Assembly: GCA_022605425.2 (NCBI GenBank)
Contig: JAKIMF020000001.1
Coordinates: forward strand, 248,001 to 312,000
Source of the DNA: Hamiltosporidium tvaerminnensis FI-OER-3-3
Taxonomy: Eukaryota > Fungi > Microsporidia
Reading direction: 5' to 3'
Length of the DNA: 64,000 nt
The position numbers were made by a program, and so were the translations under genes. Positions 1 through 64,000 of the stretch are shown here, in pieces. The notes under the pieces were generated by a model. It did not search any database. It was not told the DNA's origin and saw only the letters and a list, made by a program, of their open reading frames with translations. The number at the start of each line of letters is the position of its first letter. The first letter of the stretch is position 1.

Positions 1-2
1 CT

Positions 3-3000
3 TTATCCAATAGTATGAATAACCCTCTTATATCTAATAGTATGTCTTACTCCTTTAATCCTAACACTACACAACATACTCCTATAACTAACACCCTTTA
101 TTCTTCTCCTTACTGTGTTAATACTTTACAGTTTAATTACTACTTTAACACCCTTAACTCTCTTATAAATAACACCCCTGTTATTATAGTAAAAGGTCCT
201 TTAAGTACAGGTAAATCTACTTTAGTAAAGAGTATAATAACACCCTTTAATCATAAGTATTATAATTTAAGAAATAACACTGATATAGACTTTTATAAAG
301 AATATAGAATAATAAAAGGTGTTAAAGTATATAAACCTGTTAATAGACTTATAATATGTATAGATGAATTTAATACCCCTGTTATCTCTAATAAGGTACA
401 AGAGAGTGTTAGAGAGTATTTAGAGTATAGAAGTATAGGGGGTGTTATTATAGAGAATGTAGTTATAATATGTATATATAACACTAGTGAGGGGGGTTAT
501 AGTAAAATGGAGGGTGTTGGTTATAGGGATATGTTAGAGGATGTTAGTAGGGATGTAGTAGAGGGTAACAGTTATAGGGATGTAATAGTGGGTGTTAGTT
601 ATAGGGATATGTTAGAGGGTGTTAGTAGGGATGTAGTAGAGGGTGTTAGTTATAGGGATATGTTAGAGGGTGTTAGTTATAGGGATATGTTAGAGGGTGT
701 TAGTAGGGATGTAGTAGAGGGTGTTAGTAATACTAGTAGTAATATAAAGGGTGTTAGTGATAAGTGTATTAGTATAGAGGGTGTTAGTTATAGTAGTAGT
801 AATATAAAGGGTGTTAGTATTAAGGGTACCGATATAGAGGGTCTTAATATAAGTACTAATGAACACCCTCTTACTAACAGTACTAATGGTGTTATTGATA
901 GACTCACTTCTAAAACCCCTTCTTTAATATTTCATCATCAAATAGACTTTAAGTATATAACAGGTGTTATTATAGAAAGAAGATTAAATAAGAATATAAG
1001 TAAAGAAATAAGAGGTTTTATTTATAATATAATTATTTTAAAAGGTAATTTATTAACACTTAATAGATTTATTGATAATTTAAGTATAGAAAGTGATATT
1101 AACAGGGAAATAGAGTTATTATTTAAAGGGTGTAGTATTAGTAATAAGGGTATGTTAGAGGGGGGTGTTAGTAATAAGGGTATGTTAGAGGGAGGTATTA
1201 GTAACAGTAGTATGTTAGAGGGTGTTAATTATAAGGGTAGTATGTTAGAGGGTGTTAGTAACAGTAGGGATATATTAGAAGGTGGTAATAAGGATATGTT
1301 AGAAGGTAGTAATAACGATATATTAGAAGGTAGTAGAGAGGGTGTTAATTATAAGAATAGTATTTATGAGGATATGAAGGGTGTTAGTACTAAGGATATA
1401 TTAAAGGGTGTTAAGGGGAAGGATGGATATGAGGGTGTTAGTGATAAAGATGGATTAGAGGGTGTTAACATAAGTACTGATACTTATCACCCTGTTAATA
1501 CTACTACTGATACTTATCACCCTGTTAATACTACTACTAATACTTATCACCCTGTTAATAACAATACAACTTATCACCCTGTTAATCATCTATATAATAC
1601 TCCTTATACTTATCACCCCTTTAACTATAATAACTATTCTCTTAAAGATAACATACTTTATTTATTAGCAAAGAAGAATGTTAGTATTATTTTAATAGGT
1701 AGTTATTTATCAGGTAAGACAACACTTATAAAAGAATGTTGTAATATTAAAGGTTATAATTTAAATATTATAGATAATAATTACAATAAATTAGAGGGTT
1801 ATAATAATAATAGGGTAGATATAGGTGAGGGTGAGGGTGTTAATGTAAAGAGTAGTGTATTAGAGGGTGTTAATGATAGAGGTAGTGGATTAGAGGGTGT
1901 TAGTGATAGAGGTAGTGTATTAGAGGGTGTTAATATAAAGAGTACTGTATTAGAGGGTGTTAATGATAGAGGTAGTAATATAGTTGGTGTTAATAACAGT
2001 GGTAGTAATCAACAGGGTGTTAATGTAAAGAGTAGTAATCAACAGGGTGTTAATGATAAAGGTAGTAATCAACAGGGTGTTAATATAAGTACCAATGGTT
2101 ATAGGGGTGTTAGTAATAGTACTAATGAACAACACCCCTTTAACAACACATCTAATAATATACCTGTTGTTAATCTTGTTAGTGATAAATTATTTTTAAA
2201 ACCTTTTGATATATTTACTAGTGTTATTGATAGTAAAGAGTATGGTAAGTATATATTTACAGTAAGTAACTTAAAAGGTGTTAGTGATACATTTATAAGT
2301 AGGTGTTATATTTTAGAGAATAGTGTTAGTAAGGAGAGTGTTAAGGATATTGGTAGTAATAACACCCCTATAACCAATAGTAATAACCGTAGTAATAACA
2401 CCCCTTTAACTAACATAAGTAATAACCGTAGTGATAACACCCCTATAACCAATAGTACTAATAACCTTAGTGATAACACCCCTTTAACCAATAGTACTAA
2501 TAACCGTAGTGATAACACCCCTTTAACTAACAATACTAATAATTGTAGTAATAACACCCCTTTAATCACCCCTTTAATCAACACTATCTCTACTTACCTC
2601 CTTATATCTAATACCCTGTTACTTACTAACCATTTACTTAATACTTATAACACCCTTAAGAATAGACATTCCTTTCTATTAACAGGTGTTAATAAGATAC
2701 TTTTATTTAAAGAAGAAGTAAATAATTTAAATATTTTATTAAAAGAGAAATGTTTAAGATTATCACAATTAAAGGTAGAAAGTACTAACAATATAACAGA
2801 TTTAATAAATGAAAAAGAAAAAGTAAATAACACTATAAAAGAGATAATTAGTGTTAATAAAGATATAAAGAATAACATATGTTATTCTTTAAGTAAAAGA
2901 AAAGTAATAAGTAAAGAAATAAAGGGTGTTAAAGATAATATAGATAGTGTTATTAGAGATATAAAGGGTGTTGATAAGAAGAGTGTTAGTGAGTTAAAGA

Positions 3001-6000
3001 GTATGAATAACCCACCTTTAGTTATTAAGAAGGTACTTAGTGGGGTAGTGGGGGTATTGGAGGGGGATAGTAGTATGATGGAGGGTTATAGTATGATGAT
3101 GGAGGGTGATAAGGGTTATAGTAGTAGTAGTATGATGGAGGGTGTTAAGGGAAGTAGGGATAGTAGTATGATTGAGGGTTATAGTAGTATGATGGAGGGT
3201 GTTAAGGGAAGTAGGGATAGTAGTATGATTGAGGGTTATAGTAGTATGATGGAGGGTGTTAAGGGTAGTAGTATGATGAAGGGTGTTAAGGGTTATAGTA
3301 TGATGGAGGGTGTTAAGGGAAGTAGGGATAGTAGTATGATGGAGGGTGTTAAGGGAAGTAGGGATAGTAGAGAGGATGATAAGGGTGTTAAGGGAAGTAG
3401 GGATAGTAGTATGATGGAGGGTTTTGAGGGAAGTAGGGATATAAAGGGTCTTAGTGAAGTTTATGATAAACAACAGGGTGTTAATGACAGTATTACTAAT
3501 ATAAAGGGTGTTAGTAAAAGTACTATTAAACAACAGGGTGTTAACATAAGTACTAATAAACAACGGGGTGTTAAGAGTAGAGAGTGGAGGGAGGTTATTA
3601 GTATAGTGAGAAGAGAGGATTTTATAGCAAGGATAGTAAATTATAGGGATTTATTAGAAGATGGATTAGAAGAGGGTGATATGTTAGAAGATGGATTAGA
3701 AGAGGAATTAGAGGGTGTTAGTGATAAGGATATATTGGAGGGTGTTAGTGATAGTAGTATGTTAGAGGGTGTTAGTGATAGTAGTATGTTAGAGGGTGTT
3801 AGTGATAGTAGTATGTTAGAGGGTGTTAGTGATAGTAGTATGTTAGAGGGTGTTAATGTCAATACTGATAATAACACCCCTTTAACTAACAATAGTAATA
3901 ACACCCCTTTAACTAACAATACCACTAACACCCCTTTAACAAACAATACCACTAACAATACCACTAATACCACTAACACCCCTTTAACTAACAATACCAC
4001 TAACACCACTAATACCACTAACACCCCTTTAACAAACAATACCACTAACAATACCACTAATACCACTAACACCCCTTTAACAAATAACCCCTTTACCCCT
4101 CTTATCCCTCTTGCTTATAAGGCTTCTACTGCTTGTGGTCCTTTATGTAAGTGGCTTTCTTCTACATTAGATTATATACAAATAACAAGTAAATTAAAAC
4201 CTTTTATAAAAGAACTTAAGAATATTAATAATAGTATTATTAATAATAAAAGGGTGTTAAATAATAAACAAGAGTGTCTTAAATTAAAAGAAGAAAAGGT
4301 TTTACAACTTAAAGAGGAATTAAGAGTTAAGAGTTGTAGTGTTATAACGTATGAGAAGGAAATGGAAGAAATAAAGGGTAGGATGTGTGTTATGGAGGAG
4401 TGTATAGGTGTTATGGAAGAGGAAGTAGGGAGATGGAGTGTAGAGATAGGATGTGTTAGAGATAAGGGGGGTAGTAATAGTAGTAGGGATAGGGGTAGTG
4501 TATTAGAGGGTGTTAATAACAGTATTGATGATTATAAGTGTAATAGTAGTAGGGATATGTTAGAGGGTAATAGTAGTAGGGATATGTTAGAGGGTAATAG
4601 TAGGGATATGTTAGAGGCTTTTATTAATAAGGATGGTAGTAGAGAGGGTGTTAATAATATGGAGTATGATTATAAGGGTGTTAGTAATAAAGACAGTAGT
4701 AGTGGTAATGAACAAAGGGGCTTTAACAACATCACTAATAATTATCACCCTCTTAACAACAGTACTAATAATTATCACCCTCTTAACAACAGTACTAATA
4801 ATTATCACCCTCTTAACAACAGTACTAATAACTATCACCCCTTTAATAACAGTACTACTGATATTAATATACCTTATCTTACTAACCTTTTAAATCTTCT
4901 TAATAATAACACTTATATGGATAATAGTGTTATTTCTTATATAAGAAATACTTATTATAAATTAAGAGGTGTTAGTAATATTAATACTAATGATTTAAAT
5001 ATTTTATTAGAAAATAAAAGGGTTATATATATATATGATAAAGAGGGTGTTATTACAAAGGAAGTAACAAGGAATAATAAGAAGATGAGGTGTAGTGTTA
5101 TTGGTAAGGGTAATAGTAGTGGGGGTATTAGTACTTATAGTGTTAGTAATAACTATAGTGGTAACACCCCTTTAGGTAGTAGTAATAATGATTATTGTGG
5201 TAACACCCCTTTAGGTAGTAGTAATAATGATTATTGTGGTAACACCCCTTTAGGTAGTAATAATAATAACTATAGTGGTAACACCCCTTTAGGTAGTAAT
5301 AATAATAACTATAGTGGTAACACCCCTTTAGGTAGTAATAATAATAACTATAGTGTTAACACCCCTTTAGGTAGTAGTAATAACTATAGTGTTAACACCC
5401 CTTTAGGTAGTAATAATAATAACTATAGTGTTAACACCCCTTTAGGTAGTAGTAATAACTATAGTGGTAACACCCCTTTAGGTAGTAGTAATAATGATTA
5501 TTGTGGTAACACCCCTTTAGGTAGTAGTAATAATGATTATTGTGGTAACACCCCCTTATCTAATATCCTTCATATTCTTAATACCTTTCTTGTTACTTCT
5601 ATGGATAATAACAACTATTTAACAGTAATTAACACTGCTATGTTACATAATATAGATATAATAATAACAGGGTGTTATTATTACTGTCCTTATATTTATT
5701 CACTTATAAAATATCAAATGACTGTAAAAGGTTTTAATGTTATTTTAATAGGAAAAGATAAAGAAGGGTGTTATGAAGGTATTTATAATATTATATATGA
5801 AGAGGGTGTTAGTGATTGTATAAGAGAAGTAATAAGTGAGGTATATAAAGGGGTGGATATAATAGAGAATATGTTAGAGAAGGGTGTTAGAGGCAGTAGG
5901 GATATTTTAGAGAAGGGTGTTAATGATAAGGATATGTTAGAGGGTAATGTAAAGGGTGTTAATGATAAGGATGATTTTAAAGAGGGTGTTAGTAACAGAT

Positions 6001-9000
6001 CAGATAAACAACAGGGTCTTAATGACAGTCCTAATACTTTACACCCTGTTAATGAACGTACTTATAAACAACAGGGTCTTAATAACAGTATATCTAATAT
6101 GAATACCTTTAACAATCTATCTACTATCAATACCTTTAACAATCTATCTACTATCAATACCTTTAATACCTCTGAGTCTTCTTTATTATCAGGTGTTATT
6201 TCTTTAGAAAATAACCTTTTATCTTTAATAAGTAATAATAATATGGAAATAAAAGGTGTTAAATCTATAATAGAGTGTAAGAGGGTGTTAGATATTAAAA
6301 GAAAAGAATTTAAAGAATTAAAGGATAGAAATAAAGAAATAAGAGATATTGAAAATAACATATGTTACTTATATGAAAGTATAAGAAAGTCTTATTATAG
6401 TAAATATAAGGTATATTTAAGTAATAAAGTATTTAAAGGGGTATTAAGATATATAATAAAGGGGGTAATAAAAGGTTTTAGTGAAAGGGTGTTATTAGAG
6501 GGTGTTAGTGAAAGGGAGTTATTAGAGGGTGTTAATGATAGGGAGTTATTGGAGGGTAATTTTGATAGGGAGTTATCTGAGGGTGTTAGTCATAGGGAGT
6601 TATTAGAGGGTGTTAATGAAAGGGAGTTATTAGAGGGTGTTAGTGATAGGGAGTTATTGGTGGGTGTTAATGAAAGGGAGTTATTAGAGGGTGTTAATGA
6701 AAGGGAGTTATTAGAGGGTGTTAGTCATAGGGAGTTATTAGAGGGTGTTAATGAAAGGGTGTTATTAGAGGGTGTTAATGAAAGGGAGTTATTAGAGGGT
6801 GTTAGTGATAGGGAGTTATTGGTGGGTGTTAATGAAAGGGAGTTATTGGAGGGTGTTAATGAAAGGGAGTTATTAGAGGGTGTTAGTCATAGGGAGTTAT
6901 TGGAGGGTGTTAATGATAAGAGTAGTAGTAGAGAGGGTGTTATCAACAGCACTGATAGATTAGAGGGTGTTAGTAAGAGTACTGATAGATTAGAGGGTGT
7001 TAGCAACAGTACTAATGAACAACACCCTGTTAGTAATAATACTACACAACACCCTGTTAATAACAATACTACACAACACCCTGTTAATAACAATACTACA
7101 CAACACCCTGTTAACACTAACCTAAATACTACTATAGCTAACACCCTCTTATCTTTCTATTCTTACTCTTATATGCCTGTTGATAGACAAAGGGTGTTAA
7201 ATTATAAAGAATTGAGAAATGAAATATTAAATATAGAATTACCTTTTAATTACCTGTTAATTAACTTAGATGTAACATTATTAAAATTAAAATGTGTTAG
7301 TGTTAGTTGTGGTAGTGAAGAGAATAATAAAAGGGTGTTAGATACTATAAATAGAGAGAGTATTTGTATTATTAAGAATGTACAGTTTATGCCAGAACTT
7401 AAGGATATGTGTAGTAATTATAGGGGTGTTAATTATAGTAGGGAGGTAGTAGGGGGTGGTAGTAGGGATATATTAGAGGGTGTTAATTATAAAGGTAGTG
7501 TATTAGAGGGTGTTAACAATAGTAGGGAGGTATTAGAGGGTGTTAATTATAAAGGTATTGTAGTAGGGGGTGTTAATTATAAAGATAGTGGATTAAAGGG
7601 TGTTAACAATAGTAGGGAGGTATTAGAGGGTGTTGGTTCTAGTACTAGCAAACAAGACCCTATTAATAGTAAGACTTACAAACAATACCCTTTTATTAGT
7701 AGTACTTATAAACAAGACCCTTTTAATAACACTACTAATAATTATCACCCTGTTAATAAGAGTACTAAACAACACCCCTTTAAAAGAGTCATTTACTGTA
7801 TGGAAGGTAACACACAACACTCTCTTATGGAGGATTGTAGAATAATTTATGGTGAACAAGAATATTCTTATAATAACATATATAAGACATATAGAGATAT
7901 AATAAGGGAAGAGGGTGTTAGTAATAGAAGTAAGGGATTAGAGAGGGGTGTTAGTAATAGAAGTAAGGGATTAGAGAGGGGTGTTAGTAATAGAAGTAAG
8001 GGATTAGAGAGGGGTGTTAGTAATAGAAGTAAGGGATTAGAGAGGGGTGTTAGTATAGTAGAGGGTAGAGAGGGGGGTGTTAATAGTAAGAAGAAGGGTG
8101 TTAGTAATGCAAGTATACGAGAAGGGGGTGTTAATATAGTAGAGGGTAAGAATAGGGGTGTTAATAGTAAGAAGAAGGGTGTTAGTAACAGTAATAAGTA
8201 TAAGGGTAGTAGATATAGGGGTGTTAATTATAAGACATTATCTATAAGAGGTGTTAATGATAAATCATTCTCTATAACACCCCTTAGTAATACATCTCCT
8301 CATATAACACCTCTTAGTAATACATTTCCTCATATAACACCTGTTAAAACTAAATCATTCTCTATAACACCCCTTATTAAGACATCTCCCCATATAACAT
8401 CTGTTAAAACCAAATCATACTCTATAACACCTGTTAGTAATACATCTCCTTATATAACACCTCTTAACACTAAATCATACTCTATAACACCTGTTAATAC
8501 TACTACCCTTTATTCTATACTTAAGTATTCCTTTATATATTCTTTAGAAATAAGATGTGTTATTTTACATTCTTATATATGTTATATCTCTTGTTATATT
8601 CCTTATACTTTAAGTTTTAATTATGAATGGTCTTTAAAAGATTTATTGTTATTTATAAGGTGTTGTAAGTATATGACATTTAAAGAGAGTATAGGTGTTG
8701 TGTATGGTAGTAGGTTAAGTTATAAAGAGGTTATTTGTATAGAAATAGTAGGTGATATAATAAAGGGGGGTGTTAGTAGTATGGATATAGTAGAGGAGGG
8801 TGTTAGTAGTAAGGATATAGTAGAGGGTGTTAGTAATAAGGATATAGTAGAGGAGGGTGTTAGTAGTATGGATATAGTAGAGGAGGGTGTTAGTTATAAG
8901 GATATAGTAGAGGGTGTTAGTTATAAGGATATAGTAGAGGGTGTTAGTAGTATGGATATAGTAGAGGAGGGTGTTAGTAGTATGGATATAGTAGAGTGTG

Positions 9001-9917
9001 TTAACAATAGTAGGGATATTAAGGAGGGGGGTGTTAGTAAAGGTAGTATGTTAGAGGGTGTTAGTAGTATGGATATAGTAGAGGGTGTTAACAATAGTAG
9101 GGATATTAAGGAGGGGGGTGTTAGTAAAGGTAGTATGTTAGAGGGTGTTAGTAGTATGGATATAGTAGAGGGTGTTAACAATAGTAGGGATATTAAGGAG
9201 GGGGGTGTTAGTTATAAGGATATAGTAGAGGGTGTTAGTAAAGGTACTAGTAATTATAAGGGTGTTATTAACAGTACTAATAAACAACACCCTGTTAACA
9301 ATATTACTGATACTTATCACCCTCTTAACGACAGTACTGATACTTATCACCCTGTTAACAACAGTACTGATAATACCCCCTCTTATACCTGGTTATTTAC
9401 TTACTATGATATTCTTAAGGATAAATTAAAAGGTAAAGAATATGAAATTATAAATAACAAGGAAATTACAAGTAAGAATAAGAAGGATAACAAGGATACT
9501 AACAAGGGATTGGATAGTCACGATATTAACAAGGGATTTATTAACAAGGAACTTACAAGTAAGTCTAACAAGGATACTAACAAGGATAACAAGGGACTCA
9601 TTAACAAGGAACTTACAAGTAATTATAACAAGGATATCAATGGATTCATTAACAAGGAACTTACTAGTAATGATATTAACAATCAATCTTGTAAATTATC
9701 ACCCTTTAGTATTAAGGTAAGATTCTATAAAGCTATAGTAGTAGAAGAGGGTGTTAATTATAGTAATATTGATAATGTATGTTATTTACTTATTAAAGAG
9801 GTTAATAGTAGTAATAAGAAGGAATGGGTTTGGGTTGTTAATAAAGGGGTGATAGATAAGGTATATGTAAGTAGTATAAAGGGGTGTTATTATAGTGTAG
9901 TGGGTGAAGTATTATAG
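3..9917 (+). CDS. DYN1: Cytoplasmic dynein heavy chain, C-terminal half (AAA3-AAA4-stalk/MTBD-AAA5-AAA6), 5'-truncated by the window edge, with massive low-complexity in-frame insertions
   Basis: Dynein motifs occur in the correct order between repeat blocks: GPLSTGKS and ICIDEFNTP (AAA3), LIGSYLSGKTTL (AAA4), LLTGVNKI, ELKSMNNPPLVIK / WREV..RREDFIARIVNY / KASTACGPLCKW (stalk MTBD), EEVGRW, IYDKEG and TSMDNNNY (AAA5), LENNLL, SCGSEE..IKNVQF (AAA6), YEWSLKDL, VYGSR. The frame is open from nt 3, so the ATG at 15 is probably not the true start. Confidence 0.85.
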   Translation, partial: LSNSMNNPLISNSMSYSFNPNTTQHTPITNTLYSSPYCVNTLQFNYYFNTLNSLINNTPVIIVKGPLSTGKSTLVKSIITPFNHKYYNLRNNTDIDFYKEYRIIKGVKVYKPVNRLIICIDEFNTPVISNKVQESVREYLEYRSIGGVIIENVVIICIYNTSEGGYSKMEGVGYRDMLEDVSRDVVEGNSYRDVIVGVSYRDMLEGVSRDVVEGVSYRDMLEGVSYRDMLEGVSRDVVEGVSNTSSNIKGVSDKCISIEGVSYSSSNIKGVSIKGTDIEGLNISTNEHPLTNSTNGVIDRLTSKTPSLIFHHQIDFKYITGVIIERRLNKNISKEIRGFIYNIIILKGNLLTLNRFIDNLSIESDINREIELLFKGCSISNKGMLEGGVSNKGMLEGGISNSSMLEGVNYKGSMLEGVSNSRDILEGGNKDMLEGSNNDILEGSREGVNYKNSIYEDMKGVSTKDILKGVKGKDGYEGVSDKDGLEGVNISTDTYHPVNTTTDTYHPVNTTTNTYHPVNNNTTYHPVNHLYNTPYTYHPFNYNNYSLKDNILYLLAKKNVSIILIGSYLSGKTTLIKECCNIKGYNLNIIDNNYNKLEGYNNNRVDIGEGEGVNVKSSVLEGVNDRGSGLEGVSDRGSVLEGVNIKSTVLEGVNDRGSNIVGVNNSGSNQQGVNVKSSNQQGVNDKGSNQQGVNISTNGYRGVSNSTNEQHPFNNTSNNIPVVNLVSDKLFLKPFDIFTSVIDSKEYGKYIFTVSNLKGVSDTFISRCYILENSVSKESVKDIGSNNTPITNSNNRSNNTPLTNISNNRSDNTPITNSTNNLSDNTPLTNSTNNRSDNTPLTNNTNNCSNNTPLITPLINTISTYLLISNTLLLTNHLLNTYNTLKNRHSFLLTGVNKILLFKEEVNNLNILLKEKCLRLSQLKVESTNNITDLINEKEKVNNTIKEIISVNKDIKNNICYSLSKRKVISKEIKGVKDNIDSVIRDIKGVDKKSVSELKSMNNPPLVIKKVLSGVVGVLEGDSSMMEGYSMMMEGDKGYSSSSMMEGVKGSRDSSMIEGYSSMMEGVKGSRDSSMIEGYSSMMEGVKGSSMMKGVKGYSMMEGVKGSRDSSMMEGVKGSRDSREDDKGVKGSRDSSMMEGFEGSRDIKGLSEVYDKQQGVNDSITNIKGVSKSTIKQQGVNISTNKQRGVKSREWREVISIVRREDFIARIVNYRDLLEDGLEEGDMLEDGLEEELEGVSDKDILEGVSDSSMLEGVSDSSMLEGVSDSSMLEGVSDSSMLEGVNVNTDNNTPLTNNSNNTPLTNNTTNTPLTNNTTNNTTNTTNTPLTNNTTNTTNTTNTPLTNNTTNNTTNTTNTPLTNNPFTPLIPLAYKASTACGPLCKWLSSTLDYIQITSKLKPFIKELKNINNSIINNKRVLNNKQECLKLKEEKVLQLKEELRVKSCSVITYEKEMEEIKGRMCVMEECIGVMEEEVGRWSVEIGCVRDKGGSNSSRDRGSVLEGVNNSIDDYKCNSSRDMLEGNSSRDMLEGNSRDMLEAFINKDGSREGVNNMEYDYKGVSNKDSSSGNEQRGFNNITNNYHPLNNSTNNYHPLNNSTNNYHPLNNSTNNYHPFNNSTTDINIPYLTNLLNLLNNNTYMDNSVISYIRNTYYKLRGVSNINTNDLNILLENKRVIYIYDKEGVITKEVTRNNKKMRCSVIGKGNSSGGISTYSVSNNYSGNTPLGSSNNDYCGNTPLGSSNNDYCGNTPLGSNNNNYSGNTPLGSNNNNYSGNTPLGSNNNNYSVNTPLGSSNNYSVNTPLGSNNNNYSVNTPLGSSNNYSGNTPLGSSNNDYCGNTPLGSSNNDYCGNTPLSNILHILNTFLVTSMDNNNYLTVINTAMLHNIDIIITGCYYYCPYIYSLIKYQMTVKGFNVILIGKDKEGCYEGIYNIIYEEGVSDCIREVISEVYKGVDIIENMLEKGVRGSRDILEKGVNDKDMLEGNVKGVNDKDDFKEGVSNRSDKQQGLNDSPNTLHPVNERTYKQQGLNNSISNMNTFNNLSTINTFNNLSTINTFNTSESSLLSGVISLENNLLSLISNNNMEIKGVKSIIECKRVLDIKRKEFKELKDRNKEIRDIENNICYLYESIRKSYYSKYKVYLSNKVFKGVLRYIIKGVIKGFSERVLLEGVSERELLEGVNDRELLEGNFDRELSEGVSHRELLEGVNERELLEGVSDRELLVGVNERELLEGVNERELLEGVSHRELLEGVNERVLLEGVNERELLEGVSDRELLVGVNERELLEGVNERELLEGVSHRELLEGVNDKSSSREGVINSTDRLEGVSKSTDRLEGVSNSTNEQHPVSNNTTQHPVNNNTTQHPVNNNTTQHPVNTNLNTTIANTLLSFYSYSYMPVDRQRVLNYKELRNEILNIELPFNYLLINLDVTLLKLKCVSVSCGSEENNKRVLDTINRESICIIKNVQFMPELKDMCSNYRGVNYSREVVGGGSRDILEGVNYKGSVLEGVNNSREVLEGVNYKGIVVGGVNYKDSGLKGVNNSREVLEGVGSSTSKQDPINSKTYKQYPFISSTYKQDPFNNTTNNYHPVNKSTKQHPFKRVIYCMEGNTQHSLMEDCRIIYGEQEYSYNNIYKTYRDIIREEGVSNRSKGLERGVSNRSKGLERGVSNRSKGLERGVSNRSKGLERGVSIVEGREGGVNSKKKGVSNASIREGGVNIVEGKNRGVNSKKKGVSNSNKYKGSRYRGVNYKTLSIRGVNDKSFSITPLSNTSPHITPLSNTFPHITPVKTKSFSITPLIKTSPHITSVKTKSYSITPVSNTSPYITPLNTKSYSITPVNTTTLYSILKYSFIYSLEIRCVILHSYICYISCYIPYTLSFNYEWSLKDLLLFIRCCKYMTFKESIGVVYGSRLSYKEVICIEIVGDIIKGGVSSMDIVEEGVSSKDIVEGVSNKDIVEEGVSSMDIVEEGVSYKDIVEGVSYKDIVEGVSSMDIVEEGVSSMDIVECVNNSRDIKEGGVSKGSMLEGVSSMDIVEGVNNSRDIKEGGVSKGSMLEGVSSMDIVEGVNNSRDIKEGGVSYKDIVEGVSKGTSNYKGVINSTNKQHPVNNITDTYHPLNDSTDTYHPVNNSTDNTPSYTWLFTYYDILKDKLKGKEYEIINNKEITSKNKKDNKDTNKGLDSHDINKGFINKELTSKSNKDTNKDNKGLINKELTSNYNKDINGFINKELTSNDINNQSCKLSPFSIKVRFYKAIVVEEGVNYSNIDNVCYLLIKEVNSSNKKEWVWVVNKGVIDKVYVSSIKGCYYSVVGEVL

Positions 9918-10320
9918 GAGTAGTAGTAGGGAATAAAGGGTGTTATTGTATTTAGGAGTAGTAGTGATAAGAGGGTGTTATAGTATATTAGGAGTAGTAG
10001 TAGTGATAAGAGGGTGTTATAGTATTAAGGAGTAGGAGTTGGGAATAAAGGGTGTTATGGTATTATAGGAGTAGTGGTAGTAGTAGGGAATAAAGGGTTT
10101 TATAGTATTATAGGAGTAGTAGTAGTAGTAGGGAATAAAGGGTTTTATAGTATTATAGGAGTAGTAGTAGTAGTAGCAGGGATAAGAGGGTTTTATTGTA
10201 GTAGTGATTAGTAGTAGGTATAAGAGGGTGTTATAGTACTAGGGAATAGCACTAGGAAGTAGAAGGTGTTAACTATTAGTTTGGTATAATAGGGTGTTAG
10301 GTATATAAATAGGTGTTAAT
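9918..10320 (+). repeat. Degenerate AAGGGTGTTAT/AGTAGTAG minisatellite continuing past the dynein stop codon
   Basis: Repeated units such as AAGAGGGTGTTATAGTATT..GGAGTAGTAG of variable, non-triplet length, with the same core as the coding repeats. Confidence 0.85.
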
Positions 10321-10431
10321 GTTCCTTAGTTAAACTTTTATTAAAGGTTTACTGTTATATTTTTAATGTACTTTGTGGTTCTTTTAATTGATGAAGTAGG
10401 AGATATAAATAATCGATTAGAGATATAAATA

Positions 10432-11800
10432 TAGGGTTTTTCGATCAATATAATAATTATTTTGAAAAAAAAATTCATTCATAATAAAATTTACTCCTAT
10501 GTCAAATTCTTTTTCAGGTAAAAATACCAACGAGGACAAATATGATTTTCATGTAATGTGAAACACCGGAATGTATAGAGTGCTAAAATTACAATGTTTT
10601 GAAGTGTCTTGTGTAAAAATCTGGATCACATGATAAAAATCTCCCATTATCCACCATTCCAACTCTGAGGAAACAAATGGTTTCTATTAATGATCGGGAA
10701 TGCATAATTGAAAAAAACATTAGAAGGCTATTCTATGTCCGCAATTTCCTCTAATTATCGAATAAATTACCAGACGGCTAATAGTATCGTTAGACGATAT
10801 CTAAAAACCGGCTTAGGTATTTGTCGAGAAAAGAGGTGGTGATAGGGCGATCAAAGTTAACTTTGGAAATAAAAGAGAGCTTACAAACCTATGGAAATTT
10901 TGAGCGTAAAAAACCCTCTATGAGTTGGCAGAATGGGTTAAATGTACATTTTATGTTGATGTGTCAACTAGTACAATTGATCGCGCACTAAGGGAGTTAC
11001 ATTACACTCTAAAGCGTGTAACATTAGTGCCTGAGCGTAGAAATACACTTTCGACAATTGAGCTAAGAACCAATTACGCAACTAGTTTTCGTGAGTTGGA
11101 GGTTGATAACGATGACAAAAACTTTGTCTTTTTAGATGAAGTTGGGTTCGCAGTAGTAACACGCCCCAGTAGAGGTCGTAATATGAGAAGTGAATCTGCA
11201 TACTTATCTGCAACAGCAGCCCGAAGTAGAAATATTTCAGAAGTGTCGGCAATGAACAAATATGGTATGATATACCATAAGATTCATGAGAGGGCCATAA
11301 ATGATGAGGATTTCAAATTATTCTTTAAGGATATTCATTTAAGTTGTCAACGGCAAGGAATTTTGACTTCAATATTAGTAATGGACAATGCGAGAATTCA
11401 TCACTATCAGGGATTGAATGATGATGAGGAATTTTCTCGTATCGAATAAAATATCTTCCACTTTACTCTCCATTTCTTAATCCAATTGAGAATATATTCT
11501 CAGTCTGAAAAAATAGAGTAATTCGAGGTGGTGCTCGTACTGAGTCTCAGTTGAGAATATTAATTTGTGAAAAATTTAATGAGATCACGGGAGAACATTG
11601 TAGTTCTTTTTACCGTAAAATGTTAGGATATTTGCAAATGGCTGAAGTAGGGCAAGTGATTCTTGAATAATAAATCTCCAGTACTATTTATAATCAGTTT
11701 TTCAAATTTCTATTTTTCAAATTTTTATTTTATAAATTGTTTTTTTAAAAATGATTATTATATTTATTGCAATGATTATTATATTGATCGAAAAACCCTA
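10432..11800 (+). mobile_element. Tc1/IS630-family (DD34E) DNA transposon, disrupted transposase
   Basis: TIRs TAGGGTTTTTCGATCAATATAATAAT (10432) and its reverse complement ending at 11800, flanked by TA. Transposase motifs FVFLDEVGF, VMDNARIHH and YSPFLNPIE are split by stops and frameshifts. Confidence 0.92.
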
Positions 11801-12184
11801 TAATAGATCAGAGATATAAATAGATTGGAGATATAAACATTGATTCAAGAGAATTTTTAATTTAATTTTTAAACTTATTTTTAGGAAATTAAACGTAGAA
11901 TATTTAAGAATTTAAAAAGGTTTATTTAAATGTTTTATACTTTAGAAAATTGAATTGTATTTTAGAAAGTAAATTTAAGAATATTAAATAAAGAAATAAG
12001 TATAAAATGAATTGTATTTAAGAGAGAGAATTGTATTTAGAAAGTTGATTTAGAAATCTAAATAAATAAATAAGTATAAAGATAATTTTATTTAGAAAAG
12101 ATAATTGTATTAATAGTTTTCTCATAGTATTTACTAAGGATATCTGTTTTGCCTTATTGGTTTATAAAAATATACTTATAAGGT

Positions 12185-12535
12185 ATTTATTGGAAATCTG
12201 TTGGAATTGATGGTATTTATAAAGAAGTAACTAACAAATATATTTATAAGGATATAATAAGGTTGGAAGAGAAACTAGAAACTGATTATTTTAAATTATA
12301 AAGAATTAAATTAAAGAATAGATTACTGTATGGCTTTTTATACGGAATAAATATTTGTAAAGAAAGCTGTATTTCTTTATATCAGAGTGTGATGAATATG
12401 TTTTATTACTATGTAGAGATAATAAGGTAATTAGTAAAATATTTTGGTATTGAGATATGTAAAGATGTGAAAGTAGAAGATATTCTGAATTTATCTTTTT
12501 ATAAAGAGTATTGAAACAATCTTAAGGCAACATGT
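12185..12535 (+). mobile_element. Decayed internal fragment of the RT/RLE non-LTR retrotransposon
   Basis: TTGGAAATCTGTTGGAATTGATGGTAT (~12190) and GAGTATTGAAACAATCTTAAGGCAACATG (~12506-12534) match 44404-44432 and 44760-44788 of the intact element, with similar spacing. Confidence 0.7.
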
Positions 12536-15216
12536 AGTGATATTTTAAGTTTTTATTTACTTTATTATTATTTTAATACCTTTTAAGGTAAAGATTTTAT
12601 ATAAAAATATTTATTTAAAAGAAGGTAAATGAAAATTTTATTATTGAATGAAGATTTTACTTAGAAAGGTTTTCAAAGAAATTTGTTATGTTTTTGTATT
12701 TTATGGGGTTTAATTATATTTTGATTTATTTTAGTTTACGATACGTATATATAGGTTACAATTGTTTATTAAATATTGATTATTAATATTGATTAGTAGC
12801 AAAAATTTTATTAAAAATAGGTTAAAAAACTTTGAATTTAAGGCTAGTCTCAATTGAGGTTATAAAAAAAACTGGTTTTAAAGTTATAAGGAAAACTGAG
12901 TATAAATGATATTTTTGTTATTTTACAAATAATCTTTTCAGGAGAATAGGTTATTTTAAAAATTTTGTGGGTAATAAAGATATCAGGTGTAATTAATTTG
13001 TTTAGGAAAGGGTTTATGTTGAAAAAGTAGAAAACTTTTTAGGACTTTGGTCAGGTGATTTAGTGTAAAAAAAAAATTTTATGTTTTTTTACATGCTGTA
13101 TTGTTTTGAAATAAGCTATGAGAGTGATGAAGAGAGTTTGGCGATATTTTTAAATGATACTTTTTGGCAAAAAGTGTTGGTAGAGAATATTGTATGTTAA
13201 GATTTGTTATAACGAGTGTTTAAATCGTGCAAAACACGAACTGAATTATCCATCTACATACTTTAAAGTTTCAAACAACTTACCATTAACCATTTAATTT
13301 ACTATCTTATAGTTACAAATTAAAAAAAGCTTCAATGGTATTTTAAAGATGGTCTCTATACTATTGCTTGCAGACATATTTATCCGAACTTTCACGATTT
13401 TAGTGTAGAGTAGGTGTTTAATATATAGAAAGAAACAAATTTACAAATATAGAGTTTAAGATATTTTTTATTATGAATCTGAGTTCAAAGAAAAATTTTT
13501 AGTTTTCAACACTTTTATTCACAAATAATCATTTTTTTTATTATTCTATACTAAAGATGCAATACTAAAGAATATGTAATGTGTAAAATAATTAATTATT
13601 AATAGTTTAGATGTTATTGGTATTTGTCATTAATAATTTAGGAAATTGTAGATTAGATTTAATAGTAGAAATTATTAATAACGACTTTCTATGTTTATAT
13701 GTTAATTTGGATCTGTAAATATTTTTTGGTGTATTTCGTTTAAGAAAATCTTTTTTTCAAACAAATATTTAGTGTCGAAAGCAAAATAAAACTTAGGAAA
13801 ATTTATAGAACTTGGTTGAATTGTGTAAAAGAGAAATTCTTATAGGATTCCGTTTTAAATTTTATTATTTCTCTTTAAAATTATTGCTGAGATACATTTT
13901 TATATTTTTAAACATCTGTATGAAAATTTTGACATTTCATTTAAAAATTAATAATAGACATGAAGAAATCTTTTCTGTGGTTTGTATAAAATTCAATTGT
14001 ATATTGTCCCGAGGATTAAAAAGTTTGGAGACCCTTTGGTCTAGATGGACTCTATGTAAGTTTCTGGTATATCTTAACTGGAAATATATACGGTTTTAAA
14101 ATGTAGATTGAGTAGGTATTCTGCTACTTCTAAGGAGCCTAAGGATGGGCTTTAATTTTGAATCACAATCCATGAAACAAACATTTGAAACACCAGGAAA
14201 CTCACCGTCTATTAAATTATTTATACACATCTTTGGATATAAATTTTGTGATCTAGGTTTCTAGAGAAATACTGATGGTTTATTGCGGGAGCAGTTATCT
14301 ATGTTGGTCGAGAATTGAGTTAATAACATGAAAAGATATAAAATTTTCTATCCTTTTAGTATAAATTGATATTTATAAAACAAAAATATTTTTACTTTTG
14401 AATTTTTACATTTATATTGAATTTAATCTTAAAAATATTTTTTGCTGAATTTTATTAAAAAAAATATAAAATTTATAATTTGACTATAAATATTTAATTT
14501 TACTTCATAGAAGAAAAACAAACAGTTTAACTATTTAATTTATTGGTATTGTTACGTTTATTTTTCTAATTTTTTTGTATAATTCTCATTTTTTTATAAA
14601 TTATTAATTCGAGTTGTATCTCTGTGTTTATTATGCGTTTAAAGTATTTATTGTAATATAAATAAAAGAAGAATATTGCAATTTATTTAAATTAAAGAAA
14701 TTAAAGAAATTAAAAAAAAAATTAAATTAAAGAAATTAAGGAATGTTAAGTAATTATAGAAATTAGGAAATTTAAAATATTGTAGAAATAGAGAAATTAA
14801 GGACATTAAATAAAATATTTTTGAAGAATTTAGAATACAGTTAGTATGAATTCAGTTCTTGTCTTGTTCCTTGTTTCTTTTATATCTCTTTTGTAGTTAT
14901 ATTAGACCCTTTTTATATATTTTGAATCAAAGGCGCAAATATTAGAAAAATTATAAATTGAATTAGATTATCTTCTTTTATAGACATAAATAATTTGATT
15001 ATTTACATTTTAGTGGTTTTTTAATCTAAATATTTAAAAAGAAGAGATTCGATTTTAAAATCTATATTAAAAACCAAGAAAATGGAATCAAAAAGAATAT
15101 TTTATATTCTATTTTTGCATTATTATATTAAAGATCAAATTTATATTAGAATTTAAATTAGGAAAATTAATTTATCATTTATTATGTTTAAATATAATTT
15201 GTAATTTACTCCTTAT

Positions 15217-17022
15217 ATGAGTCTGGTTTTTTGGATTTACATTGTAAGTTGTTCTCGTGTGATAAATATTATAAGAAACGGCAGCAGATTTCGAAACCTG
15301 CATCGAAGTAATTGTTTCACATCTTTATCTAAGAACGAATTGAGTGCTAATGAAAGGTCGAATATTTATGAAACAAAAAAACCAGCATCTTTAGCAGCAA
15401 AGAAAATTGATCCCGTGTATAAAAGCCTTCATGAAATCAAATTATTACATAAAAATGTTACGGAAAATAGAAATTTTATACCTAGTGACAATGAAAGGAT
15501 TTTACCTTATTTGAGATTTAATATTAAATGCATTTTAAAGAAGGAACGTAAAAATAGTAAAAACTATCTTGAAGATTGTGATTTTGAGAATCACTTCCTT
15601 AAGGTAGCCTATCCAACCCGTTTATATGTAGAAAAGGATTTGGATCTTTATAATTCGTCTACTAAAGAACTTTTTAGAAGGAAAAGGAGTGTTTCTATTA
15701 AGCCGAAGATATTATCAAAAATGATAAATACGTTTTTTGAAAAAAGTCAAGATGAGTCATTTAATCTCAGCAATAGAAATGCTTATGATTTTTTTGATTT
15801 TAAAAAAAGTGAAACACTGATGAATATTAAGAATGTTATTAGAGATACTGAAAATCGTTTGGCGCAAAATGGTACATCAGATTCTTTAAAATGGGCAAGA
15901 TTTTTTCAAGATTCGGAAATAGAGAACCTTTTTATTTTTTATTTGCTATTAGTTAAATATTCAAATGAAAAACAAAATATGGATGAATTTTTGTCGAAAA
16001 ATAATCTTGACTTGGATGTGATTCAGTCTAAAATTGCGGAGATTAAAAGTTGTCATTTTGATGGTTTTGATTTTACGGAGACTTTGGATTTGAATTTTTA
16101 TGATTATAACTATTTTTTTGACGCATCTTCAGAATTTTATGAAGATAGTTTAAAACTTTTGGCAAAAAACTTTCAAGCTATAAATTATGATCAATTTGGA
16201 AATATGAACGAATCATTCCTGAGCGAAGATAAATTTAATGAAGTTTTCAAGAAAAAAATATATGATCATAAGATTCCATTAGATTTTTTAACTTGCATTC
16301 GAATAAAAAAAGAAACCACTAATATTTTGATTAAAAGACTATTTTTGGAAGTCCAAACTGTAAAGATGATAATGAAATTGTATGATACCTTATTTTTGGT
16401 TTATTCATATCAAAGAACACAGATGGATTATGTCATAGTGGCTAATTTTATAATATTTTTTGCAAAAGATATTGTAAAACTTTTTGAACACGAAAAAAAC
16501 GAACTGACAGTATTTCTTACGCTGATCTGCAATTTAAGAAATTTTTCATTATCCTGTGCTGAAATAGCGAGTTTTTCAGATAAACCGGTTAAAACATATG
16601 TAAACCTATCTGTTATAGCGATGTTTTCACAACTTAAAATTGAAGACCAGAATGATGCTGTTATCGTTGATTTAAAAAATGAAATTTCAAGGAATTTCTT
16701 TGTTAGTTTTCTTTATAGCCAATCTAATTGGTTAAATAATATTTCAAGATTTTACGGAACAGGATACAACTTTTTTTATGAATTCAAATTTATTGAGCAT
16801 CTATTATGTCGTCAATATGGTATTTCTTATCTAAAAGGTGAATGTTATTATTATAATTTATTAATGTATCTACTAGATAATAATATATTCATTTCTGACA
16901 TATTTGACAGAGATGAACTTCTCTACGTAGCAAGGTCACTTCGTTCAAATAATGCATTTGGTAATACTTCTAAAGAATGTAGTGAATTAATACGCATAAT
17001 TGAGTATTTTTTAAAAGTCTGA
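15217..17022 (+). CDS. Lineage-specific 601-aa protein ('gene A'), possibly secreted; paralog of 54973-56784
   Basis: Long ORF, short hydrophobic N-terminus MSLVFWIYIVSCS, RRKRS polybasic site, CC motif just before the ATG, and a near-identical intact paralog. Confidence 0.85.
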   Translation: MSLVFWIYIVSCSRVINIIRNGSRFRNLHRSNCFTSLSKNELSANERSNIYETKKPASLAAKKIDPVYKSLHEIKLLHKNVTENRNFIPSDNERILPYLRFNIKCILKKERKNSKNYLEDCDFENHFLKVAYPTRLYVEKDLDLYNSSTKELFRRKRSVSIKPKILSKMINTFFEKSQDESFNLSNRNAYDFFDFKKSETLMNIKNVIRDTENRLAQNGTSDSLKWARFFQDSEIENLFIFYLLLVKYSNEKQNMDEFLSKNNLDLDVIQSKIAEIKSCHFDGFDFTETLDLNFYDYNYFFDASSEFYEDSLKLLAKNFQAINYDQFGNMNESFLSEDKFNEVFKKKIYDHKIPLDFLTCIRIKKETTNILIKRLFLEVQTVKMIMKLYDTLFLVYSYQRTQMDYVIVANFIIFFAKDIVKLFEHEKNELTVFLTLICNLRNFSLSCAEIASFSDKPVKTYVNLSVIAMFSQLKIEDQNDAVIVDLKNEISRNFFVSFLYSQSNWLNNISRFYGTGYNFFYEFKFIEHLLCRQYGISYLKGECYYYNLLMYLLDNNIFISDIFDRDELLYVARSLRSNNAFGNTSKECSELIRIIEYFLKV

Positions 17023-18084
17023 TTCAGTTATTGATATTAAGTTTAACTTTATTCTCTGAAATCAATAAAAAAAAGTTTTTTCATTCACTTCATAACCTTT
17101 AAACTCTTTTTTTAAATATTACAGTAAAATTAATTTTTGGATATACTTTTTAAAATAATTCAGTCTTCATTTGCTTTTAACAATAGATAACGGAGAAATA
17201 AAGGCCACATATTTTTTCCTGTGACAATTTACTAACAAAAGAGTACATTACGCTTTCACGTGAAGCCGGTTTCTGGTTTTAAATATTTAAACATTCAAAT
17301 GGTTTTTATACTATCGTCGTAAAACTTCTTACTTTAAACTTTCATTAATATGGTGAAGTAGATTGTAAGGCGATTGGGTTTAGAACCCGGTCTTTATTGT
17401 TTAATTTATTTTTTTAAAACTTTTTTATCTCAAATTGTGGAAACTAGCTCATAAATCGAGTGTGGTTTATCTCTCACCAAAATTTCACAATGATTTTTAC
17501 TCCATTGCAATACACTCATTACCAAGCAGTGGTTTTTAATGTGGGTTTTCTCTTACAAATATTCAATGAATGAAAAAAACAATAAAAATCATATTAGACA
17601 CGTGTTTGTCTATTCTTATACTAATAATTGCATTTTTAAAAAAAAATTACAATTAAATATGCGAGTAAAATAATCTATAGAAAATTAATTAAATATACAG
17701 CGTTTTTTATTAGGAATAAATATTCTTCACTGATTTATAAGTATTTTAAGGTTTATATAGCTGATTTCAATAAATATTATTTACTTTAGTAGAATATATT
17801 TTGTATTTTGTATTTGGTTATAATTATTTACGAACTATTCAAAAATACTTAATCAAATAATTTAAAGTTATTATTTTTGAATAATCGAATACTTAATATA
17901 AATAAAAAAAATTATTAAAAGCATTGGTTTTGGGATTCCTCACAGAACAAATTTTTTTTCATTTCTGTAAATTTATTTCAAAGAATTCAATACGATAGGA
18001 ATAATATACTTGTATTTTAAAAAACATAAATGACTTGAAATGTAAAGAAAGAAATGTTTATTTTATTTTTTTTATTTATTAGTT

Positions 18085-19970
18085 TCAGTTTTCGTCTCCT
18101 GCATAGTATTCTCCTTCGGAATCAAAATCAGTATTTGGTGCATCATAACCAGAGTCTTCATTGAATTCTGAACACTCTTCTGATTCTTCTTCGCATGGAT
18201 CAGAATTGTTTTGTGGTTCTGTTGCAATTTCCGTAATGTCATTATCCCATGTCATGTTATGGATCGGCATATTGAAATCACCTTGATTTGTCTCGCTATT
18301 TTCTTGTTTTTTCTTTTCATTTTGTTTGGTTTGTTTGCTATTCTTCTCTTTTTTTTCAGTTGAGTTTGTAGAACTTGTATTTGACGAGTCATTTGTCATT
18401 TCATTTTCCTTTTTAGAGCATTCCCATGTTTGTTTTTTGGGGGATTGTTTGTTGAATTCAGAATTGCTTTGGTTATTAGAAAAAGGTTTAGATATCTCTT
18501 TTGATTCTGGAGTTGTGCAATCCTTCTTACAGTCAAAGTTATTTTGAGTTTGGTTATTCTTATTACTGCTTATATCGCTAGGATTATCTTCTGGTGCAAA
18601 TTTTCCGTATTTCCTATAATATTCCCATAAATGAATTTGACGGGAATACTCACTGTCAGAGTCAATCATTTCATCATGATCTATATGTTCTTCCATATCG
18701 TTTTTGTGTTGATCGTTGTATTTATATTTTTCATCTGAAACTTTTTTGTTGCAACAATTTGAACACGCATATTGTCTCATACAACCCTCACTTGAATCCT
18801 CTACTTCAAACGAACCACTTTGATTTGAAACATTTGTTTCGTTTTTAGCGGGAAGACTATTAGCTTTTTTTTGTCTTCTTGGATGTCGAACTTTTGTATA
18901 TTCATCAGACTCACTTTCACAAATATTGACAAACACAGAGTTTCCAGAAAATTTATTTTTATATTTTCCTTCTATTGAATCGAGTGACCTATAAAAGTTA
19001 TCTAGGTTGTTTTGTAACCTTGATATATATGGAATGAAGGTATTTTGTTCATCCTCGTCTGTGTTTCTATTTCTTCTGTTATTTGCTAAAGATCTATTCG
19101 AAATCGATCTGTCAAAATAATTTAATATTCTTGATCTGATGTGTTCCCGATTTCTAATATTTCTATTTGTTCTAAATCGTATACTTTGTGGAAGAGTTTC
19201 AAAAATATTGTTATTATTGCTCTGATTTTCAATCGTATTTGAATAAATCGGTGGTTCATGCTCCGAAGATAAATTTATGTCAGATAATTCTCTTTCTTCT
19301 ATAGGCGATGAAAAGGGTTCGATTGTCGATTCTGGATATACTCTACTTGAAAAATTTGATCTTTGAAAAAAACCATTGATATTTATATTAAATAGACTAT
19401 CTCGTGTATCCATATTCGTAAGTGTTCTCACTCTACATCTACGTTCGCGAAAAAAACGTTCATGACTCGAAGATAAATTAGAATCTTCATTATGACAGTT
19501 GTTTAAAATTTCTGGACTTAAATACTCTATTTCATTATAGGTTTCTTCCTCAATATAAGTTGATTTGTCATCTTCATCATCTATGTTGCTAGAGCTAATA
19601 TTTGAATACTCATTGTCGATATCCGAACAATTATTGTATTCAATATTTATTATTGGATCATTCTGAGCTACTATGTTCTCAAAAAGAAGTTTCCGTTCGG
19701 GGTTTTCATTTTGGTATTCTGATGGTTGAATTTCTTGATTGTTAATATCTTCGTCATTTATATTTTTCTTAGTATTTATTATTGTTTTACCGGTAATATT
19801 AACATCTTTTTTGTATCAGATTTTTCCTCGCTATTCTGATTCTTTTTATCTTCTTTTATATCAGATTCTGATTGTTGTTCGATCATTGAATTTTTGTCAT
19901 CCGAAGAATTCTTTTTATTCGTAGCATTATTATTATTTACTGGTGATGTAATATTTTCTTTTTTTGGCAT
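18085..19970 (-). CDS. Lineage-specific acidic, low-complexity protein ('gene B'), split by a 1-nt frameshift near 19810; paralog of 50890-52772
   Basis: ORFs 19779-19970 and 18085-19431 join by alignment to the paralog (GAT ACA AAA AAG here versus GAT ATC AAA AAA GAT). Confidence 0.8.
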
Positions 19971-20584
19971 TCGTTATAAATTCTTCACCTTTTTATAAAT
20001 GACGTAAAACGAATGTGAAACTTCGTTTCTCAAACATTGAAAATGTAAAAAGCTATTCGTTGTTGTTTAAATATGTTTGGATTTCGAGGCAAAAAACATT
20101 ATAGAATCCAAACGTTGGTCTTTATAGAATTTACTTTGTTTATTTTTCGTTTTGTTTCGAATATTCTGCAAAAAAGTTTGAAAATCTATTAGATTCTTAA
20201 TCGAATATTCTATTTGTCATTGCTTTTCAGGAATGCAAAAAAATATGCCTTTTACATCGCTTTTGTGCACAGGAATAAATGAAACAATTGGTATTATAAC
20301 CTAAAAAAATTGATATCAAAATAAACCCAAATTTTATCATTATTTTTGAAAAATAGGGATAATTTATTGTTAATTGTACTCTAATGCTCTAAATATGATC
20401 GAATTATCGAATTTTGAATGGGAATTTTAACATCATAAGTTTAAAATTTATCTGAAAGAGTTTTAGATTGAAATGAATCATAAACCCCTAAAAAAAATTA
20501 TAGTCACATGATATATAATTTAATTCAAGTCATTTTGTTGAAATAATTACTGAAACTGTAATGAATTAACGTTTTAATTTTAAA

Positions 20585-21300
20585 TAATCACGTATTTTAA
20601 AACCGTAAGTTGTAATTCTTTCTTTTCATGGCATTAAATCTTTACTAGGTTTAACATAAATAACTGCTCTTCTGGCATTCCATTGGTACCACCTACGATA
20701 CCTGCGTCACAAAGCCTTTTATCTACCAAGTGTGTAGAACCCAATTAATAGGTGAGGCGGTTGCCCGGAGTTCGTTAATGTCCGTTGCATAGTGTGTGAT
20801 CGTAGGTTTAACTCCATCCTGAGCTTCTCCCAAAAGACTATGTAGCATTTCCACTTACTCTACACTTCTGAACCCAATAAACTTCTAGCTAAGATATATT
20901 TCAGAGGTTTACAGGGGGTCCACCTAGACAATGCAATGTCATACCAACAGGTATAACCTGCTACTTAGCTCTCCCGGCTTTTAATGGTTTTTATTTTTAT
21001 ATCTCCCAAGCGCTAAGTCTTCTAACCCGAGTGAGCAAGGCTATGCTTCCATGCTTTTATATGGCAATTACCTACAATTTCAACTGCGGTTTGTGATCCA
21101 ATCAAATAAAAAACTACAAATAAATTTGTAAAAAAAAGTTTCTCCATTTCTTAGACATTATCCTCCTCATATAAACTCCCATGAAACAACCGAAGATGTA
21201 TGTGATTTTATTCCCATTAAAAATACAAACAATGATCCTCACATTAAGTTCACACACTCATTGCCAAGCAGAAAGTTTTTAATGCAGTTATCCTTCCCAC
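20585..21300 (-). mobile_element. ~720-bp dispersed non-coding element (SINE-like), copy a
   Basis: Shares near-invariant blocks CCACTTACTCTACAC(T)TTCTGAACCCAATAAACTTCTAGC and GGTCCACCTAGACA(G)TGCAATGTCATACCAACAGGTATAACCTGCTACTTAGC with the other copies. Strand inferred from the TAAATAAA tail of the intact copies. Confidence 0.85.
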
Positions 21301-21360
21301 TCAACAAAGTTCAATTTATAAAAATTATTTTACTTATAAATTACAATCCCTTATTAAGAA

Positions 21361-21588
21361 ATGGAAAATAAAAAAATATTTTACCAAAATTTTATAGGAA
21401 ATTCGGTGCGTGTAAAATGTAATGATAGCACTTTTTACGTAGGAAAAATGATTTCTATCGACGGATATTTAAATATTGTTATAGAAAATCCACTTTTTTA
21501 TATATCAGAAACCACAGAACCATTAAAATATAAAAGTATTTTTATCAAAGGAGCAAATGTCGATTATATATCTTTAGAATCAAAATAG
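21361..21588 (+). CDS. Sm/Lsm-fold protein (Lsm6/SmF-like)
   Basis: Sm1 motif (IGNSVRVK..YVGKMISIDGYLNIVIEN) and Sm2 motif (IFIKGANVDYI); 75 aa; CCC upstream of the ATG. Confidence 0.88.
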   Translation: MENKKIFYQNFIGNSVRVKCNDSTFYVGKMISIDGYLNIVIENPLFYISETTEPLKYKSIFIKGANVDYISLESK

Positions 21589-21984
21589 TTTTTAAATTTT
21601 TCTTTAATCGTAACTTATTTTAAAATATTTTATAATTTATTTTTATTCTTTTAATTTCTTTTTAATATTACCGAACGTTTATTCTTAAATTTTTCTTTAT
21701 TTTTTAATTTCTTCCATATTCTTTCCGCTTTCTTTGCCAAATTCCTTGTAATTTACTAGCATTCTTCTTTCTATCTTTCCTAATACATTTTTACAATTTT
21801 ACAAATAAATTCGGTTTTTTATTTAATTAAGAATTTATAATGTTATTTCCTTTATTCATTCACATTTATAATTCCTTTATAAACATTCTTTATATTTCAA
21901 TTTTATTTTTTATATTTTAAAACGAAGCTGATTTCTATTATTCTAATTAACTGTAAGATGGAGTGAACTTTGGGTTTTTTCATT

Positions 21985-22175
21985 TAAACTCTAATTCTAA
22001 TTACAATCCTAATCCCGATTCAAACTCTAATTCTAATTCAAACTCTAATTCTAATTCAAACTCTCTCTAATCACAATTCAAATCCCGATTCAAATTCTAA
22101 TCAAAACTCTAATCCTAATTCAATCTCAAATTCTAATTCATACTCTAATTCTAATCCTAATTCTAATTACAATTC
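21985..22175 (+). repeat. Degenerate hexamer repeat (TCTAAT/TTCAAA)
   Basis: CTCTAATTCTAATTCAAA-type units read directly from the sequence. Confidence 0.8.
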
Positions 22176-22539
22176 CAGTGTGTTATAAACCCCTGTGTAA
22201 ATTTAATTAATCATCGTTTTTTCTAAAATTCTAGTTTCAGATTTCTTGATCTTTATATTATTATATATTAATTAAAAAATCTCCGATTCTTCTCATTAAA
22301 CAGAATAAATAATTTTGATTCTCTCTTCTTTAAAAATTATAGATTAAAAACCTTTTTATTTGTAAATTTATTAAAATACTTTTTAATCTGTGAAATAACA
22401 ATACCTTCTAAGTCATAATATTTCAATGCTAAGTAAATTTATAAAAAAACTCAATTGTAAAAAACTTAGGATTTTTAAAATACTCTATAAACTAAAATAT
22501 TATTACGTAATTCTTTATATTCTAAAATCTAAAAAAATT

Positions 22540-22740
22540 AGGATTTCTCAGTCTCACTAAATTTAAAATACAAATTTTTCTAATTCTGATTAAATTTAAA
22601 ATATTTCTCAGTCTCACTACATTTAAAATATTTCTCAGTCTCACTAAATTCAAAATATTTTTCTAAGTCTGATTAAATACAAATTATTTTTCTCAGTCTC
22701 ACTAAATTTAAAATATTTTTCTAAGTCTGATTAAATTTTA
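22540..22740 (+). repeat. ~28-30-bp degenerate tandem repeat
   Basis: TTTCTCAGTCTCACTAAATTTAAAATA alternating with TTTCTAAGTCTGATTAAAT. Confidence 0.8.
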
Positions 22741-22761
22741 AAAAACCACCCTCAACAGTCT

Positions 22762-23456
22762 ATGGTACAAAAAATTACACAACTTGAGGCTAAAAAAATA
22801 TATTCTGATCTTTTTGAAATGGGATTTTCTTTAAACTCATTAATGAAATAGCTGGTTACTTATCATATAACATAATATCAGACATTTTAAAAAAAGAAAA
22901 ATTAAAAAATGTTTTAATACTGATAGGACCTGGCAATAATGGAGGGGATGGGTTATTTATATCTAAATATCTAAAAATAGAAAATTATAATATTAAAATA
23001 TGGTGTAATAAAGACAGTACATCCAGATTTATTAAAAATTTGTAAAAATTTAGAAATTGAAAATCCAAATCTAAAACAAAAATTAAATCAAATTCTAAAA
23101 AATTTGTAAAAATTTAGAAATTGAAATATCTAATTTTGATTTTATTATTGATTCTAGATTTGGATTTTCATATAAACCACCAATAAGAGAACCGTATTTG
23201 TCAGTAATTAATAAAATTAAAAATCATAAAAAAAGTTATTTCTATTGATGTTCCTACATCATATGTGGTAGATAAAGAAAATACTGATTGTATTTTTAAA
23301 CCTTTATTTGTTATATGCTTTGTTGCTCCTAAATTCTGTTGTGTTGGTTTAAATGTTTAGGTTGTTAAATGTTTTATTCCAAGAAGTATTTGTAAATATC
23401 TTTATGATTTGAATTATGATAGTTATAGATATTATGAATCTTTGGAACTAAAATAA
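22762..23456 (+). pseudogene. NAD(P)H-hydrate epimerase (YjeF N-terminal domain), disrupted
   Basis: Not in the ORF track. Translated segments MVQKITQLEAKK..GFSLNSLM, LIGPGNNGGDGLF, FGFSYKPPIREPY and VISIDVPT, broken by several frameshifts, a stop and an internal duplication. CCC motif upstream. Confidence 0.82.
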
Positions 23457-23911
23457 TTATTTTTAAGAATATATTTGGATTTAATATTATACTTTCTATT
23501 TTAATATTATACTTTCTATTTTAAGAATATATTTCTTTTTGATACAATATTTTTATTTTAATATTATCTTTTAATATTTAAATTTATACTTTCTAGTTTC
23601 TATTTTATTTTAATATATAGTTTCTAGTTTCTATTTTAAGATTTATATTTCATTATATTTTATACTTTCTAGTTTCTAATTTCTATTTTCAAATTTCTAT
23701 TTTAAGATTATATTTTATACTTTCTAGTTTCAAATGTATATTCTCTTTCTTAATATTTTTTAAAAAAAAGGTAAAAATTTATGTTTTTGAAAACAAATGA
23801 AATATTGTTTTAGGAAAATGTATTACATAGAAAAATAAATTTATATTCAGAATATTATCTAAATAGTTATCTAAAGATAATTTTTAATATTGAAGATTAA
23901 ATTAGAATTGC

Positions 23912-24063
23912 ATTTATTTTTCTGTGTAAATATCCATCAATTGTTTATACATTATTTAGTTCTTTTTATAGGTATCAGTTTATAATTATTTATTTTTCTG
24001 TGTAAATATCCATCAATTGTTTATACATTATTTAGTTCTTTTTACAGGTATCAGTTTATAATT
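23912..24063 (+). repeat. 76-bp tandem duplication (2 copies)
   Basis: TCTGTGTAAATATCCATCAATTG at 23921 and 23997. Confidence 0.9.
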
Positions 24064-24089
24064 ACTTATTTACTTATAAAAGTAATCTT

Positions 24090-24136
24090 AAGAGGTAGAA
24101 GAAAACATATAAAAAATGGTAAAAATATTTTAACCC
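24090..24136 (+). mobile_element. 47-bp 3'-end fragment of the RLE non-LTR retrotransposon within a 33-bp direct duplication
   Basis: AAGAGGTAGAAGAAAACATATAAAAAATGGTAAAAATATTTTAACCC matches ~46795-46842. It is flanked by TATAATTACTTATTTACTTATAAAAGTAATCTT at 24057-24089 and 24137-24169. Confidence 0.85.
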
Positions 24137-24280
24137 TATAATTACTTATTTACTTATAAAAGTAATCTTTAATATTTATTTTTTATATAGATAATTGTCT
24201 AATTATAATCTATTAAATTACAATTTAATTTAGTTAATATATTTATAATAATATATCATATGATTCAATTGTTTTAAAAT

Positions 24281-24746
24281 TTTATGTCCAAATTTATAAG
24301 ATAAAATATTAAATAAAAAAATTACTTTTTTCTACATAATTCTTATTTGATATTTAATTTTATGTCCAAATTTATAAGATAAAATATTAAATAAAAAAAT
24401 TACTTTTTTCTACATAATTCTTATTTGATATTTAATTTTATGTCCAAATTTATAGATAAAATATTAAATAAAAAAATTACTTTTTTCTACATAATTCTTA
24501 TTTGATATTTAATTTTATGTCCAAATTTATAGATAAAATATTAAATAAAAAAATTACTTTTTTCTACATAATTCTTATTTGATATTTAATTTTATGTCCA
24601 AATTTATAGATAAAATATTAAATAAAAAAATTACTTTTTTCTACATAATTCTTATTTGATATTTAATTTTATGTCCAAATTTATAAGATAAAATATTAAA
24701 TAAAAAAATTACTTTTTTCTACATAATTCTTATTTGATATTTAATT
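24281..24746 (+). repeat. 77/78-bp tandem array, 6 copies
   Basis: TTTATGTCCAAATTTATA(A)G.. starts at 24281, 24359, 24437, 24514, 24591 and 24668. Confidence 0.95.
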
Positions 24747-25583
24747 ATCTTATAAGTAAATTACTATTTTGTTTATTTTATTATATTCTTAGATATTATT
24801 ACATCTTAATTAGTTTAATTAGTTTAATTAGTTTAATTGGTTTAATTAGTTAAATTTTAATTATTAAATTCTAATATTATATCTTAATTAGTTTAAGATA
24901 TATTATTTTACCGTTTATATTACTAATGTATGAATTAAATTAAATATGAATTAAATTAAATTTGTTAGTTAATTAATGATTGATTTTATTGAATCTAAAA
25001 AAGTTATTAAATGACATTCTACTGATTAATAGGTCTAGTTTCATTTATTAATAACTATTACCTTTCACAATCGAGTGAAAATTTAACTTATTCCTGTATT
25101 TAAGGTTAGTAAGATTTTTTTTAAAATAGTATCTGAAAGTATTCTTTAAATATTAAATGTTCTAAAAAAGAAGGTATTTTCTAAATATTAAATCCTTTAG
25201 AGTAAGGCAAATACTTTACAAATATTAAAACCTTCTATATAAGAAAGTATTTTTTAAATATTAAATTCTTTCAAAGCAAGAAAGTATTTTCTAAATATTT
25301 GAGATCTTCTAAAATAAGAAAATACTTTCTAAATATTAAAGATTCTAACATCCTAGGTATTTTTTAAATTACAAATTGAAATATTAAAATATATAATTTA
25401 AAATAAAGAATAATTTTTATTCTAAATATAGAAATTTAAATTAATTAATTATTTGATAAATTAAAAACGAATTTACAATTTTCTAAAAAATAAATAAAAT
25501 TAAAAAAAATTGAATTTTTAATTTAAACAGAGATATATATAAGAAAAAAAAAGGTATTTATAAGAAAAAAAAAAGGTAAGAAT

Positions 25584-27388
25584 ATGATATTTTGGACTTT
25601 ACTATGTAAAATAATATTATATTTATCTTCTTATAGAACTACGCATAGTAATGTGGAAGAAAATAAAAATAGTATTTGTAATATTTATAATGAGTGTAAG
25701 AGATTTATTGTAGAAAATAATGGAAAGAGTGAAGAGGGTATTGAAGGAGAAGATGAAATTATAAATTTGGTGTTGTTAAAAGATAATACATTACGGTATT
25801 TAGTCTGTATTCAATTTGTATTCTGATTATATTTCAAGTTTTTCGTATTTTGTAGTAAAGATACAAATATCTGTGAAATCTAAAAAAATGGATTTTTTAT
25901 TTTTTAAAAAGTTGTTTAATTATTTAAAAATGTATATTTTAGATAAAAATAGAGTTAGAAATAATGTAATATTAAAAATTAAAGATTTTTCATTACCTCC
26001 AGATCCAAATTATATGGATTTTGTAGATGAAAATGATATAAAAATATTATTTGGTTGCGTAGATGGGTTTCAATCTAAATTAAGAAATATTTATACTTTT
26101 AAAGAAGCATTTTCAATTGATGATAAAATAAAAGATGTGGTTGAATTGGTTTTTTTCTTTGAAAATATACCTTCTGAATGGCAAATGGAGAAAATATTTA
26201 ATTCGTATTGCAATTTCTATTCAAAAAAAATGTTTGGTCAGAAATATTTAATGTATTTTTCCAACAAACTTTTTACACCGAAAAAGCTTGGATTCAAAAC
26301 ATTTTTTAAGAAGCTTAGAAGTTTTAAAACTAGAATTTTTTAGAAAATCTGAAGAAAAAACTGAATTTAATTTTGATGAAAACGATGAGAAAAATTCGGA
26401 ATTTTTTTTAAATTATCAGGAAAAACTTCAAAATAAAGAAGAATATTTTGATATTAGACAAACAACAAATAAAATGTTTTTTTATTTTGAAAGAATCATT
26501 AAAGACGATGATTTTTATGGTTTTATTTCAAAGAAATACCACAATAAATATTTATATATTTTACAATTTGGAAATATTCTCTCAAAAAAGAGATATGAAG
26601 TATATTTTGTGTTTAATAAAGATTCTTATACATTAGAAGGTGCAGTTTTCATAGATGGATCAGTTTATAACAATTCACATCAATTCTATCAAAAGAATAC
26701 TTTTCACAGGTTTGATTTATCTATATTTTTTAAAAATATAACTAAACTAATGAATACTTCATTAAATGAAAACTTATTTGAAAATTCTGTAAACAAATGT
26801 AATATTTTTTTCGATGAACTTATATTTATACATCCTGAATACAGAACAATGAAAACTTCTAAATTTTATAAGAATTCATTTGATAAATTATTTGAAAAAA
26901 TATCTAAAATACCTTTATTGTTTATTGAAACATGTAATGATAAAGATATAAAAACAGATTTTAGGATATTTTATTACGGATTTGAAAAAATTAATTTAAA
27001 TTACGATTTTTTAAATTATTTAAATTCTGATTTCTTTAATACTATCAATTCATATGAACAAAGAACAGTTGAAAGTAATATTTATTTACGTAAAGGTGTT
27101 TATAACTCTGAAATATTCAAAAAAATAGAAATTTTCTTTAAAAACGATGAGAAAATCAAATTACTTAAATTAAATGAAATTAAAAATTGGTTAAAAAAAA
27201 ATAAAAAAATATTTTTACAAATTAATTCAGCTATAGATAACGGAATTAAAATAAATTATTATTTTTTATTTGAAATAGATAAGTATGAAGATCCATGTGT
27301 TAATTTTACTTTTTTTACTGATTGTACTGATTTCTTATGGATTTCTAATCAACTTTATGATTCGATTTGGCTGTTTTTAACTCAATAG
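25584..27388 (+). CDS. Lineage-specific ~600-aa putative secreted protein, split into three overlapping ORFs by two frameshifts
   Basis: ORFs 25584-25826, 25816-26343 and 26288-27388 overlap end to end with uniform composition; hydrophobic N-terminus MIFWTLLCKIILYLSS. Confidence 0.65.
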
Positions 27389-27730
27389 AAATAATTTAAG
27401 TAAAATTATAAGTTTATTCTATTTTAAATAATTTAATCTGGTATTTCTTTAAAAATTATTTAGATTATTTAATATTTAAACACGTCTAATATATAATTTT
27501 TCAAGAGATACAGATTAAATTATCTTTTTTAAAAATTATATTTGATTTATTAATATATATTAGACTCAATTAAATAGTAATAATCAAATTTAATTAAATC
27601 TGTATAATCTTGTGTGTCTTTATTAATTATATTTGATTTATTAATATTTTCTTTATCTTTTTATTACAATTTAATATTTTGAAGAATTAAAATAATATCT
27701 CTTAGTATATTATTTAACTTAAAATCCCTT

Positions 27731-28188
27731 TTTATAATAGAATAAGTAAATCATCAAAATCCAAATTATAAATTTACATCCAATTCGTTACAAAATAAAA
27801 CCAAATTTTATAATAGAATAAGTAAATCATCAAAATCCAAATTATAAATTTACATCCAATTCGTTACAAAATAAAACCAAATTTTATAATAGAATAAGTA
27901 AATCATCAAAATCCAAATTATAAATTTACATCCAATTCGTTACAAAATAAAACCAAATTTTATAATAGAATAAGTAAATCATCAAAATCCAAATTATAAA
28001 TTTACATCCAATTCGTTACAAAATAAAACCAAATTTTATAATAGAATAAGTAAATCATCAAAATCCAAATTATAAATTTACATCCAATTCGTTACAAAAT
28101 AAAACCAAATTTTATAATAGAATAAGTAAATCATCAAATCTCGATTATAAATTTACATCCAATTAGTTACAAAATAAAACTAAATTTT
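27731..28188 (+). repeat. 76-bp tandem array, 6 copies
   Basis: TTTATAATAGAATAAGTAAATCATCAAAATCC.. recurs every 76 bp; the last copy is degenerate. Confidence 0.95.
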
Positions 28189-28514
28189 AAATTTGAGTTA
28201 ATTTTAAGATAAATTTAAAGATTTTTTTTTACTTTTACCATTTCATTATTCTTAAATTTTATTTTTTAAAAAACAAAGATTTAATTAAATTCTATTTACA
28301 ATAGCTAAGTATTATTTTAATTATTCTATAAATATATTTTAACTTTGATATTAGTAATCTAATTTTCTTTTATTTTGTAATTAGATTATATAAATATTTA
28401 AGAATTTATTTTTATATTTCAAAAATATTAATAAATATTCAAGATTTAAGAATTTATTTTGTAATTAGAAATGCAAAGAAAATATAAAGAAATAAAATAT
28501 AAAAAATATAAGAC

Positions 28515-29241
28515 TTTATTTAAAAGTATCACATCTTTTTAAAATAGTGGCAAGTGTTATATTTGTTTTCATGACATTAACGCAATTCTAGCTTTAACAT
28601 AAATAACTGCTACCCCAAAACTCCATCAGTAACTCCTGCGATACCTACGTCCCAAAGCCTTTCATCTACCAGGTGTGTAGAACCTAATTAATAGGCGAGG
28701 CAGTTGCCCGGAGTTCGTTAATGTCCGTTGCATGGAGTGTGATCGAAGGCCAAAGCCTCCCCTGGGCTCCCGCAAGACTATGCAGCATTCCCACTTACTC
28801 TACACTTTCTGAACCCAATAAACTTCTAGCTAAGATATATTTCAGAGATTTACATGGGGTCCACCTAGACACTGCAATGTCATACCAACAGGTATAACCT
28901 GCTACTTAGCTCTCCCGGCTTTTAATGGTTTTAATTTTTATATCTCCCAGGAGCCAAGTCTTCTTATCCGAGTAAGGCATGGTTAAGTTTCAATACTTTT
29001 ACATGAAAATTACCTACATGTTCAGCTGCGGTCTGCAATCTGGTTACATAAAAAACCAAAATAAATTTTTAGAAAAAGTTTCGCCATTTCTTAGACCTCT
29101 CCTCCTCATAACAACTCCCATGGAACAAATGAAGATGTATATGGTTTTATTCCCACCGAAAATTCAAACAATGATTCTCATACCAATTTCACACACTCAT
29201 TGCCAAGCAAAAGGTTTTTTATGTGGTTATCCTTTCTCCAC
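28515..29241 (-). mobile_element. ~720-bp dispersed non-coding element, copy b
   Basis: Full-length match from TTTATTTAAAAGTATCACATC to GTGGTTATCCTTTCTCCAC. Confidence 0.9.
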
Positions 29242-29340
29242 ATTAAAAAATTAAATTTCTATTTTTATTAATAATTGAATTTCAAAAAATTTTTACTGAC
29301 ATATTTTAAAAAAAAAAACGTTAAAATATTTTCCCCAGAA

Positions 29341-32303
29341 ATGAGCGATACTTCTATTGATAAGCCACTTCTTGTTTCAATCGAACTTAAAAATTTTATG
29401 TGTCACAAGCATTTATTTATAGAATTTAACAAAATGATGACTTGTATCGGTGGTAGAAATGGAAGTGGAAAAAGTGCAATTATGATAGCCATAGGTCTAT
29501 TATTTGGACAACGAGCTTATTCATTAGAAAGAGGAAACAGTTACAAAAATTTAATAAAAGATGGAGAAATAAATGCAAAAATACGAGTTGTTTTAAGAAA
29601 TATTAAAAATTATAAAAGATCGTTTTTTAAAGATTTTATAATTATTGAAAAGCGACTTAGAAAAGATTCTGCGCCTTTAAGTATTTACAATTTAAAAAAT
29701 AATTTATTTTCAAGTAAAAAAGAAGATTTGGATTATATTTTAGATTTATTTTCTCTTAGACTTGACAATCCGTTAAATTTTCTGACACAAGAGCAATCTA
29801 AAAAATTTTTAAATATTTCTAAACCAGAACTGTTGTATTCTTTATTTACCAAAGGTACTGAATTAGAGGATATGACAGATTTACATGTAGAAACAGAAAA
29901 TAATATTTTACAGATGAAACAAAAGATTGACATGTCAACATTACAATTAAAAAAACTTCTTGATGAACAAAAAATTAAGACAAATTGTTTAGAAGCGATT
30001 TATAAGACAAAGGAATACGAAAATAAATTAAAAAATTTAGAATCAGAAAAAGAGTGGTCCAGGTTTGAAAAAAAAAATATTCAAATTATTGAGAAAGAAA
30101 GAAATATAAAAGAAATTACAGAAAATATTTGTGAATTTGAAAATGAAAAAAATAATTTTATTAAAGAATTGGATTTTTTAATTGAAGATATAGAAAATAC
30201 CAAACAAGAACGAGAAAGATTTAAAAGAAAACATCAAACAGAAGTAACGAATTGTGAAAATAAATTAAATAATTTAGAATTACAAAATAGAGAAATAAGC
30301 AACGATTTAAATTTTTTAGAAGAAAATTTAAATAATAAAATTTTAAAGAAAAACGAAATGAATGAAAATATTTCTAAATATTTAAATTCTGATGACAAGA
30401 GAGTTGAAAAAGATATAAAAAATAAAAAAAATAAAATTTTAGAATTTGAAAAAGATTTTGAAAAACTTTTAGAAATAAAAAATGAAGCTTTAGAAGAAGA
30501 AAAAAAGTGTTTTGAAGCTGTAAATTTAGAAATGAGAAGAGTATTAATGAACAAAATAATAAAATTTTTCAATTAAAAAATCAAATTTCGTATTTTGAAA
30601 AAGTTGAAAAAAATTTGATATCTTTTTTTAATGAAAATATGCCAAATATAATGAATGAAATAAAATCTTTAAAAACAAAAGACCGTATTATTGGACCAAT
30701 AGGGTTATATATACAACTTAAAGAACATAAATGGTACAAACCTGTCAGTATTATTTTAAAAGATATTATTAGTAGTTTTATTGTTTTTAATTCAGAGGAT
30801 AGAGAATCCTTAAATAATATTTTTAAAAAATATAATTACAGTGGTTCTATTCTATTACCTTCTTTAAAAAATAATAAAGAAATAAAATTTGAAGAAAATA
30901 AAAAATTTAAAACAGTTTTAAATGTTTTAAATATTAAAGAAACGGTTGTTTTAAATCAATTAATTATTTTTTCAAATATTGAACAAATAATTTTAATTGA
31001 ATCTAGAAAAGAAGCGTATTCTGTTATTAAAAGTATGCCTTTAAATGTAGATAGTGCTTATACAATAGAAGGTGACAGAATTAAAATGTTTAGAAATAGT
31101 TTATCAGATTATCGACCAAGAAATTCAAATAAATTTTATTTTGAAAATTCTTCATTTAAAATTGAAAATTTGAAAGACGAATTAAAAAATTTAAAAAAAA
31201 CTGAAATAAAAAAATCAGCAGAAGAAGATCTAAAAAAAGTAAAAAAATTAATTATGGATACATTTAAACGGATAGATGACTTAGAAAAGAATAAAAGAAA
31301 TATTTTATCAGAACTTAAATGTATAGAATCTGTTCAAAGCAATAAAGAAAATATAAAAGATGATTTTGAAAATTTAGATGAAGAAATTGAAAGATTAAAA
31401 ACACAGAAGAAACATCTTTCTTTGAAACTTTCTGATATTAAAAATGAAATAGAAAATTGTAAAAATGAAATTTGTAAATTGAAAGAAATAAATTTTAATG
31501 AAACTCAAGACACAAACAAAATAATAAATACGAAAAGATTGGAGATACAACTGATAGATTCAAAAATTTCTTCAACAAAATTTAAACTTCAAGATATTTT
31601 TAATGAAAAATATACACTTGAAATTCAACTTGAGAAGGAAAAAGAAATATTAAAAAGTAAATATAAAGAAATTTGTAATCCTAGAAATTTAGAAGAAATA
31701 ATTGAAGAGGAAAATATTGTTTTAGCAAATCTTCAAATTTCTAAAAATTCTGGTATTGAAACTGAAATAAAAAAAGATTTGATTCAAATAAATAAAAAAA
31801 TAAAATTTAATCAAAAAATTATTTCAAATTATGAATCTAAAATTTTTAAATTGTCTGAATGTATGAAGAAACGAATTGAAAAACGAGAAGCTTTAAAAAT
31901 TACTATTTCTGAACAAGCATCAATTAAATTTGAAGAACTCACGGCACAAAGAAAATGTATTGGAAAACTTTTTTTTAATCACGACGAAAAAAAACTTGAA
32001 GTCACCATGAAAATAGACAATACAGTGTCTGGTGGTTCAAAAAATACACTTTCAGGTGGAGAACGTTCATATTCAGGTATTTGTCTTCTCTTAAGTTTCT
32101 GGTCATTTCTAAGTTGTCCAATTAAAATTTTAGATGAATTTGATGTTTATATGGATAATATTACAAGAAAATATGCTATAAGAAGTTTATTAGAATTTCT
32201 CTCTGAAAAAAACAGCCAAGTAATTTTAATTACCCCTTTAAATACCAAAGATCTTTTTTCTGAATTCTGTGAAATTATTGTTTTAGAATCACCAAGAAAA
32301 TAA
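29341..32303 (+). CDS. SMC6: Structural maintenance of chromosomes protein 6, with a 1-nt frameshift near 30530
   Basis: LKNFMCH, Walker A GRNGSGKSA, NPLNFLTQE, hinge IGPIG, signature LSGGERSYS, Walker B ILDEFDVYMD. The ATG at 29341 follows CCCC. Adding one A at TTAGAAATGAGAAG joins the two ORFs. Confidence 0.93.
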
Positions 32304-32435
32304 TTAGTTTTTACTTCTTAAAAGGTATTTGAAATTATTGCTTTGGATCTGATAAGAAAATAATTGGTTTTTACTTCTTAAAAGGTATTTGAAATTATTG
32401 CTTTGGAATAACCAAGAAAATAATTGGTTTTTACT
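32271..32435 (+). repeat. 60-bp triplication of the SMC6 3' end
   Basis: GAAATTATTG..AAGAAAATAATT.GTTTTTACT at 32271, 32331 and 32391. Confidence 0.9.
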
Positions 32436-32496
32436 CCTCAATTCTAAACTGTATTAATCTAAGAAATATTTCATTAAATTTATTCATACAAAACCT

Positions 32497-32690
32497 TAAA
32501 TAAAAAAATATTTTTTTGTAAAATAATTATTTTTTAAAAATCTAATGACACCTGTAAAACTTTATTTAAAATTAAATAAAAAAATATTTTTTTGTAAAAT
32601 AATTATTTTTTAAAAGTCTAATGACACCTGTAAAACTTTATTTAAAATTAAATAAAAAAATTTCATTTTTTGTAAAATAATTATTTTTAT
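32497..32690 (+). repeat. 76-bp tandem repeat, ~2.5 copies
   Basis: GACACCTGTAAAAC at 32547 and 32623. Confidence 0.85.
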
Positions 32691-32948
32691 GAAAATATTA
32701 TAAAAACAAATTTGAATACTTAAAGTTTAAAAACTATCTTTTATATGTTTTTTAAATACAAAATGTATAAATAAAGTATTAAAATGAAATATCGAGATAA
32801 TTTTTACATTTCTCTTTTAGGAAATATTTTAACTCTTTAGTAAAAAATAGAATTTACATGGTTATTTTTAATTTATAAGAATAAGGTTATTTAAATTGCT
32901 ATGTAATTTTTAAAAAATTTAGACAAAAATTTAAATTTATAAAAAGTA

Positions 32949-33019
32949 TGCGTAAACCGGGAATCGAACCCGGACCTCAGCCTTGGAAGGGCCGCATTCT
33001 ACCACTAGACTATTTACGC
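32949..33019 (-). tRNA. tRNA-Gly (TCC)
   Basis: GCGTAAA/TTTACGC acceptor stem, D arm TAGTGGTAGAA, anticodon stem CGGCC/GGCTG with loop CTTCCAA, T loop GTTCGATTC; 71 nt. Confidence 0.97.
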
Positions 33020-34327
33020 TTAAAGAATTGATTAATAATTGTATATAATATTTATAAAGTATATGTTTAGACTTTTGTTGGAATGAAATTAAGTAAATGT
33101 GTTTAGTATAATAATTACTTTGATATCTTTAATTCGTTGTTATAAATTTGAATTTTTGAATTATAAGTTGGTTATATTTAGATTCTATAAAACTCTATAG
33201 AATTCTGTCTTTGTGTTTTTTGATTTCATATGAATTTTTTGTTACAAATTTATCATTTAAGATGAAGTAAAATCAACGTGTGAATAGCTAATTAATCGAA
33301 TATTTAAATTATTTAGAATAAAGAATTAAGAATAGGAAAAGTACTTTTTTATACCGCGTATTTTAAGAATATATTTTGAATTTGTAAAAACTATGGATTT
33401 ATTTTTCATTTAAGGGAATTATATTTATTTCAGTCTAATATATACTTTTGATTGAAGCACTATTATAGAATTCAAATTTTAGTTCATGCTGATCTTATCT
33501 GCAATTTAACAGTTCTTTTGTTTGTAAATATAATTGTTTACAAGTGTTATTAAAATATTCGCTTCGAATAATTTAAACTGAAAAGACCAAGAAATTAAAT
33601 CTTACAGAGAAGTAATTATATATTATCTATATGTCAGTGTTAATAATATATAATATTATAACTCCTTATGATGCTTAAAAAATGGATTATTTTCTTAAAT
33701 AGTAGTTGAATTTTCACTCATAATATTAAATGGTTACCAAGTATAGGAGTTTGAATTTTGTAACTGCGGGTCGTTTTAATACGAAAATATTCTTTTGTAG
33801 CCAAAGTTAAGAAAATTTACTTAAAAACCTCGTATTTTTATGAATAATTGGTTCTTCTATTAAAAATACCTTAAAATACCGAAAACGAATTTCTTTGATT
33901 TAGGAAATGAACTGGGCATGATTGAACTAGAAGAAAGGAAAGAAAAATATAGGATAATGTAATACATAGCTAAACAGCGCATATATATATAGATTCTACC
34001 ACGAATGAAGCTTTAAACAAGCAAATATTGTTAATATAGAACCTGAAAGATTCTAGCTGAACAATAACCTCAAAAAATGCACTCTGGAATTTAGGATTAA
34101 AGTCAAATATTATTGAGACTGAATATAAGAGAAATGGAAAGATTAAGCTAAACATAAAGAACCAAAAATCAAAATGACTTAAATAAAATCCAATTATTTG
34201 TTCAATTTCCAAATATTCAATGGAAGTAGTTTAAAAGCAGTAATTTAATGTTACAATAGGAATTATATATTTTAATTTTAGAACACTAGTAATCTTATTC
34301 TATTGTATTACCAAAGTCTATAAAAAA

Positions 34328-34391
34328 GGGGAGATGTTCCACCTGCAGAACATAAGTAGCATACATTTTGTTTTGCTGGTATAACATCTCC
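34328..34391 (-). ncRNA. Putative ~65-nt hairpin small RNA, copy 1
   Basis: Stems GGAGATGTT/AACATCTCC and GCAGAAC/GTTTTGC. On the minus strand, TATAAAA lies ~26 nt upstream and T6 directly downstream. Confidence 0.5.
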
Positions 34392-34889
34392 AAAAATTAT
34401 GAAACAATCGTTTTATAAAATAATTTTTTAATTTTTAGTAATTATTGTGGTATTTTTTGTTTTTATCGTCTAACATTTAGTTTTATCGCGAATTTTCTTT
34501 AAATAGCTAATTGATTTCTGTCATTGATGTTGGGGTTTAATAATGTGAAGAGCAAATGATAAATTTCGAGAGAAAATATTTTGTCAGTCCGATTAAAAGA
34601 AGTATATTGTTATAACCTTTTTAAAGACGGTTTTATTAGAATTTAGGTGTTTTGAGAAAGTAATATACTAAAACTTAGCAATATATTTTACATTAATAAA
34701 ATAAAATGTACTTTTCAAGTTCTTAGACTTTTCGATTATTTTTTATATGATACACAATCTATTTTTTATACATTCAAATAATTTCCTGGCATATATCTTA
34801 TTTATCTTTTTAAATTCCTATATATCATCTGTAGCACATTTCTTATTGACATTTTATAAAATACATTTTAATATTTTTAATTAAAATAT

Positions 34890-35600
34890 TAAAATATCAT
34901 ATCATTTTAAAGCGGTGGCAAATGTTTCATTTTTTTTCATAATATTAACGCAGTTCTAGGTTAGCCATTAATACAATAACTTGAACCAAGCACTACATCG
35001 GGACTTCATTTGATGCCTATATTCCAAGGCATTACATCTAGAAAGTACGTAAATCCAATTGGTGGCGAAGCAGTATCATAGAGACTCTTTAATGCTCGTT
35101 GCATGGAGTTTATTATAGGTTTTAACTTATCTAGGGCTCCTCCAAAGATATGCAGTATTCCCACTTACTCTACACTTTCTGAACCCAATAAACTTCTAGC
35201 TAAGATATATTTCAGTGACTTGCATGGGGTCCACCTAGACAGTGCAATGTCATACCAACAGGTATAACTTGCTACTTAGCTTTCCTGGCTTTAAATGGTT
35301 TTTTGTTTTGTATCTCCCAGGCGCTAAGTCTTCTAACCCGAGTGAGCAAGGCTAGGTTTCCATGCTTTTACATGGCAATTACCTACATGCTCAGCTGCGG
35401 TCTGCAATCTGGTTAGATAAAAAACTAAAAATAATTTTGTAGAAAAAGTTTCTCCATTTCTTAGACCACTGCTCATTACAAAAACACCCATGGAACAACC
35501 GAAGATTTGGTGTGTTTTATTTCCACAAAAACCTAGACAATATCTGCACCAATTTTTCATATTCATTGCAACAAAAATGTTTTTTGCAATTATCCTTCCT
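34890..35600 (-). mobile_element. ~720-bp element, copy c (divergent, inside the tandem array)
   Basis: Central blocks conserved; ends divergent. Confidence 0.85.
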
Positions 35601-35683
35601 CTCTTAGCAATCCAAGACAAATAATTTATTCAAATTAATTAATTCGAGTAATATAATTCTATTATGTAAATAAATACAAAAAA

Positions 35684-35748
35684 TGGAGATGGTTTAACCT
35701 GCAGAACACATGTAGCATACATTTCGTTTTGCTGGTTAACCATCCCCA
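35684..35748 (-). ncRNA. Putative ~65-nt hairpin small RNA, copy 2
   Basis: GGAGATGGTTTAACC-T-GCAGAAC..ATGTA-GCA-TACAT..GTTTTGC-T-GGTTAACCATCCCC; TATA box and T6 on the minus strand. Confidence 0.55.
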
Positions 35749-36249
35749 GTGATTGAGAAAAAAACCGTTTTATAATTTTTTTTTAGATGTTTAGTAATTA
35801 TTGTGGTATTTTTTGTTTTTTTGTACAATATTTAATTTAATCTGTATTTTCTTAAAATAGTTAATAGATAAGAAGTTTTTAAAATGAAGATTTAAAGAGC
35901 AAAAGAAATATCTTCTAAAAAGCCAACTATTAGTTATAATTTATATAACTATGTTGCCATAACTTTTTCATGGACGGTTTTACCAGTGTTCAAGAATCTA
36001 TAATTAATCCATCAATAGAATTATATATTTGCCATAATATAATAAAATAACCTTCAATGTCAAATAGACCTGTCTTTTATATTATATAGTTTTTTCTTCT
36101 TCAATCCATTTATTTTATAAATCCTAATAATTTTTATGATTTTAGCCTTATTCGAACTTTGAAATTCCTATATAGCACTTATAACACCACATTTCTATTG
36201 ATATTTCATAAGCCTACCCCATTTTAATATTTTTTATTTATAATATTAA

Positions 36250-36963
36250 AAAGTATTACATCTTTTCAGAATAGTGGCAAGTGTTATATTTGTTTTCATG
36301 ACATTACCGCAGTTCTAGGTTTAACATAAATGACTGTTACCCCAATACCCCATCGGTAACCCCTGCGATACCTACATCCCAAAGCCTTTCATCTGCCAGG
36401 TGTGTAGAACCTAATTACTAAACGAGGCAGTTGCCCGGAGTTCTTTAATGTCCGTTGCATGGAGTGTGATCGAAGTCCGAAGCCCCCCCTAGGCTCCTCC
36501 AAGACTATGCAACATTCCCACTTACCCTACACTTTCTGAACCCAATAAACTTCTGGCCAAGGTATATTTCAGAGATTTACTTGGGGTCCACCTAGACAGT
36601 GCAATTTCATACCAACAGGTATAACCTGCTACTTAGCTCTCCCGGCTTTTAATGGTTTTATTTTAATATCACCCAGGTGCATAATCTTCTAACCTGAGTG
36701 AGCAAGGCTAGTTTTCCATGCTTTTACATGGCAATTACCTACAAGTTTAGCTGCGGTCTGCAATCTAGTTACATAAAAAACTGCAAAAAAAATTGGAGAA
36801 AAAGTTTCGCCGTTTGGTAGACCTTTTTCGTCTTTATGCAAACTTCTATATAAGAACGGAAAACTAGAGTCGTTTTATTCCCAACAAAAACAACCAATGA
36901 TCTTCACATCAGTTTCACACACTCATTACCAAACAGATAGTTTGCGTATGTGGTTATCCTCCC
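36250..36963 (-). mobile_element. ~720-bp element, copy d (inside the tandem array)
   Basis: Full-length match to copies b and e. Confidence 0.88.
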
Positions 36964-37043
36964 TAATGATCTATTACATTAATTTATTCAAAATAAGCAA
37001 TTCGACTAATATTACCTCATAATATACATAAATCTAAAAAATG

Positions 37044-37109
37044 AGGGAAATGGGTGTAATCTGCACAACACATGTAGCATACATTTCGTTTTGCTGATTA
37101 ACCATCCCT
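37044..37109 (-). ncRNA. Putative ~65-nt hairpin small RNA, copy 3
   Basis: Same hairpin with the compensatory change AACC/GGTT to AATC/GATT. Confidence 0.5.
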
Positions 37110-37754
37110 AGTGATTGAGAAAAAAACCGTTTTATAAAATTTTTTTAGATTTTTAGTAATTATTGTGGTAATTTTTATTTTTTTTCGTTAGATATTTAAT
37201 TTAATCTGTATTTTCTTTAAATAGTTAATAGATAAGAAGTTTTTAAAATGAAGATTTAAAGAGCAAAAGAAATATCTTCTAAAAAGCCAACTATTAGTTA
37301 TAATTTATATAACTATGTTGCCATAACTTTTTCATGGACGGTTTTACCAGTGTTCAAGAATCTATAATTAATCCATCAATAGAATTATATATTTGCCATA
37401 ATATAATAAAATAACCTTCAATGTCAAATAGACCTGTCTTTTATATTATAAGGTTTTTTCTTCTCCAATCCATTTATTCTTTATACATTCTAATTATTGC
37501 CGTAACACAGCCTTATTTATCTTTTAATATTCCTATATATCATTTATCAGATCCCTTTATTACTATTTCATATAGACTTCATGTAAATATTAATTATTTA
37601 GCAAACAAAATCAATATATGTTTAATATTAACAAAAATCAAGTAAAATTTACTTTCTATCTTTTCAGGTTTAATTTAATATATAAATATGTGTTTATAAA
37701 CTATAATTCGAACAAATATAAGTCATAAATATTTTGAAAAATGTTTGAATAACA

Positions 37755-37912
37755 TACAATAGGCGAGGTAATATACAGAGTAATAGACGAGGTAATAGAT
37801 GAGGTAATAGATAAAGGATAATAGAAGAGGTAATAGATAAAGTAGTAGATGAGGTAATATACAGAGTAATAGATAAAGTACTAGATGAGGTATTATACAG
37901 AGTAATAGAAGA
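37755..37912 (+). repeat. Degenerate 12-bp repeat GAGGTAATAGAT
   Basis: Read directly from the sequence. Confidence 0.8.
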
Positions 37913-38195
37913 GATTGTGTAAATCTAAGAAGATACATACTAAAAACACTTATAATTTCTATATTTTACAAGTAATTAACACATACATAAATTATTTCTA
38001 AATTCTTTAGATATTTACATACTTCATAATCCATGAAAGAATTAATTAAATCATATTTTTAAACCTTTATGAAGAAAGAATAACCACATTAAAAACTATC
38101 TGCTTGGCAATGAGTGTCTAAAATCATTTTTAACATTTTAATGGAATATAAAACACATGAATCTATAGACTAATCCTTTATAATCCCAACTTATA

Positions 38196-38918
38196 TTTAT
38201 TTAAAAGTATCACATCTTTTTAAAATAGTGGCAAGTGTTACATTTGTTTTCATGACATTAACGCAGTTCTAGGTTTAACATAAATGACTGCTACCCCAAC
38301 ACTCCATCGGTAACCCCTGCGATACCTACGTCCCAAAGCCTTTCATCTACCAGGTGTGTAGAACCTAATTAATAGGCGAGGCAGTTGCCCGGAGTTCGTT
38401 AATGTCCGTTGCATGGAGTGTGATCGAAGGCCGAAGCCCCCCCGGGCTCCCCCAAGACTATGCAGCATTCCCACTTACTCTACACTTTCTGAACCCAATA
38501 AACTTCTAGCCAAGATATATTTCAGAGATTTACATGGGGTCCACCTAGACAGTGCAATGTCATACCAACAGGTATAACCTGCTACTTAGCTCTCCCGGCT
38601 TTTAATGGTTTTTTGTTTTATATCTCCCAGGCGCTAAGTCTTCTAACCTGAGTGGGCAAGGCTAGTTTTCCATGCTTTTACATGGCAATTACCTACATGT
38701 TCAGCTGCGGTCTGCAATCTTGTTACATTAAAAACTACAAATAAATTCGTAGAAAAAGTTTCTCCATTTCGTAGACCTCATCCTCATAAAAACTCCCATG
38801 GAACAACCGAAGATGTAGTGTGTTTTTATTCCCACCGAAAATCCAAACAATGATCTCACAACAGTTTCACACACTCATTGCCAAGCAGAAAGTTTTTTAT
38901 GTGGTTATCTCCCTCCAC
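38196..38918 (-). mobile_element. ~720-bp element, copy e, with a 13-bp target-site duplication
   Basis: ATCCCAACTTATA at 38183-38195 and 38919-38931 brackets a 723-bp element that ends in TAAATAAA on the minus strand. Confidence 0.93.
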
Positions 38919-39127
38919 ATCCCAACTTATAACAAATTAAAAGAAATAAATAATAAATTTCCAGTTGTTTATCCTTGAAGGGTAAAACATAAATAAAATA
39001 ATTAAGTAAGTTATATCATAAAATAATTCAAAATAACCTTTTAAATTAAAAACAGAAAAGTTACAAATAAATTAAATATAAAAGTTACTGAATGATATAA
39101 GAATTTCTATTTACTTTGTAAAATATT

Positions 39128-39380
39128 TTAAGTTTTATTTTCATTTATTTTTCTATTCTTAATTTTAGTTTTAGTTTCTATTTTTATTAAAGTTTTATTT
39201 TCATTTATTTTTCTATTCTTATTCTTATTTTTAATTTTAGTTTTAGTTTCTATTAAAAGTTTTATTTTCATTTATTTTTTTATTTTTAATTTTAGTTTTA
39301 GTTTCTATTAAAAGTTTTATTTTCATTTATTTTTCTATTTTTAATTTTAGTTTTAGTTTCTATTTCTATTAAAAGTTTGA
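39128..39380 (+). repeat. ~55-66-bp T-rich tandem repeat, ~4 copies
   Basis: AAGTTTTATTTTCATTTATTTTT..TTTTAGTTTTAGTTTCTA repeated. Confidence 0.85.
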
Positions 39381-39716
39381 CATTCTTGTTTTATTTATAA
39401 TTTTAATATCTCATTATATCATTATATCATAAATATCATATAATATCATTTAATATCTTTTAGAAGGTACTGTAATAAAAAAAATAATTTATTATAAACT
39501 AATAAGAATTATTCAAAACAATATATTTCTATCTTTTATCTTTTAATCTTATCATAAAACTAAAATATCATCTTTCTATAAAATATTATATTTCTAATCT
39601 CTATTATCTCTACTAATCTCTACTAATCTCTATTAATCCCTACTAATATCTCTTTAAATATTATCTTTCTTTAGAATTAAATTTTTTTAAAAACATCATT
39701 AAATTTTACCCTCAAA

Positions 39717-41084
39717 ATGACTGAAAAAATAGAAAGCCAAATTATTGATTTAAGCATTCAAGAAGAAAGTATTGCCTATAAAAAAGTTCAACTTACAGAC
39801 CTTTCAAAAGATTTTATTGGTCAAAAAATTTGTACATTCGGATGGGTAATAACATGTCGTACAACTAAAGCAGGTATGTTTATAGATTTGTATTGTGGTT
39901 TTAAAACAATAAAATGTTTATATCCAAGAGAATTTGAACACAAATCTATTTCTAAATGGACTTCTCTAACAATTTATGGTGAAGTTAAAGAAAACTATAA
40001 GCATTCTAAAGATTCAAGTGAATTTGAAGTACATATTGATCGAATGGAGATATTTGGAGGAAAACAGTCACCACCTTTTCCTATAAACAATGAAACACTT
40101 CCGTTTGTCAAATTAGAAAAAGGACATTTGAATTTGAGAACAGAGGAGCGAATTTTCTTTTTAAAAGCTCGATCTTGTTTAATGCGACATTTTAGAGATT
40201 TTTATTATAAAAATAATTATATTGAAATAACACCCCCTACTATAGTTAAAACACAGGTTGAAGGGGGAAGTACACTTTTTAATTTAAAATATTACGGATC
40301 TGATGCTTATCTTACACAATCATCACAACTGTATTTGGAAACAGTTGTTCCTGTTACTCAGAAGGCATATTGTATTATGCCAAGTTACAGAGCAGAAAAA
40401 AGTAATACTACACGACATTTGAGTGAATATACACATGTGGAAGCAGAATTGGCAGATTTAAATTTTTCAGATTTGTTGGATTCAATTGAAAAATTGGTTT
40501 CTTACGTAATTTCTAAATTTTATGAGGAAATGAGAAAAGATATTTTAATTTTAAATCCAAATTTTGAATTTTTAAAAGTCGTTGAAAAACCATTTAAACG
40601 AATCAGATATACCGATGCTATTGAATTTCTTAGAAATATGAAATATTTGAAAGAAGATGGTACTGAATTTGTATGTGGTGATGATATTCCAGATGCAGGA
40701 GAAAGATTTTTAGTAGAAAAGTATGGAGAAGGATTACCTGTATTTCTGACTCATTTTCCTGTTTCATTTAAACCTTTTTATATGAGAAAAGAAGATGAAG
40801 ACAATACGTTTACTGAAAGTTGTGATCTTTTATTTCCTGGAATTGGTGAGATTTTAGGAGGAAGTATGAGATGTGAAAAACATTCAGAATTAATTGAAGG
40901 ATTTAAAAGAGAAAAAATTGATACAGAAAATTATTTCTGGTATACTGATTTACTGTTGTATGGTCCTTTCAGACATGGAGGATACGGATTAGGATTTGAA
41001 AGATTACTTATGGGATTGATGAGATGGGAAAGTGTTAATAAGGCTTGTCTTTATCCAAGGTTTCTAACAAGATGTGCTCCTTAA
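39717..41084 (+). CDS. Asparaginyl-tRNA synthetase (cytosolic type)
   Basis: OB-fold N-terminus, TQVEGGSTLF, YLTQSSQLYLE, YRAEKSNTTRHLSEYTHVEAE, GEILGGSMR, HGGYGLGFER, LYPRF. Confidence 0.96.
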   Translation: MTEKIESQIIDLSIQEESIAYKKVQLTDLSKDFIGQKICTFGWVITCRTTKAGMFIDLYCGFKTIKCLYPREFEHKSISKWTSLTIYGEVKENYKHSKDSSEFEVHIDRMEIFGGKQSPPFPINNETLPFVKLEKGHLNLRTEERIFFLKARSCLMRHFRDFYYKNNYIEITPPTIVKTQVEGGSTLFNLKYYGSDAYLTQSSQLYLETVVPVTQKAYCIMPSYRAEKSNTTRHLSEYTHVEAELADLNFSDLLDSIEKLVSYVISKFYEEMRKDILILNPNFEFLKVVEKPFKRIRYTDAIEFLRNMKYLKEDGTEFVCGDDIPDAGERFLVEKYGEGLPVFLTHFPVSFKPFYMRKEDEDNTFTESCDLLFPGIGEILGGSMRCEKHSELIEGFKREKIDTENYFWYTDLLLYGPFRHGGYGLGFERLLMGLMRWESVNKACLYPRFLTRCAP

Positions 41085-41157
41085 TTAAAGTTGATTGGTT
41101 TTATATTTTTATAATTTTATTTTTTTTTATAATCATTTGTAGTTTTTTATTCATTTA

Positions 41158-42703
41158 TAGGTTTTTAGCTCAATATAATAATCCTTGCAATCAATATAAT
41201 AATTTTTCGATCAATATAATAATCCTTGCAATCAATATAATAATTATTTTTAAAAAATAAAAATTTAAAAAATAGAAATTTAAAAAATAAAATTATAAAT
41301 AGTACCTGAGATTTGTTATTCAAGAATAACTTGCCTTACTTCAGCCATTTGCAAATATCTTAACATTTTATGGTACAAAGAACTACAATGTTCTCCGGTG
41401 ATCTCATTAAATTTTTCACAAATTAATATTCTCAACTGAGACTCAGTACGAGCACCGCCTCGAATTACTCTATTTTTCCAGACTGAGAATACATTCTCAA
41501 TTGGATTAAGAAATGGAGAGTAAGGTGTGAGATATTTTATTCGATACGAAGCAATTTCCTCATCATCATTCAATCCACGATAGTGATGAATTCTCGCATT
41601 GTCCATTACAACTATTGGAGTCAAAATTCCTTGCCTTTGACAACTTTCATTAATCTCCTTAATGGATAATTTGAAATCCTCACCATTTACGGCTCTCTCA
41701 TGAATCTTATGGTATATCCTAACATATTTGTTAACTGCTGCGACAGCTGAAATATTTCTACCTCGGAGTGCAGTTACAGATAAGTATGCAGATTAACTTC
41801 ACATATTACGACCTCTGCTGGGGCGTGTTACTACTGCAAACCCAACTTTATCTAAAAAGACAAAGTTTTTGTAATCGTTATCAACCTACACCTCACGAAA
41901 ACTAGTTGCGTAATTGGTTCTTAGCTCAATTGTCGAAAGTGTATTTCTACGCTCAGGCACTAATTTTACACGCTTTAGAGTGTAATGGAACTCTTTTAGT
42001 GCGCGATCAATTGTACTAGTCGACACATCAACATTAAATGTACATTTGACCCATTCTGCCAACTCATACAGGGTTTTTGTATACTTTAAATCAACATAAG
42101 TTTGTAAGCTCTCTTTTATTTCCAAAGTTAACTTTGATCGCCCATCACCACCTCTTTTCTCGACAAATACCAAGCCGGTTTTTAGATATCGTCTAACGAT
42201 ACTTTAACCGTCTGGTAATTTATTCGATAATTAGAGGAAATTGCGGACATAGAATAGCCTTCTAATGTTTTTTTCAATTATGCGTTCCCTTTCATTAATA
42301 GAAACCATTTGTTTCCTCAGACTTGGAATGGTGGTTAGTGGGAGATTTTTATCATGTGATCCCGATGTTTGCACAAGACACTTCAAAACATTGTAATTTT
42401 CGCACTCTATACATTCCGGTGTTTCACCTACATGAAAATCATATTTTTTCTCGTTGGTATTTTTACCTGAAAAAGAATTTGACATGGGAGTTAATTTTAT
42501 AATGAATGAATTATTTTTTAAATTTTTATTTTATAAATTTCTATTTTTTTAAAATAATTATTATATTGATTGCAAGGATTATTATATTGATCGAAAAATT
42601 ATTATATTGATCGAAAAATTATTATATTGATTGCAAGGATTATTATATTGATCGCAAATTATTATATTGATCGAAAAATTATTATATTGATCGAAAAACC
42701 CTA
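41158..42703 (-). mobile_element. Tc1/IS630-family (DD34E) transposon, second copy, with expanded 20-bp subterminal repeats
   Basis: Homologous to 10432-11800. TIR ..GATCGAAAAACCCTA ends at 42703 and a degenerate TIR starts at 41158. D(34)E spacing in MDNARIHH..NPIE. ATTATATTGATCGAAAAATT-type units x7 at ~42560-42700. Confidence 0.92.
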
Positions 42704-43054
42704 TATAATCTTTTTATGGGTTATTATAATAATATTTAGCACTTGCTATTTACTATTTAGATATTACCTAGTATTATTACTTATTACTTATCTTATTAGA
42801 TATTACTTAGTAATATTACTTATTACTTTTAGACATTAGTTATTAAGTATAACTGATTAAAAACCCTTTAAGTAATAATTAATAAATTTATAAATTAAAG
42901 AGATAATCTTATGATCTTATGTAAAAATTTAGAAATTAAATTTGTCAATAAAATGTTTTTATAATTATTAAAATTCTATATTTTTTTAAAAGAATTTATT
43001 TGAACTATTTTGTTATTTTAATTATTAAAATTCTATATTTTTATAAAAATCTCA

Positions 43055-46000
43055 AATGGGTAGAAAGAAAAATGTTAGCAGCGAAATATCGAATAATACC
43101 AAAATAAAGGCTGCAAACGACGCTGATGAGGTGAAAAAGAGTGATAGTGAGATACAAAAATGTAAGCTACACCCACCGGCGATTCCCCTACCTTCCTCCT
43201 CCTACACAACAATAACACCTCCACCACCAAGCCAAACATGCAGTAAAATGCAAAATAGTGGGCTTGACACCTTACCTTCGCCTAATACACCAGTTCCCTC
43301 TTCGGTTGAAGTCTCTGCGTGCGAGCCATCGTACGACATGACAAGCCCCTGTACTCTAGCTACTCCGGAAGGTAACAGGCTAATGGCATTGCGGACGATA
43401 TTCGATTCCGTAACAGCCGACCCGAAGGAATGGCCTCGAATTGTTTTTTTTGCAGTACAGACAAGGTTTGAAAGAATGCCAAGAAATGGCTGGACAGAGC
43501 TTCACAGGTACTATAATGAGAAATTCGGCTGCACTGAAACTCTCGAAGTGTTAAAAAAATTGGCACAAAGTGAGATGGGAAAGGATGTAAAATCAGAAGA
43601 GAATGGAGAGCGACGTAGAATCGCCACTTGTCTCGCTGATACATGCACCTTGACCGACACCACGGAGTACATAAACCTGAGAGATAAATTCTTGAGTAAA
43701 ATCAAAGAAATCTCTGAGAACGAAATTGGAAAAGTAGTGGTCCGAACTAGAAAACATCCAAATGAATTGGTTGATAGTAAAGTTCTGGATCTCATTAATC
43801 GAGTAGTCGGTGAATATGCAGGAGCTCATGTACCTGAGTCAATTACGGAAGCCGCGTATATCATGCAAGCTGCGCAGGTATGCTATGACGAGGCAACACG
43901 CAAAGAAAAGCCTAGATCCGCTTGGAAGGAAAACATAGAAAGTAAAATTTCTAAGTTAGTACTTTCCAAAGATCTTCTCGAGAAGGCTCGTAAGCAGGAA
44001 AAGCTCTCCACTTCGGAAACGAAGAGCCTTAAGAAAATCATGCGAGAGTTTAATTTAAACTTGAGCAGCGTAACTGATCTTTCTGAGGCTTTAGTTAAGA
44101 AGAATGAGTCTTTGAATGTTTACGAGAAAAAAATTACGATGCATGAAAGTAGGAAGCAATTCCGAAAAGAGAATCGTATGTTTGAGCTTTTCCGAGGTCG
44201 ATTTTATCGTGGGTTATCTGAGCGTGTGGAATCCGAGCATGTGGTTAGCCGTGATGAAATTGTGAGTTTTTGGTCTACAATGTGGAACAAAAATGATGAC
44301 ACAGTCACGTACGATGATTATTTGATTCCATTTGTATCAGATAATCATCCGACCACGTTTCCTTCACTTGATGAATTTGTGAATATCATTAATTGGCTCC
44401 CTAATTGGAAAGCTGCTGGAATTGATGGTATCTACAATTTTTTCATTAAGAAACTTACAACTCTTCACAAATATCTTTATGATATTGTGAAAGTTATATG
44501 TTTAGAAGGAACACCTCAAGCTGATTGGTTTTACTGCGGGCTTACGTATTTGATACCGAAAGGAATTCCACGAAGAGGCTCTGACTACAGGCCAATCACT
44601 TGTATGTCCAACCTCTATAAGTTAACGACAAAGTGTGTAACGAAAGTCGTTCAACTTGAAGTGGAAAGGCGAGGGTTGCTTGCAGAGAACCAACTAGGGG
44701 CGGTAAGAGGTGTGCAGGGAGCGAAAGAGCAGGCTCTACTGAATATTGCCTTAAATAAAGAGTACGGAAACAATCTTAAGGCAACATGGATTGATGTTAA
44801 AAAAGCTTATGATTCAATAGATCATGCTTATTTAACTCAATGCATTGAAAACCTTAATTTACCTGATTGGATCCTGAAATTTATTAAGGTAATTATATCA
44901 AAATGGAAAATTGATATATCAGTAGGGCCTGAAAAAATCATGAGCAAGAAGATTGATAGAGGGATCCTGCAAGGAGATAGTCTGTCACCTTTGTTATTTG
45001 TGTTGTGTATGGATCCATTAAGCCGAAAGCTTAATGAAAAATACACAAAAGTGACAGTACAAACAGATGCAGAATCCCATTCTACTAATCATCTCTTGTT
45101 TATTGATGATCTTAAGCTCCTTGCAAAAGACAGCTCCACATTGAGTGCTATGACAGGCGAGGCAAAGGAATTTTTAGAGGTGATTGGCTTAGAGATTAAC
45201 AAAGAGAAGTCAGCCACAAATGATACGTGTTGTGAAGATACTGCTACTCTTCTAGAAGGTGTTAGTGTTTACAAATATTTAGGAATAATAGAAGATAGCA
45301 GAGGAATCCCAACACGTAGCTCATTTGAAGAAGTACAGAGCAAACTTATATCAAGAGTTGAAAGACTTTGTCACACTAGATTAAATGCAAAAAATTTATT
45401 TTCTGCAATCAATCAACATGCGATATCGTTAATCAACTACCACATAGGAGTACTTCGACTTGAACCGGCTGACTTCTCTAAGTTAGATGATGTAGTGCGT
45501 GCGGTGTTGGTTAAAAATAAGATACATCTCCGCCCAGGATGTAAAGAGCGGTTGTATCTTCCTAGAACAGAACTTGGAAGAGGCCTACATAGTGTTGAGT
45601 TGCGAAGCGAACATATGCTTCTGCAACTCTTGGATTGTCTGGAAAAAAGTAAAGAAATATCAACTAGACGAGCAGCAATCCTCAAGGTGGAGAATAATAA
45701 TAAAACCCATCTTGCACTAATAAAAGGCTTCTTAAAAGTAAAGTACAGGTTGGCAGAAGAAGTCACTAAGAAAAGTTTAGAAGAAGCTCAACTTGCAAAA
45801 CTATATAACGAAATAGAAAAACAAAAACTCCATTCAAAGTTATATAATGCAAGGAAAAATGAGCTTGTGAGTGTTAGTGACTCTTCAAGATGGCTAAAGA
45901 GAGGAAATATTAGGCCACGAAATGAAGCTGTGTTCTGCTATATCCAGGATAGAAATGTATTCTGGGGAGCAGATGGTGTGTGTCAACATTGCGGGAAGTC

Positions 46001-46855
46001 TGGTAAGACTGTGGATCATCTAGCAACTAGATGTGAAAAAATGCTAGGCCATGATTACACTAGACGGCATAATGAAGTGGTTAGATGCCTACACCTTCTC
46101 CTTCTAAATAGATATAAGTTTAAGTCTTCAAAACGAATAAGGAGCCACTCAGTTCAAGAAATTCTTGATAATGAGTATGCAGAGATAAGAGTGGACACCA
46201 GAATTAAAACTGATGTTAAAATTCGGAATAACAGACCAGACATATTTATTTTAGATAAGAAGAAGAATAAGATAACACTCATTGAAGTAGGAATCACTTC
46301 CCAAGATTCACTTCAAATAGTTGAAACTGAAAAACTTAGGAAGTATGACCTGCTAGCCAATGAGTTGGGCCTTATTTATAAGTGTAGTGTTGAGATAATC
46401 CCTTATGTGATGACCTGGGACGGTATTGTGACAAAATACCATAAATCTCATCTTAAAAGACTAGAAATACCCATGAATGTAGAAGCATACATTCAGTCTA
46501 TAGTACTTAAAAAGACAGTCGAAACTATTTCCTTTGATCGACGAAGAGGACTTGAGTCAGGACTAAATGCCGAAGAGAGCTGGGAGAGAGCGTCAATGGG
46601 TGTTATTATGAGATCAGAGATGCATGAGGAACCAATACCCCCTTTAAAAGAAGCGAAAACAGAGGAAGATGGTGCCAAAAATTTTAAACCAAAATATAAA
46701 GCCCCCTTTATTTTACAAGGAGGAACCACTTTAGAGGAACCGACCAATAACATAAATGAAGAGTCGGATTTGGAAGAAGAGACAAAAGTGGTTAAAGAGG
46801 TAGAAGAAAACATGTAAAAAATGGTAAAAAATATTTTAACCCAGAATTTTATTAA
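43055..46855 (+). mobile_element. Non-LTR retrotransposon with restriction-like endonuclease (R4/Dong/NeSL-like group), apparently intact
   Basis: 12-bp TSD ATAAAAATCTCA at 43043-43054 and 46856-46867; single ORF; higher GC than the flanks. Confidence 0.93.
43056..46817 (+). CDS. Reverse transcriptase + CCHC zinc knuckle + PD-(D/E)xK endonuclease
   Basis: KAAGIDG, YRPITC, WIDVKKAYDSIDH, GILQGDSLSPLLF, LFIDD, YKYLG, CQHC..H....C, RHNEV, RPDIF..IEVG. Confidence 0.96.
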   Translation: MGRKKNVSSEISNNTKIKAANDADEVKKSDSEIQKCKLHPPAIPLPSSSYTTITPPPPSQTCSKMQNSGLDTLPSPNTPVPSSVEVSACEPSYDMTSPCTLATPEGNRLMALRTIFDSVTADPKEWPRIVFFAVQTRFERMPRNGWTELHRYYNEKFGCTETLEVLKKLAQSEMGKDVKSEENGERRRIATCLADTCTLTDTTEYINLRDKFLSKIKEISENEIGKVVVRTRKHPNELVDSKVLDLINRVVGEYAGAHVPESITEAAYIMQAAQVCYDEATRKEKPRSAWKENIESKISKLVLSKDLLEKARKQEKLSTSETKSLKKIMREFNLNLSSVTDLSEALVKKNESLNVYEKKITMHESRKQFRKENRMFELFRGRFYRGLSERVESEHVVSRDEIVSFWSTMWNKNDDTVTYDDYLIPFVSDNHPTTFPSLDEFVNIINWLPNWKAAGIDGIYNFFIKKLTTLHKYLYDIVKVICLEGTPQADWFYCGLTYLIPKGIPRRGSDYRPITCMSNLYKLTTKCVTKVVQLEVERRGLLAENQLGAVRGVQGAKEQALLNIALNKEYGNNLKATWIDVKKAYDSIDHAYLTQCIENLNLPDWILKFIKVIISKWKIDISVGPEKIMSKKIDRGILQGDSLSPLLFVLCMDPLSRKLNEKYTKVTVQTDAESHSTNHLLFIDDLKLLAKDSSTLSAMTGEAKEFLEVIGLEINKEKSATNDTCCEDTATLLEGVSVYKYLGIIEDSRGIPTRSSFEEVQSKLISRVERLCHTRLNAKNLFSAINQHAISLINYHIGVLRLEPADFSKLDDVVRAVLVKNKIHLRPGCKERLYLPRTELGRGLHSVELRSEHMLLQLLDCLEKSKEISTRRAAILKVENNNKTHLALIKGFLKVKYRLAEEVTKKSLEEAQLAKLYNEIEKQKLHSKLYNARKNELVSVSDSSRWLKRGNIRPRNEAVFCYIQDRNVFWGADGVCQHCGKSGKTVDHLATRCEKMLGHDYTRRHNEVVRCLHLLLLNRYKFKSSKRIRSHSVQEILDNEYAEIRVDTRIKTDVKIRNNRPDIFILDKKKNKITLIEVGITSQDSLQIVETEKLRKYDLLANELGLIYKCSVEIIPYVMTWDGIVTKYHKSHLKRLEIPMNVEAYIQSIVLKKTVETISFDRRRGLESGLNAEESWERASMGVIMRSEMHEEPIPPLKEAKTEEDGAKNFKPKYKAPFILQGGTTLEEPTNNINEESDLEEETKVVKEVEENM

Positions 46856-49800
46856 ATAAAAATCTCAGTTAATTAATTTTATCTCTTTTTAATGTTTTTC
46901 TTGTATCTTTCTGATCACTTGATAAGCTTTCTCTTTTATATTAAAATATAAATAAATATTTTTTTAAATTATTTTCACTTAAATTAAAGACTTTTCAGTT
47001 TTAAAATTCTAAATACAAAAAAAAAGCTTTTTTAAGAAATCTAAGTATTACAATCATTAAAAAAATTTTAATGAGAAGAATTTCTAGATAAATAAATATT
47101 TTATTTCATTACATTTTTTTTCTCCTTTGATGATTATTTATATTTATTAAATATTTTATTTCTTTACATTTCCTTTCTGCTTTTAAATATAAATATTTTT
47201 TGTGTGAAGAGTTTGATTTAAATTTTTTTTATTTCATAAATAATATTTTGTATGATTAAGTTCGGCTATAAAACCACAATTCATATTAAATATAATTATT
47301 TCTATATTTGTCCATTTAATCTGATCTTAAAAAATTAATAACGAATAAAATATCAAAATAATAAAGTAAGTTTTTTTAGGAAATAATATAAAATAAATTT
47401 TCTCTTTTATTATAAGGATGAATATATATATCAAATTACTTATATAATTTAATGGTTCTATTCATCCTTTTCTCTTTAAAAATATTTTCTTAATTTAAAA
47501 TTAATATCTATTGTAGCTTACTTTCAAATTTAAAAGAAATTTTGTTTTAACATATTTATATCAAATTGTTTATACGGATTTTAATGGTAATAAAAATTTT
47601 AAATTTTATATTTGAGAGATTTATAGGCTAAACTACATTTAAAATGATTATTTTCAATATATTAGAGAGACCAAGGCTCGTGCAGGGTTTTAGCGTTGAG
47701 AATAGATGAAAATAAATCTTAATATATTTTTTCTTAAATACGAACGAATGCATTTTATATTTGGAGTGCAATCAGCATTCTAATAATTTATTTTTATATT
47801 ATTTGATTTATGATAAAAAAAAAGTAGACAAGTTTAAATAAAAAAAATATTTTGTGAAATCAATTTTGAATGCAAATAAAATTCGATATCTAAAAAATCA
47901 ATATAAAATTTGTTTTTAAAAGTCATAAAAAAGTATAAGAAATGTATTTGAAATAGTATCTAATATATATTTTAATAAAAATTTAATGTATTTTCATATG
48001 TTTTGTGAAAATTAATGTATAAATTATTTACTATTTTTGCGTATAAATTTTTGTTAACATGCTTCTTAAACTTAAATTAATAATTGAAAGAAAACTTGGA
48101 GAATAATTCCAAAAAAAATATGAGAACAGTATTTGAAACACACATCTTAAAGAACAACGCCCTAATATTTTTCTCGAAGAGTCAATGATCTTGATATTAT
48201 CAAGTATCTAAATCGATACCTTTTCTTTAGTATTCAATTCCAATATATAACGCTTTGCTTTCATTTTTTTGTCCTTAAGGCTAATAATACTTATATAAGA
48301 ATCATGTTTAGAAAAAAAACCGCTTTAACTATAACAATACCCCTGTAAAATTTAAGCTTTGAATATAATCGAAAATTTTTGAGCGAAAAAAATTTTGCTT
48401 TAATCTAAGATTAAGGTAGGAAAATATATTATTTGCCTAAAAAATGCTTAATACTGGTAATAAATGACCGGAAATATATATTATGTAGCTCAATCAATGC
48501 TTTATTTATATAATATATATTATTCACGAGAGGTTAACTTAGATAAACCAATATCTTCATCTTAGATTACTTCAATCGGATCATATTGAACGAAAAATTT
48601 CATATTACATTATTCGACTAATGTCAGACACAAAAAAGTTTATTTTGTCGAAAATAAATATTTATATTCAATTTTTGAATTATGTGAAGATAGCTAGTCT
48701 ATTCAACTATCTAGAAATTAAATGAATAGAAAACTTAAAGAACCTGACTTACACAAGAAGTTGATGGCTATCAAATATACACAGGAATATGAAATAAAAA
48801 AATATCACAAAAAATGAATTGACACATCTTTATATATAGCAATGAAGTGAAACCAACCAGAGTTTTGATAAAACTGAAAATTAAGCGTGATTTATTTAAT
48901 TTCTAGGTTTCTAAATACATTAAAATATTAAATCAAAAAATGCAGACTTTCTTCGGTTCATATCAACTTAAATATATTTGGTAGAGATTAATCTTATTTA
49001 AATATTACGTTTATTATAGATGTACTCTGAAAAAATGTATTATATATTTAATACAAACATTTATATAAAAATATTGTCGCATAATATACTCAATTCCGAC
49101 TTTTTTTTGTAAATATTTAAATCTAAATATCATGAAGAGCTATTAACATCTCACTGTAAAAGAATTAAAAAATATTTAGAAAAATTGAGAAACCAATGTT
49201 ATAAATAGAGACTCGATATATTTTCGGTAATAAATTACATCTATATGTTATACAAATTATAATAAATTTCTACATAAACACAAAAATATATTAATAAAAA
49301 CCAAAATATATAACTTATTCTTAAAGTTTCGGATCTTTCTATAAATTTGGTACCAATATTTTTCTGTCGCAATAAATTTGATGTACTCCAAATATATCAG
49401 AGCTTGGTACTTATCAGCCAACCAGCAAAATAAACCTAATCATAACTTTATATTTTCATTGATGATGAATAGTAACGTACAAGCTAGAGAAATAAAATGA
49501 GTCGAAAAACTCACAAGAAATACCGTCAGAATAAAAATAGTATTTTTGTGGTTTTTTTTCCATTTTAAGTCTAAATGTATTACAAAGAGATGTTTAGAGT
49601 ATTATTTAATAGATAATATGGTGTGTTGAAGAATCATATGAGAATAAAACCTTTTGTTTAAAACAAGAATTTGATTTCTAAGATATCTGAACCAATAACC
49701 ATGAAATATATTTTTAAAGCAGTGGTGAAACACATGCAATAATAAGTAAATTTTTTATTAATAGCTCGATCTTTTCCTACGGATGGAACACAATCCAACG

Positions 49801-50889
49801 ATTGATCATAGCTTTGCCAAGTTATAGGCGTATCAAAAGCAATTTTCTTTTGATTGGTTAGGTAGTCAGCCACACACAAACTTTCCGAACAAAAGATAAA
49901 AAAATAATCATAAATATTAACCCAAATTTAAAAATATATTGTAAGCTCTATCTAAAACAGAATAGATATTTTTTTAGAACATTAAAGACATACCTAATTA
50001 CAATATTAATTTGTAAGAATAAAAATATTTTTTCACATATAAACTGATAATAAGTTGAATATTTTAATTCCTTAATTAAAATCTCTATTTATCAAACATT
50101 TTATTATTATTTAATAGATAAGTTAAATTTTTAAAGGTCAAGCGTATTTTATAGTTGCGTTATATCAAACAACAGAAGTTTATATAATATTCTGTTTTAA
50201 ATAAAAACTAATTTTTAGTCTTTTTTATAGATCAACTGATACGATATTTAATCAAATAAAGTAATAAATATATTGATGATCCAAGAATATTTTAAAAGAA
50301 TAAATTAATTTATTATATTTTAGTATATTTTTTGACGAAATTATTTGAAATTTAATTATATATAATTACTATAACAAAATATTTATAAGTTAATAATTAA
50401 ATCTAATTTATAAAGTTATATCTTACTATATTCAATTCGAAAATATGGGCATAAGATATTTTAATCGTATTTTGATTTATAAAGTATAATTATACTATTT
50501 TATACTTATTTTTTTAAAAAAAGAGAATACATTTGGGTTTATTTCGATATTTTTTTAAGTTATAATACCTAATATTTCATTCATTACTGGGTAAAAAAGC
50601 GATGTAAAAGGCATATTTTTTTTGCATTCCTGAAAAGCAATGACAAATAGAATATTCTATTGAGAATCTAATAGATTTTCAAACTTTTTTGCAGAATATT
50701 TGAAACAAAGCGCAAAATAAACAAAGTAAATTCTATAAAGACCAACGTTTGGATTCTATAATGTTTTTTGCCTCGAAATCCAAACATATTTAAACAACAA
50801 CGAATAGCTTTTTACATTTTCAATCTTTGAGAAACGAGGTTTCACATTCGTTTTACGTCATTTATAAAAAGGTGAAGAATTTATAACGA

Positions 50890-52772
50890 ATGCCAAAAAA
50901 GGAAAATATTACATCACCAGTAAATAATAATGATACCAAGAATAATAATTCTTTAGAGGACAAAAATTCAATGATCGAACAACAATCAGAATCTGATATA
51001 AAAGAAGATAAAAAGAATCAGAATAGCGAGGAAAAATCTGATATCAAAAAAGATGTTAATATTACCAGTAAAACAATAATAAATACTAAGAAGAATATAA
51101 ATGACGAAGATATTAACAATCAAGAAATTCAACCATCAGAATACCAAAATGAAAACCCCGAACGGAAACTTCTTTTTGAGAACATAGTAGCTCAGAATGA
51201 TCCAATAATAAATATTGAATACAATAATTGTTCGGATATCGACAATGAGTATTCAAATATTAGCTCTAGCAACATAGATGATGAAGATGACAAATCAACT
51301 TATATTGAGGAAGAAACCTATAATGAAATAGAGTATTTAAGTCCAGAAATTTTAAACAACTGTCATAATGAAGATTCTAATTTATCTTCGAATCAAGATA
51401 GCTCGTTTGGTGGGCCAAGGAGTAATGCAAGAAACGCTACGAATCTAGATAATCGTGATAATATGTCAAATAGACATATTAATGGATTTTTGAATAGATC
51501 AAATTTCTCAGGTATAGTACTTCCCGATAATTATAGCCTACCATCCCCGTATATATACGAAGAAAATGAAGCATCTGACATAATAATGCCAACTGAAAAT
51601 GACACATCGACAAATACGTTTGAAAATCAGATCAATGGCAACAATATTTTCGAAAGACTTCCACAAACTATACGATTCAGAACAAATAGAAATATTAGAA
51701 ATCCAGAGTTTATTAGGTCTAGAATAATAAATGATTCAGAGAGACCACTATCAAATATACCACCACCAAATACCAGAATGAATAGAGATTTGCGGGAAGA
51801 GCAAAATATCTTCAACCCTTATACATCAAGAATAACCAACTACTATAGCTTTTATCACTCACTTGGTTCCTTTGAAGGCAAATATGAGAACAAATTTGCC
51901 GGAGATTCAATGTTGGCTTATATTTGTGAAAGTGAATCCGACGAAGATACAGAAATCGGAAATCCAAGAATTCTAAGAAGAATGAATACACTTGCCACAG
52001 AAAACGGAACAAATGTTTCGGGTATAAGTAGTTCAGATGAAGAAGATGATTCAAGTAGTTTTTTTATGAAACCATATGTATGTTCCAATTGTTGTAACAA
52101 TGATGTTTCCGATGAGGAATATGAATATAAGGATCAAAACAAGGAAAACGGTACGCAAGAGTTTATGAATCATGATGAAATGATTGAGTCTGATAGTGAC
52201 TACTCCCGTCAAATCTATTTATGGGAATATTATATGAAATACGGGAAATTTGCACCAGAAGATACACCTAGTGATCCAAGTAGCAATGACAATAGTTCTG
52301 ACTCAAATAATTTTGAATGTGAGGATGATAACTTTTCATCAGAAACGAAAGAAATAACTAAAATATTCAAAGATTTCCCTCATGGACAAAGCAAATCTGA
52401 ATTCAACAAACAATCCCCCGAAAAACAAACATGGGAATGTTGTAAAAAGGAAAATGAAATGACAAATAACTCGTCAAATACAAGTTCTTCAAACTCAACT
52501 GAAACAAAAGAGAAGAATAGCAGAAAAACCAAAAAAAATGAAAAGAAAAAACAAGAAAATAGCGAGACAAATCAAGGTGATTTCAATATGCGGAGGCAAA
52601 ACTGACATGGGATAATGACATTACGGAAATTGCAACAGAACCACAAAACAATTCTGAGCCATGCGAAGAAGACACAGAAGAGTGTTCAGAATTCAATCAA
52701 GACTCTGGTTATGATGCACCAAATACTGATTTTGATTCCGAAGGAGAATACTATGCGGAAGACGATAACTGA
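50890..52772 (+). CDS. Gene B paralog; a 1-nt frameshift near 52603 separates the last ~55 codons
   Basis: 571-aa ORF; AAC-TG-ACA-TGG here versus AAC ATG ACA TGG in the paralog; the homologous tail ends GAC GAT AAC TGA at 52772. Confidence 0.85.
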
Positions 52773-54139
52773 AACTAATAAATAAATACAATAAACATTT
52801 CTTTCTTTACATTTCAAGTCATTTATGTTTTTTAAAATACAAGTATATTATTCCTATCGTATTGAATTCTTTGAAATAAATTTACAGAAATGAAAAAAAA
52901 TTTGTTCTGTGAGGAATCCCAAAACCAATGCTTTTTATAATTTTATTTATTTATATTAAGTATTCGATTATTCAAAAATAATAACTTTAAATTATTTGAT
53001 TAAGTATTTTTGAATAGTTCGTAAATAATTATAACCAAATACAAAATACAAAATATATTCTACTAAAGTAAATAATATTTATTGAAATCAGCTATATAAA
53101 CTTTAAAATACTTATAAATCCTTGAAACATATTAATTTTTAATAAAAAACGCTGTATATTTCAATAATTTTCTATAAATTATTTTACTCGCATATTTAAT
53201 TGTAATTTTTTTTAAAAAATGCAATTAATAGTATAAAAATAGACAAACACGTTTCTAATATGATTTTTATTGTTTTTTAATTGAATACTAATTTTGACTT
53301 ACTATATTAAAATAATTTATCAAATAATATATTTATACACAAAGCAGGAATTTATTAGTAAATATAAACTAGCGACGGATACAGCAAAAATCTAATATTG
53401 AAGAAAATGATAAATACATCTTAATATTTATTTTATGTTCGAACTGATAGAATATCATTCTTATAAATTGTTTTTTTTTGTTATAAGATTGTAAAAAGAG
53501 AATAATTACATTAAAAATTATCTTCTTGGAAATGTGTGTGTAGAATCAGTGTGAAAATAATTGCTTGCACTGTGGTGGAATATGTACCACACTGGATATA
53601 TAGTTTATTCCCCCATAATTCCGAGTTACAACCGATTAAAAGAAAGAATGATAACTTCCATTTGTTCATACTCGACACCGAATGGTAAAAGAGTAATGGA
53701 ATAAGTAAGTTAGTTGTTTTAAGATAATTTAAAACGGTAAAAAAATCTAACTTAATGTATTAATAGTGAATATTTCGATCAAAATCATTAATATAGATCA
53801 AATATAATAATTAGTTACGATATTACTGAAAATAAAATATTATCAGATATTTATTGGAATCAAAATTATGAAAAACTATTAGAAATATAAAGAAATACCA
53901 GATAATAAATTTTCTAATTTTCCGCTTATTTTATTTATGTTCTGGATTTTAATTGCAAAACGATTAAATCTTTTGAACAACCTCAAATAAAATCCAATTA
54001 TTTTTTAAATTGTGCAGAATACGGATATATTTTTTGATTTGAATCACAAGTTAAACAAAAGGTTTTTCAAAAATTTTTAAAAAGCTTCCGAAGTTATATT
54101 TAAAACAAATTACAATTTAATATTATATATATGTCACAG

Positions 54140-54710
54140 GCAATTTTAATAATTGGGTAATATTCATAATCCCCAAAGCGAATGAGCGATCTGATAAATT
54201 TTTTATTTTATCAAGAGCAAAATCATACATATCAAAATTAGGGCGATTTCAGCAAAAAAATATTAAAAAACAAGCTGAAAAATGTTAAAACCTCCAATTT
54301 AATATATACTGCCACTAAAAAGGTGGATGCTGAGAGTTTTAGTGCCAGGTGTCGACAGAAGCTGCACCGATGCAAGAAACATTGTGACAGTGTTTCTAAA
54401 AATATCAAATGCCAATACTTTTAATTTAAGCTCCAAACATGGCATCTTGATTCAATTTTACGCGAAGAACCAAGCCATAATATGTAATTCAAACTTTTCT
54501 TTGTATTGAAAAATTCTAAAGGTCGATATTTCATTCAGAGAATGTGCAAGAGTATCATTCAAAACTGAGTGTCAAGTTCATAATCGATGTGGCTGCAAAA
54601 TGGACGCCTAAATGACAAATTCAAGTGCCTTAATGGAAAAAAAAGCATTGTAACTCGAAATGTTACGAAAAAAGAAATAGCTCTAATTAATAAAAGCGCC
54701 TAGATTGAAC
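54140..54710 (+). mobile_element. Decayed Ginger/KRBA2-like integrase C-terminal remnant
   Basis: VPGVDRSCTDARNIV..SKHGILIQFYAKNQ, then DISFRECAR and degraded Cys-rich codons, resembling the tail of Ginger-type transposases (recognised from memory). Confidence 0.55.
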
Positions 54711-54972
54711 ATATTTTATAAATGTAGATGCTTTTTCGGTATTAGTACATTTTTCTATAATTTTTTTAGATTAGTAATACTTTCTCTTATTTTTTTATCT
54801 TATAAAATAGCAATAAAAAATTTATCAAATTGCCAATTAATTAAATTCCGGGACATATATATATCCATAAACCAATCTTGCTGATTTAATTATAAAAAAA
54901 ATACCGTAAAAGCTATGATGTAAATAGAAAACTTTTTTAATAATTCAGAACACACACATTAAAAGCTAACTT

Positions 54973-56784
54973 TCAGAAGAAGGATTCATGCTCTAAAAAA
55001 TACTCAATTATGCGTATCAATTCACCACATTCATACGAATTAATGCCAAACACAATATTTGAACGAAGCAATCTTATTACATCGAGAAGTTCATCTCGGT
55101 CAAATATTTCAGAAATAGATATATTATTATTCAGCAGATACTTAAATAACCTTGAACAATAGTTTTCATTTTTTGAAGAATAAATTCCAAATCGAGAAAA
55201 TAGATGTTCAATATATTTGAATTCAAAAAAAATTTTGCTTGCTGATTCCTGCCTCATAATGTTATTTAACCAAGTATTTCGGCCATAGAGATATCTGACA
55301 AAGAAGTTTTCTAATATTTCATTTCTCAGCGCAGCAATTACCACATCATTCTGGTCTTCAATTTTAAGTTGTGAAAACATCGCTATAACAGATAGGTTTA
55401 CGTATGTCTTAACCGGTTTATCTGAAAAACTCGCTATTTCAGCACAGGATGATGAAAAATTTCTTAAATTGCAGATCAGCGTGAGAAATACTGTCAGTTC
55501 GTTTTTTTCGTGTTCAAAAAGTTTTACAATATCTTTTGCGAAAAATATTATAAAATTAGCCACTTGAACATAATCCATCTGTGTTCTTTGATATGAATAA
55601 ACCAAAAATAAGGTATCATACAATTTCATTATCATCTCTACAGTTTGGACTTCCAAAAATAGTCTTTTAATCAAAATATCAGTAGTTTCTTTTTTTATTC
55701 GAAGGCAAGTTAAAAAATCTAATGGAATCTTATGATCATATATTTTTTTCTTGAAAACGTCATTAAATTTATCTTCACTCAGGAATGATTCGTTCATATT
55801 TCCAAATTGATCATAATTTATAGCTTGAAAGTTTTTTGCCAAAAGTTTTAAACTATCTTCATAAAATTCTGAAGATGCGTCAAAAAAATAGTTATAATCA
55901 TAAAAATTCAAATCAAAAGTCTCTGTAAAATCAAAACCATCAAAATGTGAACTTTTAATCTCCTCAATTTTAGACTGAATCACATCCAAGTCAAGATTAT
56001 TTTTCGACAAAAATTCATCCATATTTTGTTTTTTATTTGAATATTTAACTAATAGCAAATAAAAAATAAAAAGGTTCTCTATTTCCGAATCTTGAAAAAA
56101 TCTTGCCCATTTTAAAGAATCTGATGTACCATTTTGAGCCAAACGATTTTCAGTATCACTAATAGCATTCTTAATATTCATCAGTGTTTCACTCTTTTTA
56201 AAATCAAAAAAATCATAAGCATTTCTATTGCTGACATTAAATGACTCATCTTGACTTTTTTCAAAAAACGTATTTATCATTTTTGATAGTATCCTTGGCT
56301 TGATAGAAACACTCCTTTTCCTTCTAAAAAGTTCTTTAGTAGACGAATTATAAAGATCCAAATCCTTTTCTACATATAAACGGGTTGGATAGGCTACCCT
56401 AAGGAAGTGATTCTCAAAATCACAATCTTCAAGATAGTTTTTACTATTTTTACGTTCCTTCTTTAAAATGCATTTAATATTAAATCTCAAATAAGGTAAA
56501 ATCCTTTGATTGTCACTAGGTATAAAATTTATATTTTTTGTAACATTTTTATGTAATAATTTGATTTCATGAAGGCTTTTATACACGGGATCAATTTCCT
56601 TTGCTGCTAAAGATGCTGGTTTTTTTGTTTCATCTATATTCGACTTTTCATTAGCACTCAATTCGTTCTTAGATAAAGATGTGAAACGATTACTTCGATG
56701 CAGGTTTCGAAATCTGCTGCCGTTTCTTATAATATTTATCACACGAGAACAACTTACAATGTATATCCAAAAAACCAGACTCAT
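54973..56784 (-). CDS. Gene A paralog, 603 aa
   Basis: Near-identical to 15217-17022 for ~480 aa, divergent after KIEDQND. Confidence 0.85.
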   Translation of the reverse strand: MSLVFWIYIVSCSRVINIIRNGSRFRNLHRSNRFTSLSKNELSANEKSNIDETKKPASLAAKEIDPVYKSLHEIKLLHKNVTKNINFIPSDNQRILPYLRFNIKCILKKERKNSKNYLEDCDFENHFLRVAYPTRLYVEKDLDLYNSSTKELFRRKRSVSIKPRILSKMINTFFEKSQDESFNVSNRNAYDFFDFKKSETLMNIKNAISDTENRLAQNGTSDSLKWARFFQDSEIENLFIFYLLLVKYSNKKQNMDEFLSKNNLDLDVIQSKIEEIKSSHFDGFDFTETFDLNFYDYNYFFDASSEFYEDSLKLLAKNFQAINYDQFGNMNESFLSEDKFNDVFKKKIYDHKIPLDFLTCLRIKKETTDILIKRLFLEVQTVEMIMKLYDTLFLVYSYQRTQMDYVQVANFIIFFAKDIVKLFEHEKNELTVFLTLICNLRNFSSSCAEIASFSDKPVKTYVNLSVIAMFSQLKIEDQNDVVIAALRNEILENFFVRYLYGRNTWLNNIMRQESASKIFFEFKYIEHLFSRFGIYSSKNENYCSRLFKYLLNNNISISEIFDRDELLDVIRLLRSNIVFGINSYECGELIRIIEYFLEHESFF

Positions 56785-57687
56785 ATAAGGAGTAAATTAA
56801 AATATTATATTTAAACATAATAAATGATAAATTAATTTTCCTAATTAAATTCTAATATAAATTTGATCTTTAATATAATAAGAAAAAAACAGAATAAAAA
56901 ATATTCTGTTTTTGATTCCATTTTCTTGGTTTTTAATATAGATTTTACAATCGAATCTCTTCTTTTTAAATATTTAGATTAAAAAACCACTAAAATGTAA
57001 ATAATCAAATTATTTATGTCTATAAAAGGAAGATAATCCAATTCAATTTATAATTTTTCTAATATAATAAATTAAAATATATTCTAATATTGGTTTACCA
57101 GGCCTTGATATCTGCTTTGATATGGTTGATTCTAACTAAAATAAAGTATTAACACACTCATGAATATCAGGCATAATTTTCGAAATTTTAGCAGATTTTT
57201 CTTAATTGCATATTTTCATCCGAATAAAAAAAATTTCTTTTTCTAGTCGTTATATGTCCAACATTCTTCATGTTAATATAATTTTAAAGCGCATATACGC
57301 GTAATATAGGCGTAATATATCTCTAATTTCTTAGATGTGCCACACGAAACTACTTCTTTATAGCTTAAGAAATTACATTCTCGATTATATTCTATTTATT
57401 CATAATTAAAATTTATTTTTACATATACTTCTATCTTTAAGTATCTGGTGCTTCTTATGATACACATTATAGCATTTTGTCAAATACCATCACAATTTAT
57501 CAAATAAGGAATTACTTAGTAATTAATTTAAGTACGACTATACTTATTAATCAATAATTTTTAGCTCCTCTGTTTCTCGAGTTAAAAAATTAAAACCGTT
57601 TTGGGAAGTAATTTTCAATCTAAAAATTTGACTTGTTTATTCTCTGCAAATTTAAAAGAATTTGCAATGCTACATTGAAATAATAAC

Positions 57688-58410
57688 TTTATTTGAAAGT
57701 ATCACATCTTTTAAAAATAGCATCAATTGTTATATTTGTTTTTGATGACATTAAAGCAGTTATAGGTTTAAAATAAATAACTGTTACTCCAACACACCAT
57801 TGCTATCCTTGTGATGCCTTTGCCCCAAAGACTTTCATCTAAAGGTGTGTAGAACCAATTAATCTGTGAGGCATTGCCCAGAGTTCGTTAATGTCCGTTG
57901 GATGAAGTGTGATCGTAGGTCGAAAACCACCCTAGGCTGCCTCAAGACTATGCAGTATTTCGATTTACTCTACGCTTTCTGAACCCAATATAATTCTAAA
58001 TAAGATATATTTCAGAGGCTTATATGGTGTCCACTTAGACAGTGCAATGTCATACCAACAGGTATAACCTGCTACTCAACTTTCTTGGCTTAAATAGTTT
58101 AATTTTTTATATCTCTGACGCCCAGTCTTCTAACCTGAGAGTGCAAGGCTTGTTTTCTATGATTTACATTGGATTTGCCTACAAGTTTACAATATTTTTT
58201 TACAATCTAGTTACATAAAAAACTCCAAATAAAATGTAAAAAAAGGATCGCCATTTCGTAGACATTCTCCTCTTCATACAAACCCCCATGGAATAACCGA
58301 AGACATAGTAATATTTTATCACCACAAAAAATTCAAACAATGATCTTCACACCAGTTATACATATTCATTGCCACGTATAAAGTTTTTTATGTGGTTATT
58401 CTCCCTCCAC
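57688..58410 (-). mobile_element. ~720-bp element, copy f (diverged)
   Basis: Full length from TTTATTTGAAAGTATCACATC to CTCCCTCCAC. Confidence 0.88.
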
Positions 58411-58992
58411 GTTTATAAAAACGATAATTAAATACTGAAATTCATTTGATTCATAAATTTAAACATTTTAAATACGATAATAGAAAAACCAAAGTATGCA
58501 TTAAAATCTTAGGATAACAAAACCTTTGTAGTCGAAATATACACATTACTTCAATTAGAAGTTCATTTACGTTCAGATATCGACAAAGGCAAAAAAAATT
58601 GTTTTAATTTATCATTCGATGTGATATTAAGCTATTCTAAAGCGATGTAATCCTAAATTAACGTTGATTAAGCCTTCATAAATTCACCACGTTAGATTCT
58701 TTAACATTATACACCCTCTATACCGCAATATGCCAACAGAAAATCGCGAGTTTATTGTTTACAAACCATTATGGTTTTTATGAACTAAACTCGTTAGTGC
58801 TAAGTTACATCAGAACCAGTCATAAAATATTTAATTGTAATTTAATCAGAAGCATTACTGACAGGGTTCAGTATTTTGCGGCCAGTGCATATGAATCACT
58901 TAGACTTATCATAAATTTTTTCTAGGTTATAATAAGAATATTATATATTCAAATGAATTATTCTAAAGTTATAACCAAAAATTTATAAATAA

Positions 58993-59740
58993 CTAGCATA
59001 CCCGCCGCACGTTGCTGCGATAATAAAAGAAAGTAAATCAAAGTATAATAAACCCAAAAACATACATTATTTTATTAAGTCAATTTATAGTTTAAATTTT
59101 TAAAGGCTTTGGATCATTAATATCTTTTGTTGTTGTTTTAGTGTTTAGTTGAAAAAATTAGAAGAGATTTTCACGAACTGAAGTAGCTACATAGAGTTGT
59201 CAGCTGAAAATCAAGTTTTAACAAAATCAATTCTACACACTACAGCGTTTTTCTTGTGAATTTTATTGTCTTTCCAAAAGTGAATCGTAAAGAAACTCAC
59301 ACTTTTAAATGGCTAATGCGTTGGATTCGTTGAATAAATGGAATCAGTAGATCCCCCCTTTTAATAATACAGGTATATTATCACCCTTTACTCCATTACA
59401 CTTTCAAATAACACCTACTTTATTTCCCCTTATCACTAAACCCCTTTAATATACGACAATCCATGTTAAAACCCGTTAACCAAATATAAATTTATTAACA
59501 CCCTTTAAACTACTATTTGACATTAACACCCTTTAACATACTAATTTATGTATTAACCCCATTTAAATTCACTCCTGATATTAACACCTTTTTATAAAAT
59601 ACAATAATAAGCCCTTTAGTTAATCTACCTTTATGATGAAAACAATACCCTCTTTTAATATAAAAATAATACCCTTTATTTACAGTCGTTAAACGTTACA
59701 GACAGATAGACACACACATTCATTTTTATAGTATAGAAGA
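58993..59740 (-). mobile_element. Non-autonomous Helitron
   Basis: The minus strand starts TCTTCTATACTAT and ends with a CGCAGCAACGTGCG hairpin followed by CTAG, inserted between A and T. Short GTCT microsatellite near the 5' end. Degraded PIF1 motifs (KTI.K.Q..TL, IDFVKT*FS..QLYVATS) at ~59175-59290. Confidence 0.85.
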
Positions 59741-59874
59741 TAAATAATATGTTTAGTTTCTTTCTTAAATTAACTTTTACAGATCAATTTATACATTAGA
59801 TTTTCATTTTTAAACATTCTTTTTTGAATTATAAATTAAAAAATTGTACAATTCTATATTTTTTTATTGCCCAT

Positions 59875-60285
59875 ATGGCAGCTGAAAACCAAGCACCTCG
59901 TGATGCAAAAGTAGTTTCATTAATTCTTAGATCATTGGGAATTGAAGAATGTGAGCCTAAAGTTATAATTCAATTGTTAGAATTTGCTTATAAATATTCT
60001 ACAGAAATTCTTTTGGATGCTGTTTTATATGCAGAACATGCCAATAGAAAAAATGTAACTAGTGCAGATATTAAATTATCTTTACAAACAAAAGTAGGAA
60101 GGCATTTTGTTCCACCACCGCCTAAACAGTATATGAATGAAATAGCTGTCACTGTCAACAGTAGACCCTTGCTTATGTATGAAGATGAAATTCTTTTACA
60201 AGTACCCCCTGCTAAGTTGGCATTATTTGGTTTGGAATATAGTGTTATTAAAAAGGATAGTGAAACGAAAAGAAGAATCTACTAA
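59875..60285 (+). CDS. TAF9: Transcription initiation factor TFIID subunit 9
   Basis: PRDAKVVSLILRSLGI..EPKVIIQLLEFAYKY..DA..YAEHA..PPPP..VNSRPL. True start at ATG 59875, after a CCC motif. Confidence 0.96.
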   Translation: MAAENQAPRDAKVVSLILRSLGIEECEPKVIIQLLEFAYKYSTEILLDAVLYAEHANRKNVTSADIKLSLQTKVGRHFVPPPPKQYMNEIAVTVNSRPLLMYEDEILLQVPPAKLALFGLEYSVIKKDSETKRRIY

Positions 60286-61619
60286 AAAAATATTTTTTTA
60301 ATTAAATAATTGAAATTTATCTCTTTCTTGTTTCTTGAATATATTTTGAATGTATTTTTTAAAGTGTTTTTTATAATTTATAGTTCACTGAATCTGTATT
60401 TTGTAAATATTTGTAATTTTTTTAAAGTTAAGTATAGAAGTATGTTAGATTATATGAATATTTATTGTTAGATATCTTGTTAAGCTTTACAAATGAAGTT
60501 TTTTGCGAGAAAAATTCCTATAAATTTTTATTATTTTGGATATTAATTTATCTTTAAATTAAATTACATGCAATATCTAATTTAATTTGCTATTTATGAA
60601 TTTACATTTAATTGTTGGATTTTATTACTATTAATTATATCTGATGCTCATACCTAGATTTTTTTCAAGTATTGGTTTGAGATTTTGTTATCCTTTGTAA
60701 TTTTTGCTCTTATATTTAAAGATTTTGTGCCTTTTGTTATGAATCTTTCTAGGTATATTTTTTTTATTATTTTTTAGACAATGCATTCATTTTATTTGCA
60801 TATCAGAAAGTTACAGTGATGATTCTTGAAGAAAATCATATCTTAACTGTGTATTTTCTTAATACAGTGGTTCAGAATCACAATTTTAGTCTTACTTTAA
60901 ACGAAAAAACAAATAAATGCAGCAATAAAAATTTAGGATTTTACTGGCAAGTTTTAATTCTACTGTTATTGATTATAAACCGAACTATATATTGCGATTA
61001 TTTAACCCTTTATAGACTTTATTTTTTAAATAATTTAAAAGGAATTTATTCTTACATACTTCAACGTATTTTGTACGTACATTTTGCTTTATAAACATTT
61101 ACATTCAAAAGGATAAAAGCATATGTTGCAGACTTAGTGCACCCATTTTCTTCAATATGTTTTTAAGATAGGCCTTTGAACTTATATGAAATACCGGGTA
61201 TATCCTTACCGAAATATTTTATGATATTAGACACAATTTTACGTAAACCATTATTAGAACACGCAAAAGAAGATTCGATATATTTACGAATGAGCAAAAT
61301 AAATTCAATATATATTTTAAACATATATTGTATCTTTGAAGTGAAAATTTAGTTTTGTTTTTCGGTTATTAATTTTCTTTGCAAATCCAACAAAATAATA
61401 AATTTAAAGAAATTTAGTTTAACTAACTTTATAGTCATATGACACATAACTTTTAACTATGCCTATAATTTATCATATAATGAGTCTTTATAGTCTTTTG
61501 GTTAATTGTATTTCATGACTCTAACTTTGAGTTTGCTTTACCAAAAAGAAAATTTTTTATTATTGAAAAGTTGTAGCCACAGAATTATAATTTAATTATA
61601 TACTGTTGCATCGGTAGAG

Positions 61620-61986
61620 GAGAATAATCACATAGAAAAACCATCTTTTGGCAATAAATATGTGGAATTGGTGTGAGGATCATTGTTTGAAATTTTGATG
61701 GACATAAATATACACTACAATTTCAGTTGTATATACGATTTTTATGGGTTTGGAGGTCGATGAAATGGCAAAACCTTTTCTAGAATTAATTTTGTAGTTT
61801 TTTATGTAACTAGACTGTAAATAACTATATTAAACTTGTGGGTAATTCCCATGTAAAAGCATAGAAAACTAGCCTTGCACTCTCAATTAGAAAGATAGGC
61901 GCAGAAAGATGTAAGAAATTATACCATCTAAACCAAAACACTAAGCAGATGGTTTGCTTCGTTGGTATAACATTGTATTATCCAGG
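61620..61986 (+). mobile_element. 5' half of the 720-bp element in the opposite orientation, truncated by a hAT insertion
   Basis: GGAGAATAATCACATAG..TGGCAAT..CATGTAAAAGCATAGAAAACTAGCCTTGCACTC..GTTGGTATAACATTG match the minus-strand consensus. Confidence 0.75.
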
Positions 61987-62682
61987 CCGGGTCCCCAAAC
62001 TACAGCCCGCGGCCACATTTTTTTGCCTCCCCCCCACAATTTTTTTTATTAAGTAGATTGTTTTTAAATAAGGACATAAAAATGAAAAAATATAGATAAA
62101 TCATACAAAAGGAATTGCAATTATAGATAATTTAGGCCTGGATTTGTAGTACGAAGAAGATTCATAACGTTTTCTTTATTTTTTTTAATATTTTATTCAA
62201 AAAAATAAAAATGAAATAGCAAAAAAATAGATACATAATTATTACTAATGAGCTTGCAGTAGTTGGGCTTTTCAGTGATAATTTTTTTAATTTTGGGTTA
62301 AATTTACTGCTAGAAACTACTAGTAACGACTTCAAGCGCTTATCTGTTAATTTAGATCTGTAAATATTTTTTTATATTTCAGTTCAGATTATGTTTCTTC
62401 GCACAGATAGGTAGAGCCGAATGTGGAAATAAAACCTCGAACAAATTTATGAACGCCGTTGAATTGCGTAACAGGAAAACTCTTATAAATTTCAGTAATT
62501 TTTTATCTATTTTTATATAGAAATATCGTTAATATACATGTTTATTTTTAAGACCCTCTATATGAAACTTTAAAAATTTGATTATAAATTTTAATAATGG
62601 AAATCGCTGAAATTTTTTCAGTATGGTAGCATAAAAAGTAATAAGTTTTCGGCCCGCGAGCCAAAAAGTTTGGAAACCCTTG
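61987..62682 (-). mobile_element. hAT (Buster/Charlie-like) internally deleted element
   Basis: Imperfect TIRs CCGGGTCCCCAAACT / AGTTTGGAAACCCTTG, subterminal GCCCGCG motifs, and the minus-strand hAT dimerisation remnant STFGSTYLCEET*S.LKY..RSKLTD. Confidence 0.8.
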
Positions 62683-63430
62683 TATTGACGATAAAAACAC
62701 AAATATATAAATAAAATCTTTTATTTAATATTTACCATTTTATTACATTTTGAGCACTGTATCTAATCTTAAGATGAGGAGTAAGAGTGCTTGTATTAAT
62801 ACATTATCTTCCCAAGATTATATTCATTGCGTATTTAATATTAAAAATGGCAGGTTAAAAATAACATTTTTAACCAGATTTTTACAGCATAGAAAAAGAA
62901 ATACGGTTTATGCATGCCAAAAAAAACAATTCTATTATCTCTATTTGGCAAAATCTCATGCCAAAGATATCTTTGAAACAGTGACTCGCCTTTAAATGAT
63001 ATCAAGAGGTACCTTTACCGATTCTTGAATGAGAGTAATTGCTTTTCTTTCAAATAAAAAAGAATTGTTATAAATGTAGAAGATTTGCTGTTTCGAGCAG
63101 TTAAGGTATAAATAACATGTTGAATATATTTTGAAAAGCTTTAAATTGCCGTTTTTGCTATTTTATTTTCGATGAATATAATCATCGAGTTACCTTTTTA
63201 GGTTAATTATCAAATTATAAAGATATTCCATTCATAAATCGTTTATATTCAAAAATATTTTATTTATTTTAATCAAAAAAAAGCTTTTAATCTTTGATAT
63301 CTTCTTTTCTTAATTACTGATATAAAAGATATATATACCAATATAGAATGCCCTTCACATGTATCAGAATCAATTGGGACAATTATTTAGAATTTCTCCG
63401 AGTAAAAAAAATCTTCAAATACTCTATATC

Positions 63431-64000
63431 ATGCTTTTTAAGTCATCTAATCACTACATTGCAGTGAAAAACATACTGTGTTCGTTTTTTCTTTTTGTAT
63501 TTTTTGGAATAAATAATTGCATTCGCATAAATATATTTTTCAACGGTATAGATCGATCATTTGATTCTACGACAAATCTATACGATTCCAATGATCTTCA
63601 TAATCTTATTGGTAGAAAAAGAATACGTGAGACCGAAACAACATTCATTGAACCAAATGATCATTCGTTTCGGCCAAATAAAAATCGATACCTTGAAACC
63701 AATCAATCAAAAGAATATAGTATAAGAAGTAAAAAACCGAGATTGGATATAGATTCAGAAAATACAACAAATATTACACCTAAATATATTCATACCAATG
63801 TTAAATGTAATCTGGGAGGAGATTTAGATCAAATCAATGTTGAAAAATCTAGTTTCGAGCTAATGAATGAAAGAATTAAAAATGACGGCAATTTGAAAAC
63901 CACACAAAGTAGGCCATGTCAAAGAACCATGGATTCTATTACTATCGATTATTCGAATATTTTTATAATTAGGTCGCGTTGTTTTGATATTTTATACAGA
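63431..64000 (+). CDS. Putative secreted lineage-specific protein, 3'-truncated by the window edge (absent from the ORF track)
   Basis: 190 open codons from ATG 63431 to the window end in very AT-rich DNA; signal-like N-terminus MLFKSSNHYIAVKNILCSFFLFVFFGINNCIRINIFF. Confidence 0.75.
   Translation, partial: MLFKSSNHYIAVKNILCSFFLFVFFGINNCIRINIFFNGIDRSFDSTTNLYDSNDLHNLIGRKRIRETETTFIEPNDHSFRPNKNRYLETNQSKEYSIRSKKPRLDIDSENTTNITPKYIHTNVKCNLGGDLDQINVEKSSFELMNERIKNDGNLKTTQSRPCQRTMDSITIDYSNIFIIRSRCFDILYR

What the first reader, a model, noticed from the sequence alone, without database searches (positions are those of the whole stretch)
490..9380. Dynein heavy chain invaded by polar, self-complementary in-frame repeat cassettes
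Seen: about a dozen low-complexity blocks interrupt recognisable dynein sequence without breaking the frame. They are built from one DNA core in two orientations, GAGGGTGTTA (read EGVS/EGVN) and TAACACCC/CACCCTGTTA (read NTPL, HPVN or ITP, i.e. in different frames). Most blocks have the same polarity, with G-rich units first and C-rich units after (e.g. ~1130-1470 then 1480-1620; 3650-3860 then 3870-4110; 6480-7010 then 7020-7150; 7910-8260 then 8270-8510; 8760-9270 then 9285-9380), so each block could fold back on itself. Inference: this is a DNA- or RNA-level element rather than a selected peptide repeat. It could be a coding palindromic element analogous to Rickettsia palindromic elements, a fold-back segment removed from the mRNA by non-canonical processing, or the product of a templated repeat-addition process.
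Basis: partly seen in the sequence, partly recalled or inferred. Interest (0 to 1): 0.9.

Follow-up and report, generated by a model that had tools for sequence, protein, structure and literature searches.

The report
Polar octamer repeats inflating microsporidian dynein
In a water-flea parasite, one eight-letter DNA motif has multiplied into direction-biased repeat blocks that more than double the length of dynein and many other essential proteins and has even been written into their conserved parts; the blocks appear to be translated rather than cut out, and what drives them is still open.

Summary
Confirmed. The window is the 3' 40% of the Hamiltosporidium tvaerminnensis dynein heavy chain (about 7,900 aa; 3,050-3,350 in other microsporidia). 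Thirteen blocks make up 60% of the ORF. They belong to a genus-specific, genome-wide family built on GGGTGTTA (6,387 copies against 288 control). G-before-C order holds in 85 of 100 mixed blocks.

It is a DNA-level element that is almost certainly translated: 0 stops in 1,994 block codons; 67/71 coding units are 3n and stop-free against 4/53 non-coding; allele indels are 3n. Excision is unlikely but not directly tested, because no parasite RNA reads were available. The arms are not true inverted copies: exact pairing is 13 nt at most and own-arm pairing barely beats foreign arms.

Single octamers are also written into alignable protein sequence in all three frames. The polarity matches the known fungal gene-end skew, so each block looks like a miniature intergenic stretch. 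The cause is inferred, not shown. The scan noted this family before on other DNA of this genome; the literature notes only MCM expansions.

The parts
15..9917 (+). 3' part of the dynein heavy chain ORF (AAA3, AAA4, stalk with microtubule-binding domain, AAA5, AAA6 region, C-terminus). The gene starts about 13.8 kb upstream of the window; total about 23.7 kb, about 7,900 aa
1..250 (+). C-type tail of a block that begins upstream, grading into conserved AAA3 sequence
490..880 (+). Block: G-type 27/30-nt units with a short C end near 860
1128..1640 (+). Bipartite block, G to C switch near 1480 (30-nt units)
1800..2180 (+). Block: G-type 30-nt units, C end near 2120
2355..2590 (+). C-only block, 39-nt units read as NTPL/NTPI
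3060..3590 (+). G-only block of about 165 aa between helices H2 and H3 of the microtubule-binding domain; predicted disordered
3650..4110 (+). Bipartite block (switch near 3870), about 150 aa in place of the 20-30 aa that orthologues have before helix H6; best-folding block (z -8.5); predicted disordered
4470..4900 (+). Bipartite block, switch near 4725
5130..5570 (+). C-only block, about 10.7 copies of a 39-nt unit
5870..6170 (+). Block with G units followed by a C-skewed tail
6470..7150 (+). Bipartite block, 16 copies of a 27-nt G unit, switch near 7020
7420..7790 (+). Bipartite block, switch near 7650
7905..8510 (+). Bipartite block, 33-nt G units, switch near 8270, C units read as ITP
8760..9390 (+). 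Bipartite block, switch near 9285
9918..10320 (+). G-type array after the stop codon, with periods 38/45/74 and stops in all frames; shows that the motif does not need a reading frame
2622..4454 (+). Stalk and microtubule-binding domain: six isolated core hexamers written into gap-free alignable sequence, mostly at residues that differ from the orthologue consensus

Best explanation
The blocks are a Hamiltosporidium-specific minisatellite family (units mostly 27-39 nt) organised around the octamer GGGTGTTA, a quasi-palindromic, telomere-like core. They stay in the mRNA and are translated as disordered loops. Arrays grow and shrink by whole units (shown), and selection removes frameshifts and stops (shown). 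The G-then-C order is not a designed hairpin. It is the centre of a strand-symmetric field: on either strand, sequence gains G, loses C and gains the octamer as it runs 5' to 3' towards a block junction, including at synonymous and replaceable positions of the conserved protein (shown). Most likely cause (inferred): the octamer is the site of a telomere-type or general-regulatory DNA-binding protein. Its arrays make each block behave like a small intergenic, promoter/terminator-like stretch, which then experiences the strand-biased process that makes fungal genes C-rich at the 5' end and G-rich at the 3' end. New sites and local template switches (GGG/CCC flips) feed the arrays, and weak selection in this bottlenecked parasite lets the protein inflation persist. 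The translated DNA-level part is about 85% likely; the named cause of polarity is about 45-50%.
For: Translation: 0 stops in 1,994 block codons against 164 and 623 in the other frames. 67/71 distinct coding units are 3n and stop-free against 4/53 non-coding, p 7e-25. 26 of 31 allele or paralogue indels are 3n; of the other five, two lie after the stop and three are single extra bases in this assembly that H. magnivora lacks. Blocks fall at loop positions, two of them shared with unrelated inserts in Conglomerata Rpa2. AlphaFold builds the stalk and binding domain around two disordered inserts. Field: 4-fold sites in inter-block segments are C85:G19 in the first quarter and C9:G39 in the last, p 1e-13, with no gradient in control genes; the C gradient persists at residues conserved with orthologues (p 1.4e-4). 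Octamers in inter-block coding: 38 and 21 against 4.3 and 1.4 expected from synonymous shuffles; in gap-free alignable runs, hexamers 15 and 10 against 6.0 and 2.3. A and T stay level while G and C swap, as in the fungal gene-end skew (PMC3315797). Non-coding arrays are mostly C-rich before starts and G-rich after stops. A CCC-like motif precedes microsporidian start codons (PMC2803860). Literal telomere hexamers occur in blocks with the same polarity.
Against: No binding protein was identified; 15 Myb-domain matches in the genome are only candidates. There are no transcription-start, nucleosome or RNA data for the blocks. AATAAA is depleted in blocks, so they are not internal polyadenylation sites. 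Many housekeeping genes (AspRS, Rad50) have neither blocks nor a gradient, and why only some genes are affected is unexplained. The gene-end rule has exceptions: the TERT coding start is G-rich, RPL34 and CBP20 have C-rich arrays on both sides, and Rpa2 has no flanking arrays. Own arms resemble each other slightly more than foreign arms in inverted orientation (p 0.004-0.01), which points to some fold-back exchange. Inter-block segments were drawn by hand, and at strictly conserved residues the G gradient alone is not significant (p 0.25).
Confidence: 0.5

Rival explanations
1. Break-centred writing: block junctions are recurrent DNA break sites. Both 3' ends gain G-strand repeats (telomerase-like addition, or synthesis templated on other arrays) and are rejoined head-to-head, while resection-linked strand-biased mutation and conversion spread the skew and single octamers into the flanks. 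The blocks are still translated.
For: G-then-C is the head-to-head telomere-fusion order. The telomere repeat is TTAGGG and TERT is present. Short telomere-hexamer tracts occur in blocks with matching polarity, once as a small G-then-C pair. Blocks are hypervariable and GC-richer (0.35 against 0.26). The skew drops sharply at junctions and recovers gradually. Telomeric insertion at breaks is known in vertebrates (PMC7215372).
Against: The core is not the telomere repeat, and the 27-39-nt units are too diverse for one RNA template. Most junctions keep a direct 30-nt register instead of an inversion. A exceeds T in both arms, which simple inverted addition would not give. Allele differences are whole-unit gains and losses on one side, not new G+C cassettes. 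The SNP spectrum was too small to test.
Confidence: 0.25
2. The blocks are retained in the mRNA but selected as RNA fold-back structures (G arm pairing with C arm) that affect stability or translation rate.
For: 38 bipartite blocks fold better than shuffles, median z -2.3 (whole block) and -2.8 (arm-wise); one reaches z -8.5. There is a slight own-arm preference.
Against: Swapping the arm order changes folding by 0.0 kcal/mol on average, so folding cannot explain the polarity. Own arms pair only about 1.6 kcal/mol better than foreign arms, p 0.085 within genes. G-only and C-only blocks exist, arm lengths vary independently between alleles, and the arrays also lie between genes. No Rfam match.
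Confidence: 0.1
3. The blocks are removed, either from the RNA by non-canonical processing or ribosome bypass, or from the protein like inteins (the possibility raised for MCM in PMC6944219).
For: Inserts are very large and sit inside the microtubule-binding domain and the polymerase core; some replace short conserved stretches. This assembly has frameshifts inside blocks. No RNA test was possible.
Against: Strict 3n and stop-free constraint. Three checked frameshifts are absent from the H. magnivora contig. The Iso-Seq study confirmed only 17 introns of about 20-70 nt, and the NCBI Rpa2 model from this assembly keeps all five blocks. There are no defined ends, no GT-AG, no intein domain in Pfam, and the blocks grade into conserved codons.
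Confidence: 0.06
4. Selection for the peptide repeats (acidic G-arm peptide followed by an Asn/Thr/Pro/His C-arm peptide).
For: G units are mostly read in one frame (107 of 116).
Against: The same DNA core is read in three frames, occurs outside ORFs, and shapes synonymous sites. It appears in unrelated proteins (dynein, PI4-kinase, Rpa2, E1, Sec7, Ski2, TAF1, polymerase delta). The frame preference follows from stop avoidance.
Confidence: 0.04
5. A mobile palindromic cassette like the Rickettsia palindromic elements or a MITE.
For: In-frame insertion in many unrelated genes at tolerant sites; partial self-complementarity.
Against: No fixed length, terminal inverted repeats or target-site duplication was seen at the three inspected blocks. 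Blocks differ in unit and length, half-blocks exist, and the signal extends into flanking codons.
Confidence: 0.04

Closest known systems
Asn-rich in-frame expansions of Hamiltosporidium MCM proteins (Haag et al., PMC6944219)
   Same: Same genus; in-frame low-complexity expansions splitting conserved motifs; intein versus tolerated loop left open there. Probably the same family, but MCM was not examined here.
   Different: That paper calls MCM the only clear case and gives no DNA motif, polarity, synonymous field or genome-wide extent.
Opposite GC skew at 5' and 3' ends of fungal genes (McLean and Tirosh, PMC3315797) and the microsporidian CCC/GGG-like start motif (PMC2803860)
   Same: Coding strand C-rich at starts and G-rich at ends, A and T level, effect at 4-fold sites and on amino-acid use.
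   Different: Here the cycle repeats about 13 times within 10 kb of one ORF, reaches skews near +1 and -1, is tied to one octamer and to tandem arrays, and is absent from block-free genes.
Core-sharing hypervariable minisatellites and low-complexity loop inserts of AT-rich parasites such as Plasmodium (own knowledge)
   Same: Tandem units with a shared G-rich core, copy-number variation between alleles, in-frame location in loops.
   Different: Convergent orientation within each array, and spread of the core as single copies into conserved codons.
Bacterial DNA uptake sequences in coding regions (Findlay and Redfield, PMC2817400)
   Same: A short motif in thousands of copies, written into genes in several frames, raising particular peptides at poorly conserved residues.
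   Different: Eukaryote with no known uptake system; motif is clustered, tandem and oriented instead of dispersed; the driver is unknown.
Interstitial telomeric sequences, including head-to-head fusions (PMC7215372)
   Same: G-then-C order, telomere-like core, occasional literal telomere hexamers.
   Different: The dominant core is not TTAGGG, units are long and diverse, and the arrays are coding.
Rickettsia palindromic elements (review PMC10969869)
   Same: In-frame insertion into unrelated housekeeping genes of an intracellular parasite, apparently compatible with folding.
   Different: RPEs are discrete units of about 150 bp with a conserved peptide; these are tandem, variable (200-700 nt), blurred at the edges and only weakly palindromic.

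Membership tests
Coding minisatellite / low-complexity loop insert | Head-to-tail units of 10-60 nt | tested here: met
   Periods 27-39 and multiples
Coding minisatellite / low-complexity loop insert | Copy-number variation in whole, frame-keeping units between alleles | tested here: met
   Rpa2, dynein and PI4-kinase comparisons
Coding minisatellite / low-complexity loop insert | Located in loops while the host fold is kept | tested here: met
   Alignments and a predicted model only
Coding minisatellite / low-complexity loop insert | Present in the mature mRNA and protein | tested here: inconclusive
   No parasite reads in two RNA runs; indirect support from frame constraint and the Iso-Seq paper
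Rickettsia palindromic element / MITE | Discrete unit of conserved length and sequence at unrelated loci | tested here: not met
   Blocks differ in unit, length and arm content
Rickettsia palindromic element / MITE | Long palindrome or terminal inverted repeats with target-site duplication | tested here: not met
   Longest exact inverted match 8-13 nt; none seen at three inspected block ends
Rickettsia palindromic element / MITE | In-frame insertion in unrelated genes | tested here: met
Spliced intron (canonical or not) | No constraint on frame or stops inside the element | tested here: not met
Spliced intron (canonical or not) | Reads that skip the element | tested here: inconclusive
   RNA runs held no parasite reads
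Intein | HINT splicing domain and conserved terminal residues | tested here: not met
   No such Pfam match; inserts predicted disordered
Interstitial telomeric sequence | Tracts of the species' own telomere repeat | tested here: not met
   Telomere is TTAGGG; blocks hold only occasional 2-3 unit tracts and none in this window
Interstitial telomeric sequence | One-step insertion relative to an empty orthologous site | not testable with these tools
   All Hamiltosporidium alleles seen carry the blocks and no close outgroup DNA was available
Fungal gene-end GC skew | C bias at 5', G bias at 3', visible at 4-fold sites, A/T level | tested here: met
   Met per inter-block segment, not per gene
Fungal gene-end GC skew | Coincidence with transcription starts and ends | not testable with these tools
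   No RNA end data; AATAAA is depleted in blocks
Uptake-sequence-like motif drive | Strong genome-wide excess of one motif, written into coding sequence in several frames | tested here: met
   22-fold over control; three frames
Uptake-sequence-like motif drive | A known motif-specific machinery that biases inheritance | not testable with these tools
   Only unassigned Myb-domain candidates

The most novel reading that the evidence does not exclude
A eukaryotic, self-reinforcing motif drive: a motif-specific protein or repair pathway writes an oriented octamer and a G/C strand bias into DNA around each array, strongly enough to rewrite synonymous and amino-acid positions of core genes and to inflate them 1.3- to 2.5-fold. 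It would be a polar, tandem counterpart of bacterial uptake-sequence accumulation, and I found no description of one in the papers searched.
Probability: 0.3. Interest if true: 0.85.

Novelty: new variant of a known kind. Interest (0 to 1): 0.62.

Why it matters
Microsporidia are the textbook case of protein shrinkage, yet here a dynein of about 7,900 aa and many essential enzymes are inflated by one DNA motif. The finding answers, indirectly, a question left open in print (intein versus tolerated loop). It explains fragmented gene models, spurious predicted introns and assembly frameshifts in this genus. It also offers an extreme, repeated, within-gene version of the unexplained fungal gene-end GC skew, which makes its cause testable: if blocks carry transcription starts or a protein footprint, the skew is tied to chromatin or transcription boundaries; if they carry break or conversion peaks, it is tied to repair. 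A dynein with two 150-aa inserts in its microtubule-binding domain is also a natural test of motor tolerance.

Tried and rejected
RNA test: no RNA run was indexed as holding the stretch. Two raw RNA runs gave zero reads, so nothing was tested. The two holder runs behave as deep DNA; their listed joints connect block to block, as expected from cross-mapped repeats. A homologue search for the stalk region found nothing. Rfam gave nothing. Pfam found only weak AAA hits and no intein domain. The internal polyadenylation idea was rejected. Frameshifts as evidence of excision were rejected for three of the four upstream breaks; the one near L032:6760 was not checked. Hairpin selection as the source of polarity was rejected by arm swapping. 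The substitution spectrum was too small and unpolarised. Literature searches on hotspot skew gave nothing usable. Searches failed and were rerun.

Full report
Source and gene. The genome has 21,638,905 bases in 17 contigs, matching the published Hamiltosporidium tvaerminnensis assembly in size and contig lengths (PMC10542269). A block-bearing gene from it hits H. tvaerminnensis Rpa2 at 96-98%. Window 15-9917 is one frame of 3,300 codons that matches dynein stalk and microtubule-binding sequences. A profile of 12 dynein homologues, mostly microsporidian, aligns in eight collinear pieces. The frame continues upstream; the gene starts about 13.8 kb before the window and spans about 7,900 codons, against 3,050-3,350 for other microsporidia.

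The observation. Thirteen blocks cover 60% of the ORF. GGGTGTTA and its complement are confined to the first 10.4 kb of the window, yet occur 6,387 times in the genome against 288 for the reversed control, in clusters. Sampled clusters include PI4-kinase, RNA polymerase I subunit 2, a Mon2-like protein, ubiquitin proteases and E1 (some names are my reading of the sequences). A search of 1.84 billion proteins with one block gave 63 hits. All 16 looked-up proteins that carry the motif family are from H. tvaerminnensis or H. magnivora (Sec7, Ski2, TAF1, polymerase delta and others); the other looked-up hits lack it or are unrelated repeats, and other microsporidian dyneins lack it. Mixed blocks run G then C in 85 of 100 cases, and adjacent junctions in 57 of 74. 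This order reads the same on both strands.

Anatomy. Units are mostly 27, 30, 33 or 39 nt. The core is a quasi-palindrome, AACA-NNN-TGTT, with GGG or CCC in the middle and almost no intermediates (158 and 69). At 51 of 57 junctions the first C unit follows the last G unit in direct 30-nt register, so many C units are loop-flipped direct repeats, while NTPL and ITP units look like true inversions. Across a block G falls from about 0.33 to 0.04 and C rises from 0.02 to 0.28, while A stays above T on both sides. Arms are therefore not mirror copies: the longest exact inverted match is 8-13 nt. Blocks fold better than shuffles (median z -2.3 and -2.8; -3.3 and -8.5 for two window blocks), but arm order makes no difference, and own arms pair only slightly better than foreign arms (p 0.03 overall, 0.085 within genes). 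Own arms are slightly more alike in both direct and inverted orientation (p 0.002-0.02), which suggests local template switching.

Translated, not excised. The reading frame has no stop in 1,994 block codons, while the other two frames have 164 and 623. Of distinct units, 67 of 71 in the ORF are 3n and stop-free, against 4 of 53 in non-coding arrays. Between isolates, species and paralogues, 26 of 31 indels are 3n; two of the rest lie after the stop codon and three are single extra bases in this long-read assembly that the H. magnivora contig lacks, where the dynein N-terminus reads through in one frame. The Iso-Seq study confirmed 17 introns, all about 20-70 nt, and the NCBI Rpa2 model from this assembly keeps every block. 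In alignments the blocks fall at loop positions; two Rpa2 sites also carry unrelated inserts in Conglomerata. Some blocks replace short conserved stretches. AlphaFold gives the stalk and binding-domain helices high confidence with two low-confidence inserts, and the model matches dynein structures. A direct test failed: the RNA runs held no parasite reads. Retention is therefore strongly inferred, not shown.

A field around each block. GC skew over the ORF is a sawtooth: it drops from about +1 to -0.5 or lower at junctions and climbs back through the conserved segment. At 4-fold sites of inter-block segments in four genes, C:G is 85:19 in the first quarter and 9:39 in the last (p 1e-13); control genes show no gradient. 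At Rpa2 residues shared with orthologues the C gradient remains (21/110 against 6/147, p 1.4e-4), while G alone is not significant. The octamer is also present as single copies in inter-block coding sequence, 38 and 21 against 4.3 and 1.4 expected after synonymous shuffling, in all three frames, with the C form concentrated just after C arms. In gap-free alignable runs the excess holds, some copies using synonymous choices at conserved residues and many at changed residues. Segment limits were set by hand, so the stricter tests carry the weight. Outside ORFs the arrays lose 3n spacing; they are mostly C-rich before starts and G-rich after stops on the sense strand, with exceptions.

Mechanism. 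Shown: a DNA-level family, whole-unit length change, selection for frame, and an oriented field of skew and motif. Inferred: its cause. The pattern per segment equals the pattern per gene in unicellular fungi, C-biased 5' ends, G-biased 3' ends and level A/T (PMC3315797), and the C form resembles the CCC-like motif before microsporidian start codons (PMC2803860). I therefore favour arrays of a protein-bound motif that make each block act like a small intergenic stretch (overall confidence 0.5). No binding protein is identified, and blocks are poor in AATAAA. The main rival is break-centred writing (0.25): the order is that of a head-to-head telomere fusion, telomerase is present and short telomere tracts occur in blocks, but the direct register, the diverse units and the A/T symmetry fit it poorly. 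Selected RNA hairpins (0.1), excision (0.06), peptide selection (0.04) and a mobile cassette (0.04) are weaker.

Known and new. Haag et al. noted Asn-rich in-frame expansions in Hamiltosporidium MCM proteins and left intein versus loop open (PMC6944219). I found no paper describing the motif, the polarity, the synonymous field or the extent. The element is a coding minisatellite by the features tested; it is not an RPE, intron, intein or interstitial telomere by membership. It resembles bacterial uptake sequences in rewriting proteins (PMC2817400), though no driving machinery is known. The scan had already noted the family on other DNA of this genome; those notes were leads only, and one of them prompted the comparison with fungal gene-end skew.

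Limits. Only 20 genome regions could be read, chosen by a G-type motif. One upstream frameshift remains unchecked. Verdict: real, genus-wide, a new variant of known kinds with an unexplained directional driver; interest 0.62.

Noticed in passing
window 9470-9680: In-frame repeat of a different type (12/24/48-nt periods, NKD/NKE/NKG peptides) that lacks the octamer; it varies by 3 and 48 nt in H. magnivora.
   Followed up: partly
L031:7400-9610 and L032:6760 (upstream of the window): Four frame breaks in the dynein gene of this assembly; three are single extra bases absent from the H. magnivora contig, so probably assembly errors.
   Followed up: partly
L054 (G000:C4:418794-422159): The telomerase reverse transcriptase gene has a G-then-C block directly before its start codon but no octamer in the coding sequence examined, and its coding start is G-rich.
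   Followed up: partly
L045:3100-8000: Small conserved genes (RPL34, CBP20 and a short ORF; names from my reading) are separated by long non-coding octamer arrays with 29-31 and 38-40 nt spacing, close to three and four helical turns.
   Followed up: partly
L043, L044, L033, L034: Short telomere-hexamer tracts inside in-frame inserts (read as NPNP/TLTL), nearly always in C orientation on the sense strand; L034:3730-3780 is a small G-then-C pair.
   Followed up: partly
L035 and L036 (G000:C1, about 1.169 and 1.267 Mb): Two near-identical, oppositely oriented PI4-kinase copies about 95 kb apart whose blocks differ by 57 and 60 nt; a duplication or two assembled alleles.
   Followed up: partly
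window 15217-17022 (+) and 54973-56784 (-): Two close paralogues of an unknown secreted-looking protein of about 600 aa, with no Pfam match.
   Followed up: no
window 29275-32303: Rad50/SMC-like gene split into two ORFs (433 and 562 aa); possible frameshift or assembly error; no octamer blocks.
   Followed up: no
window 43056-46817: Intact 1,253-aa ORF with a reverse transcriptase domain (non-LTR-like element).
   Followed up: no
window 10925-11449: Fragment resembling a Tc1/IS630-type transposase just after the dynein 3' array.
   Followed up: no
window 24278-24746, 27730-28189, 23912-24071, 32496-32696: Very AT-rich, near-perfect 76-77 nt tandem arrays unrelated to the octamer family.
   Followed up: no
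window 39717-41084 and 59824-60285: Class II tRNA synthetase (Asp/Asn/Lys type) and a TAF9-like gene: housekeeping genes that carry no blocks, so the family does not affect all core genes.
   Followed up: partly
P0101 (Conglomerata obtusa Rpa2): Asn-rich inserts at two of the same Rpa2 sites, without the octamer peptides, marking these loops as insertion-tolerant.
   Followed up: partly
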